DNA of 64,000 bases from Pseudovirgaria hyperparasitica (GCA_010093815.1 ML996569.1), one strand, 5' to 3'; shown: positions 1-64,000, counted from the stretch's first letter. Numbers and translations are program-made. Notes: generated from the letters alone by a model not told the origin.

Positions 1-2159
1 CCGCTGCCAGATCTACCCAGAACACTTTACCAGAATCAAACCCAGAAATCGCCAGGCTGGCTCCCGCAGTACTGTCCGGACCCCAGCGTTCTGCCGACCC
101 CGGGCCAAGTCCTGGTACTGTACCCTCGAAAACGCAAAGCAAACCAGTTCTATCAGTGCCGTATCAGAACACGTCGCCTTCCACACCACCGTCGTCCACC
201 GCTCCGGCGCCCTCTCGTACAACGAGTCAAGCTCAAACTGCGGCACCGTCGGTGGACGATCGACGCAGGAAGCTTTCGAGGCCTCAGAATAAAGCCGAGA
301 CTCGCAGCTTGCGTGGTGATTCATCGTCGCAGGAGAACGACAAAAAAATGCATCAAACATCTTCAAGACTCCTCCGCATGACGGACGATGAGCGACCATA
401 TACTCGGGTACGTAGTGTTGCTTCTATCGTTGTGCCTGCCCCTCTCATGCACGATTCTTCGTTTGGTTCACCTGCTGCAGCCTTGCCACGTGTACCTATC
501 CACTTCCCACGTTTTTCTCTCCCACCATTCCATATACCAAACCTTAATGTTAGATTCTGCACTTGCAGTTTCTTCGACCACATCAATCATGTCGTGCTCC
601 CCTATCACATCGCTTTCTGAAATCACCTCATTTGTCGGAGCTAAGCACGAATGGGTATCCAAGACGCTCTCATTGCATATATGGCCGTCAAACAAGAAGT
701 CTATACTAACCAATCGTGTAGGACTTCAAGGACTTGTTCGCCACACTCATCGTTAGCCTTCCCCTTACAGCGCATCGTGTCCGCTTTCAGAAAGTTGATC
801 ACACATTCACCTCTGAAGAAGCTATCACCAACTTAGGCTCGCTCAAATTCTCACAATCTAACCGAATGCCCGATCCGAAAGATCCTTCGCGTATTGTCAC
901 CACCACCACTACCACAACCTTCTCCATGGCCAAAGAAATGGCTCGTTCTGTCTGTCAGAAGTTCCTGGACGCGAGATTCATCGAGTCTGTTGATGGAAAG
1001 ATCGACTTTACATCCAAAAGTGCGGTATGGCAGTTGACACCCAAGGGCATGCATATCCTTCACCGGTTCTGCCTACGCAACGGCATTGCACAAGACCACG
1101 TTAAGAGTATAATAGAATCGCCAAGAAACTGTATGAAGCTCGTCATTTTAGAAAGAGATGTCGAAAGCGATAGGCTCAGCCATGACGCCGCTACTGTCGA
1201 AGTCATCTTTCGCAGATTTGCTGGGCCAGCTCCGAATGTCAAGACAGAAGCAGCAGTATCTGACTCTGACTCCATACATGAGTATGCCACTGGCCTGGTC
1301 GGTGTCAAGATGTTGAACGATCGCAAGGTCGGTGACCGCTTCTACAAACTGTCCTTCACAGGCAAGGCTGCCACAGATTGGCTCATGGATTGTTGCACTA
1401 TGGTAGACAAGCGTGAAACATACGAAGTGGCTAGTCTCTTTGTTGAATTTGGATTGATCCGCGCTGTTGAAGGGTTCGGTAACACGACCCGGTTCCAGGC
1501 ATCAAAAGGCGCCATATACTACGTCACAGAGCGTGGCCAAGTTGTTGCAGGTTGGCTCTCAGGTCCTACAGGTTCTCTCAATGGAGATTCCGCAAGCAAG
1601 CTTACTACTCCCGGCAACATGGTAGGGCGAGATTCAAATGCCAACAGGATGCAAGTCATCGTCAAAGATCCCGCCCTCCGGTTACTGTTCAGGGAATATT
1701 TGAGACATACTCACTGCGAGGAAAATCTGTCTTTCTACCTAGATGTCAGCGAATTTCTGACAAACTACCGAACCTCTAAGAAGTCTACAAACACACCCAA
1801 ACTCGAGTTCATCAGAGAGACGCTCGCGTCGGCTTACAGTAAGTGACTGCTGCTCATACCCGCAATTGTTCTAACCACCACCAGGCCTTTACAACGCTTT
1901 CCTTGCACCGGGCTCGCCCTGCGAGCTGAACATTGACCATTCATTGCGCATTGCATTGGCATCCAGGATGACACGCGCGGTCGGTGACGATGATGCGATG
2001 ATCAGAAGTCTTGATGAGGTTGCCAACCTGTTCGATCAGGCGCAGACAACTGTATTCAAACTTATGGCGACTGACTCGGTACCCAAATTCTCGAGAGACC
2101 CGAAGTATGTCAATGTTCTCAAGGAACGTAACCTGGACTTCGGCAACTCCTCGCAATAG
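1..2159 (+). CDS. flbA: RGS protein of the FlbA/Sst2 family (two DEP domains + RGS domain). Exons ~1/349-407, 722-1838, 1885-2159; the frame is open to the window edge, so the start may lie upstream.
   Basis: MHQTSSRLLRMTDDERPYTR|DFKDLFATLIVSLPL, SLKFSQSNRMPDPKDPSRIVTTTTTTTFSMAKEMARS, LFREYLRHTHCEENLSFY, LYNAFLAPGSPCELNIDH. Canonical GT..CTAAC..AG introns. Confidence 0.93.
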
Positions 2160-5100
2160 TCATGAAGTGATGGAACACCACCTTCACTCTATTCGGAGAC
2201 GTTCTACAACTCTCACTCGCGCCCAGTCTCGAACAGAACACTTACCTTCAACAACTGGTGAGACGCTATACAGACATTCATTTGACCATCACATCGTGTC
2301 TCACCTGTATGCCTCGCCTGCAGCCAACTTGCAATATATTGTGAGAGTTTCGTAAATAAAACCCGCCGCATGCGCTGCAGGACTGTCGAACCTCGCGAGC
2401 CGTCTTCTCGTATCTTACTAGCACATATTCAGATTTATTAATCCGCACTCCACTTTTGGCTCGGATTTGTGCATTTTTTCACCAACTTCATTTGACGATG
2501 GTCTCGATGCAATTAGAACGGCGTTATGGGTCATACAAAACGAAACGATCAGCTCTTATTCAACAGTGCGCAGCGGAGTAGGAGCTTTTACGGGAGGATG
2601 GTGTTGTTCCTGCCTGCGTTAGCGGACCAGCTTGGTTGCTTGGTTGCGCTGTTTCTATACTACTGAAAGCTTTGCATTCTGGGCAAGTCCCATGGTGCTG
2701 GAGAGCTTAGAGGCTCTGTTAGGATCTTCATGCGCTGTAGCATGTTTGGATGGTGGGTGACTTGGGCGAACCACGTGCGTGGAGGACGAAGGCGCATGCG
2801 GTATTCGATAGTGTGCATGAGGCTTGATGAATCCAAGAGTCGCAATGAACATCAAATCCCCACTCTTGTATGCAGCACAGCAGCGTATGTTAGCACAACT
2901 CGTAATTGAGATGCCCAAGATGGAGCCTATATCCACATGATTATTACATTCCAGTACTCTCTATTTCCATTTATATCTCAATAACTGTATCCTACTAACG
3001 TGTTCTTTTTCATCGACTCGATAGCTCCATTACCCCGCCTCCTCTCATCATCACCGTCAACTCCACCTGTATCATCACCCCCAACTACAGCGCAGCCAAC
3101 GACGATCAAGAAACAACTGCCCCACGTGACACAGGCGACACAACTCTTGTCATCTCGCACGCACTCACGCATGCATGCAGCGTCGACCGCGCGCGAACAG
3201 AGAGCCCTATGATTTCCCCGAATGTTCACGCGCTGTCACTAGCCTTTACCTATGAGGCCACGTACCTGATACGTGATGCAGTCAGTGTTCCCTGAGCAGC
3301 AATGGTGCACTGTCCTTTCCTGCCCTATCTGCCGGTCCGGGCTTTTCATTACCGGCTATTTTTGGCTGTTGTATCATTCCATCACACAGGTACATACATA
3401 CCTACCTACCTAATTCGTGTTCCTAGTGGGTCGCACGGGGCAAGTATGCTAATAGATGATCCTGGGGCAGTTACGAAATAATAGGGCCGATATTGTTTGC
3501 TGTTGAGGCTGTGGTGGTGCTGGTGGTGATTAGGGTATAGTGCTGATTGATGATCGGGGGAGAGGGGAGGAGGTGGTGGGGCAACAAACTCATTGGCGAT
3601 CGCAGGGAGGGGGGGAGGCCTCAGGTATGCGGTTTGTTGCTATATATACACATATACACATATATGTATGTATACATATACGATTCAATCGAATGTTCGG
3701 TTTGTTCTCGGGTCTTTGTATGAGTGTCGGGGATTACGTCGTTTTCGGCAGATGGATGGGTAGCGGATGGTAGGGTTAGGTAGGTACATATTCATGTCGT
3801 CGGGTCTTGCTGTCGTTTGGGTCCGGGCGCGGCATGGCCGCGTGGGAAACTAAGGTATTGCTAGGTCGTTTGCGGATGTGGTGTAGGGTAAGGTATCCTA
3901 ACGATAGGGTATCAGGGCATTCTAGCGATAGGACATCCTAGCCAACGGTGTGATGTCGGTGCCATTGCAATGGGAATGCATAGAATAGAAACGATAATCG
4001 AAATGGAAATGGAATGGAATGACGTGGGTCGGTCTGTTCGATAACCTGATGCAGGGCTGATGCGGCGTAGTTTGGAAGGCGGGCTCCCCCCAGGGTACAT
4101 ACAGTACATAACAGTACTTGCAGTAATTACCTACAGCACGCTGGCTGGAAGGGGGGGGGCCTTGGAAATACCTTACCGTAGCGTGGAGTTATTTCCGGAC
4201 GCGTGAGATTGGGAAGGGGCATCGACGGGGTGGCGATTCTGGTGGCGTGTTGGGATGAGGTGATGGATTTGGAGGTGGTGGTGGTGGTGAGAATGGGCGG
4301 GTAGGGATGAGGGCGGGAATGGGGATCGGGGATGGCGTGTTTGGATGTGGGTGGGCCACGTGGAAGAGGTGATGGGCTGATGGGAAGGGCTTGGTTCGGA
4401 CGGGTTGTGGTCGTTTATGGCGGGATGTGACGGTCACCTGTTTCGACGAGAACGGATGGATGAATGATTGACTGCTGTCGTGTTCTCTATGGCATAGGTT
4501 CCTTGTGTTCGCACTGTCAGCTTTAGAGCCATGGATCGGTTGCCTAAATAGGTCGTAGCGCAGATCTTGGAGAAATGTCTGAATCAGTAATATCTGAAGC
4601 GGGACTGTCTGGATTGGGACTGTCCGAGTCAGGACTGTCTGAGTCAAGAACATAAAAACTCGCAAAGTAGATATACTGCCCTTGAATTTCAGCCGACAGA
4701 GCGCAACTTGGTCTTGAGACAGCCAAGTCAAGTGCGACCACCTCTGGAGTCTCATTTGGACAGGATACTATCCTCTAGGGCACAGGATTTGAATATCTAA
4801 ATCACAAAGAAATTGCAGTCAAAGGAAGGACACAAAGACACGCTGCCTAGGCCGCATCGCAAAGAACGCCTCATGCCTCCCCAACGACACCCACGCACTC
4901 CCCATACCGTGTACCCACCTCCAACCTTTCGATCAAGGCGAGATCCCAACTGTTAGGTGACATAGCTGCAACACGGTGGTCTATGATGGGAATGATGCCC
5001 CCGAAGACGGAAATGGAGACAATGGGACGATTATCAGACATGGATATAAGATACCTTTGTCCTACTGGTCTTAGAAAGCCATTTCGGATACACGATGAAA

Positions 5101-5529
5101 AGCGTATGTAGCATACAGAAGAGCTTAGATTGAAGTGTAGGACTGCGTTCTGTTTCTCAAGCGGCATCTGGCAACTCGAGTTTGTTCTTTCTGTTGGACA
5201 GCATACAAACGATGGTAAATCGACAGCATAAGTGCTCACTGACAGACGACGAACAGACAAAAGCATGTCTGCATTCGGCACCCTGACGAATGGAATTGCT
5301 CAACTCCGATATATGTTCTTGTCTTTGAATGTGTCCTAGAAAGTAGAATAAGATAGTGCCAGCGCTTAGGATAAAGCAGCGTGGAATGTGGCACAGTGAC
5401 TAGATTTAAGACTTGAAGAAAGCCGCCATACATAGAAGCAGCAGATCTCACGGAACCAGGTTCGCCAGAACTTGGAAATCTTTCCTTCGTTCCGCATTCT
5501 CTGACCCCAATATACATTTCCTTATCAAC

Positions 5530-6294
5530 ATGCCTAGAGCGACTCGAAAACGCCGCCGTGCTGTCGAAAGCTCAAATACTAGGCAGAGTAAGAAGAAGAA
5601 GTTGGTACGTTCCTGACTGTCATGATGGCGCGAAGGATACAACTGATGTCCTCGATCAGACTCCAGTTGAGGAAGAGACTGAAACAGTCAAGGAAGAGAC
5701 TGAAGACGAACGCGAAGAACGAGAAGCAAGAGAGAATGCTATGCAGGAACTTGAGCATGCTTACATAAGGGTTAAATATAACCGTGAGCCAAAGGTCTGT
5801 TGCGAAAGGATCCCATATGATACTCTCCAATCTAATTCGCTATTCAGGATCCGTCAAAGTCTCCAAAATTCGAACTGAACCATAAAGTGTCACAAAGATA
5901 TGTGTTAGGCGGAAGAGAGACCATTTTGTACGGTTACATCCATTTCATTGAATGGCTGAAGCCAGGCAAAGGCCAGGAGGGCTCATACATGTATCACCTG
6001 CGTGAGCACGAAGACGCCAGCGTCCTTCCATTCAAGATGTTGCCAACATCGCCCACAGACGCCTATGGAGATGCCGGCCGTTCTGGGCGTCTCAACAAGT
6101 GCGGATATGATGTAGGCGACGCTGTGTATGCGACTGGCGTGGGTTATGCCAAGATAGGTTATATTGGTAAAGAAGATGGTCCCGATGGTCGACAGTATCT
6201 GCTTTGTGATGGCAAAACTGGGAAGACTTTCAAGAAGCCAGATGGTAGCGTATGGTATTGGCAGGATGACTTCACGGGATGGTACCTACCTTGA
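5530..6294 (+). CDS. Hypothetical protein, 3 exons: basic N-terminus, acidic helix, then two Tudor/SH3-like beta-rich repeats
   Basis: ATG at 5530 (MPRATRKRRR...KKKKL). Introns at ~5605-5660 and ~5794-5848 join the ORFs in frame to DPSKSPKFELNHKV...GYDVGDAVY...DGSVWYW. Confidence 0.65.
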
Positions 6295-7458
6295 TGTTAA
6301 CTTGGTGAGCGAGCAAGTCAAAATGTCAACGTCGAACGAAGTCATGGGCCAAGCTTGAGGAGGTCATGGAACACAAAAAGCATTGCGTGATATGCGTATT
6401 GAGAGCTTTCGAGTTGATTGGGAATGGAGTTGCTGTCAAGACTTTTGACTCGGGCAATTTTTTTTAGTTCGTGTAGCTCCAACACTCAATGTAAGCTGGC
6501 TTAACAGAATACACACTCGAAAATGTATGGTACTGCGTCCTGCTTTGAGAAGGGCTCCAGGCCGAAAAGTCAAACAGTAGGGGGATTTCCGGATCTTGCA
6601 ATCCGAAACCCATGGCTATCACACTCGGCGAAAGGGGCTCTGACGGATATGAGTCTGATTGTTGATCGTGATAAGTAGTATGAAAGCAGTGACAGTATCG
6701 CAGATCATGAAGCAGTTAACCCTAGGCAAGTCAGGAGAATGATTCGATAATGTCATTTTCAGCACCCATCTAGGCCTCGCGCACTCAATGCTACGATATT
6801 GACTGCTTTATCCCGTGAAGGAGTCTCTATCGGTGTAATGAGCGTCGCTCAATATGTGAAATAAGTACGTGTTGGCTGGATATTGCTCTCTATGTAGGGC
6901 TAATTACAGAGCGACTCTCACTTTCCCAGAAAATTGCAGCCGAAAGTCCCCGATGCCTTGCGGCAGATGAGACGGAGAGTTAAGAGCACATGGATGAGAT
7001 TCATATGATTCAGCCGTCAACTTGGACTTCCGTCTATTCTACTCAAACAACAGAGCAGGACGCATGAAAAAACAAAGAGAATAAATGCAAGATTACTTAC
7101 TGAGTACACAGGATCGAACATTTAGGTTGTATGCTGTATCCCGAATAGAGTATTGAGCTAGCATTTCTCCGGATCGTAGATTATCTGAGTGCTTAAATGT
7201 TACCTTGCATTAGTCTGCAGGCGGTAGTTATATGCCTAAGATTAGCACTTTTGAAAGCATGCTCAAAAATTCGCCGACATGTCTTAAGCAGCAATACCAA
7301 TATATAATCCTCACAAAGCACCATCAATCACTCTATATCTCCAAGATAGTTCGACATCACATAAATCAAGCAGCAGTCAGCAGAGCAAACGCTTCCGAAC
7401 TTCGAAAAACACTACCTCAAGTCCCTCTTCCAGAATCTCATTCCTCTCTCTAGGCCAG

Positions 7459-8480
7459 ATGGCTCTTGCAACAAAGGACAATCAGAGGAACATTGCAAAA
7501 GCGGACCATGAAATAAGACCCCTGTTTACGAAGACACTGGGAGAAAAAACCGGCGCCAGGGAAGAAAATGGCGTTCGAAAATCAGCTCTGCTCAAAATTC
7601 CAAGCTTGAAGTCGGGTTTACCCAAAATGAAGGGCAGTGTGGAAGGATTGAGATACTGGTCCAGAGCGAACAAGGCAGTCGATGAGCAGAACACTCCGCG
7701 TAGAGCGGGTCACAAAGCAGGAAATGGAAAAATTGAGGTGAGACATCTATACGATCAGGTGATCCTTCAGCCGGGAATGTTGACCGACTTCAACAGCGCA
7801 GTCCAAGGTTCCAATTAGGCAGTCGCGTCCAGACAAATTGCTATTATGACAACGGCTTCATCCACCAGATCCGCGAGCAAAACGGCAAATTTGAGTATCG
7901 CGTACGACATACGTGGTATTATGCCTTTGAGTATTGGCCATCTTGGTTGGAGTCGAAGATCGGTGCATGGGTCTCAGAAGATAAGCTTATTTTGGCGCCA
8001 ACTAAACTCACATCAACGCAAGATGCGCCAAATATCCCATATGAGAGACTTGAAGAAACGCCATGGTTCTCGCGTCCAACCGATCTTGGATTCGATATCG
8101 GAGATCACGCTTTGACTGTGATCAACGGCAAGGAAGTTGAAGTACAGGTTCTTAGGAGTGGCTACTCACATGGGCCTTCGTTTGGGTCTGCGGGCGTATC
8201 AGGAAAACTTGATCCAAGGGCAGAAAGCATACCAGAAGGCGAGATGTATATGCTGTCAGATGCAGCAGGCAGGGAGACTCTTGTGAACAAGAACGGTTCG
8301 CTATGGTTTGCATATGCAGAGTATTCACTCAAGAAGCTACCACAAGACACAGAGACGGACTCTCGGGCGAAATCAGAAAATTTGGCAGGGAGGTTATCGG
8401 TGCACAGGGAGGCGAACCTGTGTGCGAATGAAGCAATACCCGATCTGAGCTTCCAGATGGCGGCGCCTACGAGAGCGTGA
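7459..8480 (+). CDS. Hypothetical protein, 2 exons; divergent paralogue of 5530-6294
   Basis: Intron GTGAGA..TTGAC..CAG (~7738-7796) joins ORF 7459 to RSPRFQLGSRV...GFIHQI...FEYRVRH...GFDIGD...YMLSD...NGSLWF. Confidence 0.65.
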
Positions 8481-9165
8481 GCAAGGTAGATGTAATAATA
8501 TGATAGCATTGCGAGGAGGTATAGTGCATTCTTCGAAACAAGGTTACCAAAAAAATATAAAGAACCAACCTCTTGATACACCTAAAGCCCTGTTTCTATG
8601 TTTTGTCAGTACGTAACGTGGCACAGCGGTATACGGATAACCAAACGCAGCTTCTGCCTTGCACCACATCAGCCAAGCGGCCGCCAATCGCCAATACGGA
8701 GAGTATGATCGAAGAACTCTCGAACAGGGTCAAGCCGATTTACCAGCGAAATGAAACATTTTGACACATTCATATTGCAACAGCCTTACCACTATCTTCG
8801 TCCAACAGAACCATATTTAGATTCCAATATCCTACTCTCGCACTATCGGGGGGCAGGTAGGGTTATTTGCAGATATATGTCGGCTGGACGCATGTAGCGT
8901 ATCGTGCGCGTAGCTAATATAGCTTAGCGCGACATCGAGTGAACGGAATGGGCACTCCAGCCATGTCCTAACCTAATGCGGTAAGGCTTCCTAGCTCTAT
9001 GCGACCTCAGTTGGTAGCCGCATGATTGATCCCATGAGCATTGCAAACGCGACGACTATGTCTTACGTTAGTCATATCATATCAACTTCACCAAGCTGCC
9101 TTTCATGGCCACTCTGAAGCTAGACCAAAGCCACGGCCTCATCAACCGATATCGAGCTTCCAGAC

Positions 9166-10895
9166 ATGCCTGGCGGGGTGGCAGCAGCTCTTGAGCCCTT
9201 GATCCCGGGTGATCAGTACTCCCCAGACTTGCCCGAGGACGATGATGATGTGGAGGAGAGATATGAAAGCAAAATAAAGGCTGCTGGAAGCTTCATCTGG
9301 GGACTAACACTGGCTGCTGGCGTGAGTGGACTGCTGTTTGGCTATGAGTAGGTTCAGCGCAAGACTACATATCGGTATGCATTCCTGACGATGCGAATAA
9401 CAGCACGGGAGTGATATCGTCTACACTTGTCTCGATCGGCTCTGACTTGTCCAATCGTCCGCTTACCACACTCGACAAGTCGCTTATCACGTCTTGTACA
9501 TCACTATTCGCACTGCTAGCCTCTCCTATCACAGGCCTCCTTGCTGACGCGCTCGGCCGGAAGCGCGTCATCCTCGTCGCGGACATACTGTTCATAATTG
9601 GAGCATTGTGGCAAGCACTCACTACCAGCGTCTGGGGTATGATCGGTGGGCGCAGCGTGGTTGGTTTGGCTGTTGGTAGTGCGAGCTTCGTGGTGCCGCT
9701 ATACATCTCGGAACTTGCTCCTAGCCCGTTCAGGGGACGTCTGGTTACGATATCAAGTCTGTTCATTACTGGTGGACAAGTTGTGGCGTATCTAATAGGA
9801 TGGCTTTTTTCCACCCAAACACACGGATGGAAGTGGATGGTCGGCCTTGGTGCTCTTCCTGCTGCTGTGCAATTCTGCATTCTAGGATTCATGCCCGAAA
9901 CGCCGAGATGGCTTGTCAAAGCTGGACGTCGTGAGCGTGCAAAGAGAATTCTAACCAGTGTGTATGGTATCGACCAGGATGCCCTTGTTGAAAGTGTGCT
10001 TCGTCGCATTGAGAAAGAGGTCATGGAAGAGGAGACTGCTGCGGGCCCGAAAGAAGATGGTTCAGCGTGGAGCAGAATTACCGCCAACGCGTGCGAACTC
10101 TTTTTTATTCCTGCAAACCGTCGCGCTCTCTCAATTGCCTGTATGCTGCAAGGCTTCCAACAACTTTGCGGCTTCGTATGCCTGCCCCCTCGCCTTGCCA
10201 CTCCTGACTAACGCTCTATATAGAATTCCTTGATGTACTTCTCCGCAACGATCTTCTCCCTTGTTGGCTTCCGCTCACCAACCCTAACATCTCTCTCCAT
10301 CGCACTCACAAACTTCGCCTTTACCATCGTCGCGTTCTACGCCATCGATCGCATAGGCCGCCGCCGCATCCTACTCTATTCCATCCCCATCATGACTTTC
10401 GGGTTGGTCCTTTGTAGTATCGCGTTCAATTTCTTTCAACTTCCAACGGCCTCGCCACAAGATGCTCTTCTTCTGCGGGCCTTTCACCTACCCGGTCGCC
10501 GTGAAGGGAACAAAGCCACGGCATGGCCGCTTGTCATCCTCTTTGCCATGATAACCTACGTCGCTGGCTACGCCATCGGACTTGGCAATGTGCCTTGGCA
10601 ACAATCAGAGCTCTTCCCACTCTCTGTGCGCGCACTTGGCTCTGCACTCGCAACAAGCACGAACTGGGGCTCGAACACGCTTGTGGGCTTGACATTCCTG
10701 CCTATGATGACATGGCTGACTCCAGTGGGGACGTTTACTATATACATGCTCGTGTGTGTGGCAGGCTGGGCTTGCGTGTGGATGATATATCCCGAGACAA
10801 GCGGGTTGAGTCTTGAGGGTGTTGGTGGCTTACTCCGAGATGGATATGGCGTGTCTGAAAGCATGCGGAGTTTCTCTGCGCGTCGTAGTCGGTAG
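9166..10895 (+). CDS. MFS sugar-porter family, myo-inositol transporter-like, 3 exons
   Basis: GLLFGYD|TGVISSTL, DALGRK, PLYISELAP, PETPRWL, QQLCGF|NSLMYFSATIF, DRIGRR, PWQQSELFP, PET motifs. Confidence 0.92.
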
Positions 10896-12032
10896 TTGAA
10901 CCGGATAATTTACAGATAATCGGAGCAAATACTGTCATTCAAGTCAAAAGGTCAGCATTCGTGTATGTTCCACGCCTCTCCAGCCTGTTTCACTCCCTAA
11001 TGCAGCCTAGCGCCTCTGTTCTTGAGCTGTGCACAAAATACAAAAGCTCTGGCTTCACTGAAAGTTGAACCGGGGCCCAAACTTACTCGGATTGCCATAC
11101 GAAACCAGCATTCGGCGTCCCGAATAGGTTTGCACCTGGGACGTGCGTCCACCACCAGGCCATCGTATCTCAACGATGAAGGTCTCTAGCTTTAGTAAAA
11201 TAAATAAAGTGCGAGCGCACCGAGAGAGGTGGTTGGGAGAATCAGGGGTCCTCGAGGTGGTCCGTGGGTAGTGAACAACGTGGGAGATCAGGCACCCGTA
11301 TGCTTGGACGCGTTTATTCAGGCTACCGAACTGGGTAGAATTGGCTTACGCTGGGATGCACATGGCATGTATAAGCGGTATAATGCTGTTTATCTCACAG
11401 CAGAGCTTCTAGGCTATGTATCACCGATCTCCCAGTCCCCCTCGAACCGCAAGATGCCTATACACGTTCTACGAATGGTACTTTTGTTGCACAATCAAAT
11501 CGCAACTCGGGCTTCTGGATGCTGCAAAATGAAACTGGGAATCTGCCTGGATCCACTTCACGTGTATCTAGCACCTGAAAATTCAGTGTCATCAGCACTG
11601 CAAAACCTGGATTCAACCTTCTAGCTCACTCAACAGACGCTGCTATATACATTAGGTGCTTAAGTTATCTGTATCCACTACTAATATCAGCATGCCATCG
11701 AAACCGCATAGCTTTGGTGGAGTGTAGCCGCCTCCACGTCCTGGACGATGGGCTGAGCTGCGAAAAGATGCACGGGAAGCGCGAACAGTCGGGTTACAAT
11801 GGCATAAGTTAGAAAGAGTTCTGTATAGCAGGATAATCAAGATATGGTTTCGAAAAAAATGGGATGAATTGGGGAATGCCACCGGGACGGCTCGAGTTAT
11901 AGCATTCTGAGGAGACACAGTGTTTCAGAATGAAAAGAGTGTGATGCATAGGCTTCAATAGCTCAAATGATATCCAAATGGTACGGTATATAGATGGTTG
12001 GTCTCAGAGAACTCCCTAAACAGTCAAAAGCT

Positions 12033-13646
12033 CTAATGGCTACGCATGAAATGACGCTTCACTGCAAACCGGACTCCTATACGTACCCTCCTAGCCGCAC
12101 TTTCCACCCGGTTGCGCACAAGAGAAACTGCACTTTCCACACGCTCTTTCAATCGCCACCTGTGCAACGACGTGTGATATCCGCTACGGATATGCCAGCG
12201 GCGCCGTCTGGCTTGCCCTGGGCTTTGCATCTCCTCAATTCTTCTCCTCTCTTCCGCAGCCGCCGCACCCCAGGTCTCGTCCATTGATAGCGTCTCAAGG
12301 ACTGGTGTTGATGGCTCGAAGCTGGGACGTGGCTCATTATGAAGGTCTGGAGCACTCGCGAGGAAACGAGGCCGTTCGGGCGTCTTCGTGACACCCTCCT
12401 CCGCTAAATTCCACGTCGAATTCGCTGCTGTCGTAGGGACGTAGCTGCGCCAAAGGAGTTCGTCTGTCGCGGCAGCACCTGCCAGCTCCTCTTGATACTT
12501 CCGGGCCTCTTCCTTCTGGCCCTCTATCCTGGCGTGTTCAAATCTCCAAGCTCGTTCTGCGGCCTCCTTCTTCTTCAGTGTATGCAGCGCCTCCTCGGAC
12601 GGTGTCCGCAGATGATAGTCTTCATGGCCTGGCTGCTGATGCGCAGCGCGTACGATCTGCTGGTAGACCGTCATCGGGTCAAAACTGCTGGTCGACGCAT
12701 TGCTGACGGAGAGCCCATCCAGAATCCTACGGCTGCGTTCCTGCTCGGGATTCAACTGCAGTATCTCCTGGATTCGCTGTTTGCCAGACGAATCTGGCGC
12801 TCTGAACCCGCCTCCTCTGCTCGAGCTTAAAGATTCTGAAGATGCGTACCCAATGTCTGATGGGCTGAAATAGACATCGCCGGACGGCGTACCAGCCGAC
12901 GGTGTAGTATTTTGTGACGGGACAGCCAGACGCGGGGCGGGAGCGGAGGCTTCGACTGGGTCAGTCAAAACCGGGCTGGAGGATTGTGTAGAAGTTATGG
13001 TCGTTTCTTGGGTTCCATGCTCTTGAATTGGACTGAGAGCCGTCTTGACGGAGAAAAGAGGTGGTGGGACGATTGTCGAAAGGTGCGAGCCACGAACAAC
13101 GGGTTTCAGGATCTGAAGTTCTGTAGCTTGATAAGTTGATTCGGGTAACTCACTTTGCTGTGTTGTTATGGCTATAGTGGCGGGGTTCTGAGTATCGTGA
13201 TAGAGCCAACGGGGTGGAGAGGGCGGTTTATTGAGATCTGGAGAAGAGTCCGAGTCCGGCTCTACTACAGCTGGTGGATATGTGCCGCTGTTGGAGCTCA
13301 CTGGGCTCACTGTACGGTGGTAGGGAAAGGGCCGTTCGGGAGATCTATCAGGAACTGGTGGTGTGTTCTGCTCTTCATAGTTCCCAAACGTCTGAGTCTC
13401 TTGTGCTAAATTGCTATCAAATTGTTCTTGTGGCAGCAACAAGGTATCTAGCTCCAGAGAGTCTGTCGATGGTGTCGTGTCCCTATCAAAGGAGAAATTA
13501 GGGGTTGGCGCCGGTCTAGAGTGTGCGGAACCGGCTGAAGCATTGGTATCTGAGGGAGGACTTTCTCGTGGCTCTTGCTGGCCAGACACCTTGGGAGGTG
13601 AAAGAGAAACGTATGTCTTAGATGTGGGCTTTGTAGGACCTGCCAT
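12033..13646 (-). CDS. Hypothetical low-complexity Ser/Pro/Thr-rich protein (537 aa)
   Basis: Long uninterrupted ORF from an ATG, with a charged helical segment. No domain recognised. Confidence 0.55.
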   Translation of the reverse strand: MAGPTKPTSKTYVSLSPPKVSGQQEPRESPPSDTNASAGSAHSRPAPTPNFSFDRDTTPSTDSLELDTLLLPQEQFDSNLAQETQTFGNYEEQNTPPVPDRSPERPFPYHRTVSPVSSNSGTYPPAVVEPDSDSSPDLNKPPSPPRWLYHDTQNPATIAITTQQSELPESTYQATELQILKPVVRGSHLSTIVPPPLFSVKTALSPIQEHGTQETTITSTQSSSPVLTDPVEASAPAPRLAVPSQNTTPSAGTPSGDVYFSPSDIGYASSESLSSSRGGGFRAPDSSGKQRIQEILQLNPEQERSRRILDGLSVSNASTSSFDPMTVYQQIVRAAHQQPGHEDYHLRTPSEEALHTLKKKEAAERAWRFEHARIEGQKEEARKYQEELAGAAATDELLWRSYVPTTAANSTWNLAEEGVTKTPERPRFLASAPDLHNEPRPSFEPSTPVLETLSMDETWGAAAAEERRRIEEMQSPGQARRRRWHIRSGYHTSLHRWRLKERVESAVSLVRNRVESAARRVRIGVRFAVKRHFMRSH

Positions 13647-15150
13647 TGTGTCGAAAAAACCCTTGAGCTCCTATTAATGTATGATATTGAAGCCTCCGAT
13701 CTGTATATCTACTAGTTCTTCTTTCGGTCATCCAGATAACCCCGGTTCGTGTTAGAATGCTCGCGTATGGGCAAGGAGAGAGTTCGACCGTCGTAGATGA
13801 GTGCGGTTTCCAAACAACACCACCCTGATCTCAAAAATGGATCTTGCCCTGGCGAAGTCCTTGTTATCGGTGAAGTGAAGCCTAGGTTACCAACGCTTTG
13901 GCTGACTATGAGGCACAGTGCAAGTTCGTTGATGTTTATGGCGATGTTTACTAGCGTTGGATTTCAATGTGAAAGAACCCGTGAGAGTGGAGGGTCTCTC
14001 ATCAGTCTGTCTATGAGTCGCCCTTACACAAAGTGAGTCTTAGTATCATAATTTCACAGCTGAAGAAGCCCACTTAGTGGTGTACCAGTAAGATTCGAGA
14101 TACAGGCTCTCCAGGACACCCGAGCTTTCACTAAGGAGTGTCAGAATGCTCGGAAATAGTTGTACCGGGCTAGAGTAAGGTGAGGGCGATGGATGTATTT
14201 CGTCACTGACTGAAAGACAATGATGCTCTTCCTAGGACGATTCAGAAAATTCAAGATTATGAAGAGATATACGATGATCAATTATAGTAGAGCAGGAAGC
14301 AATGACAGCAGGCCCTCTCATTCACAGATCGCACAACCCAACCGCATTCATTACCCGGCCATCCACAACAGCCGCGTCATATGGAAGTGGTGAAATATGC
14401 TAAGGAAGAAGCAAAGGAATTAAATAAATCGAGTCATTCATGGATGTCTACAAAGGTTGATGGCACAAGCAGGTATGGTCGACTGACACAAGTACATATA
14501 CATATTGACTACTTATCTTCTCCCCAGATGTCATAAAGAAAACGAGTCGAACAAATCGCAATTGTGATATACGACGAAACACGTCTATACGGTAGATGCA
14601 AGATACGTTACAGTAGAGTCCCACTAGCGCATGTCCGCATATCCGTGCGTGAAGAGAAATATACAAGTCATAGCGGGCAGCAGGTCAATGAACAGATGGA
14701 AGATGATGCATTACGATACGAAGAACGAGACCCATTGTTGGGATAATGTAAAATATAAGCTTGAATACTGGTAATAAGAATCTATCACGCAGAGAAGATT
14801 GGCAGAAAATGAAACACACGAGATAAGTCATGTATGGAATATCTCGACATGATAATACAAAGTATGGTTACGCAACACGTCCTGGCAGGCAAGATTCGTT
14901 TTTGAACTTATAGATCGCAATGATTTAAGTTTGAATCATCGCAGACAGAGAAAGAAAAAATACGGACCATCCGTGAATCAATCATTGAGACATCATTGCA
15001 TTGGCAAGACGGACGAGAAATATATGGCGTCTACCAAGCTTCTGTTAGGAGTCGGCTCTAAAGTTCAGGGTATTCATTCAAATCGGAAATTCTGTTGTAC
15101 TCGTGTTGGGTGTCATGTCTACTAAATCTTCAAACGGGAATAAACCATCC

Positions 15151-16835
<1,685 letters not shown>

Positions 16836-17387
16836 CTACTCGCGGTAACGGCGTGGCAAGTAGAGCTTTAATAGATGTCGCGCTTTACGTGCAGCAGTCT
16901 GACGTGGGACTCGAAAATCGAAGCAACGGAATGACGCAAGAATTATCAGGCTAGGCCGGTCGAGGGATCACGGGAGTGTTGGTGAGCGAGTTTCACGACT
17001 ATACCGAACGATAGCACTGTTCGATGTTCTAGATTATGGTGATTAGGTAGATCCTGCCTCGGATTTGTCAGAGTGTTGCGCGATCGCTGAATTCTGCAGG
17101 TGAGAAGTTCAAGGTGGGGAGAATTCTATGGATAGAACTACGGGCATCTCGCCGATGTAACGCTAGGCTATCCTGCGCATATACACTACGCTTCGACTCG
17201 AGCTCATCATCATGTCCAAAGCAATCATTGATATAGTTTCATGAAATCATAACTCTTACACTGTTGAGCAGGTGGAATTGTCTGATCAAATGCTGCTTCA
17301 ATGGCCTTTTCGAGCTTCATGCATGGATGACGTCTTAGCAACCGGCAGGACCCCCTTGCTAGCTGCAGCTTATCCTCGCGAAATCAA

Positions 17388-17487
17388 ATCCGTTTGTCCA
17401 TAGTTACATGGGAAAGCTTGGCGCCCGATGCACGTCTATGCCACCAACACGCGTTTTTATATATAATTAACATTTTATAGTATCGTC
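17388..17487 (+). repeat. Left terminal inverted repeat (100 bp)
   Basis: ATCCGTTTGTCCATAGTTACATGGGAAAGCTTGGCGCCCGATGCACG... is the reverse complement of 46741-46840. Confidence 0.95.
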
Positions 17488-17587
17488 GCCGTACTATATA
17501 TATATAGAGTCTATAACTATATAATATAGTATATAAGAGTTAGTATATATAATATTTAGTATTTTTAACTTACTAACGCGTATATAT

Positions 17588-18688
17588 ATAGTACCCTAGG
17601 GCGTTATCTATCCCGATTCCATATATAGACGAATCAACTTCCTCCTATAATATAATATACCTATTAATAAGATTATCACTATTACTAAAGTTAGTAAGAA
17701 TATAGTATATAGAATAAGATTTAACCTTAAGATATATAGATAGAGGAATAAACCGCAGTTAACACATCATAGTCCACCTCATTAACTAAGTAATTATATA
17801 ATATAATAACTACTTAAGAGACTACTTCGTAAGGGCTAGCTATACCTTAATAAGATAGCTAGATAGATATATAAAGAGTTTAATCTTACTATATCTAAAT
17901 AGCTTCTATCTAAAGAGTTATCTAAGTAAGAGTAGAATTATAAGCTATTAAAATATATTAGTAGTACGCGCTTAGAGATAGTATATACTTTATACCTTAA
18001 GGATATCGCGGAGCTACTAGTAGACTCGTATATCTTCTTAGATAAGGTTATTTTTAATAAGAAAATTAGATAGAGGCGTCGAGCTAGAGTACTAAAAGAA
18101 TAGACTCTAACTAAGATTAGTACTCTTAATCGAGGACCTATATATAGTGTATATAGAGCTATTATAGCTAATAGTTTTATCTACTATTAGATAAAGGAAG
18201 GTTATTTCTTAATAGATAAGTTCTATACCTAGCTATAAGTATATCTATTACCTACTCTTAAGGTAAAATACCCTAGGCGTATAATAATAATTATTATAGA
18301 TAATCTTATACTTTATACGAACTAATAGATTAAGCTACTTATACTTAGCGCTAGCTATATCATATAGTATACGCTACTATACTTATCTAACTTTAATTCT
18401 ATTAAGCTTGTATAGGCGGTAATAAAGGTATAGATTTATAGATAGTATACCTAGATATGTTAGTAATCTCGAACTTTTAAGGACTTTCTCTATATTATAT
18501 TTATATATAGCCACGCTAATTAGTAGGCTCTATACTTCTTTAAATATACTATAGATAGATACTATATTAATAAGACGCTCTAGTAGAAGGTAGTTACTAA
18601 TTTAGAGAGGTTTAGATAAGATAGAGATAGTAGAGAGATTACTAAAGTTAAGGAGATTAGGAGACTTTTTTATAAACTCGTTAAGTAA
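17588..18688 (+). pseudogene. RIP-inactivated IS630/Tc1-like (DDE_3) transposase, DD34E
   Basis: One frame of 367 codons: IFLDK(E)VIFNK(E)KIR*(W)RRRA, IIIDNL, YTLLYLSNFNSIK (=YxPPYSPDFNPIE) LV*(W)AVIK. 34 residues between the second D and E. Stops are RIP-type TAA/TAG. Confidence 0.9.
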
Positions 18689-18949
18689 CTTACTTATTAC
18701 TAACTTACTAATAAGTAAGTCGCTTAGCTAGCTAGTAATAGTCTATATATATATCCGTTTTAGGTACTATTCATTAAGTATATAGCCTTAATATATAAAT
18801 ATATACTCCTAAATATACTCTAAGAAACACTATACCATCCCTATCTAAATACTAGTTATACTAGTTATAGTAAACGCCTAGAGCGAGGACGCTACCTTAC
18901 TTACCTTAAGTTACTCCTTATACTTATAAAGGTATAGATATATATCTAG

Positions 18950-21138
18950 CTACGAAGTCTCACGAACCGCGTCCACGTCGTTATAGCTAGGCAATGCCTC
19001 TTCGGAGGTAGTAAGAGGTTTAGAGCGGCGTTAATGGCGACCTCGTCGTCGCTAGGTAGGTGGTTATAGAGTTTTCGCGACGCGTTACTCTATAGGGACC
19101 ACACCGTAATAAACTAGCTAGGATAGTATATACTTCCATCCTATTCTTAATTAACGCGTTAAGAGGAGTCCACGAGGATACTAGGATAAGAAAACCATCT
19201 AATACGCTACTACTATATCGAAAGCAGGCCTAAATCTACCTTACTATATAGGTAGAGAAAGCGGAAGTTCTAGTAGCGCGATAGGACACCTCGAGGCTTA
19301 AATAGCTCTAGGTATATAAGGATTAGCAAGAAATTACGTCGAGGGTAACTATAAACTACTACGGATGAACTTATTAAGGCTAACTCTCCTATAGTATTAA
19401 ACTACGTTTATTAAGACGCCTAGCGCGACCACTAGTAGCGTGACTCTATTAAGACCTTTCGCTCGATATAGGATACCGCTTAGGTCTAGAATAGATAGAG
19501 CGGCTTCCGCGTACGAGAGATATTATAGTCTACTATAGGAGGTAGGGCGCTAGTATATATAGATAATAGTATACGGATATAGGTAAGAGACGACTATAGA
19601 GACCTATTAAAAAGTAGTAGAAATAAGTCGGGTTAGTAGATAGAGGATACTTAAGTCGCCTAGGCGCGTCACGCGAGTATACACGTATAGGATTTAAAGG
19701 ATACTCGTCTATAAGACACGGTCGGTCTATCGTAGAAAGATCCTTATAGGTAATATAAAACTAGATAGTAGCTATGCTTAAAGGCGGGGCGTGGTATATA
19801 GTAGTAACTACTAGCTCTAAGGACCTTACCCCTTTAATAGGCTCTAACCTTTAGTATATCTAGAAGTAGGCGGGATCACGTTCTAGCCGGGGAGACTATT
19901 ATATAGTCTAAGAGAACGGATACGTGTATCGATTTATAAAGAGATAGAATGTATTACTAGGCACGCACGCTAGTAACATGAGTTTAAGGAGTAAACCTTA
20001 TAGTTTCCTAGCTAGATAAGGCGTTATGCCCCTCTTCTAGTAGAGCTAGAGGTATAAGCCTAAAGGGGATAAGATAAGGCGAAAACAGGAGTAGGGCCTA
20101 ATGGTATAGGGCACGTCGAACCTGTAGGAGTCATCCGACTTCGAACTAGAGGTAAATAACAAGCATAGGAACGCATAGGAAACGTAGAATACACTTTCGC
20201 CGCGCTACGCGCACGAATTAGTATACATTACCGCGCACTTCTATACATAGGCTGGAATTAAATACGGTACAGGTGCTTAATAGAAGCCGACTCTAGCTAA
20301 GTAGTATAAGAAGTCCGAGATAACCCGGACACTCTCCTAGACCGGTAGAGCCTTTAAGAACTCGTAAAAAATATACGGTCGTAGACTTAAGATAAGTAGA
20401 AAGAGGTACTCCGTGCCTACTAGACCTTCTAGTAGAATAGGTACCTAGAGTAGATTCGAGGGCTATAGAAGGAACCGAGTAAATAGATATATAAAGGGCT
20501 AACGAAAGCCTAAGTATCTATACTTATCTAAGCCCGAACGGGCGCCATAGGACTTCTATACTATATCTATAAGAGAGGCGTTCCCGATACCTCTCTATGG
20601 TATAAGGCGTATGGCCGGAGAGATATAATACGCTACTATCTAGCTATATACCCTAACCTCTATATATAACGGTAATAGCTTATCCACGTTACGAAGACTT
20701 TAGATATCGTATAATGGCTTAATAAGTACCCTAAGGACGTCTCCTAATAGATACTTATATATCTACTACTCCTCTAGTACTAGTAGACCTAGAAATATAT
20801 ACTAGAAGAGACCTAGTATACGCTAGTAGTAACCCGATATATACCGGAAGAACCCTAGGAGAACCCTAATTATTAGTCGGGGGCAGCCCTTAACTAATAA
20901 CCTCCGCATCTACACGTGCTACCTAAGGGTAAAATAACGGTAATATAGACTATAGGCTAATAGGCGTACCCTATAGCTATATACTTAAGACGAAATAGAG
21001 GTTTAACGAGATATAGTTATAGATATAAGGAAGTTTTTCCCTATAGGGTTTCTTCTTATATAGTGGCTTAGACTAGAGGAGGTATAGGCCTATAGAGTAC
21101 TACTCTACCTAGTTATATAATATTATTATTATTATTAT
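18950..21138 (+). mobile_element. 5'-truncated or chimeric Tad1-like LINE with (ATT)n tail
   Basis: 17-bp TSD TATAGATATATATCTAG (18933-18949 / 21139-21155). ~20200-20800 encodes a RIPed ORF2 C-terminus: KGLTKA*VSILI*ARTGAIGL...W-Y(C)KAY(C)G...Y(H)..AIY(C)P (CCHC knuckle). Confidence 0.85.
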
Positions 21139-22680
21139 TATAGATATATATCTAGTAGAATACTAAGTAGAATACCTACTATCTTCGCGGCTTTATAATA
21201 AGTAGTTCTAGGCCAAGTTATCTCCTTAATATAGTAGTAAGTATAGTAGTTATTATCTATATATAGTCTTAATTCGTATATCCTAGCCCTCGTCTTATTA
21301 TAAGTCTCTATCTTCTTACGCTATTTAAGAGCTAATAGTACTATATCCGCCTAGTAACGCCCTAGTTATACTAGACTACTAAAGGTTTCTATAACTCGTG
21401 TCTAAGGGGGTATTTTATAACGAGTCTTATAAGTTAGCGAATAATTTAAACTATAAGTAGATAGAGGGCAAGATTAAGGTTAAGGTTAAGGAAACGTAGG
21501 TATCTATATAGGTATTATAGAATTAAACCCGTAATACTATAATTCTATCTAATAAAGTAGTTAAGTATACGTAAGCTTATCTTTATTATCTTAATAACAT
21601 CTCGCTACCGCCTCCTTATACTTAATTATCGCCTATCTTATCTACTTATCTTAAAGCCTTATATTCCGCTCCTTATAATCTAACTTAGCCTCCTTACGTT
21701 ATAATCTCTTTATTTTAAGGCGCTCGAGTATAGAAGTAGTACTTCTATTAACGGCGGTTAACGAGGTACTAGTTCTACTACTAGTTTAAGACTTCCTTAG
21801 ATATAGTCGAGCGATAATCTTATAGAATAAGTCTATTAATGGCTTATCCTTAGTTACGCCTTAAATACTATTAATAATATTATTAGTCTATAGCTCTAAG
21901 ATAGTCTTATCTATCTTATAGTAGAGTATTCTATTAGATAATATAATCTTATAGTACTAACCTTAGTAGTTTATATATATCGCCTTACTATACTAGAGCT
22001 TACTCTAAATATTATTAATAATAACTCCTTAGTTATGGCCTCGCTATCTTCGCTCCTTCTATAATTTAAATAGCTATTTTAAGTATCCCTTAAGATTCGG
22101 ATCTATAGATAATAATACTAGACTAGTAGAAACTATACTAGTAAGTAGTAATAGCGTAGGAGACTTCGGATTAGATACTATAGCCTTCTTATATTCTAGT
22201 AGCTAATAAGACTTATAGATAATAGTATCTTTAAAGATAAGGAATATAGCCTCTAGTAGATCCTTTCTTACTAGACTATAGATCTTATTAAGGAAGATAA
22301 GAAGCTTATTCTAGTTATCTAGACTCTAGTCTAGAAGTATTAACTATTTTCTAGCACGACTAGATATTCCGAGCTTTATAGTAAAGCCTTAAGTCTTAAA
22401 TAGCTAGTTATTAGTACCGAGAGTCTTATTAATTAACTACTAAATCTCCTTCTTATATAACTTCTTCTCGAACTTATACTAGGCTTCCGTCTTTAGTAAT
22501 ATAGCCTTAATAATCTTTCTAAAACTATCTACTCTAAGTTACTAATTTATATAGATAGTGTAAGAATAGGGTTATTAGATAGTAGTATAGTTAGATAGAA
22601 TAATAGGGTGTATTCTATTATAGAACGAATTACTACCGAACCCTTTCGGTAGAAATCTAAGAGTATATATATAAAGGGAC

Positions 22681-23623
22681 GGCCAGGTGGCGTAGTGGTA
22701 GTATACTACGTTACTAGAAGCGTTTGTCATCCAACGTCGTGGGTTCGAATCCTACAACGGCCACCTTTTTATACACTAGTTTTCGCACGCTCTGTTAAAA
22801 AGTGTATAGGGCTAAGCGAGCACGTAACGTGAAGGTTACCGTTACATAACTACTTAGTCCTAAGCGACCATTAGGTAATATAAAAATGACTATACCGTTA
22901 TCACATAATAAGAATTACCTAATATAGCCACCTACTAAGCCACCTTAAGTGGTAGAGCGACGCCTAGAGCGGCTAGACCCATAACTAGCTTAGCTTAAAT
23001 CATAGAATTTTCACCATATACCGGGGCCTTGTCCACCCTAATCCGGCTTAGCTTGCGCTTACTCCGGCTCGGTAACCACGAAATAGACGGTAATACCTAA
23101 TTAAGTATCCCGCCTACCTATAGACGATTACATAGCCCCGAAGAATAATTTCCGAATTTGGCCTAGCTAGGGTTAGTGCTAAGGCATGGACCTATTAGAT
23201 ATACACCCCCTCCGGCATTAGTCATCTTAATTAATAACTACTATCTAGCGCAAAGCTATATTCCTATAGATAGGAAAAAAACACGGTAACATAGGAATAA
23301 AAGACTAGGCCTAGCCTAGCGACCTACCCAATCATAAGAAAGGTAATACCTACTATAGTTAGTTAGGGCGTTATTAAGAGCCGGTACTAATATAGTAATA
23401 AAAGCCTAATATAAGGATAAGAAGTAAGTTTATCACCTAATGGGATTCGAGGACTTAGACTAGGCTAGGTTAGATTAGTAATAGGGTCTAGTTAGGGAGC
23501 TAATCATAGGAGGTTTTCTTATATACATAGTAGCTAATACTAGAGGAGGCCTGAGCCTATGGAGCATATATATGGCTATATATATAGTTCTTCCTAGTTA
23601 AACACTAATATTATTATTATTAT
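22681..23623 (+). mobile_element. tRNA-headed SINE (~943 bp) inserted in the 3' LTR of Gypsy-A1
   Basis: A box TGGCGTAGTGG and B box GGTTCGAATCC in a cloverleaf-like head (22681-22763), (ATT)n tail, 13-bp TSD TATATAAAGGGAC (22668-22680 / 23624-23636). Confidence 0.88.
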
Positions 23624-24226
23624 TATATAAAGGGACGCCGATCTATCTAGCACGTAACTATTTACCGCCCTTTACGTCACCTCCTAACCCTATTAGCTAA
23701 GGTATATATAGATCAGGTCCTACCTAAGGCTAAGTCCTAATAATTATCCCTTCCCTCTAGGAAGCTACCCTTAGCGATCTAGATTATTATCTATCTCTAT
23801 ATCCCTATTCTAAGTCTCGTAAGACCTTAGTTATTCTCTATACTTCGTCTTAGATACTTACTAATATTTACTAATCTAAGATTTATATAAGCGTTTTCCT
23901 AATAAACTAGATTTTATCTATCTTAACTTCTTATATAGGTAAGATTACCTGATTAGGCCTAGCGTATCACGTAATATAATTAGGTAAGCCTAAGTACTAC
24001 CTATATTAAAATCTTTTCTTAGAAATATTCCTTTCTTTAAAAAACTTCTCAACTCTTTATAGAGTTTTTTAGATTATTAGATATATTACCCGATCCTTAT
24101 AGACATAGATTTATATAGATTTACTATAATTTAGTACGATTTACGTAATTTACTAATTTTCGTACTATCCTTAGCTAGTAATAATATAATTCGTAATAAT
24201 CCGTATAAATTAATAATAATTATAAT

Positions 24227-25208
24227 ATGGTTTCCTAAAATCTCGATACTCTAAAGTAATTAGTACGGAAATAGACGCCTTTAAATAATCCCTATCTTAT
24301 ATACGTTACCGATATGTCGAAAGCTATTAATCTACCCCGACCTAGGCTAGGCTCTAATAATCTAGCTATATATTATTATAGTTATCGCTTTCCGTTATAT
24401 ATTACTCACGGTAGTACTAAATCTATAATATATAGTACTTATATAACTAAGAAGCGTTATTACTTATAGGTATTTAAGTAAGTTTAAAGAACTTTACGTA
24501 GATTTACTTATATTAGTATAGATTACTACTAGGCCTCTAGTAACCCCTACTAATAAGGAGCGTAGTACTACTGATCGTAACGCCTTAGAGAAGGCTTTCT
24601 ACGAGCTATATATCTAAGATAAGGGTTACGCCTAGGAGTACGATTCTAATAAGATCCGTAAGGATTTATTAGAATCTACTATAGCTATTATTACCGCGAT
24701 TACTAGGTAATATCGTTTTTCTTAAATTATTATAGATTCTTACTAATATATATTAATCTCTATAATAGTACTAAAATCTCTACTACTTCGGACTTCTTTC
24801 TATATACCGGTAATATTAAAATTCCTAGAAAAGGTTCTAGTAAAAAGGCTAAGGTTCCTTCCTCGCGCGTGCTAAAGAGCTATAAATTTAGGGAAGATAG
24901 CTCTAATCTAGAAGTTTCTATACTAAAGGTATATAGTTCTATACCGATCGTTAAATCTTTTCGCTAATTTATATAATTCTTAGTATACCCGCGCCGGTCT
25001 ATCCCTCTCTATTCTAGGTCCCGCTACTCCATAGGTTTCTATAGAGGAGTTCATAGCTATAAGGCGCGCTATATAGAATTTATAGCGTCGGAACGAAAGG
25101 CTAGAGACTTATATTATAAAGCTCTATACTATACTAAATAAGAACTAGCGGAAGGAATTAGATATAACTATCGCGGTAATTAGTACTTCTACTCCTACTC
25201 TAACTTAA
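24227..25208 (+). pseudogene. Antisense accessory gene of Gypsy-A copy 1 (3 introns: 24470-24521, 24707-24768, 24929-24983); RIPed
   Basis: ATG at 24227. GT..AG introns restore one frame. Cys-rich exon 1 by de-RIP; coiled-coil last exon (EEFIAIRRAI*NL*RRNERLE). Confidence 0.7.
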
Positions 25209-28200
25209 TTAGTTTAGATCTATACTAATTAGTACTAATATATCTCTTTTATCTAGCGTTTTTAGTTTTTCGGTTTTAATTTTAAAGCGATCTTACTTCT
25301 TCTAGATAGATTAGTACGAGTTTATATAGATCTATATAGATCTTTATATTTTCTTTTAGCTTTCTTAATTTTATCTTTCTTTAATAATAACTTCTTTAAT
25401 CTCTTTAGTAATCTATACCGATCTATACCGATCGGCACCGATTTTCGATGTCTATTTCTCTTAGTGAATTATTTTTCTAAGTCTCTTTTTTAGTTAAATT
25501 TTTTAAAGTTCTAAGTTCGAACTTTCTAAGGAAGTTCCTTAATTTCTTAGAATATTTTAAAGATCTATATCTCTTTTACCTTCTTCCTTTTAGACGGCTA
25601 TTCTTAGCGCCGAACTATACTAAAAAACGTTAAATCGCCGTACTTTAGTATAATTCTCTATAATTCCGCGGCTTCCTTTACTAATCACTACTTATATACT
25701 AATATCGCTACTTTACTAATATTTATTATAGGTTTCTAAGTATCTTTATTAGAATTATATCCTTTCTAATAAATTTTATATAGCCATGTACTATCTTCGG
25801 CGTGTTACTAGCTAAGTATCTACTTAACTTTATAGATATCTATACCTTCTTACGTAACTACTTTATATAGTATCTATTCGGAATAATCCGGTAATAATAA
25901 GGTATAAAATAGCTCGAGAAGCGTAATATAGAATATATTATATATCTTTAACGTAGGAGGGAGTTATAACTCGTACGCCTAGTTATTAATTACACGAGTA
26001 ATCTTATATAGACCTATTATTATATAGTTAAGCTTCTTCTTTAGCCTAATACTATGAATATTCTTACTATTTAGTAAAACTTTATCCCTAATATTAAAGA
26101 TTATAGGTTTTCTACCCTTGTTATAGTGCGATTTACTATAATTTATAGTATCTTATAGTAACTTTATAACACTTCTTTACGTTTAGAATAGTTCTATAGT
26201 AATTTCTATTACTTTAATATTAGGTCATTCTACTTTAAACTAAGTCTCTAAGAACTATATATTATAGTTCTAACCGAAGTTTACTTTGAACGGACTCATG
26301 TAGGTTAATGTATATTAGCTGTTATTATACGCGAATTCCGTAATATAGACTAACCTTATCTAGTTATCCTACTTATAGTTATAATATACGCGTAAATACG
26401 CCTCGACTATCTAATTCTACCGCTCCATCTACCTATCTATTTAGAGATAGAACATAGTACTAAGTTTCCGCTTAATTCCTAGCATATAGTAGAAATCCTT
26501 CTAAAATTTAGACGTTATCTACAGACCTCTATCCGAAACTATACTATTTAGTATACTATAGAGCCGGACTACGTCACGGAGTAGTATATCTATAAGATCC
26601 AGTACTTAGATCGTCTTCCTTATAGGGATATAGTATAATATCTTTATAAATCTATCTAGAACTACGAGTAAACTATTATAAATATATCTAGAATACTTAC
26701 TTAGGGGTAGATCTATAATAAAATCTATCGATAATTCCTTCTATGCCTCCTTTAGCATAGGTAATAGCCTTAATTCGCTATATAGTAAGTGTCTATATAT
26801 TTTCGTATACTGGTAAACGTTATACGTTTTTACGTAGTCTTTTATATATTTATAAAGACCCGGCTAGTTATATATCCTTTAGATTAAATCGACTATCCTT
26901 ATAATACTAAAGTACCCTACTAACGCGTAATCATGCTATTCCCTTAAAATATTAATTCGTAAGCCGCCTTCTAGTATATAGAGTTGGCCTTAGAAGTAGA
27001 TCGCGTCTAATTATCGTTCCTACCTTAATAACTATAGCGGATCTATAGCGCTTCCTTTTATACTTATAACTTTCTTTACTAATACATTAGAATTCTAGGT
27101 AGATTTAATTAAGTCTTCGAGGGTTTTCTTAGTTTCTTAGACATTTATTTAGATTACTTAATACCCGCGCTAATTCCCGTAGAGAATCGCCGAAAGTGTC
27201 CTAGCTTCTAGTATTCTATTAGATAACTAGTCTTATAGTATCTAAAGTATAGTATAGTCTAACTTACACCGACTATCTACGTTATTCTATAACGATTTCT
27301 TATAATCTTTACGCCGCGATAGAGGATTAGCTTTATTCTCTCTTCTAGCTTTATATAAGATTTTAAAGTTAAATATTAATATCTACTTAGCCTAACGTAC
27401 TTATTAGCGATTAAGGACCTTAGTTAATATAAAGTAACGTAGATTTATATAATCTAATAATAATTTAATCTAATATACGGAGCCTTCTAAATAATATTAC
27501 TATTACTTAAAACTCTTAATAATTATAAGTAGTTCCTAGTTATACGTGTTATAACGCGTCTCTATATCCACTATTTTATAGAAAAAGAAAGCGACCGGGT
27601 ACTATTACACCTTATCTTTCATACCTATATACGGTTAACTAATAATTCTAGTAATTATAAATCCTAACGCGTTAGTTTTAACCCGAATATACTTCTTAGA
27701 ATTAAAATACCTAAGAATCGGCGTAGTTATAAAGTAATTCTTTAACGATCGGAACGTATCTCACGCTTCCGGCGTTAACTATATCTCGACCGACTTAGCT
27801 TTATACTATACTCGCCTACCTATAGGGATTTTACTACTATTCTCTATAAGTTTATTAAGCGGCGCCGTAATTCGTAAGAAGTCTATAATAAATTTATAAT
27901 AATAGTTCACGAAACCTATAAATATTCTAATTTAACGTATAGTAGTAGGTTCTAGCCATTCTATAATAGTCTTTATACGCTCCGGCTCTATTTTTAGGCC
28001 GCTATATATTATAATAAAGCCGAGAAACCCAACTTCTTATTAGTGAAACTTATATTTAGATAATTTTATATAGAGTTTATACTACCTTAGATAATTTAGT
28101 ACTAATTTTATATATTCTTTATAATCCTATATACTATCGGAGTAAATTAGTATATTATTAAGATAAACTACGTAAATCATATTAAGTAATCCTACGAGTA

Positions 28201-29409
28201 TAGTATTAATATATCCTTAAAACGCTTCTAGTATATTTATTAGCCCGAATAGTATAATAGTATACTTAAAATAACTATATCTAGTTTGAAATATAGTTTT
28301 CTACTTATCTCCGCGACGAATTTAAAGCCGGTAATATATATCTTGTAAATCTAGCTTCGTAAAGTACTTTACCTTTATTAATTAGTCTAAAGATTTACTA
28401 ACTAGCGGTAATAGGTAACGATTCTTCTTAGTTACTATATTTAGTACCTAATAGTCGACGTATAGACGTAAACTTCTATCTTTCTTCTTTATAAAGAGAA
28501 TAGATACGCCGGCCGATAACATACTATAACGTATCTAGTCTCTTTTAAGGTATTCTTTAATATATTTACGAAGAACTTTAAGTTCTAGTCTTAAAAGTAG
28601 ATAAAGTAGGCTATAAGGGACGTCTACTCTCTCTTCGAGCTTAATCTTTAGCTTATACGGCCTATAATTAGGGAGAAGTAATATATCTTCTACCGAAAAC
28701 ATATCTATATACTATGAATATACGTTAGATAGCGTGTCTTCGCCCCGATTATTACTATCATCCTTATCTTTATTAATAATTAATAAGGATATAAGATAGA
28801 TTAGCGATGATCGGGTCCGCACGGTAAGGTTCTATGCCTCCTTACTAATAGTTATAACTTACTAGTATAATTTACTACGGTATTATCGGAATATTAATAT
28901 CTTCTTCTAAAAATTAAGGATAGGGTTTAGGCGTCTAAGCTAAGGCATCCCTAGAATCATATTCTATTAGCTAATATTAGCTACGATAAATTTATTAGAT
29001 ATCTACTATTTTATTATCTTTAAGTCATGAACTTCGTAATTTATTATAGCTTTACCTAAAGTTCTAACTTTATATCTATTAACTATAATAGTTTAGCTAA
29101 CTTTACCGAGATCATACGATAATCTATACTCCTTTATAAGAATTAACGAAATATAGTTATCTTCTATACTAGTATCTACGAGGGCCTATATAGTTTTATT
29201 ACCATTTACTATAGGTAACGATACTTTTAGTAATATTAGGTCTTTACTCGCCGGAAGGCGCTATAGCTCCTCCTAAGTATATATAATTTAGCTAAGAACG
29301 CGGTTAGGTCTTATATACTAGCCTATTCTTTTTTCGGATTCTTATAGTTAGGCGAAATATATTCTATTTCTCTATACTTATAGTAACGAAGTGTGCTATA
29401 ATCCTACTA

Positions 29410-29703
29410 NNNNNNNNNNNNNNNNNNNNNNNNNNNNNNNNNNNNNNNNNNNNNNNNNNNNNNNNNNNNNNNNNNNNNNNNNNNNNNNNNNNNNNNNNNN
29501 NNNNNNNNNNNNNNNNNNNNNNNNNNNNNNNNNNNNNNNNNNNNNNNNNNNNNNNNNNNNNNNNNNNNNNNNNNNNNNNNNNNNNNNNNNNNNNNNNNNN
29601 NNNNNNNNNNNNNNNNNNNNNNNNNNNNNNNNNNNNNNNNNNNNNNNNNNNNNNNNNNNNNNNNNNNNNNNNNNNNNNNNNNNNNNNNNNNNNNNNNNNN
29701 NNN
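29410..29703. other. Assembly gap (N run) in the gag region of Gypsy-A1
   Basis: Run of N. Confidence 0.99.
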
Positions 29704-32700
29704 NTAATACTATTCCTAGTCTTTCGCGGATTAACGGAAGTAGTACTTCGCGAAACTAGAATATATAAATATTTTTCTATAGTGTAGGGATATTATCCTA
29801 TAGGTTTTAGAGGTATTATAGTAGTTAAGTAGGTGTCTAGTTCGGTCGTTATACCACGCTTCTTAACTTAGATAGTGCCTTTCTTTCACGTTCTCTATCC
29901 GTTCCGAGGGTATTTAGTATAAATATAGCTAAATATTCCTAGGTTATCGTAGATAGTAGCTATACTTCCTTCTATCTATTCTATTAATCGCGGGATTATA
30001 AGTCTAGGTATCGTTCTCCGAACGAAATATATTATACTTTAGTAGAAAAGAGTAGAGAGTTATTAAGGAAGTACTTTTCGTAGTCTCTCTTCTAGTCTTT
30101 CTACTTCTTTTAGTTCTTCCCTATAAATATAGTTAGGTCTTTAGATTTTAGTATACCTAGGGAAGGAGTAGAGTAAATCGGTAACGAAGCGGCCGGGTAT
30201 ACGGTAGATTATTATAACTCTAATGGTAGGTAAACTAATTCCGCCTAAATTAGTATAGGAAGTCGTCTACCTACTATCGTTTAGCGTAGTTCTTTAAGAG
30301 ACTCCTTAAGTTCTCGTCTCTTTACGAGGAGTTTCGCGCGTTCTACCTATTCTTTAAGGGTTTAAATCTCTCGAGCCTAATTCACGACGTATTCCTAAAG
30401 TTCGGCGATAGTTTATTATAATACCTTATATGGCTCCGCCACGACTCGTTATCCGGCTTTATATTATTAGAAGTTACTCGGTATATCTACTATTTCTTCA
30501 TCTAAAAGCTCCGTGATTTAGTCTAATATTTCTACTTCTCGGTTAGAAATAGCTAGAATTAATACTAATTATAGAGGATCCCTATTATTTAATATAGTGT
30601 TACTTATTATTAGGACGGGAACTATAATAGATCTATATAGACCATTCTAATCCATGTAGCCACGTAGTGGCCAGAGCTAGGTTAAGTTAGCTAAGTTAAG
30701 CGAGGTTACTATATAAGTAGACCGTATAAACCGATTTCTACTCGTTAGGAATTAACCTCGTATAAGAGTAAGATTACTCTATAAATATATTCCTATATCT
30801 CTCTATAAACTATTAGACTACTATCCCACGTCTTTACTCTTTATATTTTAATTCCTCTCTATATAGCACGACGGTAGCTTATAGAGATAGCTCCTACTAC
30901 ACGCTATAATACCCGTGGCACTACCTTACACGAGAGACTCTCTCTAAATCTAAATAAAGAGAATAGTCTCCCTACAACCACCTCCACCGATAAGTATACC
31001 CTATAGACTATTATACTAATAACTAGTACGGTATTCCGTATAACCATAGAAGATTACCTAGATAATAAGGAAGGAGTCTATTATACTCCATCGCGGTCTA
31101 GTTTATACTATACTAGACCTATCCTTACTATAAGACTAGACCCTATTAATATTAATGAATTAATTTATTAGAACCGACTAACGTTAACCACGCCTTACAA
31201 TAATATATATACTAAGCTATATATAGAGAGGTAGCGTTAGGCTTAGCTCGAGTAGTAACTTCGCGAACTCGACGAAGTGCGAGAACGAACCGCTAGACTC
31301 AAAGCCGCACTACGCGCTTTAGTGCTAGTAATAACTAATCTATACTAATATAGACTAACTTAAGCCGAAATAGTCTAACTAAGTCTATTACTATCCTAGT
31401 TACCTTAGCCTAAGAAACTACCTTACTTCGACGGTAAAACCAGGAGGAGCTTTTATAAATAGGCTTACTAGTATAGCTAATTCTTCTATCTATTCACGAA
31501 CGATAGTAATAAGATTAGGTTCGCATAGAACTACCTAGACCTAACGCCATCTAAACGTTAGATAGTATATTAAATTAAATACTCTAAGGATGCGCATAAC
31601 TAGGACACGTTTACTAAATTCCTTCTTTAATACTTCGGCGATAGAGCCGAGCGACGCGAATAGGCTTAGAGCCATATCTTTAAGACTTAATAGCGAGAGA
31701 GATAATCCCCGTTATAACTCCTTAAATACCTCTAACCTCTTTAGAGAGAAGCTAAGGAAGATCGTATGGTTTAATAATACGACGACTTTAAAAGGTCCCT
31801 TAACCCAAGCGTAAAGGAACGTATTAACCTTATAATATCTATCCCTACCGACCTTTAGATACTCGCGAATCTCGTAGAACGACATTAGTATATAATAAAT
31901 AACTAACGTCGTATAGGCGCACGACTATCCCTATTAATCTAATCTAATATAAAATTATCTAAAGAGGACCGGTTTAGTAATAGATCGCGCGGAATACCTT
32001 ATAGGCGCTACTACTCTACGAACTCGAGAAGACAAGGCCCGTACTACGGATCTTTCTACTAGTTAATATATTAAGACGCGAGAAACGACTTATATAAACG
32101 ACCTAAAGTTACCTACTATACCTATAGTAGGATAGGCCATATAGTACCCGAGTGCCGCTTAGGGAAACCACTAAATACTAATATAGATACTAAGTTAGTT
32201 ATATACTATAAGTACTAGTAGCTAGGATATATCGCGTCTAACTACCCGGTATATAATATAAAAAACTAACTATCTATAAGAAACCCTCGCGACTTATAGA
32301 CGTAACTAAAATAGAGAGATAACTAGCCAACTAGTACATTAAACTATAGGCTAGGCCTATTAAGGTCCCTCGTGGATAATATTAGACTATAATACTTAAT
32401 AGCGGTTTAGCTACTAACGTTATATTAACTTAACGAGCACGAGAACTTAACGTCGATATTTAAGTACTAATAGGTACTACCTTCTATAGTATCGATAGTC
32501 CTATTAAATCATAGGGTATCTATACTATTAAATATAGTATCTAGGATAGCGGGGGGAAGTGGAAACCCTACTACTTAACCTTCATCGTAGTAGATAGTCC
32601 CTTTAATATAATCCTCGGTATACCGTAGCTCGAAAAATATAACCCGAAACTAGACTTTATCTAGAAAACAGCTAGCTGGCGTATATACCTACTATAATGG

Positions 32701-33762
32701 AATCTAGTATAGCTAGTCGACGATGAATAATTCTAGAAGAACTACGAAAAGGCAATCTCCGCTATCTACGTCCTCTTACTTACTTAAAATAGAGAGCTTA
32801 GTATTAAAGTAGACGAAAACCTACTACATGTTAGGACTTAGTCTTAGGTAGGACCCGACCTACACGTACCTTAGCTAATAGGGATAGGAGGTGACGTGAA
32901 GGGCGGTAAACAGTCACGTGCTAGATAGATCGGCGTCCCTTTATGTATATACTCTTAGATTCCTACCGAAAGGGTTCGGTAGTAATTCGTTCTATAATAG
33001 AATACACCCTATTATTCTATCTAACTATACTACTATCTAATAACTCTATTCTTATATTCGAATTACTTCCCATATAGTACTATAGTTAAGATAGTCTAAC
33101 TAGAACTAAGAAGGTCGACACGATCTACTATAGGGATAAGTAATACTATATTAAATAATAGGGATCCTCTATAATCGGCATTAATCCCGGCCGTTTCTAA
33201 CCGAGAAGTAGAAATATTAGACTAAATCACGGAGCTTTTAGACGAAGAAATAGTAGATACGCCGAGTAACTTCTAATAATATAAAGCCGGATAACGAGTC
33301 GTGGCGGAGCCATATAAGGTATTATAATAAACCATCGCCGAACTTTAGAAATACGTCGTAAATTAGGCTCGAGAGATTTAAACCCTTAAAGAATAGATAG
33401 AACGCGCGAAACTCCTCGTAAAGAGACGAGAACTTAAGGAGTCTCTTAAAGAACTACGCCGAACGATAGTAGATGGACGACTTCCTATACTAATTTAGGC
33501 GGAATTAGTTTACCTACTATTAGAGTTATAATAATCTACCGTATACCCGGCCGCTTCGTTACCGATTTACCCTACTCCTTCCCTAGGTATACCAAAACCT
33601 AAAGACCCGACTATATTTATAGAGAAGAACTAAAAGGAGTAGAAAGACTAGAAGAGAGACTACGAAAAGTACTTCCTTAATAACTCTCTACTCTTTTCTA
33701 CTAAAGTATAACGCATTTCGTTCGGAGAACGATACCTAGACTTATAATCCCGCGATTAATAG

Positions 33763-34132
33763 NNNNNNNNNNNNNNNNNNNNNNNNNNNNNNNNNNNNNN
33801 NNNNNNNNNNNNNNNNNNNNNNNNNNNNNNNNNNNNNNNNNNNNNNNNNNNNNNNNNNNNNNNNNNNNNNNNNNNNNNNNNNNNNNNNNNNNNNNNNNNN
33901 NNNNNNNNNNNNNNNNNNNNNNNNNNNNNNNNNNNNNNNNNNNNNNNNNNNNNNNNNNNNNNNNNNNNNNNNNNNNNNNNNNNNNNNNNNNNNNNNNNNN
34001 NNNNNNNNNNNNNNNNNNNNNNNNNNNNNNNNNNNNNNNNNNNNNNNNNNNNNNNNNNNNNNNNNNNNNNNNNNNNNNNNNNNNNNNNNNNNNNNNNNNN
34101 NNNNNNNNNNNNNNNNNNNNNNNNNNNNNNNN
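33763..34132. other. Assembly gap (N run) in the gag region of Gypsy-A2
   Basis: Run of N. Confidence 0.99.
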
Positions 34133-37100
34133 AGAAACGCGTTAAGAGGATACCGAAATAATTAAGGCGGTACTTCTTAACGCGGAAAAGCATAAGGCAT
34201 AGGCTTAAATATAACGCCTATCGTAAAATAGTAGGATTATAGCACACTTCGTTACTATAAGTATAGAGAAATAGAATATATTTCGCCTAACTATAAGAAT
34301 CCGAAAAAAGAATAGGCTAGTATATAAGACCTAACCGCGTTCTTAGCTAAATTATATATACTTAGGAGGAGCTATAGCGCCTTCCGGCGAGTAAAGACCT
34401 AATATTACTAAAAGTATCGTTACCTATAGTAAATGGTAATAAAACTATATAGGCCCTCGTGGACACTAGTATAGAAGATAACTATATTTTATTAATTCTT
34501 ATAAAGAAGTATAGATTATTATACGATCTTAGTAAAGTTAGCCGAACTATCGTAGTTAATAGATATAAAGTTAGAACTTTAGGTAAAGCTATAATGAATT
34601 ACGAAGTTCATAACTCGAAGATAATAAAATAGTAGATGTCTAATAAATTTATCGTGGCTAATATTAGCTAATAGAATATGATTCTAGGGATGCCTTAGCT
34701 TAGATGCCTAAACCCTATCCTTGATTTTTAGAAGGAGATATTAACGTTCCGATAATACCGTGGTAAATTATACTAGTAAGTTATAACTATTAGTAAGGAG
34801 GCATAGAACCTCGCCGTGCGGACCCGATCGTCGCTAATCTATCTTACGTCCTTATTAATTATTAATAAAGATAAGGATAATAGTAATAATCAGGGCGAAG
34901 ACACGCTACCCGACGTATATTCATAGTATATAGATGTGTTTTCGGTAGGAGATGCGTTACTTCTCCCTAATCACGGGCCGTATAAGCTAAAGATTAAGCT
35001 TAAAGAGGGAGTAGATATCCCTTATAGCCTACTTTACCTACTTTTAAGACTAGAACTCGAAGTTCTTTATAAATATATTAAAGAATACCTCGAAAGAGGC
35101 TAGATACGTTATAGTATATTATTAGCTGGCGTACCTATTCTCTTCGTAAAGAAGAAAGACGGAAGTTTATATCTATGCATCGACTATCGGGCACTAAATA
35201 TAGTAACTAAGAAGAATCGTCACCTATTACCGCTAGTTAGTAAATCTTTAGACTAATTAATAAAGGTAAAGTACTTTATAAAGCTAGATTTATAAGATAT
35301 ATATTACTAGCTTCGAATTCGTCACGGAGATAAGTGGAAAACTGCATTTCGGACTAGATATAGTTATTTTAAGTATACTATTATGCTATTCGGGCTAATA
35401 AATACGCTAGGAGCGTTTTAAGGATATATTAATACTATACTCGTAGGATTACTTAACGTGATTTACGTAGTTTATCTCGATAATATACTAATTTACTCCG
35501 ATAGCATGTAGGATTATAAAGAACACGTGAAATCGGTACTAAATTATCTAAGGTAGTATAAACTCTATGTAAAATTATCTAAATGCGAGTTTTACTAATA
35601 AGAAGTTGGGTTTCTCGGCTTTATTATAATATATAGCGGCCTAAAAATAGAGCCGGAGCGTATAAAGACCATCATAGAATGGCTAGAACCTACTACTATA
35701 CGTTAAATTAGAATATTTATAGGTTTCGTGAACTATTATTATAAATTTATTATAGGCTTCTTATAAATTACGGCGCCGCTTAATAAACTCATAGAGAATA
35801 GCGGTAAAATCCCTATAGATGGGCGAGTATAGCGTAAAGCTAAGTCGGTCGAGATATAGTTAACGCCGGAAGCGCGAGATACGTTCCGATCGTTAAAGAA
35901 TTACTTTATAACTACGCCGATTCTTAGGTATTTCGATTCTAAGAAGTATATTCGGGTCGAAACTAACGCGTTAGAATTTATAATTACTAGAATTATTAGT
36001 TAACCGTATAAAGATACGAAAGATAAGGTATAATAGCACCCGGTCGCCTTCTTTTCCCGTAAAATGGTGGATATAGAGACGCGTTATAACACGCACGACT
36101 AGGAACTACTTATAATCGTTAAGAGTTTTAAGTCATAGCGATATTATTTAGAAGGCTCCGTATATTAGATCGAATTATTATTAGATTACGTAAATCTACG
36201 TTACTTTATATTAACTAAGGTCCTTAATCACCGATAAGTACGTTAGGCTAAGTGGATATTAATATTTAACTTTAAAATCTTATATAAAGCTAGAAGAGAG
36301 AATAAAGCTAATCCTCTATCGCGGCGTAAAGATTATAAGAAATCGTCATAGAATGACGTAGATAGTCGGTGTAATTCAGACTATGCTATACTTTAGATAC
36401 TATAAGACTAGTTATCTAATAGAATGCTAGAAGCCAGGACACTTTCGGCGATTCTCCGCGGGAATTAGAGCGGGTATTAAGTAATCTAAATAAACGTCTA
36501 AGAAACTAAGAAAACCCTTAAAGACTTAATTAAATCTACCTAGAATTCCGATATATTAGTAAAGAAAGTCATAAGTATAAAAGGAAGCGCTATAGATCCG
36601 CCATAGTTATTAAGGTAGAAACGACGATCGGACGCGATCTACTTCTAAGGCCGACTCTACGTGCCTAAAGGCGGCTTATAAATCGATATTTTAAGGGAAT
36701 AGTATGATTACGCGTTAGTAGGGTACTTCGGCGTTATAAGGACGGTTAATTTAATCCGAAGGACGTACGACTAGCCGGGTCTTTATAAATATATAAAAGA
36801 CTACGTAAAAACGTATAACGTTTACCAGTATACGAAAGTATATAGACACTTACTATATGGCGAATTAAGGCTATTACCTATACTAAAGGAGGCATGGAAG
36901 GAATTATTAATGGATTTCATTATAGATCTACCCCTAAGTAAGTATTCTAGGCATATTTATAATAGTTTACTTATAGTTCTAGATAGATTTACGAAGATAT
37001 TATACTACATCCCTATAAGGAAGATAATCTAAGCACCGGATCTTATAGATATACTACTCCGTGACGTAGTCCGGCTCTATAGTATACTAAACGGTATAGT

Positions 37101-38428
37101 TTCGGATAGAGGTCCGTAGATAACGTCTAAATTTTAGAAGGATTTCTACTATACGCTAGGAATTAAGCGGAAACTTAGTACTACGTTCTATCTATAAATA
37201 GATAGATAGACAGAGCGGTAGAATTAGATAGTCGAGGCGTATTTACGCGTATATTATAACTATAAGTAGGATAACTAGGTAAGGTTAGTCTATGTCGCGG
37301 AATTCGCGTATAATAACAGCCGATATACGTTAACCTACGTAAGTCCGTTCAAAGTAAACTTCGGTTAGAACCATAATACGTAGTTCTTAGGGACTTAGTT
37401 TAAAGTAGAACGACCTAACGTTAAAGTAATAGAAATTACTATAGAACTATTCTAAACGTAAAGAAGCGTTATAAAGTTACTATAAGATACTACGAATTAT
37501 AGTAAATCGCACTATAATAAGGGTAGAAAACCCATGATCTTTAATGTTAGGGATAAAGTTTTACTAAATAGTAAGAATATTTATAGTATTAGGCTAAAGA
37601 AGAAGCTTAACTATACGATAATAGGTCTATATAAGATTACTCGTGTAATTAATGACTAGGCGTACGAGTTATAACTCCCTCCTATATTAAAGATATATAA
37701 TATGTTCTATATCACGCTTCTCGAGCTATTTCATGCCTTATTATTACCGGATCGTTCTAAATAGATGCTATATAAAGTAGTTACGTAAGAAGGTATAGAT
37801 ATCTATAAAGTTAAGTAGATACTTAGCTAGTAACGCGCCGAAGATGGCACGTAGCTATATAAAATTCGTTAGAAAGGATATAATCCTAACGAAGATACTT
37901 AGGAACCTATAATAAACATTAGTAAAGTAGCGATATTAGTATATAAGTAGTAATTAGCAAAGGAAGCCGCGGAATCGTAGAGAATTATACTAAAGTACGG
38001 CGATTCGACGTTTTTTAGTATAGTTTAGCGCTAAGAACGGCCGCCTAAAAGGAAGAAGGTAAAAGAGATATAGATCTTTAAAACATTCTAAGGAATTAAG
38101 GAACTTCCTTAGAAAGTTTAAACTTAGAACTTCAAAAATTTAACTAAAAAAGAGACTTAGAAAAATGATTTACTAAGAGAAATGGACATTAAAAGTCGGT
38201 GCCGATTAGTATAGATTGGTATAGATTACTAAAGAGATTAAAGAAGTTATTATTAAAGAAAGATAAAATTAAGAAAGCTAAAAGAAAATATAAAGATCTA
38301 TATAGATCTATATAAACTCGTACTAATCTATCTAGAAGAAGTAAGATCGCTTTAAAATTAAAACCGAAAAACCAAAAACGCTAGATAAAAGAGATATATT
38401 AGTACCGATCGGTATAGATCTAAACTAA

Positions 38429-39410
38429 TTAAGTCGGAGTAGGAGTAGAAGTACTAATTACCGCGATAGTTATATCTAATTCCTTCCGCTGGTTCTTATT
38501 TAGTATAGTATAGAGCTTTATAATATAAGTCTCTAGCCTTTCGTTCCGACGCTATAAATTCTATATAGCGCGCCTTATAGCTATGAACTCCTCTATAGAA
38601 ACCTATAGAGCAGCAGGACCCAGGATAGAGAGGGACGGACCGGCGCGGGCACGCTAAGAATTATATAAATCAGCGAAAAGATTTAACGATCGGTATAGAA
38701 CCACATACCTTTAGTATAGAAACTTCTAGATTAGAGCTATCTTCCCTAAATTTACGGCTCTTTAGCACGCGTAAGGAAGGAACCTTAGCCTTTTTACTAG
38801 AACCCTTTCTAGGAATTCTAATATTACTAGTATATAGAAAGAAGTCCGAAGTAGTAGAGATTTTAGCACTATTATAGAGATTAATATATATTAGTAAGAA
38901 TCTATAATGATTTAAGAAAAACGATATTACCTAGTAATCGCGGTAATAATAGCTATAGTAGATTCTAATAAATCCTTACAGATCTTATTAGAATCGTACT
39001 CCTAGGCGTAACCCTTACCTTAGGTATATAGCTCATAAAAAGCCTTCTCTAAGGCATTACGATCAGTAGTACTACGCTCCTTATCAGTAGGGGTTACTAG
39101 AGGCCTAGTAGTAATCTATACTAATATAAGTAAATCTACGTAAAGTTCTTCGAACTTACTTAAATACCTATAAGTAATAACGCTTCTTAGTTATGCAAGT
39201 ACCGTATATTATAGATTTAGTACCGCCGTGAGTAATATACGATAGAAAGCGATAACTATAATAATATATAGCTAGATTATTAGAGCCCGGCCTAGGTCGG
39301 GGTAGATTAATGGCTTTCGACATATTAGTAATATATACGAGATAGGGATTATTCGAAGGCGCCTATTTCCGCGCTAATTACTTTAGAGCGTCGAGATTTC
39401 GGGAAACTAT
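38429..39410 (-). pseudogene. Antisense accessory gene of Gypsy-A copy 2 (same gene as 24227-25208)
   Basis: Same 982-nt span. Retains an unmutated GTATGT..GCTGAT..TAG intron and a TGC codon in Y(C)GTCITKKRY-Y(C)L*(Q). Confidence 0.72.
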
Positions 39411-42400
39411 ATTAAGATTATTATTAATTTATACGGATTATTACGAATTATATTATTACTAGCTAAGGACGGCACGAAAATTAGTAAATTGCGTAAATCA
39501 TACTAAATTATAGTAAATCTATATAAATCTATATCTATAAGAATCGGGTGATATACCTAATAATCTAAAAAACTCTATAAAGAGTTGAGAAGTTTTTTAA
39601 AGAAAGGAATATTTCTAAGAAAAGATTTTAATATAGATAGTACCCGGGCTTACCTAATTACATTACGTGATACGCTAGGCCTAATTAGGTAATCTTATCT
39701 ATATAAGAAGTTAAGATAGATAAAATTTAGTTTATTAGGAAAACGCTTATATAAATCTTAGATCGGCGAATATCGGTAAGTATCTAAGATAAAGCATAGA
39801 GAACGACTAAGGTCTTATAAGACTTAGGATAGGGATATAGAGATAGATAATAATCTAGGTTGCTAAGGGCAGCTTCCTAGAGAGAAGGGATAATTATTAG
39901 GACTTAGCCTTAGGTAGGACCCGACCTACACGTACCTTAGCTAATAGGGATAGGAGGTAACGTGAAGGGCGGTAAATAGTTACATACTAGATAGATCGGC
40001 GTCCCTTTATATATATACTCTCGGATTCCTACTAAAAGGGTTCGGTAGTAATTCATTCTATGATAGAATACACCCCATTGTTCTATCTAACTACACTACT
40101 ATCTAATAACCCTATTCTTACACTACATTAGTATAAAATATACTAATATATCGCGTTAGTAATCGACTCGTCCGAATTACCTTAATACTAACCTACCGAC
40201 CTTACTATTAACCTCGAAGACGGTTAATAACCCCTATATGGACCCATCTACCCTCTATTAGAACCCGAGCTATAGGTCCTCCGAGAATATATCGAAAAGA
40301 ACCTTACGCGAGAATAGATTAGACCTAGTATATCTCTAGCCGGAGCTCTAATCCTCTTTATAAAGAAGAAGGATAGGAGTCTCTATCTATATATTAACTA
40401 CCGTAGCCTAAATAATATCACGCGAAAGAATTATTACCTACTACCTCTTATCTCTAAGTCTATTAATAGACTAGGGCGCGCGAAGATCTTTACTAAGCTT
40501 AATCTACGCGACGCCTACTACCGCCTATATATTAAGAAGGGCGATAAGTAGAAAACGGCGTTTAGGACCCGTTATAGATACTTCGAGTATATAGTAGTCC
40601 CTTTTAGACTAACTAACGCGCTAGGAACCTTCTAAGCGTATATTAATAACGCGCTAGTAGGCCTACTCGATACGACGTGTATCATATACCTCGATAACAT
40701 CCTTATCTTCTCTAATAACGAAGAAGAACACATCTAGCACGTACGCGTAGTCCTAGATAGGCTAGAAAAACATAAGCTATATATTAAGCTATCTAAATAC
40801 GAGTTCCACTAGGACTATATTAACTTCCTTAGCTTCGTTATTACTAATTAAGGTATAACTATAGAAAGGGATAGGGTCGCTACTATCGTGGACTAGCCTA
40901 AACTAAAATCGGTTTAAGATATACATATCTTTATCGGATTTACTAATTACTACTAAAAATTCGTTAAGTATTTCTCCCGGCTAGTAGTACCGCTTAACGC
41001 GTGTACTACTACTATAGATTCGTCTATTACGGTCCGTGGTGGATAGAAATAGTATAATATTAAATCGTAGCCTATAGAATTATCGGAAGACGAAAGGGCC
41101 TCCTTCGAGAAAATCAAAGAGGCATTTATAACTACCCTATTACTAGTATACTTCGACCTAACTAAACCTATCCGTGTCGAAACTAACACGTTAGGATTTA
41201 TAATCTTAGGTATTCTCTTCTAGCCTAGACTAACTAAGTCTAAAAAGGTCTAATAGTATCTAGTTATATTCTTCTTACGTAAAATAGTTAATATTAAGAC
41301 TAGATATACTATCTATAACCAAGAGCTACTAGTAATAGTAGAGTCGTTTAAATAGTAGCGATATTATCTTAAAGGTACTATATATAACGTCGAGTTACTA
41401 ACTAATTACTATAACTTAAAGGGGTTTATAAGCACGACGGTTTTAAACCGTCGATAGATCTAATAGACTAAGTAGCTTACGAACTTTCACTTTATAATCT
41501 ACTATTAACCTAGAAGTATAAACCTAGCTAATAGAATATTAAGAAGACCTAACTATAAAGAAGGCGCCTAGGATTATAGTAGCTATAGAGTCCTAGAGTA
41601 GCTATAGGCCTAACTCTTAAGGACGAGGTTGGATTTTAAGTTATTAGGCGATTAGCGAGATACTAACGTTAATACTAGTAATTAAATCTCTAAGACCGAA
41701 GCCGGTAACTAAAGACGTAGTACTAAAGTCCCTAGTAGGCCGTTTATTAGCGCTATCGGGAAGGGCGATAATACCTAGCGTGAATATCTAATTAACCTTA
41801 CCTAGTTAATCGTGGATCTATAGAAGATAGACCTAATAGTTTTAAAGTTACGTAAAATATAGTAAGATAGGTTATTATAGACTAAAGTAGACTATAAGTA
41901 GACCTTTATGGACGGCTTACTTTACTATAATAGAAAGTACTATATACTAATAGATAACGCGCAATTTAACGTAGTTAGCTGATACTATAATACTAACCTA
42001 GTAGAATACTTTAGGTATATACGTACCCTAAGCTTAATTCATTAGTACTATTTTTAGAAAGATATACCTAAGTACGTCGAAGAATAGATAGCTACTTATC
42101 CGATTTATCAAAGAACGAAGGCCCCTAGGCATAAGCCATATAGGAATTTACAGCCTCTTTCAGCCCCCCTCTTTATATAGGAAGACGTTACTATAGATTT
42201 TATAACTAACTTACCTCTAAGTAAGATACTTAGAATAAGTTATAATTCTATTCTTATTATCGTAGATAGACTTATAAAGATATCTAGGTATATCCCGGTA
42301 TAGAAGACGATTACATCTAAAGAACTAGCGTAGGTATTCTAGAACAAGATTATTAAGGTCTATAGTATACTAAAAAGGATCGTTACGGACCGAGGAAGTA

Positions 42401-43959
42401 CCTTCACGTCTAAATTCTAGACGTTATTCTACGAAATAGTAAGTATAAATAGAAATATATCTATAGTATTTTATCCTTAGACGGATGGCTAGATAGAGCA
42501 ATAGAACTAGACGCTTAAGGCCTACCTACGTACATTCTATAATTTCGAGTAGGATAACTAGGCCTCCCTACTAAGTATAGTAGAGTTCGTATATAATAAT
42601 AGTCGTTATAGTACGATAGATATTATACCTTTCTAGGCGAACCTCGGACGTAGTCTAAGAATAGGTTTTAAGTCTTAGACGGTCTAATTTAATCGAATAA
42701 TAGACGTGAACGTCCACGCTTAGGAATTAGCGATTAAAATCTTCGAAACCGCACGTAACTATTACGCTATAATCCAATAAGTAAATAACTCATATATAAA
42801 GTACTATAATAGGTTAGCCAAGGATTAGACGTATAAGGAGGGCGATAAGGTCCTTCTTAATATCCGTAACATACGAACGTCGTAAGTAAATAAGAAGCTC
42901 GATTATAAAATAGCTAGTCCCTTCCGAATTAAACGTCGTATCGGTATAAGAGTCTACGAGCTCGACTTAGGAAGCGATATAAGAATCTATAATATATTCC
43001 ACGTCTTACTACTCGAAAGATTTCGACCTAACGTGTATGGCCGCACGAATATATAGTTATACTCTATTATACCCTAAGATAGACTAGACGTGTTCGAAGT
43101 AGACCATATTATTAAACATAGGATTAATAAAGATAGTATTTAGAAATATAGAATCCGTTAGAAGGACTACACTAAGGATAAGGACACCTAGGAACTAGTA
43201 GTATATATCTTAAGTTCTATAATAGCTGCGTATAAGTAAAAGATATAGAATAGTATATTATTAATATAAGTATAGCGACGTCGCGGTCGTCGTAAAAAGA
43301 AGAAGGATACCATAGAGAATAAAGTACTAAACTAGGAAATCTAGACGCGCACTAGGAAAACTCTATATAGCAGCCCTATAATTTAAGCGTCGTATGGTTA
43401 CTAGACGCGAAGAAAGTGTAAATAACCATTTTAGAAACGCGACGCGATATACCATAATAGAATAATATAGAAGAGTCTAGAATAGACTAATATAGACTAT
43501 TATACACGAGAAAAACATAGGACCAAGAACCTAAAAAAAGGTACCCTACTATAGAATTAAACTCTTAACACGAAATATAAAAGGTTAGAGTACCCGAACC
43601 AATAACTACTAGGCTACTAGTTCGGGTACTCTAATAGAATTTATAGAGATAAACTAATTTATATATAGTGTCTATACTTAGGTAACTTAAGGAAAATTAG
43701 AATATAGAAACTGATAGTTATAAGCTAAGCGAGCGTATATATAATATCGTTAAGTTAAGAATTAAATTACTAGAAACTAGCCGACGGGTATCTAAACGGT
43801 CTAAAAAGGACTAAAATGGATAAAAGCTAGGTAAATAGAGCCGGCGCGCACCACCTATAGTAGATCTAGAATATATAGAGCTAGGCATAGAGCTAATATA
43901 TAGAGCTAGACCATAGAGCTAATATATAGAGCTAAACTCATAGAGCTAGAACTATAGAG

Positions 43960-45272
43960 CTACTCCTCTATCTTATTATCTATTCTAACCTCTAGTATAG
44001 TTCTCTCTAACTATATGATATAGCGGTAGAGGACGACGACCTTAGCCTCTAGAGTAATAACCCGATCCGTTAGAGTCTATAGAGAAGAGCCTTAAGCGCT
44101 AGAGCGTAGCGACTAGGTCTAAAGTTAGCTAATATAATCTAGAATAATCTAGAAGGGAATATATATCCTCTTATAAGGTAACTTAGAGGGAGAAATAGTA
44201 GACCTCTTATAAGATCTATTAGTAGCGCGAGACGGACGGGGGGGGATAGAGCGAATCCTCTCTACGGCCTCTATAGCTAGGATAGACTCCCTAGAATAGA
44301 TAGTCTAGGCGCTAGGGATCTCGCGGCGGCTAGAAAAATTAATAGGTGTTAAAAATAATTAACGTGCTTATAACTTATACTTTAATAACCTCTAGGAAGA
44401 GCTTATAGCGCTCCCTAAACTCCCTCTATATAGTAGATAGGCAGCTATAAGGACCCCCGAGGGTCTCACGGACACGAAGATCATTATAGATATCTTATAT
44501 ATATATAGGAACCTAAGAATGTATTAGCGCGGACTACTTTAGATTATACTAGATTAAGATAGCCCATTATACTTATTTATAGATAAGTCTTACTAGTTAC
44601 GGTATAGTAGTAGTAGTAGGTAGATAGAGTAAAGATAGGGTATATAGGCCCGTCGCGGTTAGTAGAGTAGTAGCTAATACTAGAGTTAGAGTAAAAGAGA
44701 TATTTAGAGCCGGCCGTATAGCTCTTAATATACTTATAGTATATTAAACCGTAGTTCGCTGTTTTCCTATAGTATAAACCGCGACTACGTTTAGTATTCT
44801 TGGCGACCTAGACCTTATTATTAGTAGACTAGGGTTTAGAGCGAATATTAAGGTTCTAAAAGGACCTAGAGTAACTAAATTAGTCTATATTAGACCAGAA
44901 GGAAGAGCGGCGAGGCGGCGGTATAGGTAAGCGCGAGGGCTCGCGATTATCGTCTATAACGAGATCTTCTTTATCCTCTAGAGGAGGTAGAGTAGATAGC
45001 GTACGCTTTAGAGCGAGAGGAGAATCTATAACCACTTTATCTATAAGTTTAGTACTAGAATTATCTAGATTAGAGTGACTAGTAGCTATATTAGTAGTAG
45101 AGGCAGTAGTAGTAGTAGCCCTAGCTACTCTCTTCTCTAACTTAGAGCACGCCTTCGTGCTACCGTAATAGGTAGACTTCTTAGCCGGCGTGGCCGGGGA
45201 GAAGGCGATATCTTTAGAGCGAGTCTTACGAGAGGAGGAGGTAGGCTTAGAGATAGGACTAGTATTAGATAT
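43960..45272 (-). pseudogene. Antisense accessory gene of Gypsy-B (3 putative introns: 44513-44576, 44330-44380, ~44115-44162); RIPed
   Basis: Long S/P/T-rich exon 1 ending in Y(C)xxY(C)TVTSKTY(C)L*(Q). Branch points GCTAAT/GCTAAC before AG. Last exon LTDRVITLEAKVVVLYRYII*LE (coiled coil). Confidence 0.68.
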
Positions 45273-46740
45273 CTATATATATATATTAGCTAGAGATCTA
45301 AGGAAGGAATATTTATCTACCCTTAACGGTAATTAACGAAGCTAAATTAGTAACCGTAATAACGCGAATGGGTTATATAGGACCGGTTCTAATAAGAATA
45401 GACTACTATAGACCCTTCTAAACCTAAACTAGGAAAGATAGTATATAAATTAACGACTTACCTTAAGAGCGAGGTAGATATACTAGAGAATAAAATTAAA
45501 GGCGAGCGAAGCTAAATATATACTTAACTAAAGTAGCGATTATATATCCTAGGTAGTAGCCACGAAGTAAGGGATAAGCGCGTATATAAACTAGTAAAAG
45601 TAAACTAGAATCTCGAGTTTACCTATATTAAGGATAGTTATAATATTATAGAAACTTAGTTACGGATATATAGATACACGATAGATTATAGAGACTTAGA
45701 ATTATATATACTTAAGTACTTCGGGGCGAAGTATAAAAAGAAGAAGGATATTATTAGGACGGGAACTATAATAGACCTATATAGACTATTCTAATCTATG
45801 TAGCCACGTAGTGGCTAGAGCTAGGTTAAGTTAGCTAAGTTAAGCGAGGTTACTATATAAGTAGACCGTATAAACCAATTCCTACTCGTTAGGAATTAAC
45901 CTCGTATAAGAGTAAGATTACTCTATAAATACATTCCTATGTCTCTCTATAAACTATTAGACTACTATCCCACGTCTTTACTCTTTATACTTATCCCTAT
46001 AGTAGATTATGTCGACCTTCTTGGTTCTAGTTAGACTATCTTAACTATAGTACTATATAGGGAGTAATTCGAATATAAGAATAGGGTTATTAGATAGTAG
46101 TATAGTTAGATAGAATAATAGGGTATATTCTATTATAGAATAAATTACTACTAAATTCTTTTAGTAGAAATCTAAGAGTATATATATAAAGGGACGCCGA
46201 TCTATCTAGCACGTAACTATTTACTACCCTTTACGTTACCTTCTAACCCTGTTAGCTAAGGTACGTGTAGGTCGGGTCCTACCTAAGGCTAAGTCCTAAT
46301 AGATAGACTATATTATCTTATTAAGAGCCGCGTTATTATCCTATAGATCCTTCTTCTTCTTCTTCTTAACTATATCTCTATAAACTAAAGTAGAGTTATT
46401 AGTATTATTAGATATATTATCTAGTAAGGCTAGAGGATCGCTTAATAAGGGTACGTTAGAGGGCGCTAGTAGTATATTTTTATACCTCGCCGCTATCTTT
46501 ATAGCCCTTAATATCTTATCTATACTATACTAGAGCGCCTTTAACGTAGATATATATAGCTATAGCCTAGGAGGTAGTAGTAGAGGTTCTATCGAGTTAT
46601 CCTATCTGAATTAAATACCTTTATACTACTTAGGAGGTATAATAGATAGCGTAAAATAGTTAAAAAAATACTAATATATAGCTAATATCATATAATACTA
46701 ATATATAATAGGTATTTTAATAGGTATACGAGTATTCGTT

Positions 46741-46840
46741 GACGATGCTATAAAATATTAATTATATATAAAAACGCGTGTTGGTGGCATAGACGTGCAT
46801 CGGGCGCCAAGCTTTCCCATGTAACTATGGACAAACGGAT
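46741..46840 (-). repeat. Right terminal inverted repeat (100 bp)
   Basis: Reverse complement of 17388-17487. Confidence 0.95.
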
Positions 46841-46996
46841 AGTGGATAGCTTTATATGTCAGTGCCACGAGCAAACGACCGACCACGTCCGTGATGCGCC
46901 CAACCTAGACAGATCCAACGACTGATCATATGAAGCTTGTCAATCTGCGCCATGGGTAATAGTGTTTCTGTACCGGCGGCCGCTGGTAGTAAGACC

Positions 46997-47423
46997 ATGC
47001 CACGACGGACGGTGAACGCCAGAGTAAGGTCCCACATGTCTTGAGCTGTTTTCATACTGATTCTGCTACTAGACACTCACAGCACCTATTGTCGCCTTCA
47101 CAATGGCTGGTGTCCTCTTCGTCTACACACGATCGTCCATCAAAGCGGCTAAAATCAACGCTGCGAAACATCGCGACGCAGACGGGGGCGAGTTATCATG
47201 GAACAAGCAGCATTTACGACAACACAACAAAATAGAGAAAGTCGATAGTACGGCTGTTAGCAATCTTCGGGAGAGCCTCATAGGTGACTCACGACGAAAG
47301 AACAAGACAAAGAGTGCAGCGGAGGTCGAGAAGGATGTCGCAGCCGACAAGGATTGGTACTCCAACACCGAGAAAGATTTAAGGTCGATATTGGGAAAGG
47401 ACCAGGAATCAAGAAAGGAATGA
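46997..47423 (+). CDS. Small conserved-looking fungal protein with one N-terminal hydrophobic segment, 2 exons
   Basis: MPRRTVNAR|TLTAPIVAFTMAGVLFVYTRSSIKAAKINAAKHRDADGG; intron GTAAGG..CTGAT..TAG. Confidence 0.75.
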
Positions 47424-47826
47424 GGACCTGTTGCTGATTCATATAGGAGAGTTCCTTATACCCATATTGAGGTTAACTGTTACACTCCGATAGGTGGAGT
47501 TGGAAAGTGGCCATAAGAAGAGCTATTTGAGCACCGAGATCAAATGTATGCTCTTGCGAAGGCATACTCGGTTAAATTGATCTGGCCACGCCAAAGTGAC
47601 AGCTGTCTTTTCAGATTTCGGCATAGCAGTCGTCGACTTCGATATATAGGTTCGCAGTCGAATGTCGACGGGCGAAAACACACGCCTCGGCGCGAGCTAT
47701 GGATCTTGGTAGCAATGTAGCAGGAGAATACGCAAATCTTTTTACCGATTGACTGTACTATACACTCTACTCGTCTGCGTCCGATTTCCCTTATTCCGCT
47801 ATACAATGCATGCAACATCTCTTCGT

Positions 47827-48423
47827 TTATGACTTGGCCACCTTCGGTTTCGTGATAACAATGTTGTCCAGGTCTTCCCTCTCCGCCATCTCGGCTTCAA
47901 TCTGTTTGATAAGTGGAGTAAGATACGGTACATCCTGTGGCTTTGTTAGTACCTGCGTATAGTCGCGAGAGAATCGTAATATATACCTCCTCAGGCTTGG
48001 TCTGTTCTGCCTCTGGGAGTAATTGATGTTGGATGGAACACTGTTTGCCGTCAAATTCGCGCGACAATAGCAAAGAACCCTGATATATGTACCTGGAAAG
48101 CACGGCGCATGCGGAACACACGATCGTATTGTTCCTTTGGAGACAGGCGCTTCATAGCGAGCAGGACGGTCTCGTTCTCTTCAGGTATCAAATCATCGGC
48201 TCTATATCATGAACAATCATTAGCTTCTAATCATATGGACTACTGTGATGATAAGTTCAATGCACAGCTCCAATTGGTAGCGTAACGTGCTGGCGGAGCT
48301 CTCATACCTCAGACCGAGCTTTCTGTAACCTGCCGAGTCGGCATACCACTGCGACAGTGGCTTCAGCCAGTTATGTAGCCATGGGCGCTTGATAACGAAT
48401 TTCGCGAGAGAGGGTTGAGACAT
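47827..48423 (-). CDS. QCR7: Cytochrome b-c1 complex subunit 7, 4 exons
   Basis: AGYRKLGLR|ADDLIPEENETV..RL..KEQYDRVFRMRRAFQ|CSIQHQLLP..TKPEE|DVPYLTP. Confidence 0.95.
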
Positions 48424-48726
48424 GTCTGCGGTCGGTCGATGTCGTGATCGGAAGGTCGCGTTGGTTGGAACGTCGTAATGGGATTCTTTGATGAGGTCGT
48501 CGATTTGCGTCTGACTTCTGGGACGTCGTGATTGGCCAAAGTCCGAATGGTGCCGAGCTCGTGCATCACGTGATCAGCCAAACCTTCTCCTTGTCGAACC
48601 AAGTGTAAGTGTCAACATCGTATTCACCATCCAGACTTGCAACCATCTTCGCTCTGATGCAGCATTGAATATGATATTTCATCGCCAAAGTCCTCACTTC
48701 ATCGCGAGCCAGCCTGCAGGAAGGCT

Positions 48727-49818
48727 ATGGCCGTGAAGAAAGCTGCATCGAAGCTACTCAAGAAAGCGCCTACTCTCACAAATGTGAACCTCGCATCACT
48801 ATGTGGATTGCTCGGCCTCGCAAAGTCGGGGCCGAAGCCTGCACTCACGGATCGATTCGAGGCTGGGATGACCCAACCTCGCATTCAGTGGAAGAATAAT
48901 TGTGCGCGGATCCTAAGCATCGACATGGGCATCAAAAACTTGGCATATTGCATCGTTGATGTCAAACTGGAATCTCTGACTCAGCCTACGATATCTTTGC
49001 AAGTTGAGAAGTGGCAACGCTTCGATCTGACGAAGCTCGAAGGCGCATCAACCGTGTCCACCACCGAGAATAAATCTGCGCTTCCAGGGCAAGAATCAGT
49101 ACCGGACGACATTTTCTACCCACCATCACTGGCAACTAGAGCCTATGATCTTTTGAAAAACCAGCTTCTTCCTAATGAGCCATCGATTGTTCTCATCGAG
49201 CGACAGCACTTCCGCCAAGCAAATGGCTCTGCTGTGCAGGAGTGGACCATCAGAGTCAATATGCTTGAAAGCATGCTTTGGGCAGTCTTGGAAACACTGA
49301 ATCGTGAGTCAGGAAGTGGTAAAGCTTTGCCTAGATTCAATGCATTTCCTGTGGCGCCTAAAGCCGTGGGCCAGTTTTGGGTCGACAGCAGCACGTGCCA
49401 AACGGAATCAACGTGTGCTGAGGTCGGCAAAGCACGGAAGAAAAAGAAGATCGAGAAGAAAGACAAAATCGCTGTAGTTCGAGAGTGGTTCTCAGCAGAT
49501 ACATACGTATACTTTATACCACCTCGCAAATCTGAAAGTAGCATGACAGTGAACGAGCCCATCGAGATTACCTTTTCGAAGCAGGCCGAACGAGTACGCA
49601 ATGCGTTCTGCGCGGGTGCTCGAAGGAAGAAAAAACTCGATGACAGTGAGGTAACAGATCCGGACTTGGACATGACCAAGAAAGACGATCTTGCAGACTG
49701 CTTTCTACAAGCTGCGGCATGGGTTGCGTGGGAGCAGAACCGACTCAAAATTGATAATCTTGTAAAACAAGGGGTAGATCGAACAAGCTTGTTACCGACT
49801 CTGATTACTTGTTCTTGA
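48727..49818 (+). CDS. CCE1: Mitochondrial Holliday-junction resolvase (Cce1/Ydc2 family) with an N-terminal SAP-like domain
   Basis: GLAKSGPKPAL, ILSIDMGIKNLAYC, VLIERQHFR, EWTIRVNMLESML, KKDDLADCFLQA. Confidence 0.88.
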   Translation: MAVKKAASKLLKKAPTLTNVNLASLCGLLGLAKSGPKPALTDRFEAGMTQPRIQWKNNCARILSIDMGIKNLAYCIVDVKLESLTQPTISLQVEKWQRFDLTKLEGASTVSTTENKSALPGQESVPDDIFYPPSLATRAYDLLKNQLLPNEPSIVLIERQHFRQANGSAVQEWTIRVNMLESMLWAVLETLNRESGSGKALPRFNAFPVAPKAVGQFWVDSSTCQTESTCAEVGKARKKKKIEKKDKIAVVREWFSADTYVYFIPPRKSESSMTVNEPIEITFSKQAERVRNAFCAGARRKKKLDDSEVTDPDLDMTKKDDLADCFLQAAAWVAWEQNRLKIDNLVKQGVDRTSLLPTLITCS

Positions 49819-51267
49819 GGATGATTATCATGATGTTACGTAGCTTCGAGCATTATACATATGAGGTGTGGCATTCGGTTCTATGTATTGATGGTATTCG
49901 ATGTTTATTACCAACCATAAGCGGTTATCAAGTATAGTCATATGGTCTTGACAGTGCATGAGGCAAGTATCAAAAGTTATCTTTTGGTCAAAGACTACAG
50001 CTTCCCGGTCGCGTCAAGTTTCGTTTGTAGAAACACGAACGAACCTTACATGGTCTGGCAGCGCAATATGCTCCGGTCACAGATTTTTAACATACATCAA
50101 CGAATTGCTCGAAATTTGTCACTGAGAGAAAGTTCCGAGGAGATACGGTGCAAAAACGCATATACAGTGTTGTATATCGGCACTAAACTGAATAGTCCCC
50201 CTCCACATGGCCGTTTGTAGAGAGCCAAATCTATGTCTATCCTGTGTGTTATTCACGAAGTGTTTCACCTATCTTATATTAGGGCTAATAATTGCTTTCT
50301 CCTTGCCGATTTCGCTAAAGGCTAGTTACAGTATACTCAACGGTGGATCTATTGGCATGTCCCTGTCGAAGAATTGTATATTCTAGTGCTTGTAGGAGAT
50401 ATGAGTCACTTTCACTACGTCAATGCTTATATTTAAGTATGCCTCGTACATATCCTCGCCAGAGCATATAAAGTTCTCCTGTCTGTTTAGTGTCCTGGAT
50501 AATTCTTCCCTGCACGTGGAATCTTTGTTGATCCCTAAGGACCCGCAAACACTCTGGCTGCCTTGTGACTTCTTCATTGATATCAAAATGCTCCACAAAA
50601 GGCAGTATAAAGAGACAAGACCATGATAAAGGAATGATACCAGCACCGATTTATTGGACAACAGAGTAGGAGGTCACTGACTTGTGTGTACGCATGACTG
50701 TCATTGGCCAATATGATCCCCAAGCTTTAGCTCATGTACGAGATGCTATCTGATCATGTTTGATACCGATCGACTCTGTCTAGTTGTGTATTCTTCTTGC
50801 CGGGTTCAACTGTACCCTAATTTGGATGCACTAAACGTAGGTAGAAAGCTACCCATCACAGTGACAACCCCTCGATGTTTGCGAGATGTATCAGAAGGTC
50901 GAATAGCATGAAAATACTGATGATTAAGGGATTGGGGGGAATGTTTCGCGGTTGAGGGTGAAGTGGACTCCGAGGTGTGTATGACTCTGTGTCAAGCACA
51001 AGGGTCTAGCAATGGAAGAATTTCATAGTAGTTGTAGCGGCACATTGGCAATCGAAGTATTGACCATTGAGTAGCAAGAGAATAGCTACATCTCACTAGC
51101 AAAATATGAACCTCGCAAGCTATGCCTTGATATAGCCTTCGCTTAGCCATGATATCTCATCGAACCCCAAAAACTCCTTACGCCGCCTATCACGCCTCTC
51201 TAGCTTCCAAAATGCCGCTTGAGATCGATTGGCCGTGGGTCAACACATTCAACTCTCATCCCCTTTG

Positions 51268-52056
51268 TCATCGTGCAGCTAAAGCACCTAGTACACCAGC
51301 AAGCGCGACAGCAATCCCGGGTCCATAGGTAAAGACTTTATCGCGCTTTCTCGCCTCAGCTGCCTCCTCTGGCGTCTTCTCTGCAGGAGCTTGCTTTGCT
51401 GGCGACGGTGAGGCAGTAACCTTAACACCCTTCTTCTGCTCCGTTGAAGGTCCGTGGCGGTCTCGAGTATGCTGACGCTCGCGTGGCGGATCAGCACTTT
51501 TGTGTCTGTGTGCTCCTTCAACTATAGTATTGTTAGGGTCTGATTCAGGATGTCCTGGGTTCACGGAGAAAGTGATTGGTTACGTAGACGTACTTTTGCG
51601 GAACATCAACCGTACGCCCTTACTGTAGTAGTACGGTTGGTCGTATTCTCCGTCTCGGACAATATCCTCCAGCGCCTCGTAGTCTACTAGATCGAGATCG
51701 ATGTCCTCCGTACCGTGAATCGGTTCTGCGACCAATTTCATGCTTTCGTTGGAGACGAGGATAATTCGCGCGTCACAGCGGATGTGTAATTCATCGTAGG
51801 ATTGCTTTAGTAGGTCGTCGATGAGATCGTAGGAAGCCTGGCGCTCGTGTGCGGTGTATTTGCGTTTGGCCATACTCGCGACAGCTGTGGCCCTAGGTGG
51901 TGAGAAAGATGGAGGTGCGTAGTTTGGTTTGTGATGGAGTGGTGGAGGAGGGAGATTTTGAAATTGAAGATGAGGGCGAGAACTATGTTCAGACGGATAT
52001 GAGGGTATTACATTGGTCATGTCGGAGAATCTGCGACTTCGGTGGTAGTGCGCCAT
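51268..52056 (-). CDS. Hypothetical protein with a C-terminal hydrophobic tail, probably 2 exons
   Basis: ORFs 51580-52080 and 51268-51564 can be joined by a GTAAGG..CAG intron; ends GPGIAVALAGVLGALAAR. Confidence 0.5.
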
Positions 52057-53999
52057 GTTGATTGTGTGCACAACGGGCACGGGTCGGGTTGTCGAAGTTG
52101 CTGTGAATTGTTTGGCTGAGGACTTGAAGTAGATAACGAATCCTTGCGGGCCGGCACAAAGTCAAGTGAAACGACTGGAAGGTTTGCGGCCGATCCTGGG
52201 TACTTTGCTACAAAATGAATGAATGAGCAATATACGCTAGAGGACGCGCATGCATAACGACGTAAGGGCGCATTGTTATTTAAGAATCTGTACGACACCG
52301 CCAAACACTGCCGCAATGCACGCACCTCGACGGCGTACGTCCGAATGTTGGAAGTTGGAGCTTACTCGTTTACAGCATGGTTCATGGATGGACATTCGAA
52401 ACACCGCCATGTCACCATACACGCCCTACCACCGTCGTCTTTCTATACCTGATGCGGATGCGATCGGCACACCGCATGTCTGCATTCTCCATCTCAAACG
52501 CTGCAACTCTATGATTCTTTTTAGAATTGCCTCACTCAATCTCAACGCATACCTCGGAGGTGTAAGTTCTCTTTGCTGAGGCATGACTGTCCGTCTAGCT
52601 TCCAGGGTACTTGTACGTGGAACAAGCAAGGTATTCGAGGATGAGGTGCAGGATCAGGATGCTGACGAAAGAGACAGGTGGCCTGGAGATGCATCCTTCA
52701 GTTAGTCAGACACGCGCAGATGGGGGTCATCAGCGTGAAGCGCAGATCACTATTTCCGGGCCGATCCGGTAGGTCGATCATGAAGTGAACGTTGGGTCTG
52801 ACATGTACCCCAGGATTCCCAGGAACGGCGACGTATGTCCGAGCAACTCCACACCGCAAAAACAAATGAGTTTCTCTCAGCATTTACTCTTTCTTGAAAT
52901 ACGCAACATTGATTCCTTTTCGTCTAGCGCGGATAACCTTAGTGTGTTGCAAGATCTCTGAAACTCGAGCTTCAGGCAGGTTTTGTAGCGTAATTGCCTT
53001 CTACAACAGAATGGTTGTAAGTGTTCGTCACTATCCATGGTAAAATTGGAAATCCAGACGAGGATCCAAGTAGGTCACGATTCTTATGAAAAGCCTTTTT
53101 TTATTGCAAGAGACGTCTGTAGATAGCTCACATGATGCTCTTCGTACTGCTAAATGACTCAGAGAGCACATTTGCGCTGATGACGATACTCGAGATTTTG
53201 AATAAAGAACACCTACCTCGGCTGAAAACAGTAGTCAGAAGATTGGTTTGTTGTGATACTGGTTGATAGAGTAATACAATAGGCACATCATATCAGAAGG
53301 GATACGGTAGAAAATAGATAAAGTTTGATGTAGAAATATATATAGATTGGAAAACAACATTACACAGAGATGTATTTGTTCTTGTTTTGAATGATGACGA
53401 ATGTTGACTGCGATCCTTCAGTCAGACTTTATAGGAGGCTATCGTCGTCCTAAATACGATAACTTCTGGGAGATCAATATTGTCATCTCCAATATTGGTC
53501 ATCGACTGAACACCAGATTCGTGGTACTTTGATTCATGTAGACTATAGCTTCGAGGTCAGAAATGTACTCAATTTAGATATGCACAACGATGGGTTGCCT
53601 CCTAAGAGTGGTATTTCCAGCTTTGTTTGCTATAGTGTAAATTAACAGCGCCAGAGTATTATAACACTATGTTCGATTCTCATAATAGAGCCGCATAGCT
53701 CCCAAACAACTCTTATCAATCTTCTCGCTCACACACACCCTCATTCCACCAAATATGATACTCCTACTTCTACTAAGAAATGTTCTTACAGAGACTATCT
53801 CTATTTACCGAACTTTACTTGATTTAATGCCAGGTCTCCTCATGGTATTCTATATTCTAATACGTAAGACTCTTCACCTCATTGATATTCTAGTCCCCCT
53901 CCTCGGTGCTTTTTGGTATATTTGGTATGCGCTCGTGTTGTGTAAGCATCGAGTGATTCCGTATCTTCAGTCTTTCCCAATGCTTCGGACATTGAAAAT

Positions 54000-54900
54000 C
54001 TGGTCGCAAGTGATGAATCAATCGGGGACCAAGGTAGCTTAGCGAGAGAGCTGCAGGAAGAGCCAAAGTCGTAATTTGGAACGTGGACGAGTACGTCAAG
54101 TTTGATCTCTTCTATAATACCAAGGAATAAGTTTCTTATTCGTGTGGCCTGTGACGTTACATCTTCGACGAGTACGGCTACAAGTAGTACAACTGCATAT
54201 CCGGTACAGCTCAAAGTCGTACGCAGCCATGCTATTCATCGTATTTGGAGCATCACTACCAAGAAGATCTTTAATGCTGAGAAAGTGTCTTTATTCTCGT
54301 CTTTATTGCCATCTGATATCATGCGTGAGATCGTGGGACACGTAGTTGGCCCCAGAAGTACTATGTTATAACTCCTAGACTGTAACAATGAAAAGAAATA
54401 GATGGCATCATAAAAGATAGTTGAATATCTTAGCAAAAATGCCAAAAAGTGGTTCACGAGGTAGGAATCGAACCTACAACCTCCTGTATGACATCCGTGG
54501 TGGCACTGCCGGGAGACAACCAGTACTACGACTTCGCCATCCCCCCGAAAACCGTCAGAGAACCCGTGAACGAAATCAATTGTTTGCCGCAATATATAAA
54601 CGGCTAGGAATTTGAACGGGTAGGCAACGGCTGGTGAAGGTTCCACGAGCGTACTATGCCAAAAAGTCTGCATTCACTTGGCTAGTGTCATGTCAAGACT
54701 TCCTGGTGTCTCCAGACCGAGAATCTTTCTGCGTCTCCATCACTCTTGCTTTGGCAGTTTCCACAAGGGAATTTCGCTCGAGCGCTTCTGTTTGCTCCAT
54801 ATACGGAGATTATTAAGCCTTCGTCATATAACCGTGTGAAACAAGCCGTTGTTTTTACTGACATCTACAGCGAAACGGTGTATTGCAGCGTACAATTCGC
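54000..54900 (+). pseudogene. Possible degenerate gene of unknown family
   Basis: One coding-looking frame interrupted by many TAA/TAG/TGA stops compatible with C-to-T mutation. No domain recognised. Confidence 0.25.
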
Positions 54901-56104
54901 GCTCCACACGATGACCACCACCGCCTAGCCTGGATCTGTAGAAGACTTGATGGAGAAGCATCGTAGTGAGTTGTCATACTTATCACCGATGTAGGGTACT
55001 AACATCGTTCATAGCACTAGAACCCAATGACTCGCAAGAATTGAACGGGTCACACATATCTGCTAATAAACTCAGCTTCCGACTCCCTCAAGATGGCATC
55101 ATAGGAAAAAGGAGGCAAAAAGCAGAAAGGAAACAAGAGAGTGATTTCTGGACATTACGTAAATTGAACAAAGGTATACAGGAATTCCAGGACCAGATAC
55201 TATTACTGGAATCTAGAAGCACTAGGAGGAAAGAAACCTATCCAGAGCACGTACATAATCGGTACGTGGCCTTTCTAACCTGCAAGAGGTATGCGGCGTA
55301 GCCAATGGAACTATGAAAAGACCGCCACTGGATCGATTGGGCATTAAACTAGACAGGAGTAAGAAGGGAACAGTAGTATATGTTAAGATTGATTACGGGC
55401 TTGAGATAGACGAACAACTTGACAGCTTGGAAGTCTCTCCGTCAAGAGGCCCACACAATTCAAGGGGTCTTAGGAGTTTGAGACGTAACGGTAAATGTAA
55501 GAACGTTGTTCCGTCCCAAGAGACCGAAAAATTAAAAGAGACGTTGAACGGCAAATAGACGCAACCCATCCGGAACAGAAAAATTTATTGCCTGTAAGGC
55601 AGAAGATAATTGGTGTAGGACACCCACATCGAGGGCCAGCTGATGATAGAGCAATAGTGCTACCTTTATAACATCAAAGATGAAACGCGGCGCGTGATGT
55701 TAAGTCAGAGTACCCTCGAAATGGCTTGAATAACAACTGATAATAGGGCCTGTGTGTTATATGATTCAATGCCGCTATGAAAGGAAATCAGTCCATCTGA
55801 AATGAATGTGTCCCCTTTTATGAGGGAGAAGGGCGAGGAGATGGTGTGAAAGTAGAAGAAGATTTGAAAGTGCTCGTGTGTATCAAATGTGATAGCTAGC
55901 GCGGCCCCGGCCCCTCTGCTCCCCAGGGGCTATTAGTACTGCTATTTAACAGTGGATGATGGATGGGCGAAAGGCGCGTCGCCCTTATCTTGCCCACGCG
56001 ACTTTCTTATCGATAAGGTTGGCACCCTTCGCGAACCAAAACAACCTCATGTTCATGCCAACAGCATTCAGTAACTCTTACATGTCAAGCCCTTCTTTGA
56101 GAAT

Positions 56105-57831
56105 ATGGGTGCCCCACCGACAGATGTGAGTAGTATCCACGGTCTCACGATAGCCAGTTGCTAAATTGCGCAAAGTCTCAAGTCACACCGCTGCCTACCA
56201 ATCTTCCCTTCCGCTTCGTCTCGAAGACAATCGGCCAGGGCGCATACGCATCGTATGACATATATGAGCTCAACGAGGGACTAGCATTGCTCTAACTCGT
56301 ACGTCGCAGGATACGAAAAGCCTGCCCGCTCGACAAGCCTGCTCCAATCATAGCAATAAAACTCATTAATAAACGCCATGCCCACACCCAAGGCAAGCTA
56401 TCCCCGAAGCAATTGAAGACTGAAATCACACTGCACGAATATCTCGGGAAACACCACAATATAATACAATGCTTTGGCTCTGGTGAAGATGCCTGCTGGA
56501 CATGGATAGCCATGGAATTGGCTGACGGGGGCGACCTGTTCGACAAGATTGAGGCAGACGAAGGTGTGGGAGAGAACATTGCACATTTTTACTTCACACA
56601 ACTATTAAGTGCAGTTGGATATATGCACAGCATGGGTGTGGCACATCGAGATCTCAAGCCTGAAAATGTGCTACTGAGCGCAGATGGAGATTTGAAACTG
56701 GCAGATTTCGGACTCGCGGCGCTGTTTGAGAAGTCAGGAAAGACAAGATTATGCACCACAGTTTGCGGAAGTCCACCATACATTGCACCGGAGATAGTTT
56801 CTGGAAAGAAATTGAGAAACAGTGGCAATTCAGATGTGGGATACGCAGCTAATATCGCCGATATATGGTCCGTTGGTGTTGTGCTTTTTGTCTTACTTGT
56901 TGGGAACACACCTTGGGATGAACCTACGGCACGAAGCTATGAGTTCCAAGAATACGTAACGACTAAAGGCCATACCACCGACGAGCTATGGCAGAAGCTT
57001 CCACAAGATATCCTATCACTCTTGCGTGGCATGCTGAGAGTTGATCCTCACAAACGCTTCACCCTCGATGAAATTCGCACACACCCCTGGTACACCCGCC
57101 AAAACCGATTCCTCTCAGCTTCAGGTAAAGCCGCAGATCCCATCAATATGGCGACACAAATGATGGAATCGCTTCACGTCGACGTCAATGCGCCCATATC
57201 TACATCACAGCAACGAGGCAACTCGCAGCATGACTCAATGGAAATAGATACGCCTGTTGCAGAACACATATCACGGCTTGCGGCCACTCAGCCAGAAACG
57301 CCTACTTCAGACACGCCTTTTGACTGGGAGAGGCCTGTACCGGTTGCAAGTCAGCCTGTGACGAACGGCTCAACATACATCATACCGGATGTGAGCCTCA
57401 TGACTCGCTTCAATGAAGACCTCTCACTCAGCCAATTCTCGCAAAATCCATCCGTCCCTCTATCTCTCACACAGGCGGCGCGCAAGTTCGGTGATATCGT
57501 GCCGTCGCATTCGCTCACGCGCTTTGTGTCAGCCCTGAAACACTCTTTACTTTTGCCACTTCTGTCAGAAGCGTTGCACCGCCTTGGTGTACCAATCCCA
57601 GCATTTGGTGACAGGGAATTAACGGGGCAGGAAACCATGGTTTGGATTAGAGTCAAAACGGTTGATGGGCGGAGCCAAGGTCTGAACGGTCAGATCGTTG
57701 TCGAGAGGCTGGGGACAGAATTCTTGCAGGTTAGCTTCGAGCGTAAGAAAGGCGATCCGTTGGAATGGAGGAGGTTTTTCAAGAACGTAGTAGTGCTGTG
57801 TAGGGATGCTGTGCTGAGGCCAGCAGAGTAG
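56105..57831 (+). CDS. CHK1: Checkpoint kinase Chk1, 3 exons (first exon uncertain)
   Basis: SQVTPLPTNLPFRFVSKTIGQGAYAS|IRKA, GGDLFDKIEADEGVGE, HRDLKPEN, DFG, CGSPPYIAPE, C-terminal KGDPLEWRRFFK. Confidence 0.93.
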
Positions 57832-57997
57832 AATTGCTAGTGGCGATACCATCATATCCGACCGAACTATTGTGTGGTACTGACGGGCTTATCTTGGGTA
57901 GAATGACTTGTATTGTAATTAATAGCCGCCTACGTATCGAGCGACCATTCGTAGTAGGAGAGTAGCGCCCCTCAGGGCAATGACGAAATTATCAGTC

Positions 57998-60900
57998 TCA
58001 AGGCTGATATGCTTTTGCCAATTCATCTTCTCCAACATTTGTCCATTCACGCAGCAACTCGTCTAACTCGTCGTCGTCACTCTCTCCGTCAGCCTGTTGT
58101 GAAGCATCCACTCTAGTCAAATCGGACCCGGGAAGTGGACTCAATACGCTAGGACCGCATGCTGCTGCAGCTGCTCCACGAACTGTGCCTTGATATTTAC
58201 CAAAAGAATAAGACCTTGATAGCATAGTCTCGGACCGGCCCCGACTTCGTGGAAGGCGGTGTATCGAATCTGGTCTATCACTTTCATCGGTACCCCTGGA
58301 TCGTCCTCGAGATTGTGCTCTGTCGGTAGAGCTGGAGTCGGTATTTTCCCTGTCGTATATTTCCACATCTACATCAGACTGACCATCGCGTGACTGTGGG
58401 TAAGGACTGTCATATACGGAATTTTGGCTCGACGGTCTCTCATTGCCGGTCCTTGTATCGTCAATCTTCTGTGTCGAGGCTATTTCTGTGCTTGAGAATG
58501 GAAGGCCGGTCTGTTGTTTGAATCGTTCACGACTCCAAGTTGGTCCTGCGGACTTGAGCACAGGGATTTCGGATGGAAAATCTGTGGAAGTAGGTGCTTC
58601 GTGTGATAACCTAGCTGCCGCCGCCGAAGCCATAGTGTATGACGCCCGCTCTCGCTCGTGTAGAGCTGGGACAGCCGGGGAGTTTGACCCGAAACCATAC
58701 TCTGGGCATGTGGAAGCTGATTGGCCGCCAAAGCTCAGCCGTTCTGGGATTGCCGATTGTGTAGGAGAGAGCAACCGGGGGCCGTGTGGATAGGTCTCGG
58801 CATCTTTCGAACTGGTGCTATGTCCCAATGTGGCAGATTCAACGGGGGTCCCCAGTGAGTTCATCTCGTCCGCCCATTCCCCCAAATCCTGGTTTTCGAG
58901 AAATTGTCCTAACGACATGCTGCCCTGTCGGACTTTGGTTGGTCCTCTGGAGTATTTCAGAGCGGTGTCAACCACCTGTCCGCTACTAATCTGTCTCTGG
59001 ACCATGTGATGACTCGGATCATAGCAATGTAAACCAGCCTTGGCGCAGGTGTTGCAAAGATCGTAGTCGCCATCGTCACAGAGGTTGCAGTGCAAGTGTT
59101 CGTTCCATATGCGCTGTCGACACTGATCGCAACAAATATACGTCTCGGGGCCTGTAACGTGAGAAGCAGCAGCAGACACTCCAATATTCGGTTTTGCTTC
59201 TTGCTCTGTCGGTGGCTTGATAGAATGCAGAGCCTCTACATGTTGCGACTGAACATCCACCCCTCGACAAGGTGGTACGCGTGCGTGTCGCTCGAAACTC
59301 TTGACGCAGTTTCTACAAGGCGTTTGTATATCGCACTAATCGTGATGTGAGTGACAAGATTAGAATCGGCAGGTTTCAGCGATGTGTAGCTAACCTTAAT
59401 TTTGCGACGGCGACAAGAGTCACAATTTTTCATCGTACGGAGAGCTTGAGCTGCCTCACGAGCGGCAGGAGTAAGAGGACCAGAACGCCCACGAGTATGT
59501 CGAGACGTGTATTTGTTATAATCTAGGGATTCTGGCATTAAGCGACCGTTTCTATGCTCGTCAGGCTTATACTGGATCCATTGAGGAGCTGGGGAAGAGC
59601 TGGCTGCCGAGGATGACCGACGACGGTTTCGTTCATTTCCCGTCGTCTGTGGGATCCTGATCGAAGTGGAGGGGGTGCTCTTTCCGGCGGCAGTAGAATC
59701 TATCTCATTGAAAATGATATGCGACTTGTGGCGCAATGCGCGATTTTCTCTAATCCTATGATTACGTTTGTCTGATTCCGGTTCAACGGAAGAATAGGAT
59801 GTCTCTGGCCCCTGGGATGACCTTGGATGTTGTACCGAGGGCCTGGGGTGTGGCGGAGGTGACTGACCGATGGATTCATGCCAGCTTTCACGCCCCCATT
59901 CACGTTCTCCCACCATTTCTGGAGATGGAATCGTACTGTAACGTGCAGGATGCCGCTCTAGTGCATGAAGTGCGATAGGTGGCTGGTATGGTGCAGATAC
60001 TGTCGCCACATTGGGCAATACACTAGACATCTGAGAGTATGGAGGCCGCTGGGGAGAATCTAAAAACCCCGGGTCTGGAAACCCCCTCAAAGATTCTCCA
60101 TTTCCATAAACGTTTGATAGGCGTGATATTCTATGGTCGGTGCCAATTGGTCTTTCGTGGAGGCTGGGTGGCCGAGTGACCAGAGTACGACGATCAAATG
60201 GGGGGGTTCTTGACCTACGTTCCACAAGACCGGCCACGGTAGCGCTGGCAAGACTCACTTGAGCTACTCCTCGGCCCCTATACTCAGGATCCTTTCGGCT
60301 CGGTTCACGGTATGTGCCATTCGGAATATCAACATCATACGAAACATTGCGTGGTACTGAAGAGACATCCCTACCATATGGCAAGCCCTGCTTACCGTCA
60401 GGCTTTGACGCCCTATACTCGCAAGAGAGGTCTCTGCGAACACATCGACCACACCGGGGAGTCTCGTCATCGCACTAGGACCTGTCAGTGGACCCATTGG
60501 TGCTTGAAATCCCTGAAGATGGGGTACATCTTTTTGGACCTACCTTCCTTCTGTCGGCTCTACACGTTCTACACCCGCGCATATAGGCCAAACGTGTGGA
60601 TGCTTTGTGGCCTTTCGATCGAGCTTCGATACCGACGTGGATGCATAAAATCCCCCTGTTATCGCAATAGCCGCACGAAGAAGCTCTCTGATTATACTGT
60701 CATTAGGTTAGCCAGACCTACTCTTTCTAATGCATGGATAGAACATTGGATCTGGTAGCTACCTTGATTTTATTGGTAGATGAATGTTTCTCGGTGCCAT
60801 CGATGATTGTGTCTAGAGCATCTCGGGTCTTCGCATATGCTGCTTGTAATTGCATCTCGGCCTCGATGGTCTGAGTAGTCTGTCCAGCATACTGATCGAG

Positions 60901-61931
60901 CTGGCTTTCTACCACTTCGATATTTTGGAGAAGTGACTGGATGTGCTGTATACAAAGCGCGAGGGACTCGTTCGTGATCAGTCCTCGTTTGTCACGTCCA
61001 GTCCTCAGTAACTTAGGACTACCAACACCAGGTGTTGTAAGGGTTTTGTCAATGCTCATGGTGTTGCCTTCTTGATCAACGCTCGCATTGAGATCCAAAT
61101 CTCGGTTCAAATTCTCCAAGTCGTTGTGGTTGGCGTTGTCCTTGTTTGGTACGGCAAGACTAGACACAAAGGCAGTGAAGGTTTTGATACCCAGGCTAGG
61201 CATAGCCTTTGGACCAGGCTGCATCCGCTCGGGGGGCTCTAAGTCCCTTTTTCACATTAGTACAACGATAATACATCACTAGCTTCATGTCTTACTCAAC
61301 GAGTGTGCTGTCTTCACTGGAACTCGTCGCTTTCATTGTGTCCTCGTATCGTTTGATAGCGGCCTTCTTAGCTTCTATAAGGCGTTTTAGTTCCTTCCGC
61401 TGTCTCAGGACTTCAGCCCTGTCTTGATCACTGGAGCACTCATTAGCAATCGAAATATCTTCGACGGAATTAGTTGCGATCTTGATCTTACTTGTTTCGC
61501 ACCATTTGCGCGTGTAGAAGAGCCTGCATCAGAAGTTGAAGTGTGCTTTTCCATCGGTCCAAGTTGGCACGTAGAAGTTGTATCTTGCTGTCTTTGAATG
61601 GCATGGTAAATTTGGCCATACGGCTGTCCTTGCTTCTTGCTACGATCGCCTCAAGCTCATCAAACACATAGCGACATTCCTTAACTGCACTTTCAGCAGT
61701 CTGGATTGAGCTAGCAGTCATGACCTGGGCTGTGCCATTCTGTGAAAACGTATGACCCAACTCTTGAATGACAGCAGATGTAAGCTCTACATCTCGAGCG
61801 ATGGCTTTGATTCTCTTATCGGCCCCTGAGACAGAGTCGACATACTCGTAAAGAATGACGGAAAGTTGCAGGCCAGCTCCGGCGAGCTGCACAATTGATG
61901 CAGCGACTCCAACTGCGGCGATTGCCTCCAT
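57998..61931 (-). CDS. Multi-exon protein: fungal HeLo-like/STAND N-terminal domain + one degenerate and two intact Zn(II)2Cys6 clusters + ZZ zinc finger
   Basis: MEAIAAVGVAASIVQLAGAGLQLS...IARDVELTS; CRTCRADRRK|CDDETPRCGRCVRRDLSC; CDSCRRRKIK|CDIQTPCRNC..C; CCDQC..HCNLCDDGDYDLCNTC..HC..H; tail ELDELLREWT. Canonical introns keep the frame. Confidence 0.75.
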
Positions 61932-62354
61932 GCCTATTGTACTGAAATGTGATATAGCGACAGATTCATTCTTGTATGGAATTGAGTCACAAGCATCTGG
62001 GGTTTTGTTTTTGAAACAGAGCAAGTGGACAAAGACTAGAAACACGATTTACTTGTAGACATCTGAAGGAGGCGAAGTATTCGCAGGCATCTTTCAGCTC
62101 TCACCTAAAAGTGATACGAAATTACATGAGACAACCCAGGTCGAGGCTGAGCAGGGGGGGCTTTGAGGGATCTAGATCGTGATGCCTCAGGCATGAGTAT
62201 TAGAGCTTCCCGACGCGTGCCGAGCTAAGCTCCATCGACGCGACTTTATGATGATGTAACGCGCGTCTTACAACCTTTGAACCTTCCTCTAACGAGCATA
62301 AACACTCCACCTCTTCCACAGGACATTCTACATCCCTATTCACTCCAGACAAGT

Positions 62355-63119
62355 ATGTTGGCGACACAGTTGATGTTCATGCCGCAATCTTTTGCACCCG
62401 CCCGCTCGTCACCACTCTCGGAACGATCCTCCAATGCGTGCCCGCGGCGGTATAATTCTGCTATCATGTCGCAAGCACAAGACGCGAAGCAGCAGGTCCC
62501 CTACTCGAAGCGCTCCATTAAGCAAGCTCCTATAAATCGTGGCCGAGAGGAGGTTCGCGATAAGAGACGCGATTTATTCTTGAAAAAAGTGAAAGAGGGC
62601 CGGGAGGACCGGAACTGGGAGGCGAAGGGCGAACAGGTAAGAAATATAGCCATACTCCTGCAACTGTCGATGCTGACCATTCACTAGATCCTGAGGATGG
62701 ACTTCATGAAAGAGCAGAAGAAATGGGAGACCGAGAAGGCGCGCTCCGCGCCAAAGTTTGATGAATTCGCCGAAGACGACGAACCACAGGATGAGATCAT
62801 GCTTAGCAGCCAGCCATACCAAACACATCCATCATTTCAAACGTCAAGTTTAAATTCGGCCCTGGCTTCACATCACGAAGAAGCTGAGGCTGAGGCCCTT
62901 CTCCGGCAAGAACAGGAAGAGCTTGACGCAATGCTGGCCGCTATAGAGGACCAAGAAAATATAGAGCAAGCATACCAACTTCCTTCACATTTTGGTAGTG
63001 ATGATGAAGATTATGACAGCTTATTCATGGACTATCTCTCCACCCAAGAGGATCAACACGGCATCTTACGAGAGCCCGAGCTATCGAAACCTGTGGATGA
63101 CGAGATGGACACGTCGTAG
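62355..63119 (+). CDS. Conserved-looking fungal hypothetical protein with an acidic C-terminus, 2 exons
   Basis: RSSPLSER...RRDLFLKKVKEGREDRNWEAKGEQ|ILRMDF; intron 62637-62687; FGSDDEDYDSLF. Confidence 0.75.
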
Positions 63120-63213
63120 CATCCGACTTCCATCATATTCAAGCGGGCAGGGAATGGGGGAGTTAGAAAATGGTCATGTGGCGTTAATGGATTGTACAAA
63201 TTTATATGAATTG

Positions 63214-64000
63214 TTACTGCTGCGGACAGCCCTCGTCCATACCAGCAAGAGCTTCGGCGGCGGCATTTGTGTCCCCGACCAAGTCTGGTGGCGGTGCGCC
63301 TACAGACTGCATCTGTAACGATATTAGCAAGAAATTTTGCATGGATAGGAGTTTTGCTAACTTTCTGCATTCTCTCAACAATATATTCCCTGGCCTTCGG
63401 CTCCTTGTCACTGTAGTTCTTCTCCTCGAACTTAGCTGTGATCTCCCCGACGAGCACTTGCTGCTGCTCATATCGTTTTAAATCCTCCTTCGAGACCTTG
63501 TCCTTGTTTTGTATCATCCAATCCGGGAACTTGTCACTTAACTCTTTCATAGGCTCGTACAGGACGTCCTTGTTTGTGAGCTCTTCCATCATATCCGTCA
63601 GCAGTTTAGCGAAGCCCTCCTCACCACCCCCTCCCTCCTTCGCCATCTCTGCGAGTAGCTGCGCCATCATGTCATCCCCAAGATCAGCACTGCTAGATGC
63701 TTCCGCACTAGCTTGGTCCCCAGATTGCTGCATCCGCTCCATAGTCTTACGTATCGTCTCTTGGAACGAAGCTTCAGTAGCCTTGGATGACGCGGATGGG
63801 TCTCCTGCATTTGACGATCCAGGAACAGCTGTATCTTCACTTCCTCCATCAGCTGATGTGGCAGCTGCATCCCCAAGCTCCTTCATGAGGGTCTCGAATT
63901 GTTTTTTCATATCTGGAGAGTCCTTGAACTCCCCTAGCAGATCTGCCATACCCTTCTGCAGCTCTTTCTGAAAGTCATCGTCCGCGAAATGGAATGGTGA
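63214..64000 (-). CDS. PEX19: Peroxin 19 (3' part; 5' end lies beyond the window)
   Basis: SFQETIRKTMERMQ, MMEELTNKDVLYEPMKEL..KFPDW, RYEQQ, MQK|MQSVGAPPPDLVG, C-terminal CaaX CPQQ. Confidence 0.95.

Follow-up and report, generated by a model that had tools for sequence, protein, structure and literature searches.

Probable remains of antisense genes in the spacers between pol and the 3' LTR of two nested, RIP-mutated chromovirus families

Introduction

An extra gene on the opposite strand between pol and the 3' LTR has been described in both fungal and plant Gypsy elements. Boty-like elements of Botrytis cinerea and Sclerotinia sclerotiorum carry such an antisense gene, brtn (Zhao et al. 2011, Virology 417:248, as cited in PMC7264820, PMC8365987 and PMC4227169). 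Plant antisense genes of the aORF-3R class are described in passages of PMC7264820 and PMC11963269 for maize Grande, rice RIRE2, Silene and other Retand elements (TRP28, PF04195) and Phaseolus PvRetro13. The same passages place these aORFs in most copies of a family, report the Grande protein to be nuclear, and give the Retand TRP28 protein as predicted to bind DNA. Deltaretroviruses likewise encode antisense proteins, HBZ in HTLV-1 and APH-2 in HTLV-2, according to PMC11963269. Where this source discusses origins, it names gene capture by LTR elements as a known route to additional ORFs, and reads a spacer present in very many copies as evidence for an aORF shared by the family, not for a one-off transduction; the word "intron" is absent from its main text. 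The antisense-gene layout itself is already known from fungal Boty and several plant Gypsy lineages. The original prediction for the locus studied here knew of no description of the kind in fungal chromoviruses; the published accounts of brtn (as given in PMC7264820 and PMC8365987) supply one.

Here we analyze a window of 64,000 nucleotides from Pseudovirgaria hyperparasitica (GCA_010093815.1, ML996569.1), in which two chromovirus families, A and B, have long spacers between pol and the 3' LTR. Decayed antisense accessory genes are probably present in both families.

Results

Three nested chromoviruses with long 3' spacers

Approximately 18-47 kb of the window is heavily RIPed, with TpA/ApT ratios of 1.5-1.9, and contains three RIP-mutated chromoviruses nested within one another, B inside A1 and A2 inside B, with all of their 5-bp target duplications intact (Table 1). 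Family A is represented by two copies, A1 and A2, of opposite orientation. B inserted 91 bp internal to the A1 5' LTR, and A2 interrupts B in its protease region. The ends of A2 read TGTTAGG...CTTACA, and some TG/CA ends in the elements are now TA after RIP. All element copies in the window are dead, killed by RIP.

The pol region of A2 matches, in one frame and in order, the Pfam families RVT_1 (3.4e-21), RT_RNaseH_2 (6.5e-17), Integrase_H2C2 (2.5e-7), rve (0.0039) and SH3_Tf2-1 (3.7e-9), and that of B matches RVT_1 (1.1e-19), RT_RNaseH_2 (2.2e-11) and SH3_Tf2-1 (1.8e-11). The Chromo matches of A2 and B lie under the gathering score because of RIP; of the 89 relatives of pol that were found, 83 carry PF00385. 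By domain order, chromodomain, LTRs, polypurine tract (PPT) and 5-bp duplications, families A and B are both chromoviruses. They are distinct, with 40% amino acid identity in pol over 959 aligned residues. The repeats, the Pfam matches and this identity bear out the predicted inventory of two Gypsy-A copies and one Gypsy-B from separate chromovirus families.

The PPT immediately precedes the 3' LTR, and chromodomain and PPT lie 1.96 kb apart in A2 and 2.54 kb apart in B, in agreement with the 2-2.5 kb first estimated. Both A copies in the window carry the spacer; their tails are identical in 1934 of 2084 aligned columns and differ by 144 substitutions, 140 of them transitions. Contigs span 30 of 30 bins, both tails included, and stem from very many genomic copies with different mutations; there are 29,833 contig pieces in run X1 and 9,961 in run X2, contig depth not being a copy count. 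At the tandem array of the B spacer, contigs of other copies miss 38-80 nt. In both chromovirus families, the spacer that separates pol from the 3' LTR is a genuine part of the element.

Table 1. Coordinates of elements and spacer features, numbered from the first nucleotide of the window
Feature	Position	Strand	Basis or remark
Gypsy-A copy 1 (A1), outermost	22559..46301	-	Inverted and direct repeats, LTR ends, target duplications
A1 target duplication	22554-22558 and 46302-46306		GATAG
A1 3' LTR, split in two	22559-22681 + 23624-23742		
A1 internal part	23743-30607 + 45990-46075		
A1 5' LTR	about 46076-46301		
Gypsy-B, interrupted by A2	30608..45989	+	Repeats, LTR ends; Pfam RT, RNase H, SH3 in frame of 40003
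Gypsy-B LTRs, 238 bp	30608-30845 and 45752-45989		Target duplication CTTAT
Gypsy-A copy 2 (A2)	32829..40122	+	Repeats; Pfam RT, RNase H, integrase, SH3 in frame of 33145
A2 LTRs, 228 bp	32829-33056 and 39895-40122		Target duplication CTACA
Chromodomain, A2 pol	37804..37929	+	Pfam Chromo E 3e-4, 21 bits
Chromodomain, B pol	43093..43203	+	Pfam Chromo E 1e-3, 19.4 bits
PPT of A2	39879..39893	+	AGAGAGAAGGGATAA; letters at LTR junction
PPT of B	about 45735-45748		AAAAAGAAGAAGGA; letters at LTR junction
Family A tails	A1 23743-25659; A2 37976-39894		
A2 antisense coding-like stretch	38432..39748	-	439 codons, one frame; maximal segment 16.3
A1 counterpart stretch, antisense to minus-strand A1	23889..25205	+	Score 18.1; 1/60 shuffles in frame-switch test
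B antisense coding-like path	43963..45293	-	Three frames (45293-44937, 44911-44348, 44346-43963); 15.9, 0/60 shuffles
B stop-free ORF, 130 codons	44883..45272	-	Start of proposed exon 1; codon score 12.7, 0 stops
Tandem array, 13/26-nt unit	43856..43962		Directly 3' of B antisense coding-like path
Proposed Cys motif, A2	39168..39206	-	YGTCITKKRYYL, then stop
Proposed Cys motif, A1	24431-24469	+	YSTYITKKRYYL, then stop
Proposed Cys motif, B	44577..44615	-	YYYYTVTSKTYL, then stop; outside best-scoring segment of its own frame
A2 intron candidate, 55 nt	38654..38708	-	GTATGT...GCTGAT...TTCTTAG; strict donor/branch/acceptor pattern

Antisense coding signal in the spacers

To score coding potential, we RIPed 3,865 host codons of the window in silico and trained a codon model on them. 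The model chose the pol frame in 18 of 20 scoring windows in A2 and in 14 of 20 in B. In the tails, the best frame was antisense in 8 of 8 scoring windows of A2 (38300-39350) and 7 of 9 of B (43800-45000), and an antisense coding-like stretch of about 1.3 kb per family lies inside the spacers of A2, A1 and B. The best antisense segment was reached by 7 of 200 dinucleotide shuffles in A2, by 2 of 200 in A1 and by 1 of 200 in B, where it scored 14.2; A1 and A2 are copies of one element and do not provide independent tests, and local heterogeneity and the (ACT)n and (TAC)n runs of B are outside the shuffle model. Segments on the sense strand of the tails scored 7.3-8.4 with the same host-trained model, in reach of 42-82% of shuffles, and were not significant. 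When frame switches were allowed, the path through A2 recovered the identical segment, and the sense strand of B scored 8.1, reached by 35 of 60 shuffles. The codon-aligned sense frame of the A2 tail scored only 7.2, indicating that the antisense signal does not arise by mirroring a sense ORF; within B pol, which served as a control, it does.

Stops interrupt the antisense reading in all copies. The antisense frame of A2 has 24 stops, or 5.5 per 100 codons, similar to its pol frame; pol frames have about 6 per 100 codons, all frames pooled 9.5, and sense frames in the tails 6-16. Exon 1 as proposed for B has 5 stops in 234 codons and starts with a stop-free ORF (Table 1) in which the other antisense frames score -28.1 and -1.3. 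The product of this ORF is basic and rich in Ser, Thr and Pro, and the TpA phase counts at 44700-45300, 46:7:18 (chi2 34, p 4e-8), are consistent with its frame. The codon statistics are probably best read as an antisense, once-coding region in the spacers of both families, which supports the prediction of an opposite-strand gene between pol and the 3' LTR.

The foremost alternative is that the spacers do not encode protein. Like those of many long-tailed Gypsy elements, they would be an extended 3' untranslated or cis-acting region dotted with small tandem arrays, and chance in a RIP-skewed composition would have produced their antisense ORFs and codon scores. Such chance features do occur: an antisense ORF of 88 codons lies inside B pol (40956-41219), and strict intron-like strings have a background of 0.27-0.66 per kb per strand. 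The spacers do contain small tandem repeats, the signal in A is moderate and comes from non-independent copies, and homologues of the tails were found nowhere searched. We nevertheless consider this explanation unlikely, given that the top score is antisense in both families independently, with none on the sense strand, and that B combines its stop-free ORF with strong TpA periodicity. In addition, an intron candidate in A2 falls exactly at a frame switch, and the tails outscore a region known to be coding, the gag-protease region of B, which reached 9.7, a score below significance (21 of 200 shuffles) that marks the codon statistic as a weak one.

Origin and relatedness of the two spacers

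Readings of the tails gave no homologue among 1.84 billion proteins at E<=1e-3, among two sets of 958 and 24 candidates, or in 80 related metagenomic loci. With 9 antisense frames, Pfam returned only E values of 0.22 and 3.9, leaving TRP28 (PF04195) and bZIP unmatched; the best PDB match had an E value of 0.51, and the Atlas search gave no usable match. Across 42 related elements, antisense ORFs downstream of pol were not in excess. The proposal of an ancient, retained gene thus finds no backing in the databases searched or in these relatives.

The tails of A and B gave nothing by tblastn or blastn, though their pol genes align. The best of 16 local alignments between them scored 53, falling to 44 with the A1 copy or a C/G-restored reading because 9 points came from RIP-made Cys in A2 (CGT, Arg, in A1), and 17-73 of 1000 shuffles scored at least 44. 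The homology proposed for the two genes was not supported, since no similarity was robust and the best alignment leaned on RIP-created Cys; the likeness of architecture seen between the two genes does not hold up statistically.

One interpretation of this dissimilarity, with pol genes that do align, is that a piece of a host gene or other mobile element was captured in reverse orientation, independently in the ancestor of each family, and was never a functional accessory gene. Capture is a known source of additional ORFs in LTR elements (as described in PMC11963269), and in six related metagenomic elements that have both LTRs the spacer is short, about 90-830 nt. We regard this origin as improbable: no host or transposon protein family was matched, whereas equally RIPed pol reaches 1e-21 in Pfam, and contigs of very many copies span the spacer.

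Cysteine motif and introns

A Zn(II)2Cys6 cluster needs six Cys residues spaced CX2CX6CX5-12CX2CX6-8C. The original prediction placed a half-unit of this cluster, C-x2-C-x6-C, at the end of exon 1 in both families. The quoted peptide strings are present on the antisense strand, at 39206 in A2, 24431 in A1 and 44615 in B, and their reading as a half cluster depends on Tyr-to-Cys guesses. A true Cys codon occurs at one of the three positions and in A2 only, where the TGC corresponds to TAC in A1; the remaining positions are Tyr codons in every copy read. In six frames of the RIP block (57,998 positions), [YC]xx[YC]x6[YC]L followed by a stop or Q is found 3 times versus 0.5 expected, for a pattern derived from these same sequences, and all 3 matches are antisense, one each in A1, A2 and B.

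The codon model did not favor the motif frame in either family. It scored 1.5 versus 0.1 in the exon-1 region of A, a tie, and -2.3 versus +2.3 at 44571-44882 in B, and the best paths run in a non-motif frame in both. No second half, CX2CX6-8C, followed in the 12 residues beyond the proposed intron, and Zn_clus had no match at E<=5 in the 9 antisense-frame translations, a search in which loss of Cys codons to RIP would weaken a true match. The Zn2Cys6 (PF00172) identity was not supported, on the combined grounds of the missing Zn_clus match, the missing second half, the single real Cys codon and the non-preferred frame.

Three introns had been proposed for each gene, and only one of the six passes the strict splice pattern, which occurs on the antisense strand once in the A2 tail and in neither the A1 nor the B tail. 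This candidate links a stop-free ORF of 86 codons (38673-38930) to the frame reading RARAGPS..., lies exactly at the frame switch, has the right length modulo 3, and is flanked by sequence scoring +5.2 and +6.3 in the respective frames. The A1 donor at the same place is GTATAT. This makes it credible that family A had one antisense intron or more. The idea that the last intron interrupts a K/R patch holds for A at this candidate, with LK/RAR in place of the expected PK/RAR; the corresponding B junction, PRKR/T, was not located. Codon scores in the A tail do not separate a single uninterrupted frame from the four-exon model.

Taken in full, the original prediction envisaged homologous three-intron antisense genes in A and B, each with half a Zn(II)2Cys6 cluster ending exon 1 and a coiled-coil last exon, encoding an ancient nuclear DNA-binding accessory protein. 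The number and strand of the degenerate motif matches, the real TGC in A2, the shared length of the coding-like stretches and the credible last intron of A are in its favor. Considering the self-derived pattern, the Tyr codons, the failure to match Zn_clus or a second half, the unfavored frame, the fragile A-B alignment and the five introns that miss the splice pattern, we find this combination very doubtful.

Finally, a third ORF on the sense strand of the spacer, env-like or an extension of pol, is extremely improbable: a pol-trained codon model prefers sense frames over much of the B tail, giving no support to the B ORF, and the purine-rich plus strand continues through the tails, but the host-trained model finds no significance in the sense segments, the sense frames are rich in stops, and Pfam is empty past SH3 and the chromodomain.

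Discussion

With moderate confidence, we propose that each spacer holds the RIP-destroyed remains of one antisense accessory gene of the aORF-3R class, like brtn and the genes of Grande, RIRE2 and Retand. Such a gene would have a promoter of its own near the PPT and 3' LTR and be transcribed in opposition to the genomic RNA. Its introns would be antisense to the genomic RNA and would therefore remain unspliced through reverse transcription. The predicted product is basic, rich in Ser and Thr and devoid of known domains, and by analogy with Grande and Retand it is probably nuclear and acts on the element's own expression.

Among cellular proteins, fungal Zn(II)2Cys6 transcription factors share with the readings here a Ser/Thr-rich N-terminal region and a basic stretch that follows a putative CX2CX6C string. 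They differ in requiring six Cys, compared to one real Cys codon in one copy here.

HBZ is a bZIP protein with a spliced mRNA. The elements described here, known from sequence alone, match no bZIP or other domain, and HBZ and APH-2 belong to vertebrate retroviruses. What they would share with the elements here, as PMC11963269 presents them, is a nuclear regulatory protein whose gene occupies the minus strand of a retroelement close to its 3' LTR.

Grande, RIRE2 and Retand belong to non-chromovirus (Tat/Retand) plant lineages, and the elements here differ from plant aORF-3R elements in having no TRP28 or other Pfam match and one intron candidate. Position, orientation and the presence of tandem arrays within the spacer are shared, as far as the descriptions in PMC7264820 and PMC11963269 go.

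For Boty, the comparison with brtn is by description only; the spacers here are long, at 2.0 and 2.5 kb, and all copies have been killed by RIP. What the families have in common with Boty, as portrayed in the citing literature, is a Gypsy element of Pezizomycotina with a chromodomain integrase and, probably, an extra gene on the opposite strand between pol and the 3' LTR.

Antisense coding signal in the retrotransposon tails

We find moderate evidence that two families of RIP-mutated Gypsy elements each once carried an antisense gene of about 1.3 kb in the DNA between the chromodomain of pol and the polypurine tract (PPT), here called the tail. The elements concerned are A1 and A2, two copies of family A, and B, one element of a second family. 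From chromodomain to PPT the tails span 1.96 kb in A2 and 2.54 kb in B, in agreement with the roughly 2-2.5 kb originally predicted, and the peptide strings quoted in that prediction are present on the antisense strands of the tails. Spacers of about 90-830 nt were found in six related metagenomic elements in which both LTRs could be placed, indicating that a long spacer is a trait of A and B and not of chromoviruses generally.

Plain stop density was indecisive as a coding marker in the tails. TGA-free frames were rejected as a marker because RIP has removed TGA everywhere, and a codon model trained on pol found the pol of the other family but was rejected for its bias towards pol-like composition. 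We therefore built a codon model from the host genes of the window (3,865 codons), in which all CpA and TpG were converted to TpA in both training and test DNA. As a control, this model chose the pol frame correctly in 18 of 20 windows in A2 and 14 of 20 in B, where five of the six remaining windows fell on its codon-aligned mirror. Applied to the tails, it preferred an antisense frame in all eight windows of A2 (38300-39350) and in seven of the nine of B (43800-45000). All three elements have their best maximal segment on the antisense strand, with scores (see table) assessed against 200 dinucleotide shuffles, which take no account of local heterogeneity or of short (ACT)n and (TAC)n runs in B; those of A1 and A2, being copies, are not independent. 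The best sense-strand segments scored 7.3-8.4 and were matched by 42-82% of shuffles.

When penalised frame switches were allowed, the antisense path in B ran from 45293 to 43963 through three frames, switching near 44911-44937 and 44346-44348, with a score of 15.9, reached by none of 60 shuffles, compared to 8.1 on the sense strand, reached by 35 of 60. TpA, the product dinucleotide of RIP, shows three-base periodicity at 44700-45300 in B (46:7:18, p 4e-8), in a phase that agrees with a stop-free antisense ORF of 130 codons at 44883-45272. The same codon statistic applied to the gag-protease region of B, which is certainly coding, gave 9.7, a score reached by 21 of 200 shuffles and thus not significant. 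The predicted antisense gene in both tails is borne out to this extent, with the shuffles and the gag-protease control as caveats, and we regard an antisense accessory gene in each family as the most likely reading, held with moderate confidence.

A nest of retrotransposons in a RIP-mutated block

The flanks of the window are gene-rich, with about 50% G+C, and encode a DEP/RGS protein, a sugar transporter (two exons), a pyridine nucleotide-disulphide oxidoreductase, a Ydc2-type mitochondrial resolvase, a protein kinase and Pex19. Between them, at about 17.4-46.8 kb, the DNA forms an AT-rich block strongly marked by RIP (TpA/ApT 1.5-1.9; (CpA+TpG)/(ApC+GpT) 0.1-0.3). Repeat analysis and reading of the junctions resolved three LTR retrotransposons in this block, nested one inside another and all retaining an intact target duplication of 5 bp. 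With stops read as X, a single frame in A2 and another in B matched the Pfam reverse transcriptase, RNase H, integrase and Tf2-type SH3 families. Together with weak Chromo matches, these assignments indicate that A and B are both chromoviruses. They are distinct families, with 40% pol identity over 959 aligned residues, and their DNA can be aligned in five conserved pol segments only. The first nine LTR bases, T(G/A)TTAGGAC, are common to A and B despite this pol identity. The tails of A1 and A2 are identical in 1934 of 2084 columns, and 140 of 144 substitutions are transitions, the pattern expected of RIP.

Coordinates of elements, domains and candidate coding features
Feature	Coordinates	Strand	Remarks
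A1	22559-46301	minus	target duplication GATAG
B	30608-45989	plus	238-bp LTRs; target duplication CTTAT; inserted 91 bp inside 5' LTR of A1
A2	32829-40122	plus	228-bp LTRs; target duplication CTACA; inserted in protease region of B
Chromo domain, A2	37804-37929		weak Pfam match
Chromo domain, B	43093-43203		weak Pfam match
LTR starts, A2	32829-32837, 39895-39903		T(G/A)TTAGGAC
LTR starts, B	30608-30616, 45752-45760		T(G/A)TTAGGAC
Best maximal segment, A2	38432-39748	antisense	score 16.3; reached by 7/200 shuffles
Best maximal segment, A1	23889-25205	antisense	score 18.1; reached by 2/200 shuffles
Best maximal segment, B	44784-45293	antisense	score 14.2; reached by 1/200 shuffles
Antisense ORFs, unmutated metagenomic chromoviruses	L032:1377-1976, L033:9666-10265, L062:4328-4948, L074:3547-4008	minus
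Ordinary host genes	722-1843, 9348-10892, 15211-16515, 48658-49815, 56296-57828, 63056-64000

Several other features of the block were noted. An inverted repeat (17388-17566 and 46664-46840) flanks the whole 29-kb block, with 98% complementarity over the outer 100 nt and about 84% over 186 nt, and an older element with terminal inverted repeats may enclose the retrotransposon nest. Outside A and B, coding-like, RIP-mutated stretches occur on the minus strand at 21147-22496, 18029-19021 and 46311-46739, with codon scores of 27.3, 14.0 and 13.8 reached by 0, 1 and 0 of 200 shuffles, respectively; these may be remains of an older host element. Pfam gave no match over 17400-23650, and Rfam no family over 17-48 kb. 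Runs of N at 29410-29704 (295 nt) and 33763-34132 (370 nt) occupy the equivalent gag-proximal place in both A copies and mask this portion of the element. The 3' LTR of A1 is split by a 942-bp insertion (22682-23623) in which the codon signal is not significant.

In two DNA sequencing runs of one sample (X1 and X2), thousands of contig pieces with at least 80% likeness cover the whole stretch, which shows that both families are highly repeated; coverage of the tails matches that of the other parts of the elements. Two further runs, X3 and X4, which bear the same species label and stem from a different sample, cover hardly any tail sequence. The run contigs record 471 variant positions. DNA contigs from other copies of B skip 312 nt at 44602-44915, with four other letters between, a deletion variant that takes away the end of the 130-codon ORF. 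One X3 contig (2840 nt, depth about 2600) contains a 130-nt piece resembling the family A LTR (cf. 39899-40122), and this fragment may belong to an abundant molecule.

Exon structure and the proposed zinc cluster

The original prediction placed three introns in each antisense gene. In A2, a single long antisense frame of 439 codons requires none; it contains 24 stops, or 5.5 per 100 codons, the same density as the pol frame. The four-exon model predicted for A alternates this frame with another. Summed over its segments it scores higher (1.5 + 7.3 + 5.2 + 6.3, compared to 12.3 for the single frame across that span) with fewer stops, at the cost of three additional degrees of freedom. A penalised frame-switch path through A preferred the single frame. 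One junction in A2 is convincing as a candidate: a 55-nt intron at 38654-38708 (GTATGT...GCTGAT...TTCTTAG) would join a stop-free ORF of 86 codons to a frame reading RARAGPS. This locates the junction predicted as PK/RAR (slash at the splice), which in A2 reads LK/RAR. It is the only strict donor, branch and acceptor match in the antisense A2 tail. No strict match is present in A1, whose mutated donor reads GTATAT, or on the antisense strand of B, so that one of the six proposed introns has independent support. Strict intron-like strings occur elsewhere in the block at 0.27-0.66 per kb. The junction proposed for B, PRKR/T, could not be located there.

The proposal of a Zn2Cys6-like protein derives from a C-x2-C-x6-C motif at the end of the first exon. 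Across 57,998 six-frame positions of the block, the degenerate pattern [YC]xx[YC]x6[YC]L[*Q] has three occurrences against an expectation of 0.5, all of them on the antisense strands of the A1, A2 and B tails. This enrichment is suggestive, but the pattern was itself derived from the strings on which it was scored. Among the motif positions there is one true Cys codon, confined to A2 (TAC in A1); the second half of a zinc cluster is absent after the motif, Pfam gives no Zn_clus match, and codon statistics do not prefer the motif frame in A or B. No test we ran supports the zinc-cluster identity, the three-intron architecture or a shared origin for the genes of A and B; all three are unlikely rather than refuted.

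Relatedness of the A and B genes and searches for relatives

Neither tblastn nor blastn found similarity between the A and B tails. The best of 16 Smith-Waterman comparisons between candidate exons scored 53 (A2 39109-38795 with B 45263-44955), matched by 4 of 2000 and 1 of 2000 shuffles. Nine of these points are owed to a Cys that RIP created in A2, the A1 codon being CGT (Arg). The score falls to 44 if A1 is used instead, or if C/G is restored from the two copies, and is then matched by 17-19 of 1000 shuffles and, against the whole of exon 1, by 69-73 of 1000. On these scores the predicted homology is unproven.

The first exon predicted in B (234 aa; length range 181-578) and its stop-free 130-aa ORF (length range 71-228) had no match in word-indexed protein searches, and phmmer with the exon gave 0 matches among 1.84 billion representatives. 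All antisense frames of the three tails against Pfam, and tail readings against PDB sequences, gave only noise, the long A frame being compared with both; the ESM Atlas held no usable match to the stop-free ORF. The pol of A has 89 relatives (top identity 37%), and aligning 26 of these led to 80 metagenomic chromovirus loci. Raw and RIP-normalised six-frame comparisons linked neither tail to the 80 loci, and the RIP-normalised version was dropped because it did not improve even the pol matches.

Among the 42 loci that extend 1 kb or more beyond pol, there is no excess of antisense ORFs: the longest antisense ORF exceeds the longest sense ORF in 21 and falls short of it in 21, and ORFs of at least 150 aa number 18 antisense and 17 sense. 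Antisense ORFs next to pol recur in two sets of loci (L032/L033/L041 and L062/L074/L079); they run into the chromodomain and resemble mirror ORFs. Those of L032, L033, L062 and L074 have 150-207 codons, are Ser-rich and overlap the chromodomain-coding end of pol, and they look like mirrors of Glu/Lys-rich sense sequence rather than genes. Pfam found nothing relevant in 13 pol-adjacent antisense ORFs of these loci.

The boldest reading joins the two tails: both chromovirus families, hosted by a RIP-competent ascomycete, would carry antisense genes that are homologous, contain introns and encode a basic nuclear protein rich in Cys. Such genes would form a conserved lineage of accessory genes in fungal chromoviruses, unrelated or distantly related to brtn, the antisense gene of Boty elements, and would regulate the element or counter silencing. 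We consider this reading highly unlikely. Our preferred reading, an antisense accessory gene in each family, is separate from it.

Comparison with known antisense genes

Antisense accessory genes in LTR retrotransposons are poorly understood. Lying antisense to the genomic RNA, introns in such genes would persist through retrotransposition. If two further families have genes of this kind, the feature would be wider in fungal chromoviruses than thought, and active copies, which allow tests of its function, would be worth searching for it. Since the copies in the window are dead, their value is as a pointer to families A and B and not as a functional system.

Published accounts describe, for the plant elements Grande, RIRE2, Retand and PvRetro13, additional ORFs on the antisense strand in the interval from pol to the 3' LTR, and for Boty of Botrytis cinerea and Sclerotinia sclerotiorum the fungal antisense ORF brtn in the same place (PMC7264820; PMC8365987; PMC4227169). 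The suggestion that such a gene might be undescribed in fungal chromoviruses is overtaken by brtn; the literature searched names no other fungal antisense accessory gene. The domains described for antisense ORFs have no counterpart in the A and B tails by Pfam. With a probable antisense gene in each family, the tails are a new example of an arrangement already known from Boty and the plant elements, preserved here only as RIP wreckage.
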